64,000 nucleotides of DNA from an uncultured Planctomycetaceae bacterium (GTDB lineage: Bacteria; Planctomycetota; Planctomycetia; Isosphaerales; Isosphaeraceae), in assembly GCA_963833985.1 (NCBI GenBank), contig CAWIAD010000002.1:2240001-2304000 (forward strand), written 5' to 3'. Both the position numbers and the translations under genes were made by a program. Shown piece after piece: positions 1-64,000 of this stretch. The notes under the pieces are model-generated. The model ran no database searches and was not told the origin of the DNA. It saw nothing but the letters and a program-made list of their open reading frames with translations. The first letter of the stretch is position 1; each line of letters opens with the position of its first letter.

Positions 1-2
1 GC

Positions 3-308
3 AAGAACGTGCTCATCGTCGACGACTTCACCATCTCCGGCGGCACCCTGATCGAGATGGCCATCGCCTGCAAGGAGCGCGGCTGCAAGGACGTCTATGC
101 GTGCGTCTCGCACGGCGTCTTCTCGCGCGGGTCGGCCGCCAAGATCGCCCACAGCCCCATCAAGGAGCTGGTCTTCACCGACACCATCGAGTACCGATTC
201 GAAGCGCTGCCCCCCTGCTGCAAGGTGATCAGCGTCGCCAGCCTCTTTGCCGACGCCATCATGTCCATCCACCGCCGTGAGAGTGTGAGCCGGCTCTTCA
301 ATTATTGA
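3..308 (+). CDS. prs: Ribose-phosphate pyrophosphokinase, C-terminal part (5' end outside window)
   Basis: PRPP-binding loop VLIVDDFTISGGT, ACVSHGVFS, FTDTI and C-terminal ESVSRLF, all typical of PRPP synthetases. Confidence 0.9.
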   Translation, partial: KNVLIVDDFTISGGTLIEMAIACKERGCKDVYACVSHGVFSRGSAAKIAHSPIKELVFTDTIEYRFEALPPCCKVISVASLFADAIMSIHRRESVSRLFNY

Positions 309-340
309 GCGAGCCGTCCCGGCGCGCGACGCGGGGGCCG

Positions 341-545
341 CTGGACGAAGGTGCTTCGATTTGATGGGGTCTCGCGGCGGTTCGCTCGGCACTCGATGCG
401 CTGGGTATCGAGCTGATGAGCCGGCATCTTCGGTCCTGCGTCCTCGGACATGGGGGTGGGGGCGAGCATGAGAAGGCGAAGCCGTTGACCAGGGAACAGC
501 TCGTCACCGAAGTGCAGGCGGTGCTCGCACGGTTCCTCAAGTCAC
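341..545 (+). pseudogene. Decayed CsoR/RcnR-family metal-sensing repressor (N-terminus missing, frameshifted, runs in frame into the ATPase)
   Basis: Reading across small indels gives [35 protein letters not shown]...QAVLARFLK, with the C...HxxxC metal-ligand pattern of CsoR. Confidence 0.7.
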
Positions 546-3136
546 GGCGGATCAAAAGGGCGGGCAAGGTGGAGACAACATTCATCGCACCGGGCATCTC
601 CTGCCAGGGCTGCGCGAACACCATCGAGAAGGCGCTGGGGGAGATCCCGGACGTCGCGAGCGTGCAGGTCGACGTGCCGGCGCGGCGCGTGACGGTGCGC
701 CATGATGAGCACGTGGGCCGCAAAACCCTCGAGGGTGCCCTCACCCGTGCCGGTTACCCCGTGGCGCCTGGCGATCAGGATCACGATCACCATCACGATC
801 GCCACGACCACCACGCCGACCGCGCTGCGGGGCCCGCGACGGCGGTCAGGGACCCGGTCTGCGGGATGCAGGTCGACCCGCGGGGGGCCGCGGCCAGCAG
901 CGAGCATGAGGGGACGACCTACCACTTCTGCTCGGCGTCGTGCCAGCGGAAGTTTGCTGCCGACCCCTCTGCGTATCTTTCGGCCGAGCCGAAAAAGTCC
1001 GTCGCCAACCCGGCCGGCGGCGGCCCTTACACGTGCCCGATGCATCCGGAGATCGTGCGGGACCAGCCCGGAAGCTGCCCCATCTGCGGCATGGCCCTGG
1101 AACCGATGACCGCGACCGGTGACGATGCGAACCCCGAGCTCGCGGAGATGAGTCGGCGGTTCTGGGTGAGCCTTGCGCTCAGCGCGCCCCTGCTTCTCCT
1201 ATCGATGGGCGAGATGTTCATCGGCCAGCAGTCCATCGCCCGCATCTTCCCCGGGCGCTCGCTCGCAGCGCTCCAGCTCGCGCTCGCGACGCCCGTGGTC
1301 CTCTGGGGCGGGTTGCCGTTCTTCCAGCGCGGCGCGGCCTCGCTGGCGAACCGCAGCCTCAACATGTTCACACTCATCAGCCTGGGCACGGGCGCGGCCT
1401 ATCTTTACAGCGTCGTGGCGACGCTCCTCCCCGGCATCTTCCCCGCGTCGTTTCGCGATCACCTGGGGAACGTCCCGGTCTACTTCGAGGCGGCCGCGGT
1501 CATCACGACCCTCGTGCTCCTTGGCCAGGTGCTCGAGCTGCGGGCCAGGAGCCGTACCTCGAGCGCCATCAAGGCCCTTCTGGGCCTTCAGCCCAGGACA
1601 GCACGGCGGCTTGCCGAGAGTGGCCGCGAGGAGGACGTGTCGATCGAGGAGGTCCAGGTCGGGGACCGGCTGCGCGTCCGCCCCGGTGAGCGAGTGCCGG
1701 TCGACGGCGCGGTCCTCGAGGGGACAAGTGCCGTCGACGAGTCGATGGTCACGGGCGAGCCGATCCCGGTCGAGAAATCCACGGCTGACCGGCTCATCGG
1801 CGGCACTGTCAACGGCACCGGAAGCCTTGTCATGCGGGCCGAGCGGGTGGGCTCGGAAACGATGCTGGCCCGCATTGTCAAGCTGGTGGGAGAGGCCCAG
1901 CGCACGCGGGCCCCGATTCAGCGCCTGGCCGATGTGGTCTCCGGGTATTTCGTCCCGGCCGTCATCCTGGCGGCCGTGCTCACGTTCCTGGCGTGGGCGA
2001 CATACGGCCCTGAGCCGCGGCTGGCCTACGCGCTGGTGAACGCTGTCGCCGTCCTCATCATCGCCTGCCCGTGCGCCCTGGGTCTCGCCACGCCCATGTC
2101 GATCATGGTCGGCACGGGCCGTGGAGCACTCGCCGGGGTGCTCATCAAGAATGCCGAGGCGCTCGAAGTCATGGAGAAAGTCGACACGGTGGTCGTCGAT
2201 AAGACCGGGACACTCACGGAGGGAAAGCCCCGGCTCAGCTCGGTCGTCGCCGCAACGGGACACGACGAGCAAGAACTGCTGAGACTTGCCGCGACGCTCG
2301 AGGCCGGGAGTGAGCACCCGCTGGCGGCTGCCGTCGCCTCTGGTGCTTCCCAGCGAGGAATTGTTCTCTCGCGGGCCGAGTCGTTTCGGTCAGAGACGGG
2401 AAAGGGCATCCTGGGGACCGTCGAGGGTCACTCCGTTGCGGTGGGCAATCGGCGGCTGATGGAGCAAGAGAACGTTCCTCTGGAGGATGTGCGCGAGAAG
2501 GCCGAGGCGTTGCGGGCCAGGGGCCAGACCGTGGCGTTTGTTGCGGTCGACCGCAAGATTGCCGGGTTACTGGGAGTTTCTGACCCGGTGAAGGATTCAG
2601 CACGCGAGGCCATTGCCGCGCTTCAGGGCGAGGGCTTGCGCGTGGTGATGCTCACCGGCGACACCCGGACCACGGCGGAGGCGGTCGCCAGGGACCTTGG
2701 CCTGGACGACGTCCGCGCCGAGGTGCTGCCGGAGGAGAAGGGACAGGTCATCGACGCCCTTCGTTCGGAGGGGCGAGTCGTCGCCATGGCCGGTGACGGC
2801 ATCAATGACGCGCCCGCCCTGGCCCGGGCCCAGGTTGGAATTGCCATGGGCACCGGCACGGACGTGGCGATGGAATCGGCCGGAGTCACTCTCGTCCGGG
2901 GAGACCTGCGCGGCATCTTGCGGACGATCCGCCTGAGCCGGGCCACGATGCGAAACATTCGCCAGAACCTCGCCTTCGCGTTCCTTTACAACCTGCTCGG
3001 CGTGCCGGTGGCCGCGGGCGTCCTCTATCCAGCCTTTGGCTGGCTCTTGAGCCCGATGATCGCGAGCGCCGCGATGACCCTGAGCTCGGTCTCGGTCATC
3101 TCCAACGCACTCCGGCTCCGCCACGTCGAGCTCTGA
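416..3136 (+). CDS. copA: Cu(I)/Ag(I)-type P1B ATPase with HMA, His-rich linker, YHS and YTCPMHP domains (true start may be GTG 569)
   Basis: [58 protein letters not shown] and MTLSS motifs. Confidence 0.93.
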
Positions 3137-3253
3137 GGCCGGAAGCCCTGGGGCCGCTCAAAGCCGCGCTCCCCACCGCTGGCCGTACCGTGGGGACGCA
3201 CGGATTGCTTGCCGGCCGAAGTGGGCTGGTGCGAGAACGGCATTCGCCTCCAT

Positions 3254-4630
3254 TCACGACTCGTTCGCCAGTAGGTCCATCCAGCCTCGCAGCGTCTTGA
3301 TCACGATCGGGTTGAAATCGGCGACAGCGCCGGCCATCGCGGCCTTGTATCGCTCCTCGGCCGAAGCCGCCTGGTGCATGGCATGGTCGATGCCGTCGAG
3401 CACACGGAATGTCCCCCGCCCAGGTTTCCTGGAGTTGACCAGGTCCACCAGCATGTGATGGTCGGCCTCGGTCGAGACGTAATCAGACTTGCCCCACATG
3501 GCGAGGACGTGGGCGTCGACCCTGGACCAGTATTCCGAGATCGGCAGCGCCGCGACCTGCTGCATGAACACCACGCTGCGGCCGTACACGTGCAAGCCAT
3601 CGGGGCTGAGGGCCTGCTGAATCTCGGTCAGTTCGGGATGCTCGCGGGCGATCTGCTTCGGTCCCTTCTTCTCGATGTAGAGGTAATGCAAGAAAGCAGC
3701 GAAGCTGCGCAGTTTGCGGTCGATGGCGGGATAGGGCGTTTTCGGCAGAATCGCCTGCCGGCGGCGATTCTCCAGTTCGTACTCGAACCAGGGTTTGAAC
3801 ACCGTGCCGTAGACTGCGATGTCCCTCACGGGTTCCTCGGCAGCCAGGATGGGTGCCCAGAGTCCGCCCAGGCTGTGTCCCAGCAGAAAGACCTTGTTCG
3901 CGTCCACGCATTCCAGATGCTTGAGCGTTTGCAGTGCCTGGCGATAGCCGTCGAGTTCGGTAAAGAAGTCAACATCCGCGCACGGCCCCCCCTCGCTGTC
4001 GCCGCAGCCTGGTTTTTCCACGCGGAGCGTGACGTAGCCCGCTCCGGTCAGGTCGTCGGCGATCCGCTTGTATTCCGCGGGCCAGCCGGGAGCGCTTTCG
4101 ACTGATGAGCAGCCAATTCCCTGGATGAAGAGCAGCGCGGGGTGTTTTCCCGCGGTATCAGGGCGGGTGACGATCGTGCGGAGCCTGTCCGAACTGCTGG
4201 CCACCTCACCATAGATCGTCTCGAATGTCTTGCTCGACTCGCGCGGGCGTTCTCGGAGCGGAACCTTGAGAGTCAGCTTCCGGGTCTCGCGGATCAGTTC
4301 CAGAGCAATCACGTCGCCAGCCTTCCGCGCCGAGATGGGTGCCACAGCCTGTGTCGGTGACATGACCTCAGCGCCGTTGATCGCCACCAGGACGTCTCCT
4401 GGCAAGATCCCACCGGCCTCGGCGGCCGAGCCCGGAATGACTTCGCGCACCTCGGCCCCGTTGTCCGTGGCCATCCTCTGCGTTGTCTTCGTCTCGACAC
4501 TCACGGGGCCGAGCTGGGCGCCGAAGAATCCGCGCCGCCTGAGCGGCTTCGGCGCCTCGTGCGCGCCGGCTCCGATCACGACAACGAGGACAGTCATCAC
4601 GATCGGCGCACACTTGAGAATCATACGCAT
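3254..4630 (-). CDS. Secreted PDZ-domain alpha/beta hydrolase
   Basis: Signal peptide, PDZ-like EVIPGSAAEAGGILPGDVLVAING, nucleophile GHSLG, GKSD and DH catalytic residues. Confidence 0.85.
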   Translation of the reverse strand: MRMILKCAPIVMTVLVVVIGAGAHEAPKPLRRRGFFGAQLGPVSVETKTTQRMATDNGAEVREVIPGSAAEAGGILPGDVLVAINGAEVMSPTQAVAPISARKAGDVIALELIRETRKLTLKVPLRERPRESSKTFETIYGEVASSSDRLRTIVTRPDTAGKHPALLFIQGIGCSSVESAPGWPAEYKRIADDLTGAGYVTLRVEKPGCGDSEGGPCADVDFFTELDGYRQALQTLKHLECVDANKVFLLGHSLGGLWAPILAAEEPVRDIAVYGTVFKPWFEYELENRRRQAILPKTPYPAIDRKLRSFAAFLHYLYIEKKGPKQIAREHPELTEIQQALSPDGLHVYGRSVVFMQQVAALPISEYWSRVDAHVLAMWGKSDYVSTEADHHMLVDLVNSRKPGRGTFRVLDGIDHAMHQAASAEERYKAAMAGAVADFNPIVIKTLRGWMDLLANES

Positions 4631-4671
4631 GCGATTACTCCCCGATGTGCAGATTGGGACTGGCGTCGCTG

Positions 4672-6031
4672 TCAGCGCAGAGGTTGCGTACCGGCACGCT
4701 CGGGAAACGGCTCGGCCTCATCTCGATCGGGCGTGTCTCCGGGCATGGGAAGATAGTGCCGCAGGGCCTCGGCGGACGAGGCGGGCGGGCGGCCTTGCTG
4801 TCGTGTGAAAAGCGGCACGGCGACCGCCTCCGCGAGCCGGCCCAGGGACCAGCGGTCGATCCGCTCCCCGTTTTCCAGTTCGCCCATGCGCCAGGGCATT
4901 CCGGGGTTGATCAGGCTCGAGTCGACCCACCGGGCCAGCCCGTCGGCCGGGAGGGCCTGCGCGGCCGGCGGCGTGGACGGGTCGGCCTGGTAGATCCGCA
5001 GCCGCGGTTCCGCGAAACGCGGCCGCTCCGAGGCCGGTCGGTCGCACCAGGCCAGGTCATTCGCGGCCAGCAGGCGGAGCACCCGGCGGGACCGCTCCGG
5101 CTCACCTCGGAGGAACGCGTCCAGCTCCGGAGCGATGAGCGAGAGCTCACTTCCCGCGACATCGGTGCGATGCCGCGCCCGCTCGGCAATCAGCGGTTGC
5201 AGGTTCTTCGAGCGACTCTTCCAACACCTGGTATTCTCCCCTGTAGAACTGCGACAGGGGTGGCGTGAGGGCCCTGGCGACTGCCAGGTCGTCGAGGGCC
5301 TGGCGCAGCAGCGCGACGCTGACCGAGGGATCCTGCGCCCAATCGGAGACGGGTTCGCGCGCGTACTGGACCAGGATGAGGGCCGTGGTCCGGCACCAGG
5401 CTGTCGGCACGGCACGCTCCATGTCCCGGCTGGCGCGGACGACAGCCCTCAGCAAGGCCCAGGCACCGGCGGGATCACCCTCGGTGCGCAGCCGCCCGGC
5501 CTCGAAAAGCGCGGCGTCGCCGATCCACGACAGTTGCCGTATGACCTCCTGCCTTGCTGTGAGGGCCAATGCGCCCGTGGGACGATGCGGAAGCTCGATA
5601 TACGCATCGGGACGTTCCGATCCAGCACGCAGGAGAGAGATCGCCTCTCGGTGCTCGCCAACCCAGCCGCGGAGCACGGCGTCAGCCCCGGACCAGTGGA
5701 GGTTGGCCCTGGAAAAGGACGTCTGCTCGGCGTTGCTCAGGTCGCGGGACCGCTCGACGGCCTGGCGATAGAGCACGAAGGCGTTGCGGTCATCGGCAGC
5801 TCCGGCGGTGGATCCGGAAGCGGTCACTGCGAACGTGTCCCCCACATCCGGAAGTCCGGCAAGCTGCGATCGACGCCAGAGCAGCGCCAGGATCGGCAAT
5901 GCGATCAACGCGTACAGGAGTAGAAGCCCGAGCCGCCGTCGGCCTCGTGTCCGCTCGATGGCCCGCAGCGGAAACAGCAAGGCCGCGGTGATGGACCACT
6001 CTTTGCGCGAGGGGACCGGCTCCGTGCTCAT
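4672..6031 (-). CDS. Hypothetical membrane-anchored protein, frameshifted near 5200
   Basis: N-terminal TM helix (LGLLLLYALIALPILALLW) then LPDVGDTF; ORF 5147-6058 continues plausibly into ORF 4672-5415 (LQPLIAERA...). Confidence 0.6.
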
Positions 6032-6242
6032 CGCGAGACGTCCTCCCAGGCGGTTCACCGGTCGGAAGCGTTGTTTGCTCGCCGACGCGCATTGTCTGGG
6101 AATGATCCGGGACGATCAAGCTCGCCGATCGTTGCTGTCGAACAGGGGCCTTGCCCAGACGTGGACCCGGCAACGGCCGTCTGAAACGGCTGGCAGGCTG
6201 TGCCGCAGCAGTCATCTGGCCAGCCTCTTGTTGCAAGGAGAG

Positions 6243-6614
6243 TCACATGGTCTTGTGAAAGAGCGCGGCGATGCCGAAATACGGTACGGCGAACGGATAG
6301 GCGAGTATGCCCCCCAGGTTCAAGTGGGTGTGAGCGACGCCGTGCAAGCCTCGATTCTTTCCCATGACCTGGGTGCTGACCTGGGCCGCGGGCAGCCTCG
6401 TTCCATGACGCATCGGTGTCGCAGTCACGGCAACAACTGAGGTCACGGTCGCCTGGGCCAAAGGGAGCGAGCGTACGTGTTGCGGCGGTACATGGGCGAG
6501 ATGGGCCGCCACTCCTGCCCCCGGGTGCGTCCCGGCCGGGTAAGTGGGGGCCAGTAACGTCAGGAGACGGCGCCCTTCGAGCTGGTGGACCGACGGGCGC
6601 AGAGATCGAGCCAT
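6243..6614 (-). CDS. Small planctomycete protein with N-terminal LExRxLL motif
   Basis: MARSLRPSVHQLEGRRLLT matches the planctomycete extracellular leader motif; GAGG RBS upstream. Confidence 0.6.
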   Translation of the reverse strand: MARSLRPSVHQLEGRRLLTLLAPTYPAGTHPGAGVAAHLAHVPPQHVRSLPLAQATVTSVVAVTATPMRHGTRLPAAQVSTQVMGKNRGLHGVAHTHLNLGGILAYPFAVPYFGIAALFHKTM

Positions 6615-6800
6615 GGGCAGTCCTCTTGTTTGGTGGCGGCGCAGAACCCGTGTCGCGGTGGCCTGACCTCCACGTTCGACCTGAGATCATCGGGAGTTCC
6701 TGACCGAGACTTGAATGGGATCGAGAAATGCAAACGGATACTTGCTCACGGGCCGCGTGCACAAGCGCGGTACAGGCCGGTCCCATCACACTGGCCTCGG

Positions 6801-7460
6801 TCAATAGAGCCACGGGATCAGCCGCCAGGTGCGGGCGCGGTAGGCGTCGTACTCACTTCCGAACGTGGTGCCCAGAAGCGACTCCTCGGCCCGCATGCGA
6901 GCGACCAGCGGCGGAATGAGAAGCGCCGTGAGCACCAGGCCGACGCCGGAGCGGAAGGCAAGCGCCCAACCCACGCAATAAATCAGCAGCCCGAGGTAGC
7001 TGGGGTTGCGGATGGTGGAGTAGAGGCCGGTGGTCACCATAGTATGGCCGGGCTGGATGGCGACGAGTCCGCTGAACCGGCGGCCGAGCACGAACACGGG
7101 CCAGATGCGCAGCGCTCCGCCAGCGGCCAGCAGGATGACGCCGACCCAGCGGATGCTCTCTCCATCAAGCGTCCAGAACTCCTTCCTGTCGGTGTAGGCC
7201 GGCAGGTAGGCGGAAAGCAGCCCGATGAGCCCGAAGGCCACGAAAACCCAGCGGTTGGCGCGATCCTCGCGCTCGCCCGGGCTGACATTGCCCGGCGAGA
7301 AAAGGGCGATGACGGCCATCGTGCAGACCGCGACCGAGAGCACGATCAGGGCCGGGTGGGAGAAGAAGGCCGCGAACCCTCCCCAGCCGAGGACGGCGAG
7401 CCCAAGATAGGCCAGGGTCGACACGATGGTGAAGACTGCCAGTCTGGGTGTGATTGCCAT
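6801..7460 (-). CDS. Isoprenylcysteine carboxyl methyltransferase / PEMT family membrane protein
   Basis: Multiple TM helices, TTGLYSTIRNPSYLG, EESLLGTTFGSEYDAYRARTWRLIP. Confidence 0.88.
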   Translation of the reverse strand: MAITPRLAVFTIVSTLAYLGLAVLGWGGFAAFFSHPALIVLSVAVCTMAVIALFSPGNVSPGEREDRANRWVFVAFGLIGLLSAYLPAYTDRKEFWTLDGESIRWVGVILLAAGGALRIWPVFVLGRRFSGLVAIQPGHTMVTTGLYSTIRNPSYLGLLIYCVGWALAFRSGVGLVLTALLIPPLVARMRAEESLLGTTFGSEYDAYRARTWRLIPWLY

Positions 7461-7831
7461 TGCCAGGTCTCGTGGTACCACAGAGGCAGAAAGCACCCAC
7501 AATACGCCTCTCAAACGGGCTAGGTGTCGGCGTTTTCGACCATCGAGGCGAGTTGATCATGCGCCTTGGTGGGCGAGCGGTCGAGATCAGAGTATGGGCG
7601 CACGCTCGGTCCGGCTGGTCCGCCCTTGTCAAGGAGTCTCACGAGTCGCCATGGGAATGAACGGACGAGTGCACAAAATTTAGAACATTCTGAAATACCT
7701 GTTGCATCGGACGAATCGCGAGGGCCAGAATGTGCGCAGCCTCTACAGACGCCTGACCCGCATGTTTGCTGGAGGTCAAAATGTGCATGCGTAACACATC
7801 GCGGCCCGAAGCCGGAATCGCGCGGCCCGCC

Positions 7832-8952
7832 ATGTCTTCACCACGGCTCCCCTCGGCTCGTTTGGCGACGACATGGGCTTGCCTCTTCATACTGTCGACA
7901 CAGAGCGGATGCGCCAAATCGGCGGTCCCCTGTCCGGGCGAATCGTTTGATGCAGGACCGGTGTTCGTGACGTCCACCAACCTGATCAGGCATCGCTTCG
8001 AGGTTACGAACACGACTGACTGTCTCGTCAGGATCCTTGGGAAGACCCAGTCGTGCTCCTACACCGCTGCAAACCTGCCCCGAGAAACCCTGAAGCCGGG
8101 TGAGTCCGCTTGGCTTGACGTTGAAGTGCGCGTGCCGGATGGGTATGCGCGACTTGCTCCGGCGATTCTTATCAATACCGATCATCCGAGCTACCCCGAA
8201 TGGCGGTATCAAATAAGGGCGGAGGTTTTCCCGACCTCGAGGATTGATCCGCCGGTCGTGGATCTCGGCGTCAGGTCCCCGGGGAGGGTGGCGCCCGAGG
8301 GCAGCGGGGGCGGCACCGAAACTCCCCAGCACGCCTGGCTTGAGTGCTTTGCCCCCGACGGGGCGTCGCCCCCGTTACCTGTGCGGATCGAGTGCCGAGG
8401 GGGGGGTTAATCCCGTCACTCGCTAGGGATCCCGTCGTCGAGGTGCTCGGCGGAGGGGTACGCAGGGCGCGTTACCGCATCACCTTCCGCCTGGAGGAAG
8501 GGGACGGCGTCGCGCGCACTCATGTGCAACCTCTTGTTGTCTTGACGAGCTTCGGCCCTCCTGCTTCCGCAAATGTCACCTGGGTCGATGGAGGACCCCT
8601 CTCGATAAACTCGAGCGCTGTCCACTTCGGAATGATCCAACCCGGCGTTCGATCAGTTCGGAGAACTCTGGTCGTGTCATCATCTGGCACGACGGAATTT
8701 CGGCTCTTGGCTGCCGATGGCGGTAAGCCTGGCGTTCGGGTTTGCCTGCCCTCTGTCGATCGCGGTGGCTCGGAGCCCGCGCTGACCCACGACCTGGAAC
8801 TGGTTCTTTCGGTTCCGGAGCTTGCCCCCAAGGGGCTTGCCGTCTCCGGAATTGCGCACTTGAGGACTGACCTGGCATCCGCCAAGGAGATTGAGATCCC
8901 CTGGTCGGCATTCTTCCGCGCCGCTCAGGCCGAACGCATTCGTGGCGAGTGA
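7832..8952 (+). CDS. DUF1573 (Ig-like) domain protein, frameshifted in the G-run at ~8399-8407
   Basis: HRFEVTNTT..VRILG..QSCSYTAA..LKPGESAWLDV DUF1573-like signature; second ORF 8344-8952 carries further Ig-like segments (VHFGMI); start uncertain. Confidence 0.7.
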
Positions 8953-8989
8953 CGTTTGACGTGTCCATTTCATGGAAAGGGATTGAGTT

Positions 8990-9373
8990 ATGCGTACTTC
9001 CAAGAGTCTCTTTGTCACGCTATGTGCATTCGTTGTGTTCACCTTCGAGGGGACCATCGCCGGGTCTCAGAACAACATGGCTTGCGTGATGTTTCACACG
9101 GGGTGTCAAGGATACACCTGCTACTCGGTGGGCGACTCCACGTGCACTGACCAAAATGGCGTCCAGCACAACTGGAACCGGATGACGCAAGGTAACGGGA
9201 CTGGCTTCTTGCTGGGGACCTGCCAGCCGGGAAGTGGGAATTGCAACATGGCCACGTTTCCGTGCAACGTGCAGAAATATTGGAACACAAGGTCTAAAGA
9301 CGAGATTTGCGATCAGACAACGTTCCAGTGCACGGACGCTGGGTCGGCCGGTCCGGGATGCAAGGGGAGTTGA
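8990..9373 (+). CDS. Small secreted cysteine-rich protein
   Basis: Hydrophobic signal peptide, 10 Cys in the ~100 aa mature region, purine-rich RBS upstream. Confidence 0.75.
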   Translation: MRTSKSLFVTLCAFVVFTFEGTIAGSQNNMACVMFHTGCQGYTCYSVGDSTCTDQNGVQHNWNRMTQGNGTGFLLGTCQPGSGNCNMATFPCNVQKYWNTRSKDEICDQTTFQCTDAGSAGPGCKGS

Positions 9374-9503
9374 TCTTGAAGGGCGCGGTTGAGAACCGTC
9401 GCCAGGAACGCTCGAAGCAGTCATGTGAGCGGCCCCTACCGCTGCTGGTCACTGAGCGGACGGCGCCGCTTGCTGAGCCTCTGAGTGGAAAGGCGCGTGA
9501 ACA

Positions 9504-10594
9504 ATGCAGATTGGAACCTTCCTCCTCGCTTGCGCGTGGGTGTCGGTTGCGAGCGCTGACGACTCGGACCTCGTTTCCGCGGTACGCACGGCCTACGCGG
9601 CGAACCGGGTCGCCATGCCTTTTGGCACCTTGAAATTCGAGTTCGCGGTAGGCTATGCGGCCGGCATCGACGCGGTGCGCAGGGGTGAGCTCTCAAAAAA
9701 GATCGCCCGCGAGGGATCATACTTCTACGACGGATCGATGCCCGGTTCGAGCTGGTTTACAGCGACGAGGAGATGGACCGGTTCAGCACGAACGTGCAGT
9801 CCCGTCGCGTTCTGACCAACGGACGCCTCACGCTCTGGGACCACATCGATCTCGACCCCCAAGAGCGGAAGCGGCGCCATTCAGCGCAGATTGACGCGGG
9901 GACACGCGTCTTCTTCCATTACGTCCTTTGCCCGCTCGACCTGGGAAATCCCCAACCCCAGGGGTATGACATGGGGTACAACTTGGACACCGCTCTGAAA
10001 CCAGGCGAGTGGAACGTTGCCGTGGCCCCGGACGCAGTCTACACCGATGGCTCTCCGACGGTTCACCTTGTGATGACCGATTCCTCTGGTTTTGCTCGGC
10101 ATTACTGGGTGGACGTCGAGCGAGGGGCCATGCCTCGGGAGGTCCGCGACGTCCCCAAGGAGGGCATGGGCATGCGCATCTGCTACGACGACCTGCACCG
10201 TGTCAACGACGTGGCCTGGCTTCCTTTCAAGATGACAATTTATGATGACGCGGGCTTTACAAAGCAACTGGTGGTTCGCGAGGCGAGTTTTAGCAAGCAC
10301 CCCGTCCGCAAAGATTTCTCTCTCGAATTCCCCGAGCCAGAGCCCATGATTAACTCGGCCGCGCTTGTTCATTACGCTCCACAGAAGGTCTGGGACCTTG
10401 AGAAGCTGCCAGCGCCCGGGTCTCGGGGGGCGCACCGGATCACTCTCGTGGAACCCTCAGTGGCTGTACCTGATGCACCCGCTGACGGCGGGGCCGGACT
10501 CGGTATGATCCTGGCCTACGCAATAACCTTAATTGCCATTATCATTGCAGCCACGGGCGTTCGAGTCTGGGGGAAGCGACGCCATGGTCCTTAG
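9504..10594 (+). CDS. Exported protein with C-terminal TM anchor, frameshifted near 9735
   Basis: Signal peptide MQIGTFLLACAWVSVASA; joins ORF 9773-10594 (YWVDVERGAMP, WLPFKM; LolA-like-fold style) ending in a TM helix and basic tail; overlaps the next gene. Confidence 0.65.
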
Positions 10595-11633
10595 CCCACG
10601 ATGCCTGTCGTCCTCAGCCGGTGATCGGCAATCGCGCCGTGCGCTGAGTCTCATTGAGCTTCTGGCCGTCGTCGCGACCATTGGGCTCCTTTTTGGATTG
10701 CTGATCCCCGCGGTCCAACAGAGCAGGGAGGCCGCGCGGCGCTTGCAGTGCATCAACAATCTCAAGCAGATCGGACTGGCTCTCAATTCGTACGTGGCGT
10801 CGAACGGGTTTTACCCCGGGATCAACACACCATCCGGTTTGGACACTAACGGAAAGCTCTACTCAGGGCACCATTTCAGCCCGCTGGCCAGGATGTTGCC
10901 CGAGCTGGGGGACGCCCCGACATTCAACGCGACGAATTTTACCTGGCACCCGTGTGAGAAGATCGCGGTGAGCTCCAACTTCACCGTGATGTCGACGCAT
11001 GTTTCGCTATTCCTGTGCCCCTCCGACTCCACTCCTTCAGGTCCGGGCTACGGCCGGGCGAATTATCGCTTCAACGTAGGCCCGACTCCCTGGATGTCAC
11101 CGGGCCCCGAAGATCCAACCCCGTGGAGCGGTCCATTCACGTGCCATCGTTACTATCGCCCGGCCGACTTTCAAGACGGGCTCTCCCAGACCATAGGCGC
11201 GTCGGAACGCATCCGCGGCAGCGGCGCGGGAGGACGACAGGGTTACGGCTGCTACCGGCTAACCGATGCGGGGGATGACAAGCTGATGGGCGGCGCCGAT
11301 GAGGCCCTTATGATCTGTTCCACCGCTGCCGCGACGCTTCCCTTGGAGACGCGAAGTGGAGAAGCGTGGTTTCTGTCCGGATTCCACTTCACGGACTACA
11401 ACCACTGCGCTACCCCGAACTCGATGATTCCGGACTGTGGCTTCCTTCCCAGTGTAAGCACCCTTCACGAGCGCTTCCTTGAGGAAGGCTTGTTCACGGC
11501 GCGGTCCTACCATCCGGGAGGAGTCAACGCCCTGCTCATGGACGGCAGCGTTCAGCATTTCAAGAACTCCATCGAGTTAAGTGTCTGGCGCGCTCTCGCC
11601 ACTCGGTCGAATGGCGAGGTTGTCTCCTGGTGA
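10584..11633 (+). CDS. DUF1559 (SBP_bac_10) prepilin-type protein with H-X9-DG motif
   Basis: ALSLIELLAVVATIGLLFGLLIPAVQQSREAARRLQCINNLKQIGLAL, FLCPSD, DGLSQT, SYHPGGVNALLMDGSV, WRALATRSNGE. Confidence 0.93.
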   Translation: MVLSPRCLSSSAGDRQSRRALSLIELLAVVATIGLLFGLLIPAVQQSREAARRLQCINNLKQIGLALNSYVASNGFYPGINTPSGLDTNGKLYSGHHFSPLARMLPELGDAPTFNATNFTWHPCEKIAVSSNFTVMSTHVSLFLCPSDSTPSGPGYGRANYRFNVGPTPWMSPGPEDPTPWSGPFTCHRYYRPADFQDGLSQTIGASERIRGSGAGGRQGYGCYRLTDAGDDKLMGGADEALMICSTAAATLPLETRSGEAWFLSGFHFTDYNHCATPNSMIPDCGFLPSVSTLHERFLEEGLFTARSYHPGGVNALLMDGSVQHFKNSIELSVWRALATRSNGEVVSW

Positions 11634-11649
11634 GGCCCGCACGTCGATC

Positions 11650-11671
11650 AGGAACCGTCTAGGAACCGTCT
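11650..11671. repeat. 11-bp tandem duplication AGGAACCGTCT x2
   Basis: Exact adjacent repeat just after the DUF1559 stop. Confidence 0.8.
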
Positions 11672-11822
11672 GGACGGGCAGGGAATTCGGGACCACCTAT
11701 TTCAAACATCGCCTTCCGAGCCAGAGGTCGGTACCCTGACTGGAGACGCGAGTGGTTCAGACTCGCCACCAGCCAGCGGCCACTGTCCACTGTCCACTAT
11801 TCCGGCACAAGCGGCGATTGCA

Positions 11823-11838
11823 CGCAAGCATTGTGCCA
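11823..11838 (-). promoter_or_regulatory. Sigma54-type -24/-12 element
   Basis: Minus strand TGGCACAATGCTTGCG fits TGGCAC-N5-TTGC (GG-N10-GC). Confidence 0.5.
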
Positions 11839-11843
11839 TTTCG

Positions 11844-11872
11844 TTGACTTCACTTTGCGGCCTGCCTAGCAT
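11844..11872 (+). promoter_or_regulatory. Sigma70-type promoter for the AAA-VWA pair
   Basis: TTGACT-N17-TAGCAT about 60 bp upstream of the AAA start. Confidence 0.5.
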
Positions 11873-11932
11873 AACTACGGTTTATCGGGATCGTCTTTCA
11901 GCATTGAAGCTCACCGGAGAGGCAGGCGCGTG

Positions 11933-13378
11933 ATGGGGACGGATCGACCCCGAACTCTGGGCGAATTACGGGCAAGCGGCTATCGCATGGAGTCGGTGAA
12001 GGACGAGATGAGACGCAACCTCGTCCAGAAGCTGCGCACGGGCGAATCGCTTTTCCCTGACATCCTCGGCTATGAAGAGACCGTGGTCCCGCAGATTCAG
12101 AACGCGATTCTCTCGCGGCATGACATGCTGCTGCTGGGATTGCGCGGACAGGCCAAGACGCGGATGCTCCGGCAACTGGTACATCTGCTCGACGAATTCC
12201 TGCCGGTCGTGGCCGGCTCCGAGCTGAACGACCATCCATTCCACCCGATCTCGAAGTACGCGCGCGACCTGGTGGCCAAGGAGGGGGATGCAACGCCCAT
12301 CGCCTGGATTCGCCGCGAACAGCGCTATCATGAAAAGCTGGCCACGCCCGACGTGACGATCGCCGACCTGATCGGCGAGGTGGACATGATCAAGCACGCC
12401 GAGGGCCGCTACCTTTCGAGCGAGCTGACCATGCACTTCGGGCTGATTCCGCGCACCAACCGCGGTATCTTCTGCATCAACGAACTGCCCGACCTGGCAC
12501 CCAAGATCCAGGTGGGCCTGTTCAACGTCCTCGAGGAGCGCGACATCCAGATCCGCGGCTACCCGATCCGCCTTGAACTCGATGTTTGCATGGTCTTCTC
12601 CGCCAATCCGGAAGACTACACCAACCGCGGCCGGATTGTCACGCCGCTGAAGGACCGCATCGGCTCGGTCGTCCGCACGCATTACCCGCTCACGCGCGAG
12701 ATCGGCATCGCCATCAGCGAGCAGAACGCCTGGCTCGACCGCGACACGGGCGACGGTCCGGCGCGGCCGGCGCTCGCCGTCCCGATCTACGTCAAGGAGG
12801 TGGTCGAGGAGATCTCACGGTTGGCTCGGACCTCGCCGCACGTGAACCAGCAATCGGGCGTCTCGGTGCGGATGTCGATCGCGAACCTGGAGAACGTGGT
12901 CTCGAACGCCGAGCGGCGTTCCCTGGTGCATGGCGAGAACTGGATCATCCCGCGCGTCTCCGACCTTGGCTTCACCGCATCCAGCTCACGCGGGAAGCTG
13001 GAACTGGCAATGAACGAGGAAGACGGCCACGAGGACAAGCTGATCGGCCGGATCATGGGTGAGGCGGTCAAGAACATCTTCGGTGCTCACTTCGACGTCC
13101 GCGAGTTCAAGCCCATGGTCGAATACTTCGAAGGCGGCCAGAACGTCGAGATCGGCGACATGCTACCGACGAAGGCCGTTCTGGAACGCATTGCCAAGGT
13201 CCCCGGCTTGCGCAAGCGCGCCGAGGAGATCGCCGCGAACCTGCTTCCCGACCTGAAGGATCGCGAGGCGCGCGAGGCCGCCACGGCGAGCGCAGCGGAG
13301 TTCATCCTGGAAGGCCTGCACGTGCATAACAAGCTGAACAAGGCGGCCAAGACGGGCGGATCGACCTACAGGCGATAA
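11933..13378 (+). CDS. Magnesium chelatase-like AAA+ ATPase (VWA-associated family)
   Basis: Walker A GLRGQAKT, EKLATPD, RTNRGIFCINELPDL, SANPEDYTNRGRIVTPLKDR. Confidence 0.88.
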   Translation: MGTDRPRTLGELRASGYRMESVKDEMRRNLVQKLRTGESLFPDILGYEETVVPQIQNAILSRHDMLLLGLRGQAKTRMLRQLVHLLDEFLPVVAGSELNDHPFHPISKYARDLVAKEGDATPIAWIRREQRYHEKLATPDVTIADLIGEVDMIKHAEGRYLSSELTMHFGLIPRTNRGIFCINELPDLAPKIQVGLFNVLEERDIQIRGYPIRLELDVCMVFSANPEDYTNRGRIVTPLKDRIGSVVRTHYPLTREIGIAISEQNAWLDRDTGDGPARPALAVPIYVKEVVEEISRLARTSPHVNQQSGVSVRMSIANLENVVSNAERRSLVHGENWIIPRVSDLGFTASSSRGKLELAMNEEDGHEDKLIGRIMGEAVKNIFGAHFDVREFKPMVEYFEGGQNVEIGDMLPTKAVLERIAKVPGLRKRAEEIAANLLPDLKDREAREAATASAAEFILEGLHVHNKLNKAAKTGGSTYRR

Positions 13379-13432
13379 ACAAGAATCGCGGAAATTCAAA
13401 GGTGGCTGCCGGCCACTCACCGGATGGTGTTC

Positions 13433-14575
13433 ATGTCGCTCTTCGAGTACTCGAAATGGGACGGATCGCACGAATTCCTGCCCCAGTCGGCCGACAAGCT
13501 GTTCGAACAACTTTCGGAGTACCTGCTTCAGTACGGTGAGGACGTGCTGCGCAACCTCGAGGACGTCGCTGAAGACGACCTGCCGGAAGTGATCAAGCTG
13601 ATCGAGAAAGAGGGGCTGATCGAGCGCGACGAGGAGGGCCAGTGGGTCGTCACGCCCAAGGGCATCCGCAAAATTCAGAACAAGGCCCTGGATGATCTCT
13701 TCCAGACGATGCGGCGCGACGGCCTGGGCCGGCACGACACCGAGCAGAAGGGCGAGGGGACCGTCAAGCTCGAGGATACGAGGCCCTACGTCTACGGCGA
13801 CTCCCTGGCCAACATCAACATGCACGAGACGCTCAAGAACGCCTACGTGCGGCAGGGTGGTGGGGTGCCCATCCGCTTGCAGCATGAGGATTACGTGGTG
13901 CACGAGACCGAGTACCAGTCGCGCTGCGCCACGGTGGTGCTCATCGATATGAGCGGCTCGATGGGCCGTTACGGCAAGTACACCACGACCAAGAAGGTAG
14001 CGATTGCCTTGCAGGCCATGGTCCGTGCCCAGTATCCGCAAGACGCGATCGAGATGATCGGCTTTTACACCTTCGCCAGCCCGATGACCGAGCGGCAGCT
14101 TCTGAACTCGGCACCCAAGCCGGTAAGCATGTACGACAGCCGGATCCACCTGCGGTTCGACATGGACGCCCCGCCGAAGCGGGTGCCGCAGCATTTCACC
14201 AACATCCACGCCGGGCTTCGGCTGGCCCGCAGCCGGCTCATGAGGCAGCCGGCAAACAACAAGCAGATCATCGTCATCACCGACGGCGAGCCCACGGCGC
14301 ACATCGAGGGCCGCGAGGTGGTGCTGATCTACCCTCCTGCCGAGAAGACCGCCACGCACACACTCCACGAGGTCCGACAGTGCGCCAGCGCGGGCATCCG
14401 CGTCTCCAGCTTCGCCCTCATCGAGGACTACTTCTATCTGGGCCTCGTCAACTTCGTGCAGGAGATGGCGCGTGTCTCCGGCGGCGTCGCCGCGTACTGC
14501 TCGGTGGACGACCTGGGCAAGCTCGTCTTCGAGAGCTTTGTCGGCGGCCGGCATACCAGGCGGTACAATCAATAA
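13433..14575 (+). CDS. VWA domain protein, partner of the upstream ATPase
   Basis: FEYSKWDG N-terminus, MIDAS DMSGSM, TNIHAGL, ITDGEP. Confidence 0.88.
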   Translation: MSLFEYSKWDGSHEFLPQSADKLFEQLSEYLLQYGEDVLRNLEDVAEDDLPEVIKLIEKEGLIERDEEGQWVVTPKGIRKIQNKALDDLFQTMRRDGLGRHDTEQKGEGTVKLEDTRPYVYGDSLANINMHETLKNAYVRQGGGVPIRLQHEDYVVHETEYQSRCATVVLIDMSGSMGRYGKYTTTKKVAIALQAMVRAQYPQDAIEMIGFYTFASPMTERQLLNSAPKPVSMYDSRIHLRFDMDAPPKRVPQHFTNIHAGLRLARSRLMRQPANNKQIIVITDGEPTAHIEGREVVLIYPPAEKTATHTLHEVRQCASAGIRVSSFALIEDYFYLGLVNFVQEMARVSGGVAAYCSVDDLGKLVFESFVGGRHTRRYNQ

Positions 14576-14859
14576 TTTTGAGAGTGTTCACGACACTCGT
14601 TTGCGGGTCCCCGAGTGATTGCGCCAGCGCCCGCGGCGTCATTGGCCTTCCGGGCGACCGGGATCAGAGGGCCGGCTGAAGCATGCGGCGACATCGATCT
14701 GACGGGATGTCGCGCGGCGAGCGCACGGGTGGCGCCTGCCAGCATGTCGCTGTGCATCCGGATGACAAGGACGATCTGAGCGAGGCCCGCATGGGGCTGT
14801 CCGGGGGCTTCTTCTGCCCCCGCGGTCGCAGCACCGGAGTGCCTTTGCTGGGCCACCGG

Positions 14860-14875
14860 CGGCATCGGGTTTGCA
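14860..14875 (+). promoter_or_regulatory. Sigma54-type -24/-12 promoter of the YsnF-like gene
   Basis: CGGCATCGGGTTTGCA (GG-N10-GC) about 85 bp upstream of ATG 14960. Confidence 0.55.
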
Positions 14876-14959
14876 CTAATTTCTTGATGAAACCGGTTTC
14901 CGATGTTCGCAATCAGGGAGCTCCAGCGCGGGCTTCTTTCAGCACCCAGGAGGAATCTC

Positions 14960-15988
14960 ATGACAGCAGCCAGACAACGCACCACAGTTGTCGGAATCTT
15001 CGAGGATCGCGAGAGAGCCAATGAGGCCGTCAGCGAGCTGATGAAATCGGGGTTTCGCCAGGACCAGATCGGCGTCGCGATGCGGGACGCCGAACGGCGC
15101 GGCGACACGACCACAACCACAACCGGGGCCGCCGATGAGTCGCATTCCGGCTCCGGGGCAATGGCCGGTGCACTCACCGGACTGGGCCTCGGTACGCTCG
15201 CGGGGCTGGGGGTTCTGGCCGGAGTGATACCGGTCGTCGGTCCAGCGATCGCTGGCGGCACGCTTGGAATCATCCTTTCCAATGCGGCCGCGGGAGCCGG
15301 CATCGCGGGCCTGGCCGGCGCACTCATCGGAGCCGGCGTACCGGAGCACGAAGCCCGGTACTATGACGAGGAGTTCCAGGCAGGGCGCACCATCGTCACC
15401 GTCACCGCCGATGGCATGGCGGACGAGGCGATGGCAATCCTCCGGAAGTACGGCGCGTACGACGTGACCAACCGCAACGAGCTGGCGGACAGGACGAGCC
15501 ACGCCGAGACCCGAACCGCCGGCGCCGCCGCGGCGACGGCCCAGCCGGCTGCCCATCGTCAGACTGGTACCGAGGGCGACTCGTTCCAGGTCAAGGAGGA
15601 GAGGCTTCATGCGCAGAAGCACCCGGTGGAGACGGGATCCGTCAACGTGCGCAAGGAGGTACACACCGAAACCCGGACCATGGAAGTTCCCGTCCAGCGT
15701 GAGGAGGTGATTGTCGAGCGGAACCCGGTGCACGGCCGTGCCGCGACCGAGGGCGTAGCCGGCGACATTCGCGAGGGCGAGGAGATCCGCGTTCCGGTGC
15801 GCGAGGAGCACGTCACCGTGACCAAGGAACCCGTCGTGACCGAGGAAGTCCGGGTTGGCAAGCGGACGGTGCAGGATTCCGAGCGCGTCTCGGGCGAGGT
15901 GCGCAAGGAGGAGGTCAAGGTCGAGAAGACCGGCAACGTCGATGTCAAGAATCGAGGCGCCGGCACCAGGGGCCCCGGCACCACGTGA
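14960..15988 (+). CDS. General stress protein, YflT-like N-terminus plus YsnF/AvaK (DUF2382) domain
   Basis: AGGAGG RBS; VVGIFEDRERANEAV, Gly/Ala-rich hairpin, EERLHAQK..VRKEV..VPVQREEV..VPVREE. Confidence 0.88.
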   Translation: MTAARQRTTVVGIFEDRERANEAVSELMKSGFRQDQIGVAMRDAERRGDTTTTTTGAADESHSGSGAMAGALTGLGLGTLAGLGVLAGVIPVVGPAIAGGTLGIILSNAAAGAGIAGLAGALIGAGVPEHEARYYDEEFQAGRTIVTVTADGMADEAMAILRKYGAYDVTNRNELADRTSHAETRTAGAAAATAQPAAHRQTGTEGDSFQVKEERLHAQKHPVETGSVNVRKEVHTETRTMEVPVQREEVIVERNPVHGRAATEGVAGDIREGEEIRVPVREEHVTVTKEPVVTEEVRVGKRTVQDSERVSGEVRKEEVKVEKTGNVDVKNRGAGTRGPGTT

Positions 15989-16079
15989 GCTCGGCAATGG
16001 CACTCGCGCGGTCGATCGCAGGTCGGCCGCCGTTGCATTACGCAAGCCGCTTGCAAGCGCGTGATGGTTTGCGCAATGG

Positions 16080-16110
16080 AAGAACGGGGAGCGATCGCGC
16101 CCCCGTTCTT
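16080..16110. terminator. Probable bidirectional terminator hairpin
   Basis: AAGAACGGGG...CCCCGTTCTT perfect 10-bp stem between convergent genes. Confidence 0.6.
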
Positions 16111-16128
16111 GACTCTCATTCGGTCTCG

Positions 16129-16353
16129 TCAGTCGAGGGTTGCGATGTACCCGCTGATCACGCTCAGGAGGCGGCCCACTTCCTCGGTATCGAGATTCGC
16201 GTTGTGACTGACGGCGAACTCGCGCTCGCCGTCCCAGTGGCGCTCCCTGGCGCCGCCGACGGCGTGAACGACGACGCCCTGGAACGTGGTTCGCCTCAGG
16301 AGCTCGTCGATCAGGTCCTGCGTGGCGAAGAGTTCGATTTCACCCGCGTTCAT
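16129..16353 (-). CDS. Small hypothetical protein
   Basis: AAGGAG RBS before MNAGEIELFATQDLIDELLRR; protein-like composition. Confidence 0.65.
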   Translation of the reverse strand: MNAGEIELFATQDLIDELLRRTTFQGVVVHAVGGARERHWDGEREFAVSHNANLDTEEVGRLLSVISGYIATLD

Positions 16354-16496
16354 CGGCTCTCCTTGTTGAATCCGGGGACCGGCTACGTCCCCATGCCCTC
16401 GCCGCCTCCCTGCTGTCTCTCCAGCGGCTCCAGATCCTATCATGGCGGCCGTACCGCGGTACAGGCGGGATTGGCACCGTGATCGTGAAGCTGGGC

Positions 16497-18452
16497 TCAG
16501 ATGCGCGGCAAGCCCAGGAGGGCAGCCAGCACGTTGTAATCCACGGGCTTGACCAGATGATGGTCGAACCCCGCCTCGCGTGAAAGCTTGCGGTCCTCGG
16601 GGTTGCCGTAGCCGGTGATCGCGATGATCGTGGAACCAGCCAGTCCCTGCCGGCGAACCCGCCGGGCGACCTCGTAGCCGTCCAGCCCCGGCAGGCCGAT
16701 GTCCAGCAGGATGATCTCCGGACGCGTGGCCAGAGCCGCGGCGATGGCGGAGTGGCCTTCGTGTGCCGTCGCGACCTTGTGCCCCATCAGCTCCAGTAGC
16801 TGGGCCAGTGCGATGGCCGTGTCCTCGTTATCGTCCACGATCAAGAAGCTCATGGGGCGATCGGCGACCGGCGTGCCGCGTGCACCCGGCCGGCTTTCCT
16901 CGGGCGGATGCGGTTCGCTCGGAATCCTCACGGTGAACTCGCTGCCGCGGCCGGGACCTGCGCTGAATGCTTCCGCAGAACCGCCGTGAAGCTCGGCCAG
17001 GTGTTTGACCACGGTCAGGCCAATCCCCAGCCCGCCTTCCGATCTGGCGATTGTGCGGTCGCCCTGCGCGAAGAGTTCGAAGACGTGTGCGATTGTCTCC
17101 GGCGGCATGCCGATGCCGGTATCCTTGACGGAAAAGACCGTCTGGCCGGGCTCCGCGCGAGCGCTCAGCGAGACCATTCCCCCGGCCGCGGTGTAACGCG
17201 AGGCGTTGGTCAGCAGGTTGACCAGGATCTGTTCCACGCGCGTCGGGTCGACATCGCACCAGAGCACCTCCGGCTCGCACGAGGCCGAAAGGTCTTGCTG
17301 CTTGGCGATGAACTGCGGCCGGACCGCCTCGATGGCGCTGGCGACGATGCGGGCTCCGTCGACGCGCTGTTTCCGCAGCTCGATGCTGCCGCGTGTGATC
17401 CGCGAGACGTCGAGCAGGTCGTCGATCATCCGAGCGAGGTGCTCGACCTGCCGCTCGATGACCTTCTGAAATCGCTCCGACTGGTCGCCGCTGATCTGGG
17501 GCATGCGCAGAAGGCGAATGGCGTGGGCGACGGCGGCAAGCGGGTTCCGCAGCTCGTGAGCCAGCATCGCCAGGAACTCGTTCTTGCGGCGATCGGCCTC
17601 GATGAGCCGCACCGCGCGGTCGTGCAGCTCGCGCTCGAGCTTTCTGCGGTCGCCGATGTCATGGAAGATCAGCACGGTGCCTCGGATCTCGCCGCCCTCC
17701 TCGCGGATGGGGGCGGCGGTGTCGTCGATGGCATGCTCCGTACCGTCCCGGGCCACCAGCACGGTGTGATCGGCGAGACCGACTGTCTCGCCATCGCGTA
17801 GTGCCTGCGCCACCGGGTTCTCGACGCTGCTTCGCGAGTCCTCGTTGACAATCCGGAACACCCGCGCGAGCGGAACGCCCTCGGCTTCGGCCTGGGACCA
17901 GCCGGTGAGCTTCTCGGCGACGCGGTTCATGAAGATCACCCGACCGGCGGTGTCCGTCGCAATCACTCCGTCGCCCATGCTGGCAAGGGTCACGCTCAGC
18001 CACTTGCGTTGCTCGTGGAGCTTTTGCTCGGCGAGCGTCCGGCGATGGATCTCCTGGCTCAGCTCGTCGATCTTCTGGTTCAGTGCAAGAAACTGGCTGC
18101 TCGTGGCTGCCCTGGGAATCAGCCGCAGGACAAGCACGGCCTCGCCATGCGGCGTCGCGGGGTCCAGCAATGCGCCATAGGCGCGACAGAAGGTTGCGTC
18201 GCCATTCTTGCCTGCAACACCCAGGGCTCCCGGCACGTTGTCCGTGGTTCGCGAGCACAGTCTCAGGTAGGCAGCCAGGCTTTCCGGAGGGCCCACGACA
18301 AAGTCGGCGAGCGGCTGGTCCTGGAGCTCGTGCGGCTGCCGGCCGAAGAGTTCACTCGCCCTGCGATTCAGGGACTTGATGCGACCGCCCGAGAGCAAGA
18401 TCATGGCGTCCGGCAAGAGCTCGGAAAGACGGCCGGCGAGTTCAGTAGACAT
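16497..18452 (-). CDS. Hybrid sensor histidine kinase (PAS-PAS-HisKA-HATPase-receiver)
   Basis: Two PAS domains, LAHELRNPL, NLLTNA, DTGIG, GLGIGL, receiver IVDD..LLDIGLPG..KP. Confidence 0.93.
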   Translation of the reverse strand: MSTELAGRLSELLPDAMILLSGGRIKSLNRRASELFGRQPHELQDQPLADFVVGPPESLAAYLRLCSRTTDNVPGALGVAGKNGDATFCRAYGALLDPATPHGEAVLVLRLIPRAATSSQFLALNQKIDELSQEIHRRTLAEQKLHEQRKWLSVTLASMGDGVIATDTAGRVIFMNRVAEKLTGWSQAEAEGVPLARVFRIVNEDSRSSVENPVAQALRDGETVGLADHTVLVARDGTEHAIDDTAAPIREEGGEIRGTVLIFHDIGDRRKLERELHDRAVRLIEADRRKNEFLAMLAHELRNPLAAVAHAIRLLRMPQISGDQSERFQKVIERQVEHLARMIDDLLDVSRITRGSIELRKQRVDGARIVASAIEAVRPQFIAKQQDLSASCEPEVLWCDVDPTRVEQILVNLLTNASRYTAAGGMVSLSARAEPGQTVFSVKDTGIGMPPETIAHVFELFAQGDRTIARSEGGLGIGLTVVKHLAELHGGSAEAFSAGPGRGSEFTVRIPSEPHPPEESRPGARGTPVADRPMSFLIVDDNEDTAIALAQLLELMGHKVATAHEGHSAIAAALATRPEIILLDIGLPGLDGYEVARRVRRQGLAGSTIIAITGYGNPEDRKLSREAGFDHHLVKPVDYNVLAALLGLPRI

Positions 18453-18461
18453 GGCCTGACT

Positions 18462-19022
18462 TCACGCCTTGAAGTATTCCCGGCCGGGAGGACGTGCCGC
18501 GGAGGCCACCGGACGGAGATGAATGATCACCCGGCACTCCGTGTGGCCCTGGGCGATGGTCTCCTCGAGCACGACGCGAGCATATCCCAGATTGTCGGCC
18601 GCAATGCTGCCGAAGACGTTCGAGGTCATCATGCACATCGCCGGCCGGCCCAAGACCTTCTCGGCGAAGGGACACGTCCGGTTGCCGAAGATGATCTTCT
18701 CGTCGTCTTCCTCGATGATGTAGAAGTCTCCCTGGATCCTCCGTTTCAGGTCTATCAGCACTGCCGCCACCTGCGGCCGCGACAGAACCGGTAAGTCGAG
18801 CGCCGCCTTGTAGCTCGCGTTGATCTGTTCGCCGACCCGCTGGCCGACCACGCTCACGAAGCCCGACGCCTCCTCGAGACCCACAACGTCCTGAAGTGTT
18901 CCGGAAAGCTCGCGGATCAACGTCCGCAAGAACACGTCGCGCTCCAGGGGCACCGGTAGCTGTTGCAGTCGTTCCAGCGCGGTAGTGGAGTTTTCCTCGA
19001 TCGCGGTTGTCGCAGCGGTCAT
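18462..19022 (-). CDS. Methanogen output domain 1 (MetOD1, V4R-like) protein
   Basis: [45 protein letters not shown] pattern; 9 bp upstream of the kinase. Confidence 0.78.
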
Positions 19023-19425
19023 CTTGTCGCTCCCTATCCTTTAACTCCCATGAAATCGATTAAATCGCAGCATTCTCCACCGCGTCAAGAGAGAGACCAC
19101 GCCCGGACTCGATTGCCAGTCGAACCGTGAATGCGATCGCCCCGTTTCCCTGTACGGGCCACTCCCTGCAAGCGGCCCTGCCGGTGGAACCGGCACCCTC
19201 CGCCCTGCGCGTGTGTACAAGGAGACAAACCTCGGTCGCAGGTTGGCACCCGGGGTTGGAAACCGGCGCGCGCTGCACTCGCTCACGCATTGCACATTGG
19301 TGTGCATCGGAAAAGATACGTGTGACCTGTCGCGGCGCAAGCCGCACGCCGGCAGCCGAAGGCCCCGTTTCTTCGCGTGGACGCCTTCTCGGCACGCATG
19401 TTCATGTTCCAGAGCACGGCCAGGC

Positions 19426-19979
19426 ATGCACGCACAAGCCCCTCTCTCGGGACAGACCCTCGAACGGTACCGGGCGTACCTGTGGACCCTGGCGCATCCA
19501 GCTTGGCGGCAGTCGAGTGCTGACCGCCAGCCGCGACGGCACGGCGCAGTTTTGGGATGTCACGATGCGCATATCGCGTCAACCGGCGGGTGATTCGCCA
19601 TGACCAGGCGGTTCGCAACGCGGTCTTCAGCCCCGATGGCGAGCGCGTGGCGACCGCTGGCCTTGATGGAATTGCCCGGATCTGGGACGCGCTGACCGGC
19701 GAACCGCTCACACCCCGACTGGCGCACAAGTCGCGGCTGCTGAGCGTTGCGTTCACTCCCTCCGGAGACCGGCTGCTCACGGGTGACATGGACGGAATCG
19801 TCAAGCTCTGGACCCTGCCGCTGGATCGCCGCCCGCTGCTCGACGTGATTCAGCGCGCTCAGTTCCTCTCCGGTCACAAGATTGATGAGACCGGCGGACT
19901 GGTCCCGCTCTCCCCCTCTGAAGTAGTGGATGCCTGGCGCGCACTTCAAAGCGGCGGCGCGGAAAGCCCGCAAGAGTGA
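19426..19979 (+). pseudogene. Deletion remnant: ECF sigma N-terminus joined to the WD40 C-terminus of a kinase-type protein
   Basis: LERYRAYLWTLA/RIQLG followed directly by SRVLTASRDGTAQFWDV and two more WD40 repeats; two frameshifts. Confidence 0.7.
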
Positions 19980-20128
19980 TGAGCCGTTCGAACACCCGGC
20001 GCGCGTGTGGTGAGCCAGCCCGTCACGGGACCCGGCACGTCTTTTGCTTTCCTGGAGGCTGGGTCGTAGAGAGTCAGCCACCGCGAGGACGTCCTCGCAG
20101 GCAGCCTTCCGCCAGATCGAGAGCACGC

Positions 20129-21712
20129 ATGCCGCAGCAAACGTACGCGGAGAAGTCGCGCGACCGCGCCGGGCTGGTGCGCCGGTTGCGCGAGCATTTC
20201 GGGTTCCGCAGGTTCCGGCCCGGTCAGGAACGGGTCGTTCAGTCTGCCCTGGATGGGCGTGACACGCTCGTGATCATGCCCACGGGCTCCGGCAAGAGTC
20301 TTTGTTTTCAACTTCCCGCGCTGGTCATCGGGGGCACGACTGTTGTGGTCAGTCCGCTCATCGCCCTGATGAGGGACCAGGCCGAGGCGCTGCTGGCCCG
20401 GGGAATTGACGTCGTGGCGATCAACAGCACGATGTCCGCGGCCGAGCGGCGGGACGCCGAAGAGTCGATTGCGGCCCGGCGCTCCACCTTCATTTACACC
20501 ACGCCCGAGCAGCTCGCCGATCCGGAGTTCCGCGCCCTCCTGCACCGGGTGGACGTCGACCTGTTCGTCGTCGACGAGGCGCACTCGGTCAGCCAGTGGG
20601 GCCATGACTTTCGCCCCGAATACCTGGCGCTCGGGGCCGTCATCGAGGACCTTGGCCATCCGACGGTGCTGGCCCTCACGGCCACGGCAACGCAGGAAGT
20701 GATCGACGACGTCCTCGTGCAACTTCACATTCCCGACGCCGACGTCGTGCACACGGGATTCTACCGTTCCAACCTGCATCTGGGCGTACTGATTGCGGGC
20801 GACGAGGACGTGCGCCGCCAGCAGCTCATCGAGCAGATCGGAACGCAGCAAGGCAGCGGGATCGTCTATGTGGCCACGGTCAAGGCGCTCGGGGAGCTGG
20901 AAGAATTGCTCAGGAGCTCCGGCTGCCGCCTGACCACCTACCACGGCCGGATGAAGGCAGCCGACCGCGAAGAGAATCAGGATCGGTTCATGAATGGCGA
21001 TGTGCCGCTCATGATCGCGACCAATGCGTTCGGGATGGGTATCGACAAGCCCGACATTCGCTTCGTCATCCACGCCCATCTCCCCGGCACGATGGAGGCG
21101 TACTCGCAGGAATTTGGCCGCGCCGGCCGCGATGGCGAGCCCGCGCGGTGCACGCTGCTGTTCCGGGCCGAGGACCAGAGGTTGCATCGCTTTTTCCAGG
21201 CCGGCAGGTATCCCTCGGCCGAGGACCTCACCAACGCGCACCACGCATTGAAACGCCTGGCCGATGAGCCGCCCTTGCTTGGCGAAATCGAGGCCATCGC
21301 ACCGCTGCCCAGAACGCGCCTGAAGGCTGCGCTCAACCTGCTGCGCTCCCGGGGCGTGATCAAGGAAGACCTCTCGGGCCGGTATTTCTTGATCGAGCCC
21401 GAACTGACCATCGACGACATGACGCGGCTGGCGCGCGGCTACGAGGAGCGCGACGAGCGCGACCAGCTCAAGCTCCGCCAGCTCGTGGATTACGCCGAGT
21501 CCCGGCAGTGCCGCTGGCGTGTGCTGCTGGACTACTTCGGGCAGAGCAATGAGCTCTCGTCGGCCTGCGGCCATTGCGACAACTGCGCGGCCGGCTGGAC
21601 GGCGGCGCCCGGCGACGAACCAGGCAAGGCCGGCGCGGGGCGATCGGCTCCCAACGGTCACAAGCTGGAAGCGGACACCGGCGTCCAGGGGGTGAACGGC
21701 CCCATCGCGTGA
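20129..21712 (+). CDS. recQ: RecQ-family DNA helicase (no HRDC)
   Basis: FGFRRFRPGQ, MPTGSGKS, VDEAH..QWGHDFRPEY, TATA, ATNAFGMGIDK, QEFGRAGRDG, Zn motif CR..CGHCDNC. Confidence 0.92.
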   Translation: MPQQTYAEKSRDRAGLVRRLREHFGFRRFRPGQERVVQSALDGRDTLVIMPTGSGKSLCFQLPALVIGGTTVVVSPLIALMRDQAEALLARGIDVVAINSTMSAAERRDAEESIAARRSTFIYTTPEQLADPEFRALLHRVDVDLFVVDEAHSVSQWGHDFRPEYLALGAVIEDLGHPTVLALTATATQEVIDDVLVQLHIPDADVVHTGFYRSNLHLGVLIAGDEDVRRQQLIEQIGTQQGSGIVYVATVKALGELEELLRSSGCRLTTYHGRMKAADREENQDRFMNGDVPLMIATNAFGMGIDKPDIRFVIHAHLPGTMEAYSQEFGRAGRDGEPARCTLLFRAEDQRLHRFFQAGRYPSAEDLTNAHHALKRLADEPPLLGEIEAIAPLPRTRLKAALNLLRSRGVIKEDLSGRYFLIEPELTIDDMTRLARGYEERDERDQLKLRQLVDYAESRQCRWRVLLDYFGQSNELSSACGHCDNCAAGWTAAPGDEPGKAGAGRSAPNGHKLEADTGVQGVNGPIA

Positions 21713-23897
21713 ACCTTGACCTTGCGCTTCCAGATGGTCTTTCCGCAGAAGGCAAAGAGCGTATTCATGCCGGGGCCGCCCAGGCAGACTCCGATGGGCC
21801 GGCTGCGCTCGGGAGGAGGCAAGATCACCTGCGTGGGCCCGTCGTCGGCACAGACCTGGATGCCGGAGCGTGTCGCCGCCAGTAGCTGGCCTTCCCGGGC
21901 ATAACAGACCGATGCCACGCCAGCGTCGTCGTCGCCGTCGGCGACGTGGAGCCAGAAGAACCGCTCCTTGTTGTGGAGCGTCCCATCCGCGGCCATCTGG
22001 TAGCTGTACACCCACCGGGAACGCTCATCGGCCACGGATAGCAGCCACTGGTCGGGTCGATAGGCCAGCCCGGCGGCGCGCTTCAAACCGGCGTCGACCA
22101 GGGTCCTCCCGCCGGCTTTCAGGAACCACACCTCACCGGTACTGTCCATTGCGAACCTGTTCGTGGTGACGTAAAGACCGCCGCCGGGCGCGGCCAGGAG
22201 GTGCTCTCCGCTGAGGCCGTCGGCCACCAGGCTTGCCGCGCGGACGCGTCGTATTTCATGACTTTTCCGGTCTGGCTGGAAACGGTGAAGAGCTCACCTG
22301 CCGGGCCAACCGTAAGACCGCTGGCATGACTGGAGTCGGCAATGAACTCGCGGATCGAGCCGTCCAGCCCGATGCGAAAAACCTTGCTGTCGACTTCCTC
22401 GACAAAGAAGACTTCGCCGCGTTCGTTGCAGGCCGGTCCGGTTGCCCCGTGCCGGTTGGCGCGGCCACGCGCCAGGGCTCGCCCGGAAGGATGATGTCAC
22501 GGACCCGCGGGGCACTCGACCCTGCGCTCACCGGCCTCGGCCAGCCTTTCCAGAGAAAGCTCATCGCCTCGCGGTAGAGGTTGTGGTAGCCCGCGCCGTG
22601 GCCTCCGTTCAGGACCCGGAACCGATAATCGTAACCCGAGAATTTCAGCGCCTTGTCCATCTCCTGATCAAGCAGGAACCAGTCCCCGGCGAAGTTTTCC
22701 ATGTCGCGCGTGCCGGTGGTGAGGAACGCGCGGAGGGGCCTTGCCTCGAACTTGCGGACCAGCGTGGGGAATTCATTTCCGCCCCGGAAGGCCACGAAAC
22801 TACCGCTGCAAGCATAAACGCGACTGAACGCATCGGGACGTTCCCAGGCCGCGTTGAAGGCGGCAATCCCGCCACTGCTGCCGCCGGCGATGCAGCGGTC
22901 GTTGCCGCTTGTCGAGAGTTTGAGCCGGAGCGTGTCGGCGACAAAGGGCAGGAGCTCATCGACCAGGAACCGGACGTTGTTGTCGCCCATGCCGTCGTAC
23001 TCGAAGCAGCGGTTGCGGCGGGCGCTGGTCCCCCGGACGGGAGCCTTGAGTTCTCCCGGCGGCACGAACACCGCGATGGTCACGGGCATTTCGCCAGTGG
23101 CGATGAGAGTCTCCAGCAGGGGTTTTTCCGCCGGATCGTATCCGTCGGTCCTGACGTAGACGCAGGCCGGCTGAGCGCCGTCGTACTGGGCCGGGATGAA
23201 GACGGTCACCTCTCGCCGGGTGCCCGGAAAGATCGTGCTGCCGGAGAAGGTGCACCGCTTGAGCTGGCCCTGGCGAATGGCTTCCGGGTGGATGCCTGGT
23301 GCCATGTAGTTTCCACCCGGCGATGCGCCCTCACCCGTGCTGAACGGCCCCGGCGAGCCGGCCAGCGGCTTGATGATCCACTCGAGGTGGGGATCGCCGT
23401 TCTGGTTCCCCCAGAGATCGATGACCGCCCCGGGTTCGGGCCGGCCGCCCAGGTGATCGAGGCCCTTCTCCGGGGCATGTCCGGCAAGCAAGCAGTAGGA
23501 CCCGTTCTCGTTCTTCCGGAGCGTCCACGCCTGCCATGGCCGCGATGAGTCGGCTTCCAGCACGATGGGTGTGCCCATCGTGGTGCCGCCCCGCGCCGCG
23601 GCCAGTACGAGCTTGCCGCCGGAAAATGGCCTGACGGAACAGGAGCCGTCGCCCCTGGGCGTGATGATCCATTTTTGCCTGTCTGATCCATCCGGCTTGC
23701 CGATCGAGACCGGCGTTCCGGCGCTCGCCTCGGGAGCCCTGGCTTCGAGTACGAGCCAGGGGGCGCTCGCGGGGATCAGCGCATACGCGCCCCAGTCCTC
23801 AGCGTACGAGGCATGTGCGCTCACCAGTAAGAATGCGACGGCGAGCAGGGCGGCGCCCCGCCCCGCCCCGGATCGTCAGGATTGATTTGATGTTCAT
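21658..23897 (-). CDS. Secreted ricin-B lectin + Fes-like esterase + SMP-30/gluconolactonase fusion (frameshifts near 23865, 22440, 22235)
   Basis: Signal peptide; QKW/QAW/LEW repeats; IFPGTRREVTVFIPAQY, GGSSGG nucleophile; beta-propeller C-terminus (GIQVCADDG, VCLGG). Confidence 0.75.
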
Positions 23898-24648
23898 CAG
23901 GCCATTTCAGCGGCGCGGTCCGGAAGGAATCAGCGGCCTGGACCGCGCGTGGCAAGCCGGCCGTCCGCAAGTGCATGGACTTGCTCGGTGGGGACTGCGA
24001 GGGCATGGAGGCGGGGGTCACGAGGGGCGTGGCGGGGGGCCGGCGCTGGTTCCTGGGGATGTCGCCGCGCAGGAATGCATTGAGCTCGTCGCGGTTGTCG
24101 AGGTCCAGTTCGAACGGAATCCACTTGCCTGTTGATTCGTCGAGCACGGCGGCCCGGGTCTTGCCCTGGAGGTTCATCCGCGGGTCGCACCAGACGAGTC
24201 GGTCTGCCTCGTTGGTGAACCCGTGGCCGTCCCACTGGCCGATCCCCCCGACGGCGTCATGCAGCGCGGTGCGAACCGCGTAAACCGCGTCCAGCGCGTC
24301 GGGATGAGCCAGGATGGCATCGGGATAAATCCGGATCGCGTAGATGGCCCGGGTCGTCTCGAGGTAGTCGCTCAGCCAGCGCACGGCCGATGGCGGGCCC
24401 CCGGAATCCAGGCTATCAATGAATTCTGCAACTTCCTCGGCACCTAAAGTGTTCGGGCCGACTGGGTTGCGTTCAACGGTGGCCCAGAGGTTATGTTGCT
24501 CGTTGGGTTCCGGGCCAATGGCAAGGTAGTTCCCGAGCATCCCGGGGTGATCGACCGACCAGACAGCGCCGAAAGGAACGGCACGCTGGAGCGCAGCCAG
24601 CGGAACATCCCGGTCATTGACGGTCAACAGGCGGAGATAATCACCCAT
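23821..24648 (-). CDS. Hypothetical protein (3' extension overlapping the next gene is doubtful)
   Basis: GGAG RBS, globular ~195 aa core with high-GC codon usage, then a Pro-rich tail. Confidence 0.65.
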   Translation of the reverse strand: MGDYLRLLTVNDRDVPLAALQRAVPFGAVWSVDHPGMLGNYLAIGPEPNEQHNLWATVERNPVGPNTLGAEEVAEFIDSLDSGGPPSAVRWLSDYLETTRAIYAIRIYPDAILAHPDALDAVYAVRTALHDAVGGIGQWDGHGFTNEADRLVWCDPRMNLQGKTRAAVLDESTGKWIPFELDLDNRDELNAFLRGDIPRNQRRPPATPLVTPASMPSQSPPSKSMHLRTAGLPRAVQAADSFRTAPLKWPDEHQINPDDPGRGGAPPCSPSHSYW

Positions 24649-24928
24649 CGGCCGGCTCCGTCACAAGGTTTCCAAGGACGCGACCGTCCCTCGCATCGGA
24701 AGCATGTTGCGGGAGTGGTTCGGCGGATCTTCTGCCGCCCCGGTTCACGGTCGAGCCATGCGTTCGAAACCCCGTCTGGAGATAGGTTAGCATCGCTCCA
24801 CCGATCACGCAAGGGATGAGGAACACGGGAACATCATGGTCCGCGTCGCACGTCGGGCCCGATCGGCATGGTGTGCCGGCCTGTGCTGGATTTCCTTTGC
24901 CCGCTTCCCATCACGGCCGGGCGCCGGC

Positions 24929-25768
24929 ATGATGAATTCTCTGCACAAGACGACGGTCGAGACTTCCTTGTATGCCTTGCTTCCGAACGCACACGTGAGC
25001 CTCCTCTGCTTTCAGTTACCCTATGAACTCCGCGGCGGGCCAGCCAACATGGCGCTCGACGAGGCCCTCCTCGACCATGCCGCCGGGTCTCCCGGCGCAG
25101 CGCTCCTGCGGACATATGGATGGATCGAGCCGACACTGAGCCTGGGTTACTTCCAGGCGCTGGAAGAGGCGATTGCCCAGCCGCGGTGGCGCGATGTTCC
25201 CGTGGTTCGCCGCCCCACGGGAGGCGGGGCGATCTGGCATGATCGCGAGCTGACCTACGCCCTGGTCCTGCCCGCGGACCATCCTCATGCCAGGCCCAGC
25301 CGGGTGCTCTATCAGTGTGTGCACCTGGCCATTGCGACCGTCTTGCGGGGGCACGGCGTGGACGCCCGGCGCCGGGCCGACACGCAGGTGGATCTGGTCC
25401 AGCCGCGACATCGAAGCACGGGTTCTACCCGGCCGCTTCTCTGCTTCACGGACGGCGATCCGGAGGACCTCATTGTGGACGGCCGCAAGGTCGTTGGCAG
25501 CGCGCAGCGGCGCCGCCAGCAGGCCATCTTGCAACATGGGTCGCTGCTGCTGGAGCAATCCGGACGAACTCCCGAATTGCCGGGGATCGCAGACCTGGCC
25601 GGTGTTTCGCCCGATCCGCGGTTCTGGAACGGGCTGATCCAGGAGGCGATCCTGCGGGCACTCGGCCTGGACGGGGTCATGGAAGAAGTGCCGGGCGTCA
25701 TCCGCCGCAGGGCCAGCGAACTGGAGCATCGGGTCTACGAAACGGCGGAGTGGACCGCACGGCGCTGA
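24929..25768 (+). CDS. Lipoate-protein ligase A / octanoyltransferase LipM family (start uncertain)
   Basis: NMALDEALL, PTLSLGYFQ, VRRPTGGGAIWHDRELTY, KVVGSAQRR, LQHGS. Confidence 0.88.
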   Translation: MMNSLHKTTVETSLYALLPNAHVSLLCFQLPYELRGGPANMALDEALLDHAAGSPGAALLRTYGWIEPTLSLGYFQALEEAIAQPRWRDVPVVRRPTGGGAIWHDRELTYALVLPADHPHARPSRVLYQCVHLAIATVLRGHGVDARRRADTQVDLVQPRHRSTGSTRPLLCFTDGDPEDLIVDGRKVVGSAQRRRQQAILQHGSLLLEQSGRTPELPGIADLAGVSPDPRFWNGLIQEAILRALGLDGVMEEVPGVIRRRASELEHRVYETAEWTARR

Positions 25769-26248
25769 TCTGCCTTGGGTGCGTGCACGTGCTCAGTACT
25801 GTTCAGTACAATCGGCCTCCCAGCCGCTCTGTTCCGAAAATCCAACGCGCGCAACTCTCCCAGGGATCTTGGAACGCCGAAACATTCAGTTACAATGGAA
25901 CCGACGCCTGGGCGGAAACTCTGTCCAGAGCACTTCGTTTGGGTGAGGCGGACGATACACCTCCAGTGGTCGGTACGGAACGGCCCGTGAAGAAACGCGG
26001 AGCGCCTGGTCATCTCGCATGCAGGCGGGGTGATGGAAACGGCATGGGAACCGGAAAGAATGGATGGTACAGGCAGACCCGCGTCGAACTGTTCCGGGAC
26101 CTTGGTGGTGGTCCCCGCGCCGGGGCTATGAGACGTTGGGGCACGTCCGGGTCTCGTCGTGCGGGCTGCTGTTCGGTGAGTGGATACCGTGTTGCGAATT
26201 GACGCTGGCCATCATCGTTGTTGACCGCACAAGGTCGGGACGGTTTTC

Positions 26249-27109
26249 ATGAAAGTCCAGTTGATTGTCGTCCGAGGGAAGCCCGAGGGGAAGGTGATCC
26301 CCCTGGCTGGCCCCAAGTTCAAGATCGGCCGCGGTGAAACGTGCCACCTCCGGCCGAACAGCGAGCAGGTCAGCCGGGAGCATGCGGAATTCACCGTGGA
26401 AGGCAGCGCCTTGATCGTGCGCGATCTGGGTAGCCGCAACGGCACCCTGGTCAATGGCAAGGCGCTCACCACGGACGCGTGCGCTCTCAAGGACCGCGAC
26501 CTTGTCCAGGTGGGTCCGCTGACGTTCGCCGTCTCCATTCAGGATGCTCCCCAAACCGCCGCCAAGCCCGCCACCGCACCCGCGGGCCCGGCGGCCGCGC
26601 CGGCACTAGCACAGCCCAAGGCCAAGGCATCGCCGGATGACGTCCCCGCCGAGGACATCGACTCCTGGCTCTTCGGCGACAACTCCAGCGCATCCGCCGA
26701 CCAACCGACCGCCGTGTACGGCGGCGACACGATCACCATCACCGCCTTCAAGGATTCCCAGTCGCCCCGGCCCCAGCCGGCCAAACCTCCCTCGGTGGCC
26801 GATGACACCGAGTATGAGCGCCAGCCCGAGCAAGAGGAGATGGAAGCTGAGGAGGAACTGGACGACGAAGCCGGCAACGACGAGCAGAACGACGAGGAGG
26901 CCGAGGACGAGGCGGAGGAGGAGCCTCAGATCGAAGAAGAACTGATGGATCCGAATAACCCGTTCTATGTCGCCAAGAAAGCCCAGAAAGATCAGGGCAA
27001 GGCCGGGACTGGCGGCGGATCGCACAAGCAGGAATTCAAGGACAGCAGCGATGCGGCCAACGACATCCTCCGCAAGCTGATGGAGCGCCGGCGGGCGTCC
27101 AAGTCGTAA
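26249..27109 (+). CDS. FHA domain protein with acidic disordered tail
   Basis: IGRG..VSREHA..DLGSRNGTLVNG FHA motifs; E/D-rich C-terminus ending DSSDAANDILRKL. Confidence 0.9.
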   Translation: MKVQLIVVRGKPEGKVIPLAGPKFKIGRGETCHLRPNSEQVSREHAEFTVEGSALIVRDLGSRNGTLVNGKALTTDACALKDRDLVQVGPLTFAVSIQDAPQTAAKPATAPAGPAAAPALAQPKAKASPDDVPAEDIDSWLFGDNSSASADQPTAVYGGDTITITAFKDSQSPRPQPAKPPSVADDTEYERQPEQEEMEAEEELDDEAGNDEQNDEEAEDEAEEEPQIEEELMDPNNPFYVAKKAQKDQGKAGTGGGSHKQEFKDSSDAANDILRKLMERRRASKS

Positions 27110-27152
27110 TGGCCATGGGACAGACACAGGGCCGCGAGGGATCCGCTCTTTC

Positions 27153-28166
27153 ATGACCACCGACGATCCCTCGCTGGCTCACTCGCCCATCGAGTCCGCC
27201 CAGGCAGGACTGAACGGTCTGATCGAGCGGCTCGAACATCTGGTCGTAGGCCAGCGAACCCTGCTCGACCGCCTTCTCATCGCGCTTCTGGCCGGGGGCC
27301 ACGTCCTCATCGAAGGCGTTCCAGGCCTGGCCAAGACCCGCGCCGTGCGGGCCCTGGCCCAGGCGCTCGACCTGCCATTCCGGCGCATTCAGTTCACTCC
27401 CGACCTGCTACCCGCCGACCTGACCGGCACCCAGATCTACCGCCCGGCCACCGGTGCGTTCGACGTGCGTCCCGGCCCCATCGTCACCAGCGTGCTCCTG
27501 GCCGACGAGATCAACCGGGCCCCCGCGAAGGTTCAAAGCGCACTCCTGGAGGCCATGCAGGAAGGGCAAATCACAGTGGGCGACGAGACGCTCGTCCTGC
27601 CCGAGACCTTCTGGGTCCTGGCCACCCAGAACCCCATCGAGCACGAAGGCACGTATCCCTTGCCCGAGGCCCAGCTCGACCGGTTCCTGATGAAGCTCGT
27701 CGTCGGCTATCCCGACCGGGACTCGGAGCTGGCCATGCTCGAGATTCCCAGCGTGGCGGAAAACTGCCGCCAAAGCGAATCCTGGACCGGAGATGAGCCC
27801 CCCCTCTTCACACCGGCGGACGTCATGGCCTTCCGCAAGCTGACCGCTTCCATCCGGGTGGCACCGGCGATCAAGGCCTACGTCGTGGACCTCGTCCGCG
27901 CGACGCGTGACCCGACCGCCTACGGTCTGGGGCTGGCTCCCCTGCTCGAGCTCGGCGCCAGTCCTCGCGCCACCATCGCACTGATACGCGCTGCACGCGG
28001 CCACGCGCTGCTGGCCGGCCGCGACTATGTCACTCCGCACGACGTCAAGTCCCTCGCCCGCGACATCATGCGGCATCGCATCCTGATCAGCTACGAGGCC
28101 GACGCCGAGGGGCTCTCCGCGGACGATATCCTGGGCCGCATCCTCGACCACATCCCCGTGCCTTGA
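27153..28166 (+). CDS. moxR: MoxR-family AAA+ ATPase
   Basis: EGVPGLAKT, RIQFTPDLLPAD, DEINRAPAKVQSALLEAM, ATQNPIEHEGTYPLPEAQLDRF. Confidence 0.92.
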   Translation: MTTDDPSLAHSPIESAQAGLNGLIERLEHLVVGQRTLLDRLLIALLAGGHVLIEGVPGLAKTRAVRALAQALDLPFRRIQFTPDLLPADLTGTQIYRPATGAFDVRPGPIVTSVLLADEINRAPAKVQSALLEAMQEGQITVGDETLVLPETFWVLATQNPIEHEGTYPLPEAQLDRFLMKLVVGYPDRDSELAMLEIPSVAENCRQSESWTGDEPPLFTPADVMAFRKLTASIRVAPAIKAYVVDLVRATRDPTAYGLGLAPLLELGASPRATIALIRAARGHALLAGRDYVTPHDVKSLARDIMRHRILISYEADAEGLSADDILGRILDHIPVP

Positions 28167-28210
28167 GACCGAGCCTGACGGGTCGTATCGCGGGACCCGG
28201 AGCTCGAGGT

Positions 28211-29071
28211 TCAGGAATTTTCTTGCGGGCTCAGGGGCTCGCCCTGGCCGGGCGTGTCCGCGTACAAACCCTGGGGCTGACGCGAAAGCCAGAACCAGTA
28301 GAGAAACCCGCACGCCAGCAGCGCCAGGCTCACGTTCTGCGAGATGGTCATCCCGGCGTAGAAGACTCCCTCATCGTTGCGGAGGTACTCGATGAGGAAC
28401 CGCGTGACCGGGTAGGTGACCATCAACAGCCCCATCACCTCGCCGTCGCGCCTGCGGAGTGGGTAGAACGCCTGGAGCAGCACCAGGATCACCAGGGAGT
28501 CGAGCGCGGAATAAATCTGGGTCGGATGCAGGGGAAGAGACCCGGCGGCAGCCTTCTCGATCAAACCGCGGCTGACCTCGTAATCCCAGGGAGGGCTCGC
28601 CACGGGGAATGACACCGACCAGGGAAGGTCGCAGACGTCACCGTAGCAGCAGCCGTTCAAGAAGCAGCCAAGCCGGCCGAAGAACGTCCCGACCATGATC
28701 GCCGGCGCTTGCGCATCGAGATAAGGGCGAAGCGGAAACGGTCGGAATCTGCGGTAAACAAAAAAGGCGATTGTGCCCCCCAGGATTCCGCCATAGTAAA
28801 CAATGCCGCCCTTCCAGTACTGGACGACATCGAGCACGCTGTGGATACCGTGTCCCCAGTACTGGATGCAATAGAAGAGCCGGGCGCCAACGAGGCCGCA
28901 GAAGAAGACCCAGAACGCCATATCGAGGATCACTTCGGGGTTCAGCCGTTCACGGCGAGCGCGCCAGGTTGCCAGCCAGGTGGAGCCCACGAACGCGAGC
29001 ACGAGCATGGCACCATAACCGAAGACCTTGACGCCACCGAAGATCGGAATGGTGAAGAGGACTTGCCGCAT
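28211..29071 (-). CDS. lgt: Prolipoprotein diacylglyceryl transferase
   Basis: GARLFY, GGIVYYGG, GRLGCFLNGCCYG, HPTQIY, RFLIEYLR. Confidence 0.9.
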   Translation of the reverse strand: MRQVLFTIPIFGGVKVFGYGAMLVLAFVGSTWLATWRARRERLNPEVILDMAFWVFFCGLVGARLFYCIQYWGHGIHSVLDVVQYWKGGIVYYGGILGGTIAFFVYRRFRPFPLRPYLDAQAPAIMVGTFFGRLGCFLNGCCYGDVCDLPWSVSFPVASPPWDYEVSRGLIEKAAAGSLPLHPTQIYSALDSLVILVLLQAFYPLRRRDGEVMGLLMVTYPVTRFLIEYLRNDEGVFYAGMTISQNVSLALLACGFLYWFWLSRQPQGLYADTPGQGEPLSPQENS

Positions 29072-29141
29072 GCAGGATGGGCCTCCGATTGAGGAAGGTC
29101 GATTCGCGGCTCGATTCCAGGGCGTTCCCGGCCCGGCCGAG

Positions 29142-29558
29142 TCAGCGCGATTCGAGCACGGAGAAGAACCCTGGCTCGCACGCCTGGGCGATGGGCGGGT
29201 AGTCGATCTGCTGCACGATGTGGTTGTGCTGATCGAGTGCCACGACCCGGGGGTGATGGCTTTCCACTTCCATTGGCTCCAGCTCGGCGAAGGCCATGAC
29301 GATGACGCGGTCACCCACGGCGCCAAGCCGCGCCATGGCGCCGTTGAGCTCGATCGAGCCGGAGCCGCGCCGCCCCGGCAGCACATACGTCTGTGCACGC
29401 AGGCCCGTGGCCACGTTGCTGACCAGGATCGCTTCGTAGGCGACCAGCCCCACGGCATCCATGAGGTTCGGGTCGATGGTCAAGCTGCCGTGATAATTGA
29501 GGTCGCTCCGGGTCACCGTGGCAAGATGGAGCTTGCTTTTGAGCAAAGTGATCCGCAT
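29142..29558 (-). CDS. panD: Aspartate 1-decarboxylase
   Basis: KSKLHLATVT, YHGSLTID self-cleavage G-S, TY, NGAMARL. Confidence 0.93.
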   Translation of the reverse strand: MRITLLKSKLHLATVTRSDLNYHGSLTIDPNLMDAVGLVAYEAILVSNVATGLRAQTYVLPGRRGSGSIELNGAMARLGAVGDRVIVMAFAELEPMEVESHHPRVVALDQHNHIVQQIDYPPIAQACEPGFFSVLESR

Positions 29559-29571
29559 GTGCGTGACCGTT

Positions 29572-30429
29572 TCACTCCAGGAGGAGCAGATTGTCGATCA
29601 GCCGGGTTGAACCGACCCGCGCCGCCACCAGTGCCACGACCCGGCACGCTGGCTCGATGAGGTCGAGGGGCTCGAGCGAATCGGCATCGGCGACCTCGAC
29701 GTAGTCCACCTCGACCGACCCGCACAATAATATCGTTTCGTCAAGGACTTGTCGAACCCGATTGGCCCTGCGTTCACCCTGGAGAACCAGCTCGCGGCCG
29801 CGGCAGAGGGCCCGGTAGAGCACGCCGGCCGACTGCCGCTGGGCCGGGGTGAGGTAGCGGTTCCGGCTGCTCATGGCCAGACCGTCGGCTTCGCGCACCG
29901 TGGGCGCCGTGATGATCTCCACGGGCACATGCAGGTCGCCGACCATCCTACGGATGAGCAATTGCTGCTGGAAATCTTTCTGGCCAAAGATGGCAATGTC
30001 GGGACGGACGATCTCGAAGAGTGCCAGCACCACGGTGGCCACGCCCCGGAAGTGAACCGGCCGGCTGGCTCCCTCGAGCACATGGGAAAGTCCGGGCACC
30101 TCCACGAAGGTGGCCGCGCGGCCGCGCGGATAGACCGTGGTCTCCGCTGGCACGAACACGAGGTCCGCGCCGGCGGCCTGGCACTTTTGCAGATCCTCGG
30201 CGAGCGTTCGGGGATAGCGCGCCAGGTCCTCGCTGGGACCGAACTGCGTGGGATTGACGAAGATGGACACGACCACCAGTCCGGCCTCGGCGCGGCACCG
30301 CTCGATGAGGCGGACATGCCCGTCGTGGAGGGCCCCCATTGTCGGAACCAGGCCGATCCGCTGGCCCCCCTGACGAGCCTCCGCCACGGCACCTCGAACG
30401 GCATCGATCGAACTGATCGGTCCTAGCAC
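29572..30429 (-). CDS. panC: Pantoate-beta-alanine ligase
   Basis: VPTMGALHDGH, SIFVNPTQF, HFRGVATVV, FGQKDFQQ, GLAMSSRN, RLIDN; GTG start after GGAGG. Confidence 0.94.
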   Translation of the reverse strand: MLGPISSIDAVRGAVAEARQGGQRIGLVPTMGALHDGHVRLIERCRAEAGLVVVSIFVNPTQFGPSEDLARYPRTLAEDLQKCQAAGADLVFVPAETTVYPRGRAATFVEVPGLSHVLEGASRPVHFRGVATVVLALFEIVRPDIAIFGQKDFQQQLLIRRMVGDLHVPVEIITAPTVREADGLAMSSRNRYLTPAQRQSAGVLYRALCRGRELVLQGERRANRVRQVLDETILLCGSVEVDYVEVADADSLEPLDLIEPACRVVALVAARVGSTRLIDNLLLLE

Positions 30430-30604
30430 CCGTTCCCCCTCCGTGAGTGATTTCCGTGGCGCACGCAACATAACAGACTTTCGCGATCCTCGAAACGCAT
30501 GTTGCTTGAGCACCGAAATAGCTGCCTCATCGCGCTGTCCTTCTCATCCGTCCTGTATTCCGCATGTCCTGGCTTACCCGTCAAGTTCCGCGTCCCAGAC
30601 GCCG

Positions 30605-30859
30605 TCACCAGTTTTCAGCCGGAACAGGGTGAACAAATTGCGGCGCTGGCCAGACTCCGTATTCCTTCAACGATCCCAGACGAGTACGGGCGCTCATGTC
30701 ATCACTGCGCCTCTCATCTCTCCGCGAGTACGATAGCAGGGTCCCACACTGCGGACACGGAGCATCACCGCTCACATGAGACGGCTCAATAATTGAACTG
30801 AAGCCACAGACAGGGCAGCGATTGGGAAGATCCTCTGGAGTCCTTGAGGAGATGACCAT
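30605..30859 (-). pseudogene. Small Zn-ribbon protein, probably degraded
   Basis: MVISSRTPEDLPNRCPVCG...DAPCPQCGTLL (two CxxC); C-terminus not recognisable. Confidence 0.55.
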
Positions 30860-31075
30860 TGGCGTCTCGACTGGAGGTAATGGCCTGGAAACTTCTGCGG
30901 CACGCCGCGGTTTCTTTCGACTTCTTGACTTCAAGCCATGGCCGTAGGTCGTGAAGCCGTCCTCCAGCGCCGTGCGCGGCCCGGCGCGACTGGTATGGCT
31001 CCGTTGCGGCGACTCCTGATACTTCACCCACCGGAACACCGGCTCGATCTCGTTGAGTCGCGTTTCCAGTGCGGC

Positions 31076-31501
31076 TCACTCGCGAAACGGCTCAAACCCG
31101 ATCGCAATCCTGCCTCCCAACGCATGAGCAACCCTGGCCAGTGTTCTTACCGTGGGGTTCGGGTTGGCACCACGTTCGAGCTTGGCCAGCGCGCTGCCCT
31201 CGACCCCTGAAGATCGGGCCGCGTCGTCGAGCGACAGCCCCAACGCTTCACGACGGACCCTCAACTCACGTCCAACCCGCGCCAGGTCAACACCCACCGA
31301 TTGGGCGGTCAGGATTCGATGGAAGGTTCCGTCGGCGGTTGTGATGCCGCCCGTCTTTTCAACTTCGGTCTCGATCGCATCAACCGCTTTGGACTGTCGG
31401 GCTCGAGCTTCCGCCGTCCGATGCTTGGCCATCAGTGCTTCGGCTTTGGCTCGACGCTCCGGCGTCATTCCTTCCAGCTGCTCTCGCGTTCTGGGATGCA
31501 T
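31076..31501 (-). CDS. XRE-family HTH protein, putative antitoxin
   Basis: GAGGAG RBS; LRVRREALGLSLDDAARSSG...LAKLERGANPNPTVRTLARVAHALG. Confidence 0.85.
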   Translation of the reverse strand: MHPRTREQLEGMTPERRAKAEALMAKHRTAEARARQSKAVDAIETEVEKTGGITTADGTFHRILTAQSVGVDLARVGRELRVRREALGLSLDDAARSSGVEGSALAKLERGANPNPTVRTLARVAHALGGRIAIGFEPFRE

Positions 31502-31515
31502 GGCGATCGCTCTCC

Positions 31516-31788
31516 TCATTCGTCGGATTCTTAGGCGGATACGTGGCGCACGTAAATGAAGTCGTCGGACTCGTCGAGTTGGAACACAATCCGCAGATTC
31601 CGGCCCGAGTTCGTCTTGCCGACGCACGTCATGTTCTCCGGGTGCGACCGGCTCGTCTGTATATTGCGACGAGCGACCGTGGTCAAAACCTGTTCAAACT
31701 CCTTTGGCGTCACCCCGTTATGGCCGACGTGGCGGGTATTACTCCGCGAGTCTCCGTCGTTCTCCCAATCACAGAGATCGAAGTGCAT
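31516..31788 (-). CDS. BrnT/DUF4258-like putative toxin (TAA at 31531-31533 replaces the expected Tyr)
   Basis: NTRHVGHNGVTPKEFEQVL..SRS..GKTNSGRNLRIVF..VSA*ESDE; directly upstream of the HTH gene. Confidence 0.65.
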
Positions 31789-31936
31789 CGCGACGCCTCG
31801 CCCACGTTGTTCACCATTGGCAATATAATACCAACACCAACATCGACGCCTCAAGAATTGGCTTGGTATTCTGTTACCTCGGAATCGTTTGGGCGCGCGT
31901 CACGGCCTGATGAATGACCAGGGGATGAGTGGATCG

Positions 31937-32084
31937 TCACCACTTCCGTTCAAACTCTTGATGGATGTGCAGATCCGCGATTGTTGAGATGGATCGCCGC
32001 CTTCTGGAGACGGACGTGACCGAGGATCTTCTGCACTTCTGGCAGCTTCATCCCTTTGTGCAAGGCAGTCGCGGCGAATTTGTA
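31937..32084 (-). pseudogene. Tyrosine recombinase (XerC/D-like integrase) C-terminal remnant
   Basis: Minus strand reads KFAATALHKGMKLPEVQKILGHVRLQKAAIHLN then, shifted, LHIHQEFERKW*; box II LGH with the catalytic Tyr replaced by His; not in the ORF track. Confidence 0.75.
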
Positions 32085-32177
32085 GGGGATCCGAGACCTG
32101 GCGCTTAACTCTCACGCCCCGGGTTGCCCGTGCGTCGCTGTGTAGCAGGCGTCAAATCCTGCGTGCGGACGACCGGC

Positions 32178-32540
32178 TTAGCGTTTGACCTGGATGGGAA
32201 TCTGGTTGATCTTTGCGGCCAGGATGAAGTCATTCTCGCTGAGGCCGCCAATGGCGTGGGTCGTCAGCTCGACGCTCACCTGGCGGTAGCCCTGGAGATG
32301 GAGGTCGGGATGATGCCCTTCGTCCTCGGCCAGTGCGGCCAGCTTGTTGAAGAATTCGATTGCGGCCATGAAGTTTCTGGCGGTCCAGTCCCGGCGGATG
32401 GACTGCCCGTCCCGGGCAAGCGACCATCCATCGACCTGCCGCAACTGTTCCTCGGCCTGCTCGCGCGACAGCGGCTCGACGCCGCCCTCGCAGGGAGCAC
32501 ACTTCTTCTGCACCAGTTGTTCGTGTGAAAGCGCGCTCAT
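32178..32540 (-). CDS. phhB: Pterin-4-alpha-carbinolamine dehydratase
   Basis: KCAPCEGG, AEDEGHHPDL, TTHAIGGLSENDFILAAKI. Confidence 0.92.
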   Translation of the reverse strand: MSALSHEQLVQKKCAPCEGGVEPLSREQAEEQLRQVDGWSLARDGQSIRRDWTARNFMAAIEFFNKLAALAEDEGHHPDLHLQGYRQVSVELTTHAIGGLSENDFILAAKINQIPIQVKR

Positions 32541-32591
32541 CACGGAGACTCCCTGGGGCGCGTGACGTGAAACATGAAAACGGATGTGTCT

Positions 32592-33392
32592 CTACCGGAA
32601 GCTTTCGCTGGAGCCGGGGAATTCACCGCTCTTGACGTCCCGCACGTAGCCGGCGGCCGCCGTGCGGATCGCTTCTCCAAGGTCGGCGTAGAGCCGGGCG
32701 AACCTGGGACGCGGGCCCTCCATCAGGCCCAGCATGTCGTGCACGACCAGCACCTGGCCGTCGCAGCCGTTCCCCGCGCCGATGCCGATCGTCGGAATGG
32801 TGATCTCGGCCGTGATCTGCGCGGCGATCTCGGCCGGAACACATTCCAGCACCACGGCGAAGGCGCCGGCCGCGGCCACCGCCTGGGCGTCGGCCCGCAG
32901 GAGGTCCGCGGCGCGCTGGACCTTGTAGCTGCCGAGGCGGCGAATCGATTGCGGGGTCAGGCCGATGTGGGCCATCACGGGGATCTCGGCCTCCACCACC
33001 GCCTTGAGCGTTGCGGCCATCCGTTCTCCCCCCTCCAGCTTCACCGCCTGGCAATTGGTTTGCTTGAGGATCTTGCCGCTGGACCGGATGGCCTGGCGCG
33101 GGGACAGGTGATACGACAGGAACGGCAGATCGGCCACGACCAGTGCCCGCCGCGCCGCTCGGGCCACCATCTCCGCATGGTAGAGCATCTGTGGCAGGGT
33201 GACGCGGAGCGTGGTGTCATGGCCCTGCACGGTCGTCCCCATCGAGTCGCCGACCAGCAGGCAGTCGACGCCCGCGGCGTCCAGCAGGCGAGCCATCGGG
33301 TAATCGTAGGCCGTCAGCACCGTGATCTTGCGGCCCTGATTCTTCCAGGCCGCAAAATCAGGGACGACGACGGGGCGATCGTCAGTGGCCAT
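32592..33392 (-). CDS. panB: 3-methyl-2-oxobutanoate hydroxymethyltransferase
   Basis: LTAYDY, LLVGDSMG, ADLPFLSY, AVKLEGG, HIGLTPQS, GIGAG..DGQVLV. Confidence 0.95.
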   Translation of the reverse strand: MATDDRPVVVPDFAAWKNQGRKITVLTAYDYPMARLLDAAGVDCLLVGDSMGTTVQGHDTTLRVTLPQMLYHAEMVARAARRALVVADLPFLSYHLSPRQAIRSSGKILKQTNCQAVKLEGGERMAATLKAVVEAEIPVMAHIGLTPQSIRRLGSYKVQRAADLLRADAQAVAAAGAFAVVLECVPAEIAAQITAEITIPTIGIGAGNGCDGQVLVVHDMLGLMEGPRPRFARLYADLGEAIRTAAAGYVRDVKSGEFPGSSESFR

Positions 33393-34928
33393 TCCTGGCA
33401 GTCTCGCGAGGTTCAAGTTCGGCGATGAGGACGGATGGGGAATCCATCCTGACCTTGTAACGCTTGCGGATCATTTCGTGCAAGGCGATTCGCCGTTCGT
33501 CCTCCGCCTGCGGAGGCACGTCGGCGAAGAACCGCGCCCCATGAGCCCGATAGAACTCGATGAGATCGATCGGCTCGGCAACGGCCTGCGGACTTGTTCC
33601 AGGCCACTCCTCCGCGGCCCTCCGGGCGGCCGCGGGCGTGAATTCCAGCCGGCACCCGCGGCGATCGGCCTGGAAGAGCAAGGCCTCTGGGGCCGCCAGC
33701 AAGGCAGAGTCGGGAACCACTTCCCGCACGCTCCGCGCCGCGGTTTCGATCTGCGTCCATTCCGGCGGGGTTTGCCAGGTGGAACGTGACAGGTACGCGC
33801 TGGAAAGCAAGAAGAGCAGGGCGACGAGCCAGCCCGCCAGGGGTCTGCGCGACAGGCTCACCGCGCCGCGGCCGATGCCAGCCGCGATCGCCGGGGCGAG
33901 AATCAGCCAGTAGTATTCGTGATGGAGCTTGCCCGCCAGCAACCCCAGTGCAACGCCCGAGGCGATTGCCCAAACTTTCCAGAGATCAGGCGGCCTGTGC
34001 CCGGGACGGGCGGCCATCACTTCCCGGGGCTCTGCCGGCGGCCGCCAGAGGCCCCAGAGACCGAGGACCAGCCCGACCGGCGTGAAGGCGCGGATGACCA
34101 GGAATCGCCAGACGTACGCCCACGTTGCCGCGCGGCCCAGGGCGCCAGTCCCGTGACGTTCATCCAGATGGCCCGATTTTCGACCGAGGCGCGCGATCCG
34201 GCTGAGGTTGACATGAGATGGTTCGCCCAGGCGTACCAGAGCAGGACCGGCACCAGCGTGGACAGGGCAAACAGGATGGGGCCAGCCCGCCGCGGTCGAA
34301 TGACGACCGCCATGAGCGGTGCCAGCACCAGGGCCGCGGTGATCTTGGCAGCAATCCCGAGGGCCAGCAGCAGCCCTCCAGCGACCAGCCACAGGGTCGT
34401 CCCTCCGTCGCGGCTTCGGTCCCAGCACGCCAGTCCCGCGAGCGTGGCGCCCAGCATGAGCGCGTCGGGCTGAAAGGAACGGCCGTATCGGAGCGTCACC
34501 GGCAAGAGAGAGAACGCCACCATGGCCGCAATCGCTACCCGTTCGCCATCGCGGCGTCGGATCAGTTCGTAGAGCCCCCATGCGGCCAGCGCCGTGGCCA
34601 GTGCCGAGGTGATCCGTCCGCTGGCTGGCAGGTCGAGCGCCGTCAGCTTGCGGATCGCCACGACCAAGGCCTCGTAAACCGGCGGCTCGACCACGAAAAG
34701 ATTCGGAAAGGGAGCCGTGTCGAGCTGCGGATGGAGGAACCCCGAGCCGCGTTCGAGGTTGCGGGCGACCATGGCCGTGGGCACCTGGCGGCCGACGTAG
34801 TTCTCGGCGATCGGTTGGTGGACGCCGATCAGCCGGACGGCGAATGTTGCCAGGCATGCAAGCACCGGCGCCCACCGCCGGCTCCGGCCGGAACTTCGCG
34901 GGGCGTACTCGGCCTCAGGGCTGGACAA
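33382..34928 (-). CDS. GT-C membrane glycosyltransferase (ArnT/PMT-like), frameshifted near 34140
   Basis: RQVPTAMVARN, EPPVY, GRSFQPD, many TM helices, HHEYYW in the second frame. Confidence 0.75.
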
Positions 34929-35103
34929 GGGGGAACATCCTGGATTCTCTGGATTTTTCAGATCCTGCCAAAAAGAAATTGAAACGGTGGACGGAAGATG
35001 GCAGGATACGGTCGCCGTTCACATCCAACTTCTCAGTTCCAAGCGGCGTGCGAGCGATTCTCGGCTCCCAGCGCGCTTGTCTCTGCCTCGGGGAGGACGC
35101 ACC

Positions 35104-35538
35104 ATGCTCGTCCGCGATATCCTGGAGTCCAAGGGGAGGCAGATCATCTCGATCGATCCCGAAGCGACGGTTCATGAAGCGATTGCCCGGCTGGTGCAGA
35201 ACAATATCGGATCGCTGCCCGTCGTCGATCACAATGGCCGGATGGTGGGAATCTTCGCCGAGCGCGACGTCCTCCGGATCATTCATAATCGAGGTGAAAA
35301 CTTCGGTCGAATGCGGATCTCGGACGTGATGACTCCGGATCCGATCACCTGCGATGTCGTCGATGACGTCAATGACGTCATGGGCCAGATGAGCGAGCGG
35401 AGGATCGCCAAGGTTCCCGTGGTTCATGACGGTACGCTCGTGGGTATCATCTCCGTGGGCGACGTCATCAAGGTCATGTATGAGAAGGTCGCGACCGAGA
35501 ACCACCACCTCCTCTCGTACATCCAGGGGGCCGTCTAG
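35104..35538 (+). CDS. CBS domain pair protein
   Basis: GGAGG RBS; MLVRDILESKG, NIGSLPVVD, GIFAERD, VGIISVGDVIK. Confidence 0.9.
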   Translation: MLVRDILESKGRQIISIDPEATVHEAIARLVQNNIGSLPVVDHNGRMVGIFAERDVLRIIHNRGENFGRMRISDVMTPDPITCDVVDDVNDVMGQMSERRIAKVPVVHDGTLVGIISVGDVIKVMYEKVATENHHLLSYIQGAV

Positions 35539-37287
35539 CGCTCGCTTCGCCCGCCGTCTTCCTTGTTCTTTGAAACCCTGGCCTTCGCATCTGTCGTCGG
35601 CTTGCTGGAAGTGCGCGCGGCGCCGTTCCGGCCGGGCGTCTTTCGTCCGGTTCCCCGAGGCTTCAGAGCAGAGAGACGGTTCCGCCGGGCACCGTCCGAC
35701 TGCGATGGGTGGGGGGTCAGGGCCGCGTGGTCCTTTGCCTTCGCATGGTGAGGATCAAACCGCGCGGGGATGGGCCCGTTCCAGCGCCCATACACTGCCG
35801 TCAGGGAGGCAAGCTGGTCCTGCACGCGGGTCGTGAGCTGGCCGGCCCGGTACCGCCAACCCCAGTTGCCCTCGGCCTTGCCGGGGATGTTCATCCGTGC
35901 CAGGGAGTCCAGGCCAAGCAGGTCCTGCATCGGGATGATCGCCACCTCGGCGATCGAGCCGAGCGCGAGGCGAATCATGTCCCAGTGAAAGTTCTTCACC
36001 GACCCGCCCGAGTATCGCAGGGCGTAGGCGCGCTCGGCCTGCACCTGCTCTCTGGACTGGGTCGTCTGCACGTGCTCGCTGGTGATCCAGCCGCGTGACG
36101 TGTCGTTATCGTGCGTGCCGGTGTAGACAATGCAGTGGGGCACGAACAGGTGGGGCAGATGCTTCTCGTCGTCGGGGCTGGAAGTGAACCCGAACTGGAG
36201 CACACGCATTCCGGGCAAGCCGAACTCGTCGCGCAGCGCCTCGACCTCCGGCGTGATCACGCCCAGGTCCTCGGCGATCAGCGGCAGGTCCACGAAGCGC
36301 TGGCGCAGCGCCTGGAAGAAGGCCGACCCGGGGGCCTTGATCCACTGCCCCCTGGCGGCGGTCTTCGCCTTGCCATCCACCGTCCAGTAGGCCTCGAAGC
36401 CGCGGAAGTGATCGATGCGGATGAGATCGACCCAGTGCAGCAAGGCGGTCAGCCGCTCCGTCCACCAGGAGAAGCCCTCGCGCTGGTGAACCTCCCAGTG
36501 GTAGAGCGGGTTGCCCCAGAGCTGTCCGGTGGCGCTGAAGTAATCGGGCGGCACGCCCGACTGGACCGTGGTCCGGCCGCGTGCGTCCAGATAGAACAGC
36601 TCCGGACGGGCCCACACGTCTGCACTGTCGTGGGCGACGAAGATCGGGATGTCGCCGATCAGCTTGATGTCTCTCTCGCCGCACTTCCGGCGCAGCGACT
36701 GCATCTGGAGGCTCGAACACGTACTGAACAAACTTGTGATAGCGGATGCCGGCCTCGAGCTTGTCGCGCCAGCGATCCAGGGCGGCTGGCTTGCGCGCGA
36801 CGAGCTGCGGCTCCCACTGGAACCAGGCCTTACCCCCGGTGGCCTCCTTGATCGCCACGAACAGGGCGTAATCGTCGATCCAGCGCGCGCTGGCTTCCAG
36901 GAACGCCTGATACTCCGGATCGTCCTGGGAGAACGCCTCGAACGCCTGCCGCAGCAACGTCTGCTTGAGGTCGGCCACAGCCGTGAAATCGACCTGCTCC
37001 GCGGGTAAGGACGGCAGTCCCGCAAGTTCCGACGCTTTCAGCCACCCACGTTCGACGAGCGCCTCGGGACTGATCAGCAGCGGGTTGCCCGCGAACGACG
37101 AGTGTGATTGATACGGAGAATTCATGCCGCCGGTCGGCCCGAGTGGCAAGACCTGCCACCAGCGCTGGCCCGTTTCGGCCAGGAAGTCGACAAACCGGTG
37201 CGCGCCCGGACCCAGGTCGCCGATGCCGAAGCGTCCCGGCAGCGACGTGGGATGAAGCAAGATGCCGCTGGATCGTGGAAAGTTCAT
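35535..37287 (-). CDS. malQ: 4-alpha-glucanotransferase (GH77), single frameshift near 36711
   Basis: RSSGILLHPTSLPG, WQVLPLGP, IGDIPIFVAHDSADVW, RIDHFRG, AEDLG, YTGTHDNDT. Confidence 0.9.
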
Positions 37288-37388
37288 GAACTCAAACTCC
37301 TTGCCAGGAACGAACCATCGTGCCCGACAGGCATCGATCACTCAAGATCGCATCGCACGGAAAGCGGCGCGCGCTCGCCGCGACGGCT

Positions 37389-38192
37389 TCAGGCACTATT
37401 TTCATGAAGGAACCGCTTGAGCTCGGCGCGGAAGGCGCTCTTGGCCTCCACGTGCGGCAGGTGCCCGACCTCCGGCAGAACCACCATGCGAGCATGGCTC
37501 AGGCCCTCGGCAAGCTGGGCAGCCACGCGCGGGGGGTTCACCAGGTCCAGCGCACCGACGAGCACCAGGCAGGGTACCTCGATCTGGTCGATGCGGCTGC
37601 GCGTGTCGTGGTCGGCCGCGGCGCGGGCCTGCCGGGCGAACGCGTCGGCATCCTGCGGCCAGCGGTTGTGCTCGGCGAAGCGGACCAGGCCCTCGACCTG
37701 GCTGGGGTGCTGGTAGAAGGCCGGAGCCACCAGCCAGGGAAGGGTCGCCCGGGTGAACACCTCGATCGGAACCTGCCGGCGCAGCAGCGTCCATGACTCG
37801 ATCACGGCCTTGCGCCAGGCGTCGCCGCCGGCATGGGTCGATGCCAGGACCAGGCTGCGGACGCGCCGGGGATGCCGCAGCGCCAGCTCCTGGGCCACCA
37901 GGCCGCCAAGCGAGTGCCCGACGATGTTCGCCGCCGGTGCGCCGAGGGCTTCCAGCCAGCCCGCAACGTCGCCGGCCATGTCGGACGTGGTGTAGGGGCC
38001 GCTGAACCGATCGCTCTGGCCGACGTCGCGGGAATCGAACGCCAGCGTGCGATAGCGCGGGCCAAAGTGCTTCTGGGCCAGTCCGAACGCCCGATGGTCG
38101 CCGCCCAGGCCGCTCAGGAACACCAGCGGCTCACCTTCTGGGCTGGTTTCCTCGAAGTAAAACGAGTGCGAGTTCACCACAATTCTGGGCAT
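37389..38192 (-). CDS. Alpha/beta hydrolase (enol-lactonase/esterase-like)
   Basis: [33 protein letters not shown]. Confidence 0.87.
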
Positions 38193-38350
38193 CGCGAAGA
38201 AATCCACTAAGATGGACATTCGAAGGAAAAGTGGCCGGAACGATGGAGGTCGTGGCTTCCAGAGTATCCTGGATGGCCCTGACGCGCGAACTCGTCCCGG
38301 TGAGCCCGGTCCTGAATCCACCGGGATTCTCAGCGTAGATTGTCTCTCTC

Positions 38351-39415
38351 ATGAATTTAGAACAATGCGATCCGGACGACGGTGTCCGTGCGGGGGTTGA
38401 ACGCCTTCCGCTGGTCGTGTGCACGTCGATCATCAAGGAGTCGTCGTGGCGCTGGTTCGCCCCACGATTCCCGCGTATCCGCTGGGAGTTCTACGGTCCC
38501 CGGCCGCGGAACTGGCTGGAGCGGAAGATTCAGCGTCCGGCGCTGGCACACTGGCGCAGTTGCTGGGAATCCGTCCATGCTGCCGCCCGCGCACCCGCGG
38601 CTCTCCTCGTCTCGCATGACGCACGGATCACGTTTCGCTGTGCCCAGGCAGCGCGGTTGCAGCGCGCTGCGCGTTCCGCACGTCGCCTGGGGCTTCAATT
38701 ACACAACGCTGCCGCGCGGCCCACTCCGCGGGCTGATGGCGCGGTCGTTCACTTCCGTCGATCGCTTCATCACGTATTCGTCCATGGAGCGATCGCTTTA
38801 CTCGGGGTATTTCGACATTGATCCCGCGCGTATCGACGTGGTTCTCTGGGGAGTAGGACCACCCCAGGTCGAACCGGCCGACCAGCCACTGGAAACCGGC
38901 GACTACATCTGTGCCCTGGGCGGCAACGCGCGTGATTACCGCACGCTGTTCGCGGCGATGGCCCGTCTTCCCGAGATCCCGCTCGTCGCCGTGCTGCGGC
39001 CGGAGAATGTCGCGGGTCTGGAAGTTCCAGCCAACGTCCGCCTCCTCCACAACATCCCCGGCGGAGCCGCCAACAACATCCTCAGGTTCTCCCGGTTCAT
39101 GGTGCTGCCGCTGGCGGGCTCCGAGGTTCCTTGCGGTCACGTGACCCTGGTCGCGGCGATGCACCTGGGCAAGACGATGGTCATCACGAACTCCGAGGGC
39201 GTCTCCGATTACGTGCAGGACGGTGTGAACAGCCTGCTGGTCCCTCCCGGCGACGCCGCATCCCTGGCCGAGCGCCTGCGCGAGCTCTGGAACGACCCGG
39301 CGCGCTGCTGCGCATGAGCGAGGCGGGCCGCCAGTTCGCCGCCGTCCACTGCTCGGAGGAGCCGGTTGTGAACCACCTGCGGCAAGTGCTAACTGACCTC
39401 GGATTGCCGGTGTAG
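38351..39415 (+). CDS. GT-B family 4 glycosyltransferase (frameshifts near 38665 and 39310)
   Basis: GGNARDY, GHVTLVAAMHLGK, DYVQDGVNSLLVPPGDAASLAE. Confidence 0.8.
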
Positions 39416-40344
39416 GGCCTGTCGCGAATCGACCTTCTGTTTCTGGAGAAACCTCTCGATCAGGTCGGACATTGCCTCGCGTTCGTCTTCCAGCAGGTAA
39501 TGGCCCGCCTTGTCGAAGCGGTGGACCTCGGCGTGCGGAAAACGCCTGGTCCACTCGTCCAGGAAGTGATGGTCGAAGACGAAGTCGCGCATGCCCCAGC
39601 CGATGAGCATGGGAATCGATGCAAGCTGGTCGAGCCGGCTCTGCACCCATGAGACCAGCTCATACGACCTGTCGCCGGGCCGGAGCGGAATGTCCTGCAC
39701 AAACCGGAGGATCGCGATCCGGTTTTCCCACGAATCATACGGAGCGATATAAGCCCGTCGCAGGTCGCGCGGCAGCCTCCAGCGCGTACAGCCGATCACG
39801 GCCGTGCCGCGTGCGAAGGCGTTCAGGCCGCGGACCATCCAGGCGCCCAGCGCCGAGTTCCGGCAGATGCCGAGCGCCCAGGGGAGCGACTTGGCGGCGG
39901 GCATGTGGAAGGCTGCCGTGTTCATGACCACCAGCCGGGCGATCCGCTCGGGATGCCGCGCCGCGTAGGTCATGCCGATCATGCCGCCCCAGTCGTGCAG
40001 GACGAGGGTGACCTGGCGGGTCACACCCAGATGGTCGAGCAAGGCCTCCAGGTCATCGGCACGGCTGGCCAGAGTATAGGCATAATGTGCATCATCCGGC
40101 TTGTCGGAGAGTCCGCAGCCAACGTGGTCGGGCACGATGGTGCGGTAAGCCGTGCTGAGCCGCTCGACGAGCCGCCGGTAGTGGAACGACCAGGTGGGGT
40201 TGCCGTGGACCATGATCACAGGCTCGCCCTGGCCCTCGTCGAGGTAGTGGAGCCTGATTCCCGAGCGGTCGAAGTCGCGGCCGGGATGGGCGGCGAGGAA
40301 GGCATCGAGTTCGCGCGAGACCCGCGCCTGAGGGGTTGCGTCAC
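39389..40344 (-). CDS. oleB: OleB-like haloalkane dehalogenase-family hydrolase (beta-lactone decarboxylase type); start out of frame
   Basis: LHYLDEGQG, HGNPTWSF, PDHVGCGLSDKP, LHDWGG, DFVFD, GHYLLED; immediately after oleA. Confidence 0.8.
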
Positions 40345-40345
40345 G

Positions 40346-41397
40346 TCACCAGTCCACGCCCAGCATCAGGCAGTTCAGCCCGCTGCCGATGCCCAGGAAG
40401 GCCACGCGGTGGCCGGGCTGCACCACCTCGCGATCCTCGGCCAGCGCCGCGGTGAGGGGAAGCGACACCGTGCCGATGTTCCCCAGGTAGGGGAAGGTTG
40501 AATAATCCTTGTCGGTCGCGATGCCCAGCGAGCCAAGGATCGTGTCGCGATGCGAGGCACCCACCTGGTGGCAGATCACCCGGTCGATCTGCGGCCTCTG
40601 CCAGCCCAGCGTGCTCAGGAATGCCTGCCAGGTGCGGGTGCCCAGCTCGACGCCATGGGTGAGCACGGCCGCCGAGTCCGTCGAGGTGAATTGCAGGAAC
40701 TGGTGCGGAAGCTCCGCCTCGACGGCCTCGATCCCCCAGCGGCAGAGGCCGTGAAACTGAGGAGCCGACTGCATCGCTCCGCCGGCGAGCCGGTGTCTCG
40801 TCGCGCGGGAGAACGAGCCATCGGAGAGCAGCACGGCCACGGCGCCCGAACCGCCCGTGAGCGTTGCCAGCGACCGTTTGAAGAATTCCATGCTCCGGTC
40901 CTGGCACATCCGCTCGATCATGATGTCGTTGATCTCGCGGGCGGTCTCGCTCGCCACCACCAGCCCCGCGCGGATCTGCCCGAGCTCGATCCGGTTGGCG
41001 ACCTCGACCATGCCGTTGAGCACTCCCAGGCAAGCGTTGCTGATGTCGTAGACGCTGGCCGCGCCCGGATTCCCAGTTCGTGGGCGATCCGGCAGGCTGT
41101 GGCCGGCTCGAAATACTCGCGGCAGACGCCGCCGTAGATCAGCGCGCCGATCTGTTCGGCTCGGATATCGGCGCCTTCGAGTGCGCGGCGGGCCGCCACC
41201 GCGGCCCCCTCGGAAAGCCGGTAGCCCTCTTCCCACCAGCGCCGTTCGACGATTCCGGTGAGGGCCTCGAGCTGTCCCGTGCTCAGGTGCAGCGATTCGT
41301 AGACGGGCTCGAGCCGGGCCTCCAGCTCGGCGGATGAGACCACCACGGGGGCCAGCTCGTAGCCGATCGCTTCCAGGTAAACCTTCGAGTAACGCAT
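40346..41397 (-). CDS. oleA: OleA-like thiolase-fold condensing enzyme, frameshifted near 41065
   Basis: TGIVERRWW, FEPATA (Glu), DISNACLG (Cys), ATLTGGSGA, CHQVG (His), LGNIGTVSLP (Asn), LGIGSGLNC. Confidence 0.85.
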
Positions 41398-41420
41398 CAA
41401 GCCAGTTTCGCCCACCGTGG

Positions 41421-44400
41421 TCAATTCACGCCGGTCGGAGCGTTCTCGTTCGCGTCCATCCGGAGAGTGAAATCCTTCATCTGATAGATGACCTTGCCAT
41501 CCACGAGCAGATGACCATCCGCCTTCAGCCACCGCCGCGCGTCGTCGCGGCCGGTGATCACCGCCCGGGTCTCCACCTGCCGGTTCGCCGCCAGGACCTG
41601 GCCGCGGTAGACCCAGGAGTGCGGGTCTGCCAGCCCCGGCGACTCGAACCGGGCACCCGCCTCTCTACCCCAGAACTCCAAGGCCATGACTTTAAGCAGT
41701 TGCAGCAACGATTCCAACCCCAATGATCCGGGCCAGACCGGATCGCCCAGGAAGTGCGCCTCGAAAAACCATGCGGCCGGATCCACGTCGATGGACCCGT
41801 TGATGACGCCGAGTTTCTGCGGCCCGCCGTCACGGACCAGGGAGTCGATGCGCTGGACCATGCGCCACCGCGGGTCGGGCAGGGGGGATTGATCGGGCAA
41901 CGGGAACGCCAGCGCCGCGGCGCGTTCCGCCTCCGTCAACGCATACGGCGCCGCGTCGCGGATGCCCACCTGTTCGGCCAGCGCCTCGGGATGGAAGAAC
42001 CCAAAATAGGTGGTTCCTTCGAACACGAGTTCCTGGCGGCACGAGACGCGGAACTCGTAATGCTGGAGGATCATGCCGGCTGAACGGGTGATCTGTGTGG
42101 CCTTGACCTCCGTCGTGAGCGTGCCGGATGTGGGACCAAGCAGGGCACGCTGGCAGGCCGTCCCTCCCAGGTTCCGGAACTTGAGGGGACGGTCGCTGGC
42201 CAGCGCCGAGCCCATGTAGGCGGAGACCCACCCGCATGCCTGGAGCGCCGCCTCCAGCAGCACGGCGTAGGGCACGCGGTCTTGCCGGTCGGCCTGGAAG
42301 TACCATGCGTCCGGCGGGATGTCGTATTCCGCCACGGCGGAAGTGCCTGCCGCCATGGTCCATGCGTCCCCCTGCACGCCGACGATCCGGTCCAGGAACG
42401 AGTAGGGGGGCCGGGGCAGCCGGGCAATGAACCGGCCGTCGTCGAAGACGCGATAGCGATCGCCGAAGCCTGCCGACGGCTTGCCCGTGGCAAATGCGAG
42501 GATCTGTTCCTTGCCATAAAGGACCGGCGCTGCGGCCGGCGCCGGCTCGCGACAGGGCTTCCAGAGCTGCTCCAGCTCGCTCCGGCTCGTTCCCGAGAGC
42601 CTTAGGGCCATATCGCTGATCTCGACGATCGGCTTGCCATCGGCGTACATGAGCGCATCGGCAATGGCGAACGGTTCCGGGCCGTAGCCCAGCTCCTTGA
42701 CCGTCACCTCGTAGACCACTTTCCGGGTGGACTCGACGACCTGCCCGCGGCACCGCAAGCGGTTGGCCACGCCCGGCAAGGGCTCGTAAGCGACGCGCCC
42801 GTTCTGGCCGATCCAGCCAAGACGCATCAGCAAGATGCGCAGGGTGTGCAGACAGCACTCGTACATCAAGGTCCCCGGCATCACGCGGTCGTCCACGAAG
42901 TGGCAGACCATGAACCAGTCGCCGGGGTGGATGTCCGCCTCGGCGCGGATCAGACCCAGGCCGAACCGGCCGCCGGTCGGGTTCAGCTCCAGCACGCGGT
43001 GGACCAGCGTCATGCGTCCGCCGGGCAAGGGCAGAGGATCGCGCAGGTTGATCCGGTCGAAGGGTGCTCCGAATGCGCCGGAGAGGTCACCCCGGCGGAG
43101 GGCCTCGATCTGGCCGTCGTCGAGCACCTGTGCTTGTTGCGGAACCAGGTCGGTCCAGTCGGCGGGCTTGACTCCGGCGCGAGGCCGCGCATCGAGCGGC
43201 CGGGGCACCACGCCCTTGCCCGCCGCAAGCTCCGCGGCCGAGAAGAAGCCCGCGCAGCCATCGCGCATCGACAGGAGGGGCTCACCGTCCACAGTGCCGT
43301 CGAACTCGAAGCGGAAGAGGTGCGTCTCGCCCTGGCGGAAAAACCGGGTGATCTTGATGTCGTAACGGATGACCTGGCCAGGCCCCGGCAAGGCGCGGTG
43401 GAACGTGACGGTGGCATCCAGCAGGCGGTACACCGCCAGTCCCTGCGTGACGAGGTCGATGCCGAGGAAGGCCGAGAGGAACAGATCCGCCTGCCCCGAC
43501 TCGATCGCGATGGACGGAGGGATCTTGCCGGCGTCGAGATACCAGTCGCCCGGCAGGATGTCGTGCTCGGTGACAACGCGCCCGTGGGAAAGCGACCGGG
43601 GCTCGCCCTCGATCGCCGTGATCCGGTCCACCAGCATGAGCGGCTCGTCAGGGAGGCGGACGCGCGTGGGATGCCCGTCGATCGGGGCGAAGTCCGGTCC
43701 CAGCACGCGGGCGATCGAGCCGATGGCGAACTCCAGGCACTGGCTGCGGTCCAGCACGCACGCGGTGGCTTCCGCCGCAGCAATCGCTCCCAGCGACGGG
43801 CCATCCCGTTCCCTGGACTGCTGCGTGCCAGCGAGTCTCTCCGCCAGACTGATCTGGTGTGCCAGACCCTCGCTCATGAGGGCGACGAAACGGCTCGAGA
43901 CCTCCAGGTAAGCCCCGTGGGCGCCGGCGGTGGCGGCCTCCATCCTGGCCAGTTGCTCGACAAGAGGCGGCAGCTCATGCGCTGCCGGCTGTGCCTGTGC
44001 CTGTACCTGTACCCGTGCCTGCGCCTGTACCAGCGCCGGCGTCGGCGTCGCTTCCCTTGGCGGCACCGGCCGCGGGCGCGGGGGGGCCGCGGAGCTTTCT
44101 TCCGCGATGCCGAACACGGGGGTCCGCGCCGTCTTGGCTCTGCGGCGGCGTGGCAGCGGAGGGAACTGCGGGGGCCTGGGCCCGGGCGGTACGGTGATCC
44201 GGCGGCCGTTCCGGGAGATCGTCTCCTCGGTTTCGCGGAGCAGGTCGGCCGCGGATGTCGGCGCTCCGTGGAGTGATTGCAGGTTGACGGGAATACGCCA
44301 TGCGATCAGCCGGCCGAGGGTTTCGAGCACGGTCTCCAGGGCGTCGCGGGCGGGGGCACACACGGCGTGCGCCAGGTGCGGCCTGCCGGCGAGGATCCGT

Positions 44401-47400
44401 CCCATCAGCCGGGTGCACGAGCCGCCAGGCCCGATCTCCAGAAACACCCGGAACCCGTCCGCGTAGGCCTGATCGATGACCGCGGGGAAATCGACGACCT
44501 GCGTCGCCTGGGCCGTGATCGCATCGGCGGCCAGGTTACGGTCCGGCCGATACGCTCGGGAACTCACTCCACTGTAGAAGACCAGGTCCGCGGGCGACTC
44601 CGTGGGGTGGTCGTGCAGGGCTCGGTACTCCTGCTCCACGGCGCGGCCAATCTCGCAGTGCACCGTGCTCACCATCGGCAGCTCGAGGAACGAGCACCCC
44701 AGGGCGGCGACAACCGCGCGGACCGCGGCCCGCTGGCCGCCGATCACCGTTTCCTCGGAAGTGTTCCTGATCAGGACGTAGACCCGTGCACGACCGCGGA
44801 GTGCCGTTTCGACCAGGGCGGCCGTGCGCGGGACGATGCCGGCCACCCAGTCCACCGGCTCCGCGGGATCAAGATTCCAGACCCTTTGCGCCGCGAGGCA
44901 AGGACCGGCCAGCTCGGTGGCGAACAGGGGCGACGCCAGAAGTGCTTGCGCCAGCAAATCCCGATCGGTCCACGCGCCGAGCGCCACCAGGGCCGCCGAT
45001 TCGCCCATGCTGTAGCCAATGGCTCCTTGCGGCCGCACTCCCAGGCTCAGGAGCAGGTCGGTCACCAGGCTGCCAACGGCCACCTGGCTGAGGATCGACT
45101 GGCGGTGATCCACGACGCGCGGAGGCACATCCGCGTTCCACCAGGCGTCGGTCGCAAGCTGAGCGCGCAGCGAGCGGCTGCGTTCCTCCTGGCTGCGATA
45201 GACCTGCGGCCAGAGCGCCGAGAGAGCGCGTCCCATGCCCGGAAAGCCGTTCCCGAGCCCGGGGTAGACGAAGGCGACTCGAGCGGCTGCACCTCGCGGC
45301 GGGCCGGGAGAAATGACGAGTGGCTCCCCGGGTCCGCCCATGGCCGTGCCGCGATCGTGAGCTTCCGCGATCGTCCGCCGGAGCTCCGCGAGACCGCGGC
45401 GCAGCATCGCCGGCGAGGCCGCGATCACCGCCGCGCCCAGCTCCCGGCGGAATCCAGCGGGGACTGCTCGTGCCAGCGGCGGGCGAGTGCCTCGATCGGC
45501 GCGTCTTCATTCGGCCCGGCCAGCGCCTCGAGCCGCTCGATCCGTTCCCGCAGACCTGCCCGATCGTCCGCCTCCAGGGCGAACAGCGCCAGCGCGCGCG
45601 CACCAAGCGGCTGCGCACGCTCGGTCTCCAGCACGCCGGTCGGTTGCCGGCCGTCGTTCACGGCCTCGAGCGTGACAGTCTGTGCCGTGCCGCCCAGCCC
45701 GCGGGTTCGGACCTGCGCCGTGCGCGGGCCTTCGGCAGGGTCGCCCAGCCAGAACTGCGGCTCGACCGGGGCCGTTCCCGGACCCTTGTGCCCGGGAATC
45801 ATCTGCTGGTAGACGCACAGGGACGCCCGGACGACCGCGGCGAGTGCGGTCGCTGCGCCCGGTCGGCCGATCGCCGCCTCCACCGAGCCGATGCTGCCGT
45901 GCGAGGAGAGGATCGTCTCATCGGCCTCGGCCGGGCCGATCGCTGACCGCGTGACTGCCTGCGCCTCGCGAATCGCCGCGTACACCCGGTCGCCGTCGCG
46001 GCATGCGTCGTCCAGGCGCTTGAGCACCAGCGCGGCTGCGCCTTCGCCAGGACTGTGGAGCGTTCCGATGCGGCTGGCCGCAAGCACCGCGCGGAGGTCG
46101 CCGGCCAGATCGACCGCTCCGACGATGGCTGTGTCAAGCTGTCCCCGTTGCAGCATGTCCACGGCCACCTGGAGAGCCTGGGTACCCGAATTCTCGTCGC
46201 AAGAGACCGAGAAGCTGGGCCCGCCGATGCGGTACTCGCGGGCGATCCGGCTGGCCACCAGCCCGCCCAGCGAGCCCATCGTCCGGTTCGCCGAGAGCGC
46301 GGGGCTGACCGCCTGCTGGAGCGAGTCGATCCACGCTTCGAGGTCGACGTCGGTGAGCTCGAGCCCGAGCCGGCGGTTCCAGGCCGCGGCCTGCGCGACG
46401 ATCCACCAGCGAAGCTGGTAATTGTTGGTGTTCTGATCGAGCCCAAGGCCGATGAGCACGCCGCTCCTCGGGCTCAAGCGGCCGGCACCGCCCGCGTTCT
46501 CGATGGCATCGGCGGCCACCTCGAGCATGAGCGACTGCTGGGGGAGCATCTCTTCCAGCTCACGCGGGGGGATCCGGAACCGGCCGGCCCTCAGGCGCAG
46601 GGCGTCCAGGTAATGGCCAGGGAACCTGGAGGGCTCCAGCGACGAGTCGTGGCCGGCTGCTTCTGTCCCCGGTACGACCCACCAGCGCCCATCAGGCGGC
46701 GGGGCCGCGGATCTTGAGCGTGTGAGAACCTGCTGCTGGAACGCGCGCAGATCGGCCACGCCGCCGAACCGGGCCGCCATGCCCACGATCGCCACGGGCC
46801 TGGTCGCCTGGGGCGTGCCGAGGCGCGATCGGCGCCCGGAGTGCGGGCCTCGGTCGCTGCGACCAGCGGGCTCGATCCACTCCTCGATCAAGACGTGTGC
46901 GTTGATGCCGCCGAAGCCGAAGCCGGAGAGCGCGGCGCGGCGCGGCAGGGCGGGGTCGCGGCGCGGCCACGGCTCGGGCGAGGTCAGGACCCTGAAGGCG
47001 CTCCCCCAAGTTCCAGCCGGGGGGCCGTGGCGGTCAGATTGGCCGTCGGCGGCAGAATCCCGTGTTTCAGCGCCAGCAGCAGCTTGACCAGGCCCGCGGC
47101 TCCGGCCGCGGTGAGCATGTGGCCCACGTTCGATTTCACCGAGCCGATCACGCACTGGCCGGGCCGCCAGTTGCCGTCCGGATCGCCCCAGAGTTGCCGC
47201 AGGCTGGCGACTTCCACCGCGTCGCCCAGCGGCGTGCCGGTCGCGTGGCATTCCAACAGGTCCACGTCCCACGGGCTCCATGCCGCTTGCTCATAGGCCG
47301 CCCGGAGGGCACGAAGCTGGCCCTCGGAGCTGGGAGCCAGCAGATCGCCCTGCACGTCGTTGGACAGGCCGATGCCCCGGATCACCGCGTGAATCGTGTC

Positions 47401-48223
47401 GCCGGCCGCGATGGCATCGTCCAGCCGTTTCAGCACGAATAACCCGGCGCCCTCGCCGACGACCAGGCCGTCGGCGGCCGCGTCGAAGGGCGCGGGCGTG
47501 CCGCTTGCGGAGAGCGCCCGGAGCTGTGTGAAACCCATCTGCGTGTAGAGCGGATCGGGCCGGGAGACACCACCGGTGAGCATGAGATCCGCTCGACCTG
47601 ATTGCAGCTCGTCACTGGCAAGCTTGAGCGCGTAGAGCGACGAGGCGCAGGCTGCGTCGAGCGTGAACTGGACGCCGCCCAGACCAAGGGCCTGGGCCAC
47701 CAGCGCCGCGGGAAGGCCTGCCGGAAAGGCGTCGAGGGGCTCCGTCCTGCCCGTGGCAGGATCGTCCACCCCGAGCGCTTTCTCGATGAACGCGCCGAGG
47801 ACTTCCCGCGAGTGCGCCGAAGAGCCCTCCGTGGGGAGGACGATGTTGCCGAAGATCACGCCCGAGCGGCTGCGGTCCACGCCTTCGGTGCGCGGCCGAG
47901 CTCCAGGCCATCCGTGCCCCACGCAGGACCAGCCGGAAGACGGGGTCGAGACGACCGACCAGGCCGGGGTCCAGGTTCAGGCCGTCGAGATCGCAAGCGA
48001 GCTCGCCGACGAAGCCGCCTCGGGTGGAAATCACCCGGTCGGGCCGCGGTCCTTCAGGGTCGCAGGCGCACAACGGATCGAGCAGCCAGCGGCCGGCGGG
48101 TACTTCCGTGGTGGCATCCACGGCCCCGACGATGTTCGCCCAGAATTGATCCGGCCCGCCGGCTCCGGGGAAGGTCCCCCCGTAGCCGACGATGGCGATT
48201 GCTGCGTCGTCTGGCGTGCTCAT
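41421..48223 (-). CDS. pfaC: PUFA synthase PfaB/C-type fused subunit: KS-CLF-AT-FabA-like DH domains (frameshifts near 47895, 47005, 45440)
   Basis: KS DAACASS/HATGT/GHMLTAAG; second KS-like domain lacking the Cys motif; AT GYSMG; DH motifs HFVDDRVMPG and HFLGDPVWPG; four ORFs in series. Confidence 0.85.
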
Positions 48224-48240
48224 GGCGGCCCGGGCCTCGA

Positions 48241-51200
48241 TCAGCTCGAGGCGGTTTCAAGTTGTGAGAGACGGTTGCGGCGGAATGCGTGGTTGAGCGC
48301 GGAGTCGATCACGCACTCGTAGCCTTCAATGCGTGCCACCAGCTTCCCCTCCGCGTCGACAAGCTCGATGTCGGCCACGGCCCGGTGCCTGGAGTGGTCG
48401 CGCACGCTGGCAAGGACTCGAACGCCCTGGGCGGGAAACGCCTTGCGGAACTGGCGGTACGCTCCAATCGCAGTGGGCAGCGAATTGGATCCCAGGTGTT
48501 CGCGGGTCCACAGTACCACCAGCTGAAAGGCCGCGTCGATAGCCAGCGGATCGGTGATCCAGGAGCGCCGCAAGGGACGCTCGATCCACGCGGCCGGCGG
48601 CGGCGACGTCGCGGCCCAGCCTGCGATCAGGCCGTCATTCCAGCCGTCGATGCGCTGGATCGCCTGCATGGCCGGCCCATGGAAAAGCACCCGGCGATAG
48701 ATCTCCGCGTGCTCGGTGGCCGTGGGAGCAAGCCGGGTTTCGCAGATCAGCCGCTCTCCGGCAGGGTACTGGGCCGCGAGCATCACGCTACCGCGCGCGT
48801 GGGTGATCTCGCGGCCGCTCCCGAGCATGCCGCGGAGCTCCACGGTCGCCAGGATCGAGGCGTTGCCCCGGGGCTGGCCCTTGTCCGCGCGGAGCGAGAC
48901 CGTCACGGCCCTTTGGTCACGCAGCACCACACCCTTGTGCAGCTTGACGTTTTCCACGCTCTGCACCACCAACCCCGGATGCCGGTGCGCCGCGGTTTCG
49001 GCCAGCCATTCCAGGATCAGCGCCATGGGCAGTACGGCGTGGCCATCAATGACATGGTCGCGCAGTACCGGCAGAGCATCCATGTCGATGCGCCGCTCGA
49101 AGACCGGCTCGAGGTGAGTCGTCGGGCGAGGTTCCAGCGCGGGTGCGGCCGTCGGGGAATGGCCGTGTCCGTGCGTCCTGGCGGACGCGGCGTCCGGCTC
49201 GCTGGCGGCCCTGGCCAGCACCACAAGCTCCACGGGAAGCTCAGCGCCCTTCTGGATCTCATGGACGAGCAACCTGGCTCCGTCGCCAGGCGGAATCAGG
49301 CCCAGGCCCTCGCGCTCGAACATGGGCTTGAGCGCGGCGGTGACCATGCCGCCGTCCCAGGGGCCCCAGTTGAACGCCACGACCCGGCAGGACGACAGCT
49401 CACGGGCCAGCTTCTGAGCAAACTTGTTGAGCCACTCGTTGGCGGCGGCATACGCTGCCTGGCCGGTGCGGCCGAACCGCGCCGTGGACGAGGAGAACAC
49501 GGCCAGAAATCGCAATTGCTGCGGGTCCACGGCTTCCATGAGCGACCACAGTCCGTCCACCTTCGTGTCGAAGACCTGCGCGAACTGGGAGTCCGTGAGG
49601 TCCTCGATCCGCCTGTCCGCGAGGACCCCCGCGCCGTGGACCAGACCGCGTACCGGCCCGGCTTGCCGGCACACCGCGGCCAGCAGCCCGTGCACCGCCT
49701 CTCGGTCGCGGACGTCGACGGCGTGATAGCTGACCTCGGCACCCGCCTCCGCAATCCGCTTCAGATTGCCGCGGATCTCCCGCTGAGACAGGATCAGCCG
49801 CAGGTGCTCGTTCACGGCCTGGGGCGGGCACGGTTTCTCGGCATGCTCGAGGATCGCCCTGCGGATCGCGGCTTCGCTCGGGAGCCCGGCCAGCCAGGCT
49901 GGCTCCTCGCCTGGTTCCGGCGTGCGGCCCAGCAGCACCAGCCGCGGCCGGCTCGACCGGGCAAGCTCCAGGGCGGCCTCCGCCGTGATGCCCCGAGCTC
50001 CGCCGCTGATCACCACGACGTCGCCTTCTCGAAGCCCGGGCGGAGGCGTTTCCTCGCGCTGGGGGCGGACATGCGGCACCAGCTCGACTCCGTAGGTGGA
50101 GCGGGCGGTCAACCCGACCTCGACCGGGCCCCCGGAAAAGAGCTCGGTGACGAGCCGGTCGGCGGCCTCCGGACTCTGGAACGACGCGTCCAGGTCCACG
50201 GCCTTGCAGTGCACCTCGGGCCATTCGTGGCTTGCCGTTTTCGTGAGCCCCGCAAGCGCGCCCGAGACGGGGTTGATGGATCCGGCCAGGCCGTTCAGAC
50301 CCAGGAGACCGTCCAGGCGGGAAACGGTCATCAGCACCGCCCCACCGCGCTCCGCTTGCCGTCTCAGTGCCGGACCCGCGGTACGAATGAGCCGGAATGC
50401 GTGCTTGACCAGGTCGACCCCTGCTGCCGAAGGCGGTGCAAGGAGGATCATGCCCGCCAGGTTGTCGGCCGGCGCAGGCGTGGCGGCGTCGTGGTCGATC
50501 ACCTGAACCTCGTGTCCCAGGCCGGTGAGCCGATGAACCAGCGCCGGGGTCAGCGGGCTCCGGTCGTCGACCAGCCACAAAAGGCTTCCGGGGGGAAGGG
50601 CCAGACGCTCGCGACGATGCGGATCGGCCAGCGGCCGCGCGTGCGGCACGAGGCATTCGAGCGTCGCATGGACTGGCCCGGCCGCCGGTGCAGAGGCCGG
50701 GGCTGCTGCCGCGGGAGCGGGTTCGGGCGCCTGAGCAGCTCGGCCTTCCTCCGCGGGGACCGATGGGGTGCCCGTTGGATGGTCGAGGAATCCGGCGATC
50801 TGTCGGAGCGTGCGGAGAGTGCCAAGCTGTTCGGGCCCGACGAGTGGTGCATCGGGGAGCCTGTCCTGGATGGCGGAGAGGATCTCGACGCGTTTGATGG
50901 AGTCGATGCCGAGGTCATCGTCCAGCATCATGTCGAGCTCGAGCATCTCGGCGGGGTAGCCGGTCTTCTCCGCCACCACCTCGAGGAGCACGGCGGTGCA
51001 GTGGGCGGCATGGTCCATCGTGTGCTGGTCGCCGTTGCGGGAGGGAGAACTCGTGGCGGATGTGAAAGCGGCTGTGGCCGCGTGCGCGGGTTGCGGATGG
51101 TCGAGGAATCCGGCGATCTGTCGGAGCGTGCGGAGAGTGCCAAGCTGTTCGGGCCCGACGAGTGGTGCATCGGGGAGCCTGTCCTGGATGGCGGAGAGGA

Positions 51201-54200
51201 TCTCGACGCGTTTGATGGAGTCGATGCCGAGGTCATCGTCCAGCATCATGTCGAGCTCGAGCATCTCGGCGGGGTAGCCGGTCTTCTCCGCCACCACCTC
51301 CAGGAGTACGGCGGTGCAGTGGGCGGCATGGTCCATCGTGTGCTGGTCGCCGTTGCGGGAGGGAGAACTCGTGGCGGATGTGAAAGCGGCTGTGGCCGCG
51401 TGCGCGGGTTGCGGATGGTCGAGGAATCCGGCGATCTGTCGGAGCGTGCGGAGAGTGCCAAGCTGTTCGGGCCCGACGAGTGGTGCATCGGGGAGCCTGT
51501 CCTGGATGGCGGAGAGGATCTCGACGCGTTTGATGGAGTCGATGCCGAGGTCATCATCCAGCAGCATGTCGAGCTCGAGCATCTCGACGGGGTACCCGGT
51601 CTTCTCCGCCACCACCTCCAGGAGTGCCGGTACGACATGGGGTTGAGCATGCGGGGCAGGCCGGTCTGGCCCGCTTGCCGGTCCGTGCATGGCGGCTTCC
51701 GCGCCTTGCGAATGAGCCCGGCCGTTCACCGCTTCGAGGGCGCCCCTGTGATCCTTGGCTTCCGTGAGTTTGAGCGGCGGAGCGACCGCAAGGTCTCGAC
51801 CTGCCAGCACCGCGGGCGCGGCAGGTTCCGGCGGGCTGCTGGGGAAAGCAGCGCTCTGGCCGAGCATGGTCGCGGTGAGCCGATGCTGCCTTTCGAGCAG
51901 GGACTGGAAGGTCTGCTGGGTTGCGGCCTGCCCTTCCAGAAACTGGCGGTGCAACTGTGCCGTCTGCTCGGCCAGTCGCTGTAGCGCGAGCAGGTTGTCC
52001 TGGGTCTGGCGGAGGGCCAGGCCCAGCGCGGTCTGGCCGGAGGCCGGCATGGGTTCAAAGTGTGCTGCCGTCGCCGTGGCCCGAGCCGGGACAGCGGCCG
52101 CCGTGGCCCGTGCGGCTGTGGAACCTGAGGCGGGCTTTCCGTTGCCGTCAGACTGCATGTTCAGCTCGGAAGGTTTCATGGTCCGCTCGAAAGAAACAGG
52201 CTCACCGGCGTGGTGATGGCCGTCGGCATGCTGCGGCTGTGCCGCGGTCGCAAGAATCTTCGGCGCTCGATCCCGCGCCGCCGCCGCCGGCCGCTCACCG
52301 GTCGAGGGCGCGGTGACTTCCGGCACCCCGCGCGGGCCGGTAGCGGTCGTCGCGAGCGCAGTCCGTGCGGTCCGGGACGGTGTGGGATGGGCGCCAGAGA
52401 CCTTGACTGTCAGGCTCTTCCGCCTCGCCGCCGGCGGGGACGCGGGCGCGGGAAGGGCATCATCCCAGCGAGAGAGCTTGACGGGGAAGCCGAGCGCGGC
52501 CAGCCGCGCCAGGGCCAGGGCCAGTCCGATGAGGTCTTCGTCCTCGCCGTCTCCGGCGGAGCCCTGGACGGCGATGGCATGGTGTTCCCGGCCATCGAGG
52601 ATCGACCGCACCAGTCCGGTCAACCGGGTCCCCGGTCCCACTTCCAGAAACGTATGGGCCCCCATCTGGTACATCGCCTCGACCTGGGCCACGAATTCCA
52701 CGGGCCGCGCGAGCTGTCCGGCCAGTAGGTCCCGGGCCGCTTCCGGATCGGCGGGGTAGGGGGCAGCCGTGCTGTTGCTCATGACGGGAAGCGTACCGGG
52801 TTTGACCTCGATGCTCGTCAGGAAGTCGCGCAGACCGGCCTCGGCCCGGGCCACCAGACGGCTGTGGAACGCGGCCGAAACCGCCAGCGGCGTCGTCCTC
52901 ACCCCGGCATCGCCCAGCAGCGTCGCCGCGCGTGCCATTTCCGCCGAAGGCCCGGCGAGGACGCACTGGGCCGGAGCGTTCTTGTTGGCGACGACCACGT
53001 CCAGGGCGTACTCCTCGATCAGCCTTGCCACCTGCTCCAGCGGTGCGAGGACCGCCAGCATGGCCCCGGGGTCGCCGTCCCCCGCGCACCCGGCCATGAG
53101 AGCGCCTCGGCGCCGCGAGAGCCGGGCCAGCGCCTCGGCGTCGAGCCGGCCGGCCGCGTGCAGTGCGGTCAATTCGCCGAAGCTGTGCCCTCCAACGAGT
53201 GCGGGGCGGACGCCGAAATCCTCGAGGATCCGCCACAGCCCCACCGACACCGCGCCCAGCGCAGGCTGAGCGAAACGGGTGTCGCGCAGCATTTCGTGCT
53301 GCCGGCGGCGGTCGTCATCCCGGAAACAAGACGGCGGATAGATCAGGTCGCTCAGCCTTGGCTCGCCGTCGCCGGCCAGGCCGTTCCAGAGCGCCAGTGC
53401 GTCCTGCATGTGCGGGAACCGGCAGGCCAGGTCGCAGAACATGCCCACGGCCTGGGATCCCTGGCCCGGAAAGAGCATCGCCAGCGCGCCGCGCTGCGGG
53501 CCGGAACCCATGGAAACCGAGCGAGCGGCGGCCCCGTCGAGGCCGGTGCCTCGCAGGTCCCCGGTCGTTGCCGGCCGGGTGCGGCCGTGTGCGACCTGCT
53601 CGAGCTTCTCCGCGGCTGCCGCCATCAGCCTCGCGGGCTTGAGCCCTCCCCGCCGGCACACAACGAGCACCCGGAACCCGTGCTCGGCGCGAAACGACCC
53701 GCGGCTCTGAGCCGCTTCCTGCCGCACCGTGCTCCACTGCGGCTCGTCCTTCCAGCGGGGGAGCCGCTCGGCAAGGCGGACCGGGTCGGCGTCCGAGTAA
53801 GCCAGGATCTGCACATCGCCGCCCCAGTCGATGGCGGCCGGTTCCGGGCCGGCCTCCTCCAGCAGGCAATGAAAATTGCTGCCGCCGAACCCGAAGGCGC
53901 TGACCGCCGCTCGGCGAGGGTGGCCGCCGCCGGGCAGCCACGGCCGGCTGCTGGCGTTCACGTAGAAGGGCGAGGTCCCCGAGGCGAGCGACTCGATCGG
54001 TTGCTCCACCTTGATCGTCGGCGGCAAGACCTTGTGGTGCAGCGCCAGGGCCGCCTTGATCAGCCCCGCGGCACCCGCGGCCGCCTTGGTATGGCCCACC
54101 TGCGACTTCACGGACCCCAGCGCGCACCACGGCCCGCCCGCGCCGGCTTGCCGGTACACCTGCTCGAGCGCTTCCAGCTCGATCGCATCGCCCACCCGCG

Positions 54201-55320
54201 TGCCCGTGCCGTGGGCCTCCACCAGCTCGATCGACCGTGGCGATACGCCGGCCAGCTCGTACGCCTGACGCAACGCCTTCACCTGCCCGGCAGCGCTCGG
54301 CGCGTAAACGGCCTGGCCCTTGCCGTCGCTCGATGTCCCCATCGACCGGATCACCGCGTAGATGCGGTCGCCGTCGCGGCGGGCGTCGGCCAGCCGCTTC
54401 AGCACCATGATCCCCAGGCCCTCGCCCAGCGTCGTGCCGTCGGCCGAGGCGTCGAACGGCCGGGCGTCGCCGGAGGGGGACAGCGCGGGCGTCTTGCTGA
54501 AGCACATGTACATGAAAATGTCATTGAACGTATCTAGCCCTCCGGAGACGGCAAGGTCGCAGCGTCCGGCGGCCAGCTCGAGCATGGCCAGGTTCACCGC
54601 GCCAAGCGAGCTGGCGCAGGCGGCGTCGACAACGCAGTTGGTGCCCCCCAGGTCCAGGCGATTGGCGATCCGGCCGGCGGCCACATTCCCCAGCAGGCCG
54701 GGAAACGAGCTCTCCTGCCAGCCGACGTACGAATCGGCGATGCGGCGGACGACGTTTTCGGTCGTTGCCTCATCGACACCCTCTGCTTCCAGGGCGCGGC
54801 GCCAGATGGGGTGCCCCAGCCTGGCACCCAGGGGAATGACCAGCTCGAGGGTTCCGGTCACCCCCAGGATCACGCTCACGCGGTCTCGCGCATGCTCGCG
54901 GTTGGGGCCATACCCGGCGTCGTTCAGGGCGTCGCGGGCCACCAGCAGTCCCAGAAGCTGCGTCGTGTCGGTCGCGTCCACGGTGTGTGGGGCGATGCCG
55001 AAATCGAGCAGCGGAAAATCGACCGGTGTCAGGAAACCGCCCCGCCGCGCATAGGTCCGGTCGGCGGCCTTGGGGTCGTTGTGCCAGTAGTCCTCGGGCC
55101 GCCAGTGGGTCGGCGGAATCTCCGTGATGGCATCCACACGGTTACGGATATTCAACCAGAAGCGGGCCAGGTCGTCGGCCATGGGGAACATGCAGCCCAT
55201 TCCGATGATGGCCACCGGAACGGGTTGCGGGGAATCGGCTTCAGTCAAGTCAGTTCCCTTTCGAGCGTCGCAGCGGGCAGGATGATGGCGTGGACCCTGG
55301 GACGTTATCGGTTCGCGCAA
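48241..55320 (-). CDS. pfaA: PUFA synthase PfaA: KS-MAT-3xACP-KR-DH (start uncertain)
   Basis: DAACASS, HGTGT, GHTKAAAG, FPGQGSQ, GHSFG, AFHS, three EKTGYP..LGIDSIKRVEI ACPs, SGGARGIT, YAAAN, HVIDG..LP. Confidence 0.93.
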   Translation of the reverse strand: MREPITSQGPRHHPARCDARKGTDLTEADSPQPVPVAIIGMGCMFPMADDLARFWLNIRNRVDAITEIPPTHWRPEDYWHNDPKAADRTYARRGGFLTPVDFPLLDFGIAPHTVDATDTTQLLGLLVARDALNDAGYGPNREHARDRVSVILGVTGTLELVIPLGARLGHPIWRRALEAEGVDEATTENVVRRIADSYVGWQESSFPGLLGNVAAGRIANRLDLGGTNCVVDAACASSLGAVNLAMLELAAGRCDLAVSGGLDTFNDIFMYMCFSKTPALSPSGDARPFDASADGTTLGEGLGIMVLKRLADARRDGDRIYAVIRSMGTSSDGKGQAVYAPSAAGQVKALRQAYELAGVSPRSIELVEAHGTGTRVGDAIELEALEQVYRQAGAGGPWCALGSVKSQVGHTKAAAGAAGLIKAALALHHKVLPPTIKVEQPIESLASGTSPFYVNASSRPWLPGGGHPRRAAVSAFGFGGSNFHCLLEEAGPEPAAIDWGGDVQILAYSDADPVRLAERLPRWKDEPQWSTVRQEAAQSRGSFRAEHGFRVLVVCRRGGLKPARLMAAAAEKLEQVAHGRTRPATTGDLRGTGLDGAAARSVSMGSGPQRGALAMLFPGQGSQAVGMFCDLACRFPHMQDALALWNGLAGDGEPRLSDLIYPPSCFRDDDRRRQHEMLRDTRFAQPALGAVSVGLWRILEDFGVRPALVGGHSFGELTALHAAGRLDAEALARLSRRRGALMAGCAGDGDPGAMLAVLAPLEQVARLIEEYALDVVVANKNAPAQCVLAGPSAEMARAATLLGDAGVRTTPLAVSAAFHSRLVARAEAGLRDFLTSIEVKPGTLPVMSNSTAAPYPADPEAARDLLAGQLARPVEFVAQVEAMYQMGAHTFLEVGPGTRLTGLVRSILDGREHHAIAVQGSAGDGEDEDLIGLALALARLAALGFPVKLSRWDDALPAPASPPAARRKSLTVKVSGAHPTPSRTARTALATTATGPRGVPEVTAPSTGERPAAAARDRAPKILATAAQPQHADGHHHAGEPVSFERTMKPSELNMQSDGNGKPASGSTAARATAAAVPARATATAAHFEPMPASGQTALGLALRQTQDNLLALQRLAEQTAQLHRQFLEGQAATQQTFQSLLERQHRLTATMLGQSAAFPSSPPEPAAPAVLAGRDLAVAPPLKLTEAKDHRGALEAVNGRAHSQGAEAAMHGPASGPDRPAPHAQPHVVPALLEVVAEKTGYPVEMLELDMLLDDDLGIDSIKRVEILSAIQDRLPDAPLVGPEQLGTLRTLRQIAGFLDHPQPAHAATAAFTSATSSPSRNGDQHTMDHAAHCTAVLLEVVAEKTGYPAEMLELDMMLDDDLGIDSIKRVEILSAIQDRLPDAPLVGPEQLGTLRTLRQIAGFLDHPQPAHAATAAFTSATSSPSRNGDQHTMDHAAHCTAVLLEVVAEKTGYPAEMLELDMMLDDDLGIDSIKRVEILSAIQDRLPDAPLVGPEQLGTLRTLRQIAGFLDHPTGTPSVPAEEGRAAQAPEPAPAAAAPASAPAAGPVHATLECLVPHARPLADPHRRERLALPPGSLLWLVDDRSPLTPALVHRLTGLGHEVQVIDHDAATPAPADNLAGMILLAPPSAAGVDLVKHAFRLIRTAGPALRRQAERGGAVLMTVSRLDGLLGLNGLAGSINPVSGALAGLTKTASHEWPEVHCKAVDLDASFQSPEAADRLVTELFSGGPVEVGLTARSTYGVELVPHVRPQREETPPPGLREGDVVVISGGARGITAEAALELARSSRPRLVLLGRTPEPGEEPAWLAGLPSEAAIRRAILEHAEKPCPPQAVNEHLRLILSQREIRGNLKRIAEAGAEVSYHAVDVRDREAVHGLLAAVCRQAGPVRGLVHGAGVLADRRIEDLTDSQFAQVFDTKVDGLWSLMEAVDPQQLRFLAVFSSSTARFGRTGQAAYAAANEWLNKFAQKLARELSSCRVVAFNWGPWDGGMVTAALKPMFEREGLGLIPPGDGARLLVHEIQKGAELPVELVVLARAASEPDAASARTHGHGHSPTAAPALEPRPTTHLEPVFERRIDMDALPVLRDHVIDGHAVLPMALILEWLAETAAHRHPGLVVQSVENVKLHKGVVLRDQRAVTVSLRADKGQPRGNASILATVELRGMLGSGREITHARGSVMLAAQYPAGERLICETRLAPTATEHAEIYRRVLFHGPAMQAIQRIDGWNDGLIAGWAATSPPPAAWIERPLRRSWITDPLAIDAAFQLVVLWTREHLGSNSLPTAIGAYRQFRKAFPAQGVRVLASVRDHSRHRAVADIELVDAEGKLVARIEGYECVIDSALNHAFRRNRLSQLETASS
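50777..51622 (-). repeat. Near-identical 318-bp tandem repeats encoding ACP plus linker (~2.7 copies)
   Basis: GGATGGTCGAGGAATCCGGCG recurs with 318-bp period; only a few substitutions between copies. Confidence 0.92.
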
Positions 55321-55331
55321 GAGCCCCTATC

Positions 55332-56966
55332 CTAAGCAGTTCGCGAGCTCTTCTCAATGTTCGCGCGATCCAGGGGGGCCAGTCGCGGCCTCCCAGGCGG
55401 CAGGGCCACACCCTGGGCCGCCAGCATCCGGGCTCGCGTCAGCACGGCCGCACCATGAAGAATATTCAGCGCGACGACCACCACCCGGCGGTTCTCCGGC
55501 TGCTCGAGGAACGAGCCACGCACCCAATCATTGAAGGCCGCCATCGCTGGACCGCACCAGATCTGGTAGTCCAGGTTCCGCCCCGGCTCGCCCGCATTGG
55601 CCCACCGCGAGGACTGACCCAGGTACCAGCGGAAAATCAGTGCCATCTTGTGTTTCGGATCACGCTCGCCGCGCTCGATCTGGCTCGGATCGCGGTTGGC
55701 GAAGAAGGCGCGGGTCTGTTCCCAGATCACGTCCAGGGGCGCACGGAAGAGCGTTTTTTCAAGCATCGCCCGGTCGGACTCGGGTAGCTGCTCCAGGCGC
55801 TCGTGGCTGCGGTACAGCTCGTACAGCTTCGCGGCCCGCATGGCGAACATGGTTCCACGCTTGAGCACCTGGACCTTCACACCCATCTCGAACATGTCGG
55901 CCGCCGGAGCCATGGCAATATCCGCCTGCTGGGCCCTGGCGAGCATCTGCCGCACGGCGTCCGAGGTGCCGGCCTCGGCGCACGCCTGGTTGACCGAGCC
56001 GGTCACCAGGTACGAGGCGCCCATCGCCAGAGCCGCCGCCGCCGACCACGGCGTCGAGATCCCGCCGGCCGCTCCCACTCGCAACGAGCAATCATAATTG
56101 TATTGTGCTTGCATGCGGTCACGCAGGGCGATCATGGTGGGCATGAGCACGATGGCCGGCTGGTTATCGGTATGGCCGCCGGAGTCGGCCTCGGCGGTCA
56201 GGTCTTCCGCCATCGGGATGCGGGCGGCCCAGCCGGCCTGCTCGGGAGTGATGTCGCCCCGGTGCACCAGCTCCTGGAGCGTGCGCTCCGGCGGAGGCGC
56301 CAGGAACTTGCTGGCGACCTCGACCCGGGATACCTTGGCGATGACCCGGTTGGGCGCCACGACCTGTCCCTGTCCGTTGCGCTGGATGCCGCTCACGCGG
56401 TACCTCACCAGCGGCAGGGTGAGATCGAGGTAGGCCGAAGCTTCGACCAGTCGAATTCCCCGGCGCAGGTAAAGATCGACGATCGCCGCCTCGTGCGCCG
56501 ATTCCTGAGGACTATGGATCAGGTTGAAGCCGAACGGATAGCGGCCGCCCGAGCCGCGGACGACGCGGTCAATGGCGTGGTCGACGGCGGCAACCGAGAG
56601 CCCGGCCGCTCCGAAGATCCCCAGCATCCCGCCCTTACCCATCGCCTCGACGACCTCGACCGAGGCAATTCCGTTGGCCATGGCACCGGCCATGCAGGCC
56701 AGCCTCGTCCCGTGCGCGGCGCGAAACGAGGGATCGCCCAGTTGTTCCAGCGGACAGGCTGGAACAAAGGCGACAAGATGCTCAAGGTCCAGGGCCGACG
56801 CGGCCGCCAGCGGCCCCATCACCAGATCGGCGGCGCCCCCGCGGTTCACGACCAGAAACGGATCGGCCACCGCGCCGATGGCACGGTCGATGGATTGGTA
56901 AAACTCATCGCTCGAGTGCAGCTCCACAGTCGCGCTCCGCCTACAAACGCCGCGACGCACGGACAC
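55332..56966 (-). CDS. pfaD: PUFA synthase enoyl reductase PfaD (start uncertain)
   Basis: GAMANGIAS, EASAY, AKVSRVEVA, EADSGGHTD, GSVNQ, MAPAADMFEMGVKVQVLKRG, YQIWCGPAM. Confidence 0.93.
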   Translation of the reverse strand: MSVRRGVCRRSATVELHSSDEFYQSIDRAIGAVADPFLVVNRGGAADLVMGPLAAASALDLEHLVAFVPACPLEQLGDPSFRAAHGTRLACMAGAMANGIASVEVVEAMGKGGMLGIFGAAGLSVAAVDHAIDRVVRGSGGRYPFGFNLIHSPQESAHEAAIVDLYLRRGIRLVEASAYLDLTLPLVRYRVSGIQRNGQGQVVAPNRVIAKVSRVEVASKFLAPPPERTLQELVHRGDITPEQAGWAARIPMAEDLTAEADSGGHTDNQPAIVLMPTMIALRDRMQAQYNYDCSLRVGAAGGISTPWSAAAALAMGASYLVTGSVNQACAEAGTSDAVRQMLARAQQADIAMAPAADMFEMGVKVQVLKRGTMFAMRAAKLYELYRSHERLEQLPESDRAMLEKTLFRAPLDVIWEQTRAFFANRDPSQIERGERDPKHKMALIFRWYLGQSSRWANAGEPGRNLDYQIWCGPAMAAFNDWVRGSFLEQPENRRVVVVALNILHGAAVLTRARMLAAQGVALPPGRPRLAPLDRANIEKSSRTA

Positions 56967-57222
56967 GCGGCACCGGGGTGTGCACCGGGTGCACTCTTAC
57001 GCACTCCGGGAATGAGCAGATATACCAGCCGCAAGCTTCTCCGGACAGGGGCTTCAGCTTTCATGCGTTGCGAAACCCGTGGCTCGCCGACCCCTTTCTG
57101 GATCCCGGACGTGAGGGGCAAACCCCTTTCTGATAACATCCTCGGGAATTCCTGAGCGCACTGGCCGGACGTGAGATCACGACCTCCAGCCGATGCCGAC
57201 CGCTATAATCTCTGTGCGCCAC

Positions 57223-57279
57223 GAGGCCGCCGGAATTGTGATCGCGCGGCCGGTGTCCGCTTACGAGATCGGGGAGTAA
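57223..57279 (+). pseudogene. C-terminal remnant of a BrnT/DUF4258-like toxin
   Basis: EAAGIVIARPVSAYEIGE* ending 3 bp before the HTH gene; matches the tail of the 31516-31788 toxin. Confidence 0.55.
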
Positions 57280-57282
57280 TCC

Positions 57283-57693
57283 ATGGATAATGTAATCCCG
57301 ATCCATCACGGCCAACGCCCGCGGGGGCAACTGGCGGACGCCGCACTGACCCCGGAGCAACACGCCGCAATCGAGGCGCGTCGTGCCGACCGACCGACCC
57401 TCGCGTACCAGGAGGAACTGGTCCGTGACATCGAGGCGTATCAACAGGAATATCCGCCAGGTGGCGATCCGGAATTGAGCGCGGCCCTTGACGGCCTCCG
57501 TCGAGTACGCGAACAACAGGGTCTGAGCCTGACCGATATGTCCCGGCGGACGGGTATGGACCGTGCCACGATCAGCAAGCTGGAAACAGGCAGGATTGCG
57601 AATCCGACGGTCGCTACGCTGCGAAACTATGCAAGGGCTCTCGGACGCAAGTTAACGTGGACGCTGGAAGAGGCCGAAGTCGGGAAACCGTGA
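57283..57693 (+). CDS. XRE-family HTH protein, putative antitoxin
   Basis: LRRVREQQGLSLTDMSRRTGMDRATISKLETGRIANPTVATLRNYARALG. Confidence 0.87.
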   Translation: MDNVIPIHHGQRPRGQLADAALTPEQHAAIEARRADRPTLAYQEELVRDIEAYQQEYPPGGDPELSAALDGLRRVREQQGLSLTDMSRRTGMDRATISKLETGRIANPTVATLRNYARALGRKLTWTLEEAEVGKP

Positions 57694-57785
57694 GACCGCG
57701 CCTTCGCTCATTCCGCCGACCTCGCCCTCGGAAGCCTGGCTTCCACCGCGCCCGGCTGAAGTTCCGAGGGCGGAGGTCATCAATC

Positions 57786-58979
57786 CTACTTCCCGGTCGT
57801 CGTCGCCAGCCTCATCGGTCCAACCTCGAGGTCCGAGCCATTTGGTAATGGCGGGAACTTGGCGTGCGGCTCGGTCTGGTACCAGAAGGCCACCGAGGCC
57901 ACGTCGTCTTCCAGCGGCAGATAGCACCCGCCCGACTGCCAGCCCAGGGCTTGAATGTCCACCTTCAGGTCAGTCTGGAACCGGATCGGGTCGGCAATGT
58001 GCCAGCGATAGAGGCCGAACCGCTGGCCCGGCTTGTAGATGATCTCCGGCGGCAGCACCTGCGCCAGGCCGCTGTAGGGCGTGCTGAAGGTCTGGTAGCG
58101 GTGCGTCTCCTGGTTCTCGAAGTTGTACGAGCCGCAGAAATAATCTTCGGTACCGGTGCCGCAGATGGTCGGAAACTCGCGGTCCCCATCCATGTAAAAC
58201 TTGATCTCGCCTTCGCCCCACCAGCCGGGACTGCGCACCTCCCAGGCCAGGTAGGTGCCCACGTAGTGCCCCTTGCCCTGCACGCCGTCAAGGATCGTGT
58301 ACATCGTCTTCGGCGAGAGCTTGTGCACCCGGCGGAACTGGGCGTGGAAGTAAGCGGCGTCGGCCGGTACCTCGGTGAGCGTGTAGTTCACCTGGTAGTA
58401 CAGCGTCATGTCCTTCGCGTCCAGGTTCTCGAGCGTGATCTTCGCCTTCTTGCGGAAGGGCATGTTCCAGTAGGAATTGAAGGCGCTGCCGGGGTTCACG
58501 CACACTGGCAGGGAATTGATCTGGCAGTACTTGCCCCAGCCGCAGGCAAAGAAGTCGCCCATGGGAACCTCCACGGAGGCGTCAGCCTCGCCGTCCCAGT
58601 AAAAACGGACGATGAACTGGCGCGTCTTGTCGATCGGGGCGGGCGTCATCCAGATTTGCTGGATGGCACCAGGACCGTCGATGTCGGCGATGGTGAATGT
58701 GCTCTTCGCCTTGATGCGCACCGAGGGCGAAACTTTCCAGGTGCGGCCCAGGTCGCGCGCGGCGCTGGCCCCGGTGCCCTCGGTCGCCATGCCGCCCTTG
58801 CCCTTTTCACCGTGGAAGTTTTCCGGGCTGATCGACCGTGATTGCGCGTCGGAGAGCCGCGAAAGATTGCCAAGGTTCACGTTCAGGCCGTCGAACCGGC
58901 CGGTCGCGGTCTGGGCTCTGAGAGTGCATGCACTACCGGTCAAGATGGCAAGGCTTGCGCAGAAAAAACGCCAGCGCAT
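57786..58979 (-). CDS. Secreted DUF2961 / GH172 glycoside hydrolase
   Basis: Signal peptide; SRSISPENFHGEKGKGG, GPGAIQQIW, GDFF, WWGEGE, GTGTEDYF, YRWHIADP, SVAFWYQ. Confidence 0.88.
   Translation of the reverse strand: MRWRFFCASLAILTGSACTLRAQTATGRFDGLNVNLGNLSRLSDAQSRSISPENFHGEKGKGGMATEGTGASAARDLGRTWKVSPSVRIKAKSTFTIADIDGPGAIQQIWMTPAPIDKTRQFIVRFYWDGEADASVEVPMGDFFACGWGKYCQINSLPVCVNPGSAFNSYWNMPFRKKAKITLENLDAKDMTLYYQVNYTLTEVPADAAYFHAQFRRVHKLSPKTMYTILDGVQGKGHYVGTYLAWEVRSPGWWGEGEIKFYMDGDREFPTICGTGTEDYFCGSYNFENQETHRYQTFSTPYSGLAQVLPPEIIYKPGQRFGLYRWHIADPIRFQTDLKVDIQALGWQSGGCYLPLEDDVASVAFWYQTEPHAKFPPLPNGSDLEVGPMRLATTTGK
58741..58904. repeat. 164-bp direct repeat, copy 1 (inside GH172 5' region)
   Basis: Matches 60041-60204 with 9 mismatches counted by eye. 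Confidence 0.92.
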
Positions 58980-59262
58980 CGAGTTCTCCCTTCGTGGGCC
59001 AACAAAATACCTTCCGGGCCCCGTGACCTCCGGGGCTCTCATCGTCCGGCAGAATAGACGGTCGGCCGCCTCTTCCGCCAGCGGGTTGAGCATTTGCGTT
59101 GCCACCGGGGGCCTGAGACGGCAAGGCGTGGTCGCAGAGTCATGAACGGGGGTCCGGCTTGTTTCTCGGCAAGGTGGTCAGGACCAAAGCGGCACCGCTC
59201 GAATATGAAGCACATTCCCCGTTGCGCTCGACGCGGCCTGCGATCACGTTCCTGTCCCGGTG

Positions 59263-59686
59263 TCACGTTCCTGGCAGAAGGGTGAGCGGGCGGTTTCGTT
59301 TCAGGCGGATGACTGAAAAATCCCGGCGATCGGTGGTAAACACGGTGCGGATGTTCTCGCGCTCGGCGAGGTATCCGAGGGCGGCGTCGGCAAATTGCAG
59401 CCTGGCGTCCTCATAGCGCCGCATGATGGTGGCGATGGCGGGCAAGTCGTCCGCATCCAGCCGGAAGCAGGGCAAAGAGACCGCCCGCGAACGCGTCGAA
59501 AAGTTGATAGAGGCTCAAGGGCCTGCCGCGGAGCAGCCACGCTGCCTCGGCGATGACTGGCCAGCACGTGAAGAGCGGCGCGCGCAAGGTTTTCAAGGTG
59601 TCGGCGCAGCGCTGGTGGTGGGCGTCGTCTTTCCAGAAGAGAGCAACCAGCGAACCGGTGTCGATCAGCACGCGATGGTCAGTCAC
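59263..59686 (-). CDS. vapC: VapC/PIN toxin, frameshifted near 59465
   Basis: VLIDTGSLVAL..DAHH, TCWPVIAEA, LQFADAAL, VFTTDRRDF. Confidence 0.82.
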
Positions 59687-59924
59687 GCCCGAAGCCTTCC
59701 ATGTGCCGGGGGTTGGTGCTCAGGTCGGCGGGCAGCCCCTGGGCCGAACCGAGGATTCCGAGGCGACTGGCAATGTCGTAGGCCGATTCGCCGGGCGTCC
59801 GCCGGCGCATATGCTCCTCCAGCGCCTCGGGGACGACGGCCGAGGGACTGACGCCTTTCTCCCTGGCTTCGATTTCCAGTTCTTTCTTGAGCCGTTCGTC
59901 GACCCTGACGTTGATGCGTTCCAT
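59679..59924 (-). CDS. CopG/RHH antitoxin
   Basis: MERINVRVDERLKKEL..SPSAVV, DLSTNPRHMEGFG; overlaps the vapC start. Confidence 0.82.
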   Translation of the reverse strand: MERINVRVDERLKKELEIEAREKGVSPSAVVPEALEEHMRRRTPGESAYDIASRLGILGSAQGLPADLSTNPRHMEGFGRD

Positions 59925-60040
59925 ACTTGCCCCCGTTGCTCGTTATCTGTCAGACATCATAATACGCCAGTGAGACAAACACAAGTCTGCGCGGCTGCGC
60001 GAGCCGGTTGCCCTGTTCGTAAGTCCTTTTGAGTTCGCGA

Positions 60041-60204
60041 GTGCGGCCCAGGTCGCGCGCGGCGCTGGCCCCGGTGCCCTCGGTCGCCATGCCGCCCTTG
60101 CCCTTCTCACCGTGGAAGTTTTCCGGGCTGATCGACCGTGATTGGGCGTTCGAAAGCCGCGACAGGTTGCCGAGGTTCATGTTCAGGCCGTCGAACCGGC
60201 CGGT
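60041..60204 (-). pseudogene. 164-bp direct repeat, copy 2: orphan GH172 5' fragment
   Basis: Encodes TGRFDGLNMNLGNLSRLSNAQSRSISPEN...DLGRT, then homology stops abruptly. Confidence 0.88.
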
Positions 60205-60436
60205 GGGGACAGAATCGAAACGGAGACGCGGTGAGCTGGATGAGACTTGCAACCGAAACGGAGGCGCAACGAGCTTGTCACAGCTCGGCATCGGCGCCCC
60301 GATCGAAGTGCGACCCGTTCTGGCACTCAGCGAGAAAACCTTATCCCATCTCAATGAATGCCTGCGTGCATCCAGATAGACGGCTCGACAATACCAGACC
60401 GCCGTGATATGCTGAAAACAAATGAAAAACTATATC

Positions 60437-60684
60437 ATGACCATACATTCGCCACCCAGTTCGAGCGGTTCGTCCTTGACCAGGTCGTCGCCGGGCATTA
60501 TCGCTCCGAGGACGACGTCATCCGCGATGCCCTGGAGCAGCTCCGCAGGCACGTTCCGAGCAGCACACCCGGCCCTGGCTCCATTGGAGCGATGCACGCG
60601 GACGCCGACCTGCTGGAACAGGTCACCCAGGACATCATGGAAAGCCGTCGCACGCGGACGCTCAGGCGCGCGCTGGATGAATAA
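60437..60684 (+). pseudogene. ParD-like/RHH antitoxin, frameshifted near the start
   Basis: MTIH../QFERFVLDQVVAGHYRSEDDVIRDAL. Confidence 0.7.
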
Positions 60685-61097
60685 GGCCCTGCTCAACACG
60701 GATATGGATTCCGAGGTGCTCCGGGCCGTTAACGCCACCCTCACTGCCAGTGCCCGCACCGACCGCCAGGCCTATCGCCGCCTTACCCTTTCCGTCATCA
60801 CCGTCATGGAGATGGTCAAGGGCTTGCAGAAAGTGCAACGGCCTCAAAAGATCGCCCGACCTGCTCACCTATGTCGCCAGCGAGGAGATGCTGGAGTTCG
60901 GCCGGTCCGCCGCCGAGATGGCCGGACGCATACGGGGCGATCTCGAACGAACAGGCCAGCCCATCGGCCTGGCCGATCCGATGATCGCCGCCATCGCCCT
61001 GGTGCACGGCCTGGAACTGGTAACCGGCAACACGGTCCATTAGCAGCGTATCCAGCAGTTCGGATATCCGCGGACGCTCGTGAACTGGCGGGTTTGA
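60677..61097 (+). pseudogene. vapC: VapC/PIN toxin pseudogene
   Basis: LLNTD (first Asp changed), frameshift near 60855, IGLADPMIAAIA..LVTGN, premature TAG at 61041-61043. Confidence 0.8.
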
Positions 61098-61271
61098 TCC
61101 CGGTCAGTACGGAATTCAGAAATACGCCCAACTTGAAGAATTGCGGAAATCTGTAATCACAGAAACATGGAAATCAGTCGGCCCAACTCAGCCAGGCCAA
61201 CCATCTGAACCAGATGCTTTGTCACGGTGAAACCGGCACGGCTCTTCTCCGTTTCCTTTCCGGTTCTGCAT

Positions 61272-62843
61272 CTATTGCAGGCGCCTGATGAGTTTTTGAG
61301 CGGCGACGCGGCCGGATTCCGCGCCACCGTTCATGTAACCCTGCCAGTCCAGGCTCGTGTGCTCGCCGGCGAAGTAGATGCGGTCAACGGTCTGCGGCTC
61401 GGCGCCGCGGATCGACGTCCACTGGCCGGGATAATAGCCGGCGTAGCTTGCGAGGACGAACGGGTTGGAGGGCCAGTAAGCCCGCAGCGCCGTGCCGAGC
61501 CACTGCGCGGTGACGCCGGGAAAGACGTCTTCGAGGCCGGGCAGCAGCCGGTTCGCCTGATCCAGGGCTGAGCCGGGCTGGAGCGCCAGTGCCTGGTCGC
61601 CGCCCGGGTAGATCGTGTACGCGCCGCTGGGGGCAGGCTGCTCGCGGCTGCTGTCCCAGCCGGATTGGTAGGGAAGATCCGCATAGGAGTCGCCATCATA
61701 GCCCAGCGCGCGCCAGACGCGGCTTTGAAAGCCGAGGATGAGCTTGGCGTCAACGCCGTAGCCAAGCTGGTTGATCGCCTTCCGCTTGATGGGCGGCAGC
61801 TCCACATGGATCTCCACCTGGCGGAGGATGGAAAAAGGAATGGCCAGCACGACGAAGTCGGCGGTTGCCGTGGTGGTCGCTCCCGAGCCGTTCTGGAACG
61901 TCAGCACATACGCACCGTCGGAGCGCCGGCCGAGCGCGACGAGCCGCTGGCCGAGCTGAATACGGTCGGGAACCTGGGCGGCCAGGGCGCCGACGATCTG
62001 CTGGTTCCCGCCCAGGACCTTGTAGCGCTGGTCGCTGGTTCCGTAGATCTGGAAACCGTTTGAGGTATCGGTGCCGATCGTCAGGACGAAGTTGAGGCTC
62101 GACTGATCGTCGAGGTTGAGCCCGAACTCGTTGACGTAAGCGGCCTCGAGAATCTCATACAGCCAGTCGGCCGAGAGGTTCTGCATGAGATACGCCGAGA
62201 GCGGCGTGCGATCGAGGTGAACGTCAAAGGGCGTATGATGTTCATAGGTGATCAGGCCGCTCAGGCGCGCGACGTCGTTCTCGACGATCGTGGCCAGATT
62301 CTGAAACGCGGCAACGACCTCGGCGTTGGACCAGAGCTTGCCCTGGGCGTAATAGGCGATCTGGAGGCCGGCCTCGCTGGGGGCCCCGGTGTCGATGAGG
62401 CCAAAGCCGAAGGCGGACGCGAGGCCGAGCATGTCGGCGTGGTCGCTGTCGATGAACTCGCCGCCGAGCTCGGTATAGACCTGCGGGGCGACGCTGCCGT
62501 ACGCAGTCTGGATCCGGCCGCCGATGTGGTCGGAGCCCTCGTAGAGAGTGACGTGGAACCCCGCCTGCGAGAGCAGGTATGTGGCGTTCAAGCCCGCGAT
62601 CCCGGCGCCGACAACGGCGATGCGGGCGCTGCGCTGCCCGGCGCGTGCCGGACTGGCCGTGTACGCCCCCAGCACACCTGCCGCCGTTCCGGCCACAAAC
62701 CGGCGACGGCTGAGTGATCGAGCCTCACCCCGCGGCACGGGCGAATGGAGAGAAGCAGCCGACGCGGCACGATTCGCCCGCCGGGCCTCCCGATAGGCGC
62801 GTTGAAGAGCGGCAAAGAGCGGTGTTCGCCCGGCTCGAAGCAT
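61272..62843 (-). CDS. Flavin monoamine oxidase-family protein with twin-arginine motif
   Basis: SRRRFV, VVGAGIAGL, GGRI, ELGGEFID, FAGEHT..GYMNGGAESG. Confidence 0.9.
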   Translation of the reverse strand: MLRAGRTPLFAALQRAYREARRANRAASAASLHSPVPRGEARSLSRRRFVAGTAAGVLGAYTASPARAGQRSARIAVVGAGIAGLNATYLLSQAGFHVTLYEGSDHIGGRIQTAYGSVAPQVYTELGGEFIDSDHADMLGLASAFGFGLIDTGAPSEAGLQIAYYAQGKLWSNAEVVAAFQNLATIVENDVARLSGLITYEHHTPFDVHLDRTPLSAYLMQNLSADWLYEILEAAYVNEFGLNLDDQSSLNFVLTIGTDTSNGFQIYGTSDQRYKVLGGNQQIVGALAAQVPDRIQLGQRLVALGRRSDGAYVLTFQNGSGATTTATADFVVLAIPFSILRQVEIHVELPPIKRKAINQLGYGVDAKLILGFQSRVWRALGYDGDSYADLPYQSGWDSSREQPAPSGAYTIYPGGDQALALQPGSALDQANRLLPGLEDVFPGVTAQWLGTALRAYWPSNPFVLASYAGYYPGQWTSIRGAEPQTVDRIYFAGEHTSLDWQGYMNGGAESGRVAAQKLIRRLQ

Positions 62844-63053
62844 GGGGAAACTCCGACGAGGTTCAGGGCAACGGGAGCTGTCCGATCGATCGGTCACGCG
62901 CCGACCGGTGAAGTGCGCCTGAGAGGATAAGCGCATGATGTGATGGAAATCCAGCAAATTCGCAGGCGATCGGACGAGATCTGACCGAGCCGCCACTCTC
63001 AGGCCGCGGAAAGCCAGGGGTGCCACGGGAGGCGGGATCGTCTCTGCCGGGCT

Positions 63054-63310
63054 TCAATGGGGCCGCGGCGGTTTAGCGTGCTCACGCACATCGGCTGCCC
63101 AGATCAGGGTGTGCGCATCGAGCAGCAGCCTCACGGCATGGACACCTGGAAGTCCTCGAGCGGGTCGTCGAAAGGATCCATCGACAGGACCGTCCCCCGG
63201 ACCGTGCCCGATCGCGGGCCTTTCCCCGGCTCCGATGTGATGGCGGGCAGTCCGCGTCGATCGGGCCAGGAAAACGGGACGGCACTGAACAGGACCTGGT
63301 CAGCCTCATC
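63054..63310 (-). pseudogene. Remnant antitoxin plus truncated PIN toxin
   Basis: ..GPRSGTVRGTVLSMDPFDDPLEDF..* with GTGA overlap into VRLLLDAHTLIWAAD, which is then lost. Confidence 0.7.
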
Positions 63311-63448
63311 ACAGCGTTACGTCGAGTCACCTGGCTGCTATTACATACAGCACCCAGAATGCCGTGTGGTCAATATCAGTTATGTCCCGTTTTCACTCCC
63401 CGAGCTTCTTGCGCAATGTCACTTTACCTTTCGTAGAATAAATGAACT

Positions 63449-63480
63449 GACACCAATTTCCCCAGACACCAATTTCCCCA
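63449..63480. repeat. 16-bp tandem duplication GACACCAATTTCCCCA x2
   Basis: Exact adjacent repeat preceded by AATAAATGAACT in an AT-richer intergenic region. Confidence 0.8.
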
Positions 63481-63939
63481 CGTGACAGAGACAGATGTTG
63501 CACCCGAGGCTGAGGACGATCATACACAGAATTCGTCCCCCGATCCGCCTAGAACTTTCCAGGAACGCATCATTCTTGAGCGGCAACGCAAGGACGACGG
63601 ACTGAACCCGCCTTGAGAACGAGATGCGGAATTCGGGATTCGGGATGAACCTTACCGATTCTCGGAAATCCCCCCTGGTGCTGCCTTGGCACATCTATAT
63701 ACTGACGCCTTATAAGGCTCGCTTGCGCCAGGTACCGCGCATTCGAGTCGAAGACTCTCTGATTAAGCGCGACCCACAGGGTTTTTGTAAACGTGACAAA
63801 GTCGTACCGAGGTGAAACCAGTACCCCCAGTTCCGCACTGGGTCCCGCTTCATTCCCTCATTTCTGTTCTGCTGTGTACGCCCGATCACTGACGGAAGCC
63901 GATAATTCGTAAGGTCTTACGGCACAAGAATATCGGGCA

Positions 63940-63968
63940 TTGACAAGTCTCTCACTGCGCGTTAGACA
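63940..63968 (+). promoter_or_regulatory. Possible sigma70 promoter for a gene beyond the window
   Basis: TTGACA-N17-TAGACA, then GGAG and ATG at 63988. Confidence 0.4.
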
Positions 63969-64000
63969 TGGTTTTGGAGACGAAACGATGCGCTACGAGC

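Follow-up and report, generated by a model that had tools for sequence, protein, structure and literature searches.

A Type I pfa operon joined to oleA-oleB, with oleC-oleD 0.9 Mb away, in an Isosphaeraceae planctomycete: a known pathway probably split by rearrangement

An operon in which the genes of a Pfa synthase run directly into oleA and oleB, and end there, raises the question of whether it encodes a new pathway or one half of a known one. The operon lies within a window of 64 kb, the whole stretch of DNA analyzed here (C2:2,240,001-2,304,000), taken from a 10.16-Mb genome that is assembled in two contigs and is 96% complete. In this window, pfaD, pfaA, a fused pfaBC, oleA, and oleB are co-directional on the minus strand and span positions 39389-56966. 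The intergenic gap between pfaD and pfaA is 11 nt, as counted to the first usable pfaA start, and the following ones are 17, 23, and 1 nt. Hence, the tight co-directional linkage described in a sequence-only reading of the window is confirmed, with gaps of 1-23 nt. Among the ORFs scanned at and beside the cluster, there is no oleC, oleD, or PPTase gene.

The pfa part of the operon is readily assigned. pfaD (55332-56966), encoding the enoyl reductase of the Pfa synthase, is a single open frame; it scores 634.5 bits against TIGR02814 (cut-off 449.25), is 82% identical to a same-genus copy, and carries no frameshift. pfaA (48241-55320) is also a single open frame, of 2359 aa, with the domain order KS-MAT-ACP x3-KR-PS-DH as defined by TIGR02813 (1543.7 bits, cut-off 1010.1) and Pfam domains, and it is unbroken when aligned to a relative. 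Alignment of the junction with that relative places the pfaA start at a TTG, because ATA occupies the position of the relative's ATG. A 318-nt tandem repeat (50777-51625; 2.7 copies, 98% matches) corresponds to the three ACP domains, in which three LGIDSIKR motifs are found. The fused pfaBC (41421-48223; KS-CLF-AT-DH/DH) is broken into four ORFs by one-base frameshifts near 47890 (+1), 47006 (-1), and 45445 (-1). In frameshift-aware alignments to intact homologues, it matches end to end, across these three breaks, single ORFs of 2275 and 2385 aa from relatives, with 71 and 57% identity. Its AT part alone stays below the cut-off of the PfaB model TIGR02816 (109.6 vs. 144.3). With the PfaBC of Singulisphaera sp. 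GP187 (L003) as query, Geobacteraceae loci match at about 50-55%. As in a Type I secondary lipid synthase, pfaA is of the KS-MAT-multiple ACP-KR kind, pfaB and pfaC are fused, and pfaD is in the cluster.

Catalytic motifs were searched with 28 patterns. Motifs of both KS-type domains, both AT domains, the three ACPs, KR, DH, OleA, and OleB are present, and 27 of the 28 patterns are matched; the exception is one strict DH pattern, and the same DH domain is detected by Pfam PF07977. The earlier statement that the catalytic motifs are intact therefore holds for the motifs themselves, but pfaBC, oleA, and oleB are frameshifted as assembled.

oleA (40346-41397) encodes a thiolase-fold head-to-head condensing enzyme. 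It is interrupted by a single -1 frameshift near 41065, and both pieces match NF006720, the C-terminal one with 312.7 (cut-off 285). The protein is 81% identical to the OleA of Aquisphaera insulae (L008) across all 350 aa, and carries SNACL, CHQVG, and GNIGT, presumably the catalytic Cys, His, and Asn motifs. The last gene, oleB (39389-40344), likely starts with a GTG at 40344. A four-way DNA alignment locates a -1 frameshift near 40315, within the first ten codons; the listed ORF (from 40219) is too short because this frameshift comes right after the likely start. The best relatives of OleB are Isosphaeraceae proteins, and it shares 72 and 80% identity with OleB proteins from pfa-ole loci of Isosphaeraceae, including that of a complete oleABCD operon. 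When aligned to PDB 8ooh, it keeps the HLD-III pentad (Asn, Asp-Trp, Asp, His) in HGNP, HDWGG, DFVF, and GHY, and the numbering of 8ooh fits the pentad given for DhmeA (PMC10503415). Published work places OleB in HLD subfamily III as a beta-lactone decarboxylase and describes beta-lactone producers as lacking it (PMC7064751, PMC10503415).

The missing genes are present elsewhere in the genome. A tblastn search with OleC and OleD queries from three operon-linked loci located an oleC-oleD pair on the minus strand of the same contig (C2:3,174,724-3,177,527), about 0.9 Mb from oleB. Each gene occurs once, adjacent to the other; the proteins are 64 and 74% identical to those of A. insulae, and the next-best matches in the genome do not exceed 30 and 35%, respectively. 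OleC passes NF006754 (658.9 bits, cut-off 478), and the best NCBIfam matches of the relocated pair are OleC and OleD models. Narrower cut-offs are missed (OleC 609.6 and 582.6 vs. 900 and 850; OleD 438.3 vs. 580), but these belong to Xanthomonas and Shewanella models that operon-linked Singulisphaera proteins miss as well. Trees with 33 rows apiece place OleC and OleD inside a 12-row clade of same-genus and A. insulae sequences (support 92/100 for OleD; SH-aLRT 100 for OleC in a quick tree), where they group with cluster-linked OleC and OleD of the same genus and lie far from two paralogues of the genome itself. Within oleC, a +1 and a -1 frameshift compensate each other and leave about 30-36 codons scrambled. 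As for PPTases, PF01648 has three matches, namely AcpS, a stand-alone Sfp/HetI-like gene on the other contig (C1), and one gene beside a PKS.

The lack of oleC, oleD, and PPTase genes noted by the sequence-only reading is thus real for the window and does not extend to the genome. That reading had proposed a genome-wide search for OleC, OleD, and Sfp/PfaE, and had named canonical oleC and oleD elsewhere, together with the known C31 polyolefin as the only product, as the outcome that would make the locus a split version of the known pathway; on the genomic side, canonical-type genes and three PPTase matches are what the search found. Because these genes lie elsewhere in the genome, the locus is best seen as one part of a divided but otherwise ordinary pathway rather than as a new one. 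The alternative that it had also raised, of a Pfa-to-Ole line with oleC and oleD acting in trans, is supported by the presence of both genes and by their orthology in the trees.

Our main reading, to which we give a probability of roughly 0.78, is that a Type I pfa operon joined to oleA-oleB works together with oleC-oleD 0.9 Mb away, and that the assembly likely makes a C31 polyunsaturated alkene of the hentriacontanonaene type. Activation of the three PfaA ACPs would fall to the stand-alone Sfp-type PPTase and, by analogy with work on Shewanella, PfaA, PfaBC, and PfaD would assemble a polyunsaturated C16 acyl chain. OleA would then receive two such chains from the ACPs and join them in a head-to-head condensation. 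The resulting beta-keto acid would be reduced by OleD and closed to a beta-lactone by OleC, and OleB would decarboxylate the lactone to the alkene; if the separated genes are expressed, the proteins would act in trans. The locus accordingly adds one more genome to a described pathway, and illustrates that absence from a 64-kb window does not amount to absence from the genome.

This reading depends on how the frameshifts are interpreted. They could be real, in which case the set would consist of recent pseudogenes, the pathway would be dead, and the split would have occurred under relaxed selection. Three of the five genes carry a total of five one-base frameshifts, with two more in oleC. In addition, oleA is frameshifted in three of the six other genomes aligned, at other places or in another kind (one base in G011 and G010, three frameshifts in G024), such that oleA may have decayed in some relatives. 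Against this, frameshift-aware alignments reveal no in-frame stop in any cluster gene, and the rate of breaks is that of the genome. Indeed, 85 other genes (110.5 kb), when aligned to relatives, contain 21 frame switches, distributed over 18 of them (0.19 per kb), and a smaller sample has 4 switches in 15 genes. The switches were counted between BLAST pieces, a method that misses compensated and terminal indels, so that only four of the five frameshifts of the cluster are comparable; for its 17.6 kb, 3.3 switches are expected and 4 are seen (P for at least 4 = 0.43). The same kind of break affects the sole argS of the genome, which is split by a one-base insertion and is a single frame in all four relatives searched. 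rpoB is unbroken, and hence not every long gene is affected. Finally, dN/dS values are 0.12 for oleA, 0.14 for oleB, 0.17 for oleC, 0.15 for oleD, and 0.24 for pfaBC, with 0.10 for argS. These values indicate purifying selection on both halves of the pathway, although a very recent loss would leave no trace in them. Since the rate in the cluster equals the background and argS is broken too, the one-base frameshifts are likely assembly errors, and a dead gene set is unlikely.

The genes around the split tell how it may have arisen. Beyond oleB, and convergent with it, lies a GT4-type glycosyltransferase gene on the plus strand (38351-39317; Pfam PF13692/PF00534), itself with one frameshift. It is followed by a rearrangement junction (38275-38350), the left flank of which corresponds to the tRNA-Glu side in relatives and the right flank to the oleC side, and by a PcaD-like alpha/beta hydrolase gene on the minus strand (37389-38321), which is outside the pathway and serves as a marker of the rearrangement. 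Both OleA and OleC are found in 11 of 13 same-genus genomes. oleC is within about 500 bp of oleB in four of these genomes (G004, G008, G012, and G013), and DNA is inserted between the two genes in two others (about 2 kb in G002, about 9 kb in G005). G010 has its oleAB and oleCD halves on two large contigs; four more genomes are cut by contig ends, yet other DNA precedes oleC in them. The glycosyltransferase gene adjoins oleB in G005 and oleC in G011 and G003, and therefore marks an insertion between oleB and oleC. Its presence at this boundary is a feature of a subgroup of the genus.

In 8 of the 13 same-genus genomes, the hydrolase gene is less than 400 bp from tRNA-Glu. In the genome studied, it is oleC that tRNA-Glu precedes, at a partner junction outside the window (about C2:3,177,516-3,177,690). 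The relatives' pairs, oleC with the glycosyltransferase gene and the hydrolase gene with tRNA-Glu, are thus exchanged here for hydrolase with glycosyltransferase and oleC with tRNA-Glu, a swap of the kind that an inversion would give. In G002, a single stretch of 95 kb carries pfa-oleAB, oleCD with its downstream block, a malQ-hydrolase block, tRNA-Glu, and argS, and these blocks map in the genome studied to 2.28-2.30, 3.12-3.18, 2.27-2.28, and 3.18 Mb of C2. We infer that the glycosyltransferase gene was inserted first, and that oleCD was then carried away by two successive inversions, one of about 55 kb and a larger one after it. The locus would thereby offer a clean small example of operon break-up by insertion followed by inversion at a tRNA-Glu gene.

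Could the split instead be a misjoin of the assembly, with oleB, the glycosyltransferase gene, and oleCD still adjacent in the living cell and the pathway ordinary in its gene order too? Neither junction is seen in any of the 13 same-genus genomes, and the assembly has many indels. However, both junctions lie in single-copy DNA and no repeat is found at either of them, which argues against a misjoin. They are also exactly reciprocal and intergenic, and the two halves have separated independently in G010, G005, G002, and Geobacteraceae-type loci. A misjoin is accordingly quite improbable, and the split is most likely a lineage-specific rearrangement of a known system, its exact form being a detail of gene order. 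Among the papers searched, none describes this split in Isosphaeraceae.

A more elaborate possibility is that the distance of oleCD creates two separately controlled halves, giving a switch between ketone (oleCD off) and alkene (oleCD on), and that the glycosyltransferase glycosylates an Ole intermediate to form a polyunsaturated head-to-head glycolipid; we regard this combination as very improbable. In a scan near oleC, no sigma-70-like promoter faces that gene, and the sole sites returned are a promoter-like one directed toward tRNA-Glu and two that are unrelated; promoter and terminator scans of positions 38000-40000 of the window found nothing. Least likely of all is the suggestion of the sequence-only reading that the operon yields a long-chain ketone or beta-keto acid derivative, with OleB serving some other function, for example chain release. 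In its favor, OleA without OleBCD does give a 31:8 ketone by spontaneous decarboxylation (PMC6463001), oleCD is no longer co-transcribed with oleAB, and no consensus promoter faces oleC. Against it, the genome contains orthologous oleC and oleD, both evolving under purifying selection; OleB does not stand out from its group, given the 72-80% identity noted above and its intact pentad; and OleA can take chains without an acyl-CoA synthetase, most likely from ACP (PMC6463001), so that no release enzyme is needed.

pfaBC, oleA, and oleB occur together in 44 of 80 OleB loci, which are best matches, biased to close kin that are not independent of one another. Of these 44 loci, 36 have oleC in the locus, 3 have none within 10 kb, and 5 are too short. 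More generally, oleC is beside oleB in 70 of the 74 informative OleB loci, and the four loci without a nearby oleC all belong to genomes that carry oleC and oleD side by side at another site; in two of them, this site is 12-15 kb from oleA on the same contig, and in the other two it is on a different contig. As this linkage is also known in Geobacter (PMC4882568, PMC3098273), the view of the locus as the best candidate for an undescribed pathway variant does not stand.

At the level of the class, in a genome set that overlaps the locus set and is not summed with it, 216 of 251 genomes contain OleA and 213 contain OleC, and 4 of the 216 OleA-bearing genomes have no strong OleC match. oleA and oleC are more than 100 kb apart in 13 of 18 single-contig genomes, the 18 being those with both positions listed, while genomes with one position listed are left out. 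Some of the genomes with separated ole genes have no pfa (G037) or no pfa beside oleA (three others), and are therefore evidence of frequent scattering of ole genes rather than of recurrence of this same split. None of the four OleA-bearing genomes with no strong OleC match is a pfa-oleAB-only case: in G262, oleC is fragmented and lies beside oleAB, and G027, G126, and G244 have no PfaD match. The ole genes of the genome studied do not form a single oleABCD operon; such contiguity is usual, not required.

Several described systems can be compared with this one. Shulse and Allen describe Type I clusters, in which pfaB and pfaC are fused, from Deltaproteobacteria and the planctomycete Gemmata obscuriglobus; they only suggest that Type I supplies the precursors of hentriacontanonaene (C31:9), and they state that ole genes, often linked to Type I pfa, can lie elsewhere in the genome (PMC3098273). 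In Geobacter bemidjiensis, a C31:9 producer, Yoshida et al. give the tandem order pfaD-A-B-C-oleA-B-C-D-pfaE (PMC4882568). The order pfaD, pfaA, fused pfaBC, oleA, oleB and the three ACPs are the same here as in these Type I systems. In contrast with G. bemidjiensis, oleC-oleD is 0.9 Mb away by a tRNA-Glu gene, no pfaE is in the cluster, and the host is a planctomycete of aerobic type. According to the same 2016 review, production of such hydrocarbons through Pfa and Ole was not yet on record for any aerobic bacterium (PMC4882568), whereas C31:9 is reported from many planctomycetes (PMC3327967, PMC2649909); this wider gap, between the review and the planctomycete reports (PMC4882568, PMC3327967), concerns the family and not the locus.

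The closest counterparts are the pfa-oleABCD loci of Singulisphaera sp. GP187 (L003), A. insulae (L008), and Tundrisphaera (L032), which have the same genes, at 57-81% identity, in the same order as far as oleB. In these three, oleC-oleD comes directly after oleB; here, the glycosyltransferase gene takes that place and oleCD is relocated. In Shewanella, pfa and ole genes work from separate loci, as they would here, the product is C31:9, which is also the likely product here, and OleA is the link between the Pfa and Ole pathways, as reported by Allemann et al., who obtained the ketone with OleA alone (PMC6463001). However, the Shewanella oleABCD genes are together and apart from pfa, whereas the break described here falls inside ole, between B and C. 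Finally, the oleACD clusters of beta-lactone producers (lipstatin type) also have an incomplete ole set, and in one described case oleA and oleC are separated by a glycosyltransferase gene (PMC7064751). According to the same source, those clusters are without oleB genome-wide, whereas all four ole genes are present in the genome studied here.

The start of pfaA may be displaced in the source genome. In the junction alignment (window positions 55310-55320), an ATA codon is found where a relative carries its ATG start, and a TTG located four codons upstream could serve as the pfaA start. Upstream of pfaD are a small gene encoding an HTH protein of the Cro/C1 type (57283-57693) and a DUF2961 gene (57786-59105); a DUF2961 gene is likewise located upstream of pfaD in the same-genus relative G004.

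Three genes of this genome are each split between two frames, namely malQ (window 35535-37341) and, in another stretch (locus L084), a gene that we take to be deoxyhypusine-synthase-like (6181-7312) and the sole copy of argS (13739-15667). These splits belong to the frame switches that occur throughout the genome, at about 0.19 per kb. Elsewhere on the same contig, at 5.83-5.84 Mb (loci L085/L083), a second and unrelated multi-KS PKS region carries its own PPTase-like gene, with a neighbour that is presumably phosphodiesterase/sulfatase-like.

A GT4 glycosyltransferase gene (window 38351-39317), on the strand opposite to the ole genes, lies at the oleB-oleC boundary in the source genome and in three same-genus relatives (G003, G005, and G011). 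Several relatives harbor a second similar gene at another place.

Among the genomes of the class, G027, G244, and G126 (98-100% complete) possess OleA, and no strong OleC match was found in their fragmented assemblies (170-260 contigs). OleD is present in G027 and G244, OleB gave a partial match in G244 and none in G027 or G126, and PfaD had no match in any of them. These genomes may be worth following as candidates for a reduced set of ole genes. In two single-contig genomes, G037 and G032, oleA, oleB, and oleC occupy three separate places. Because the search for PfaD gave no match in G037, its olefin precursors would be supplied by another synthase.
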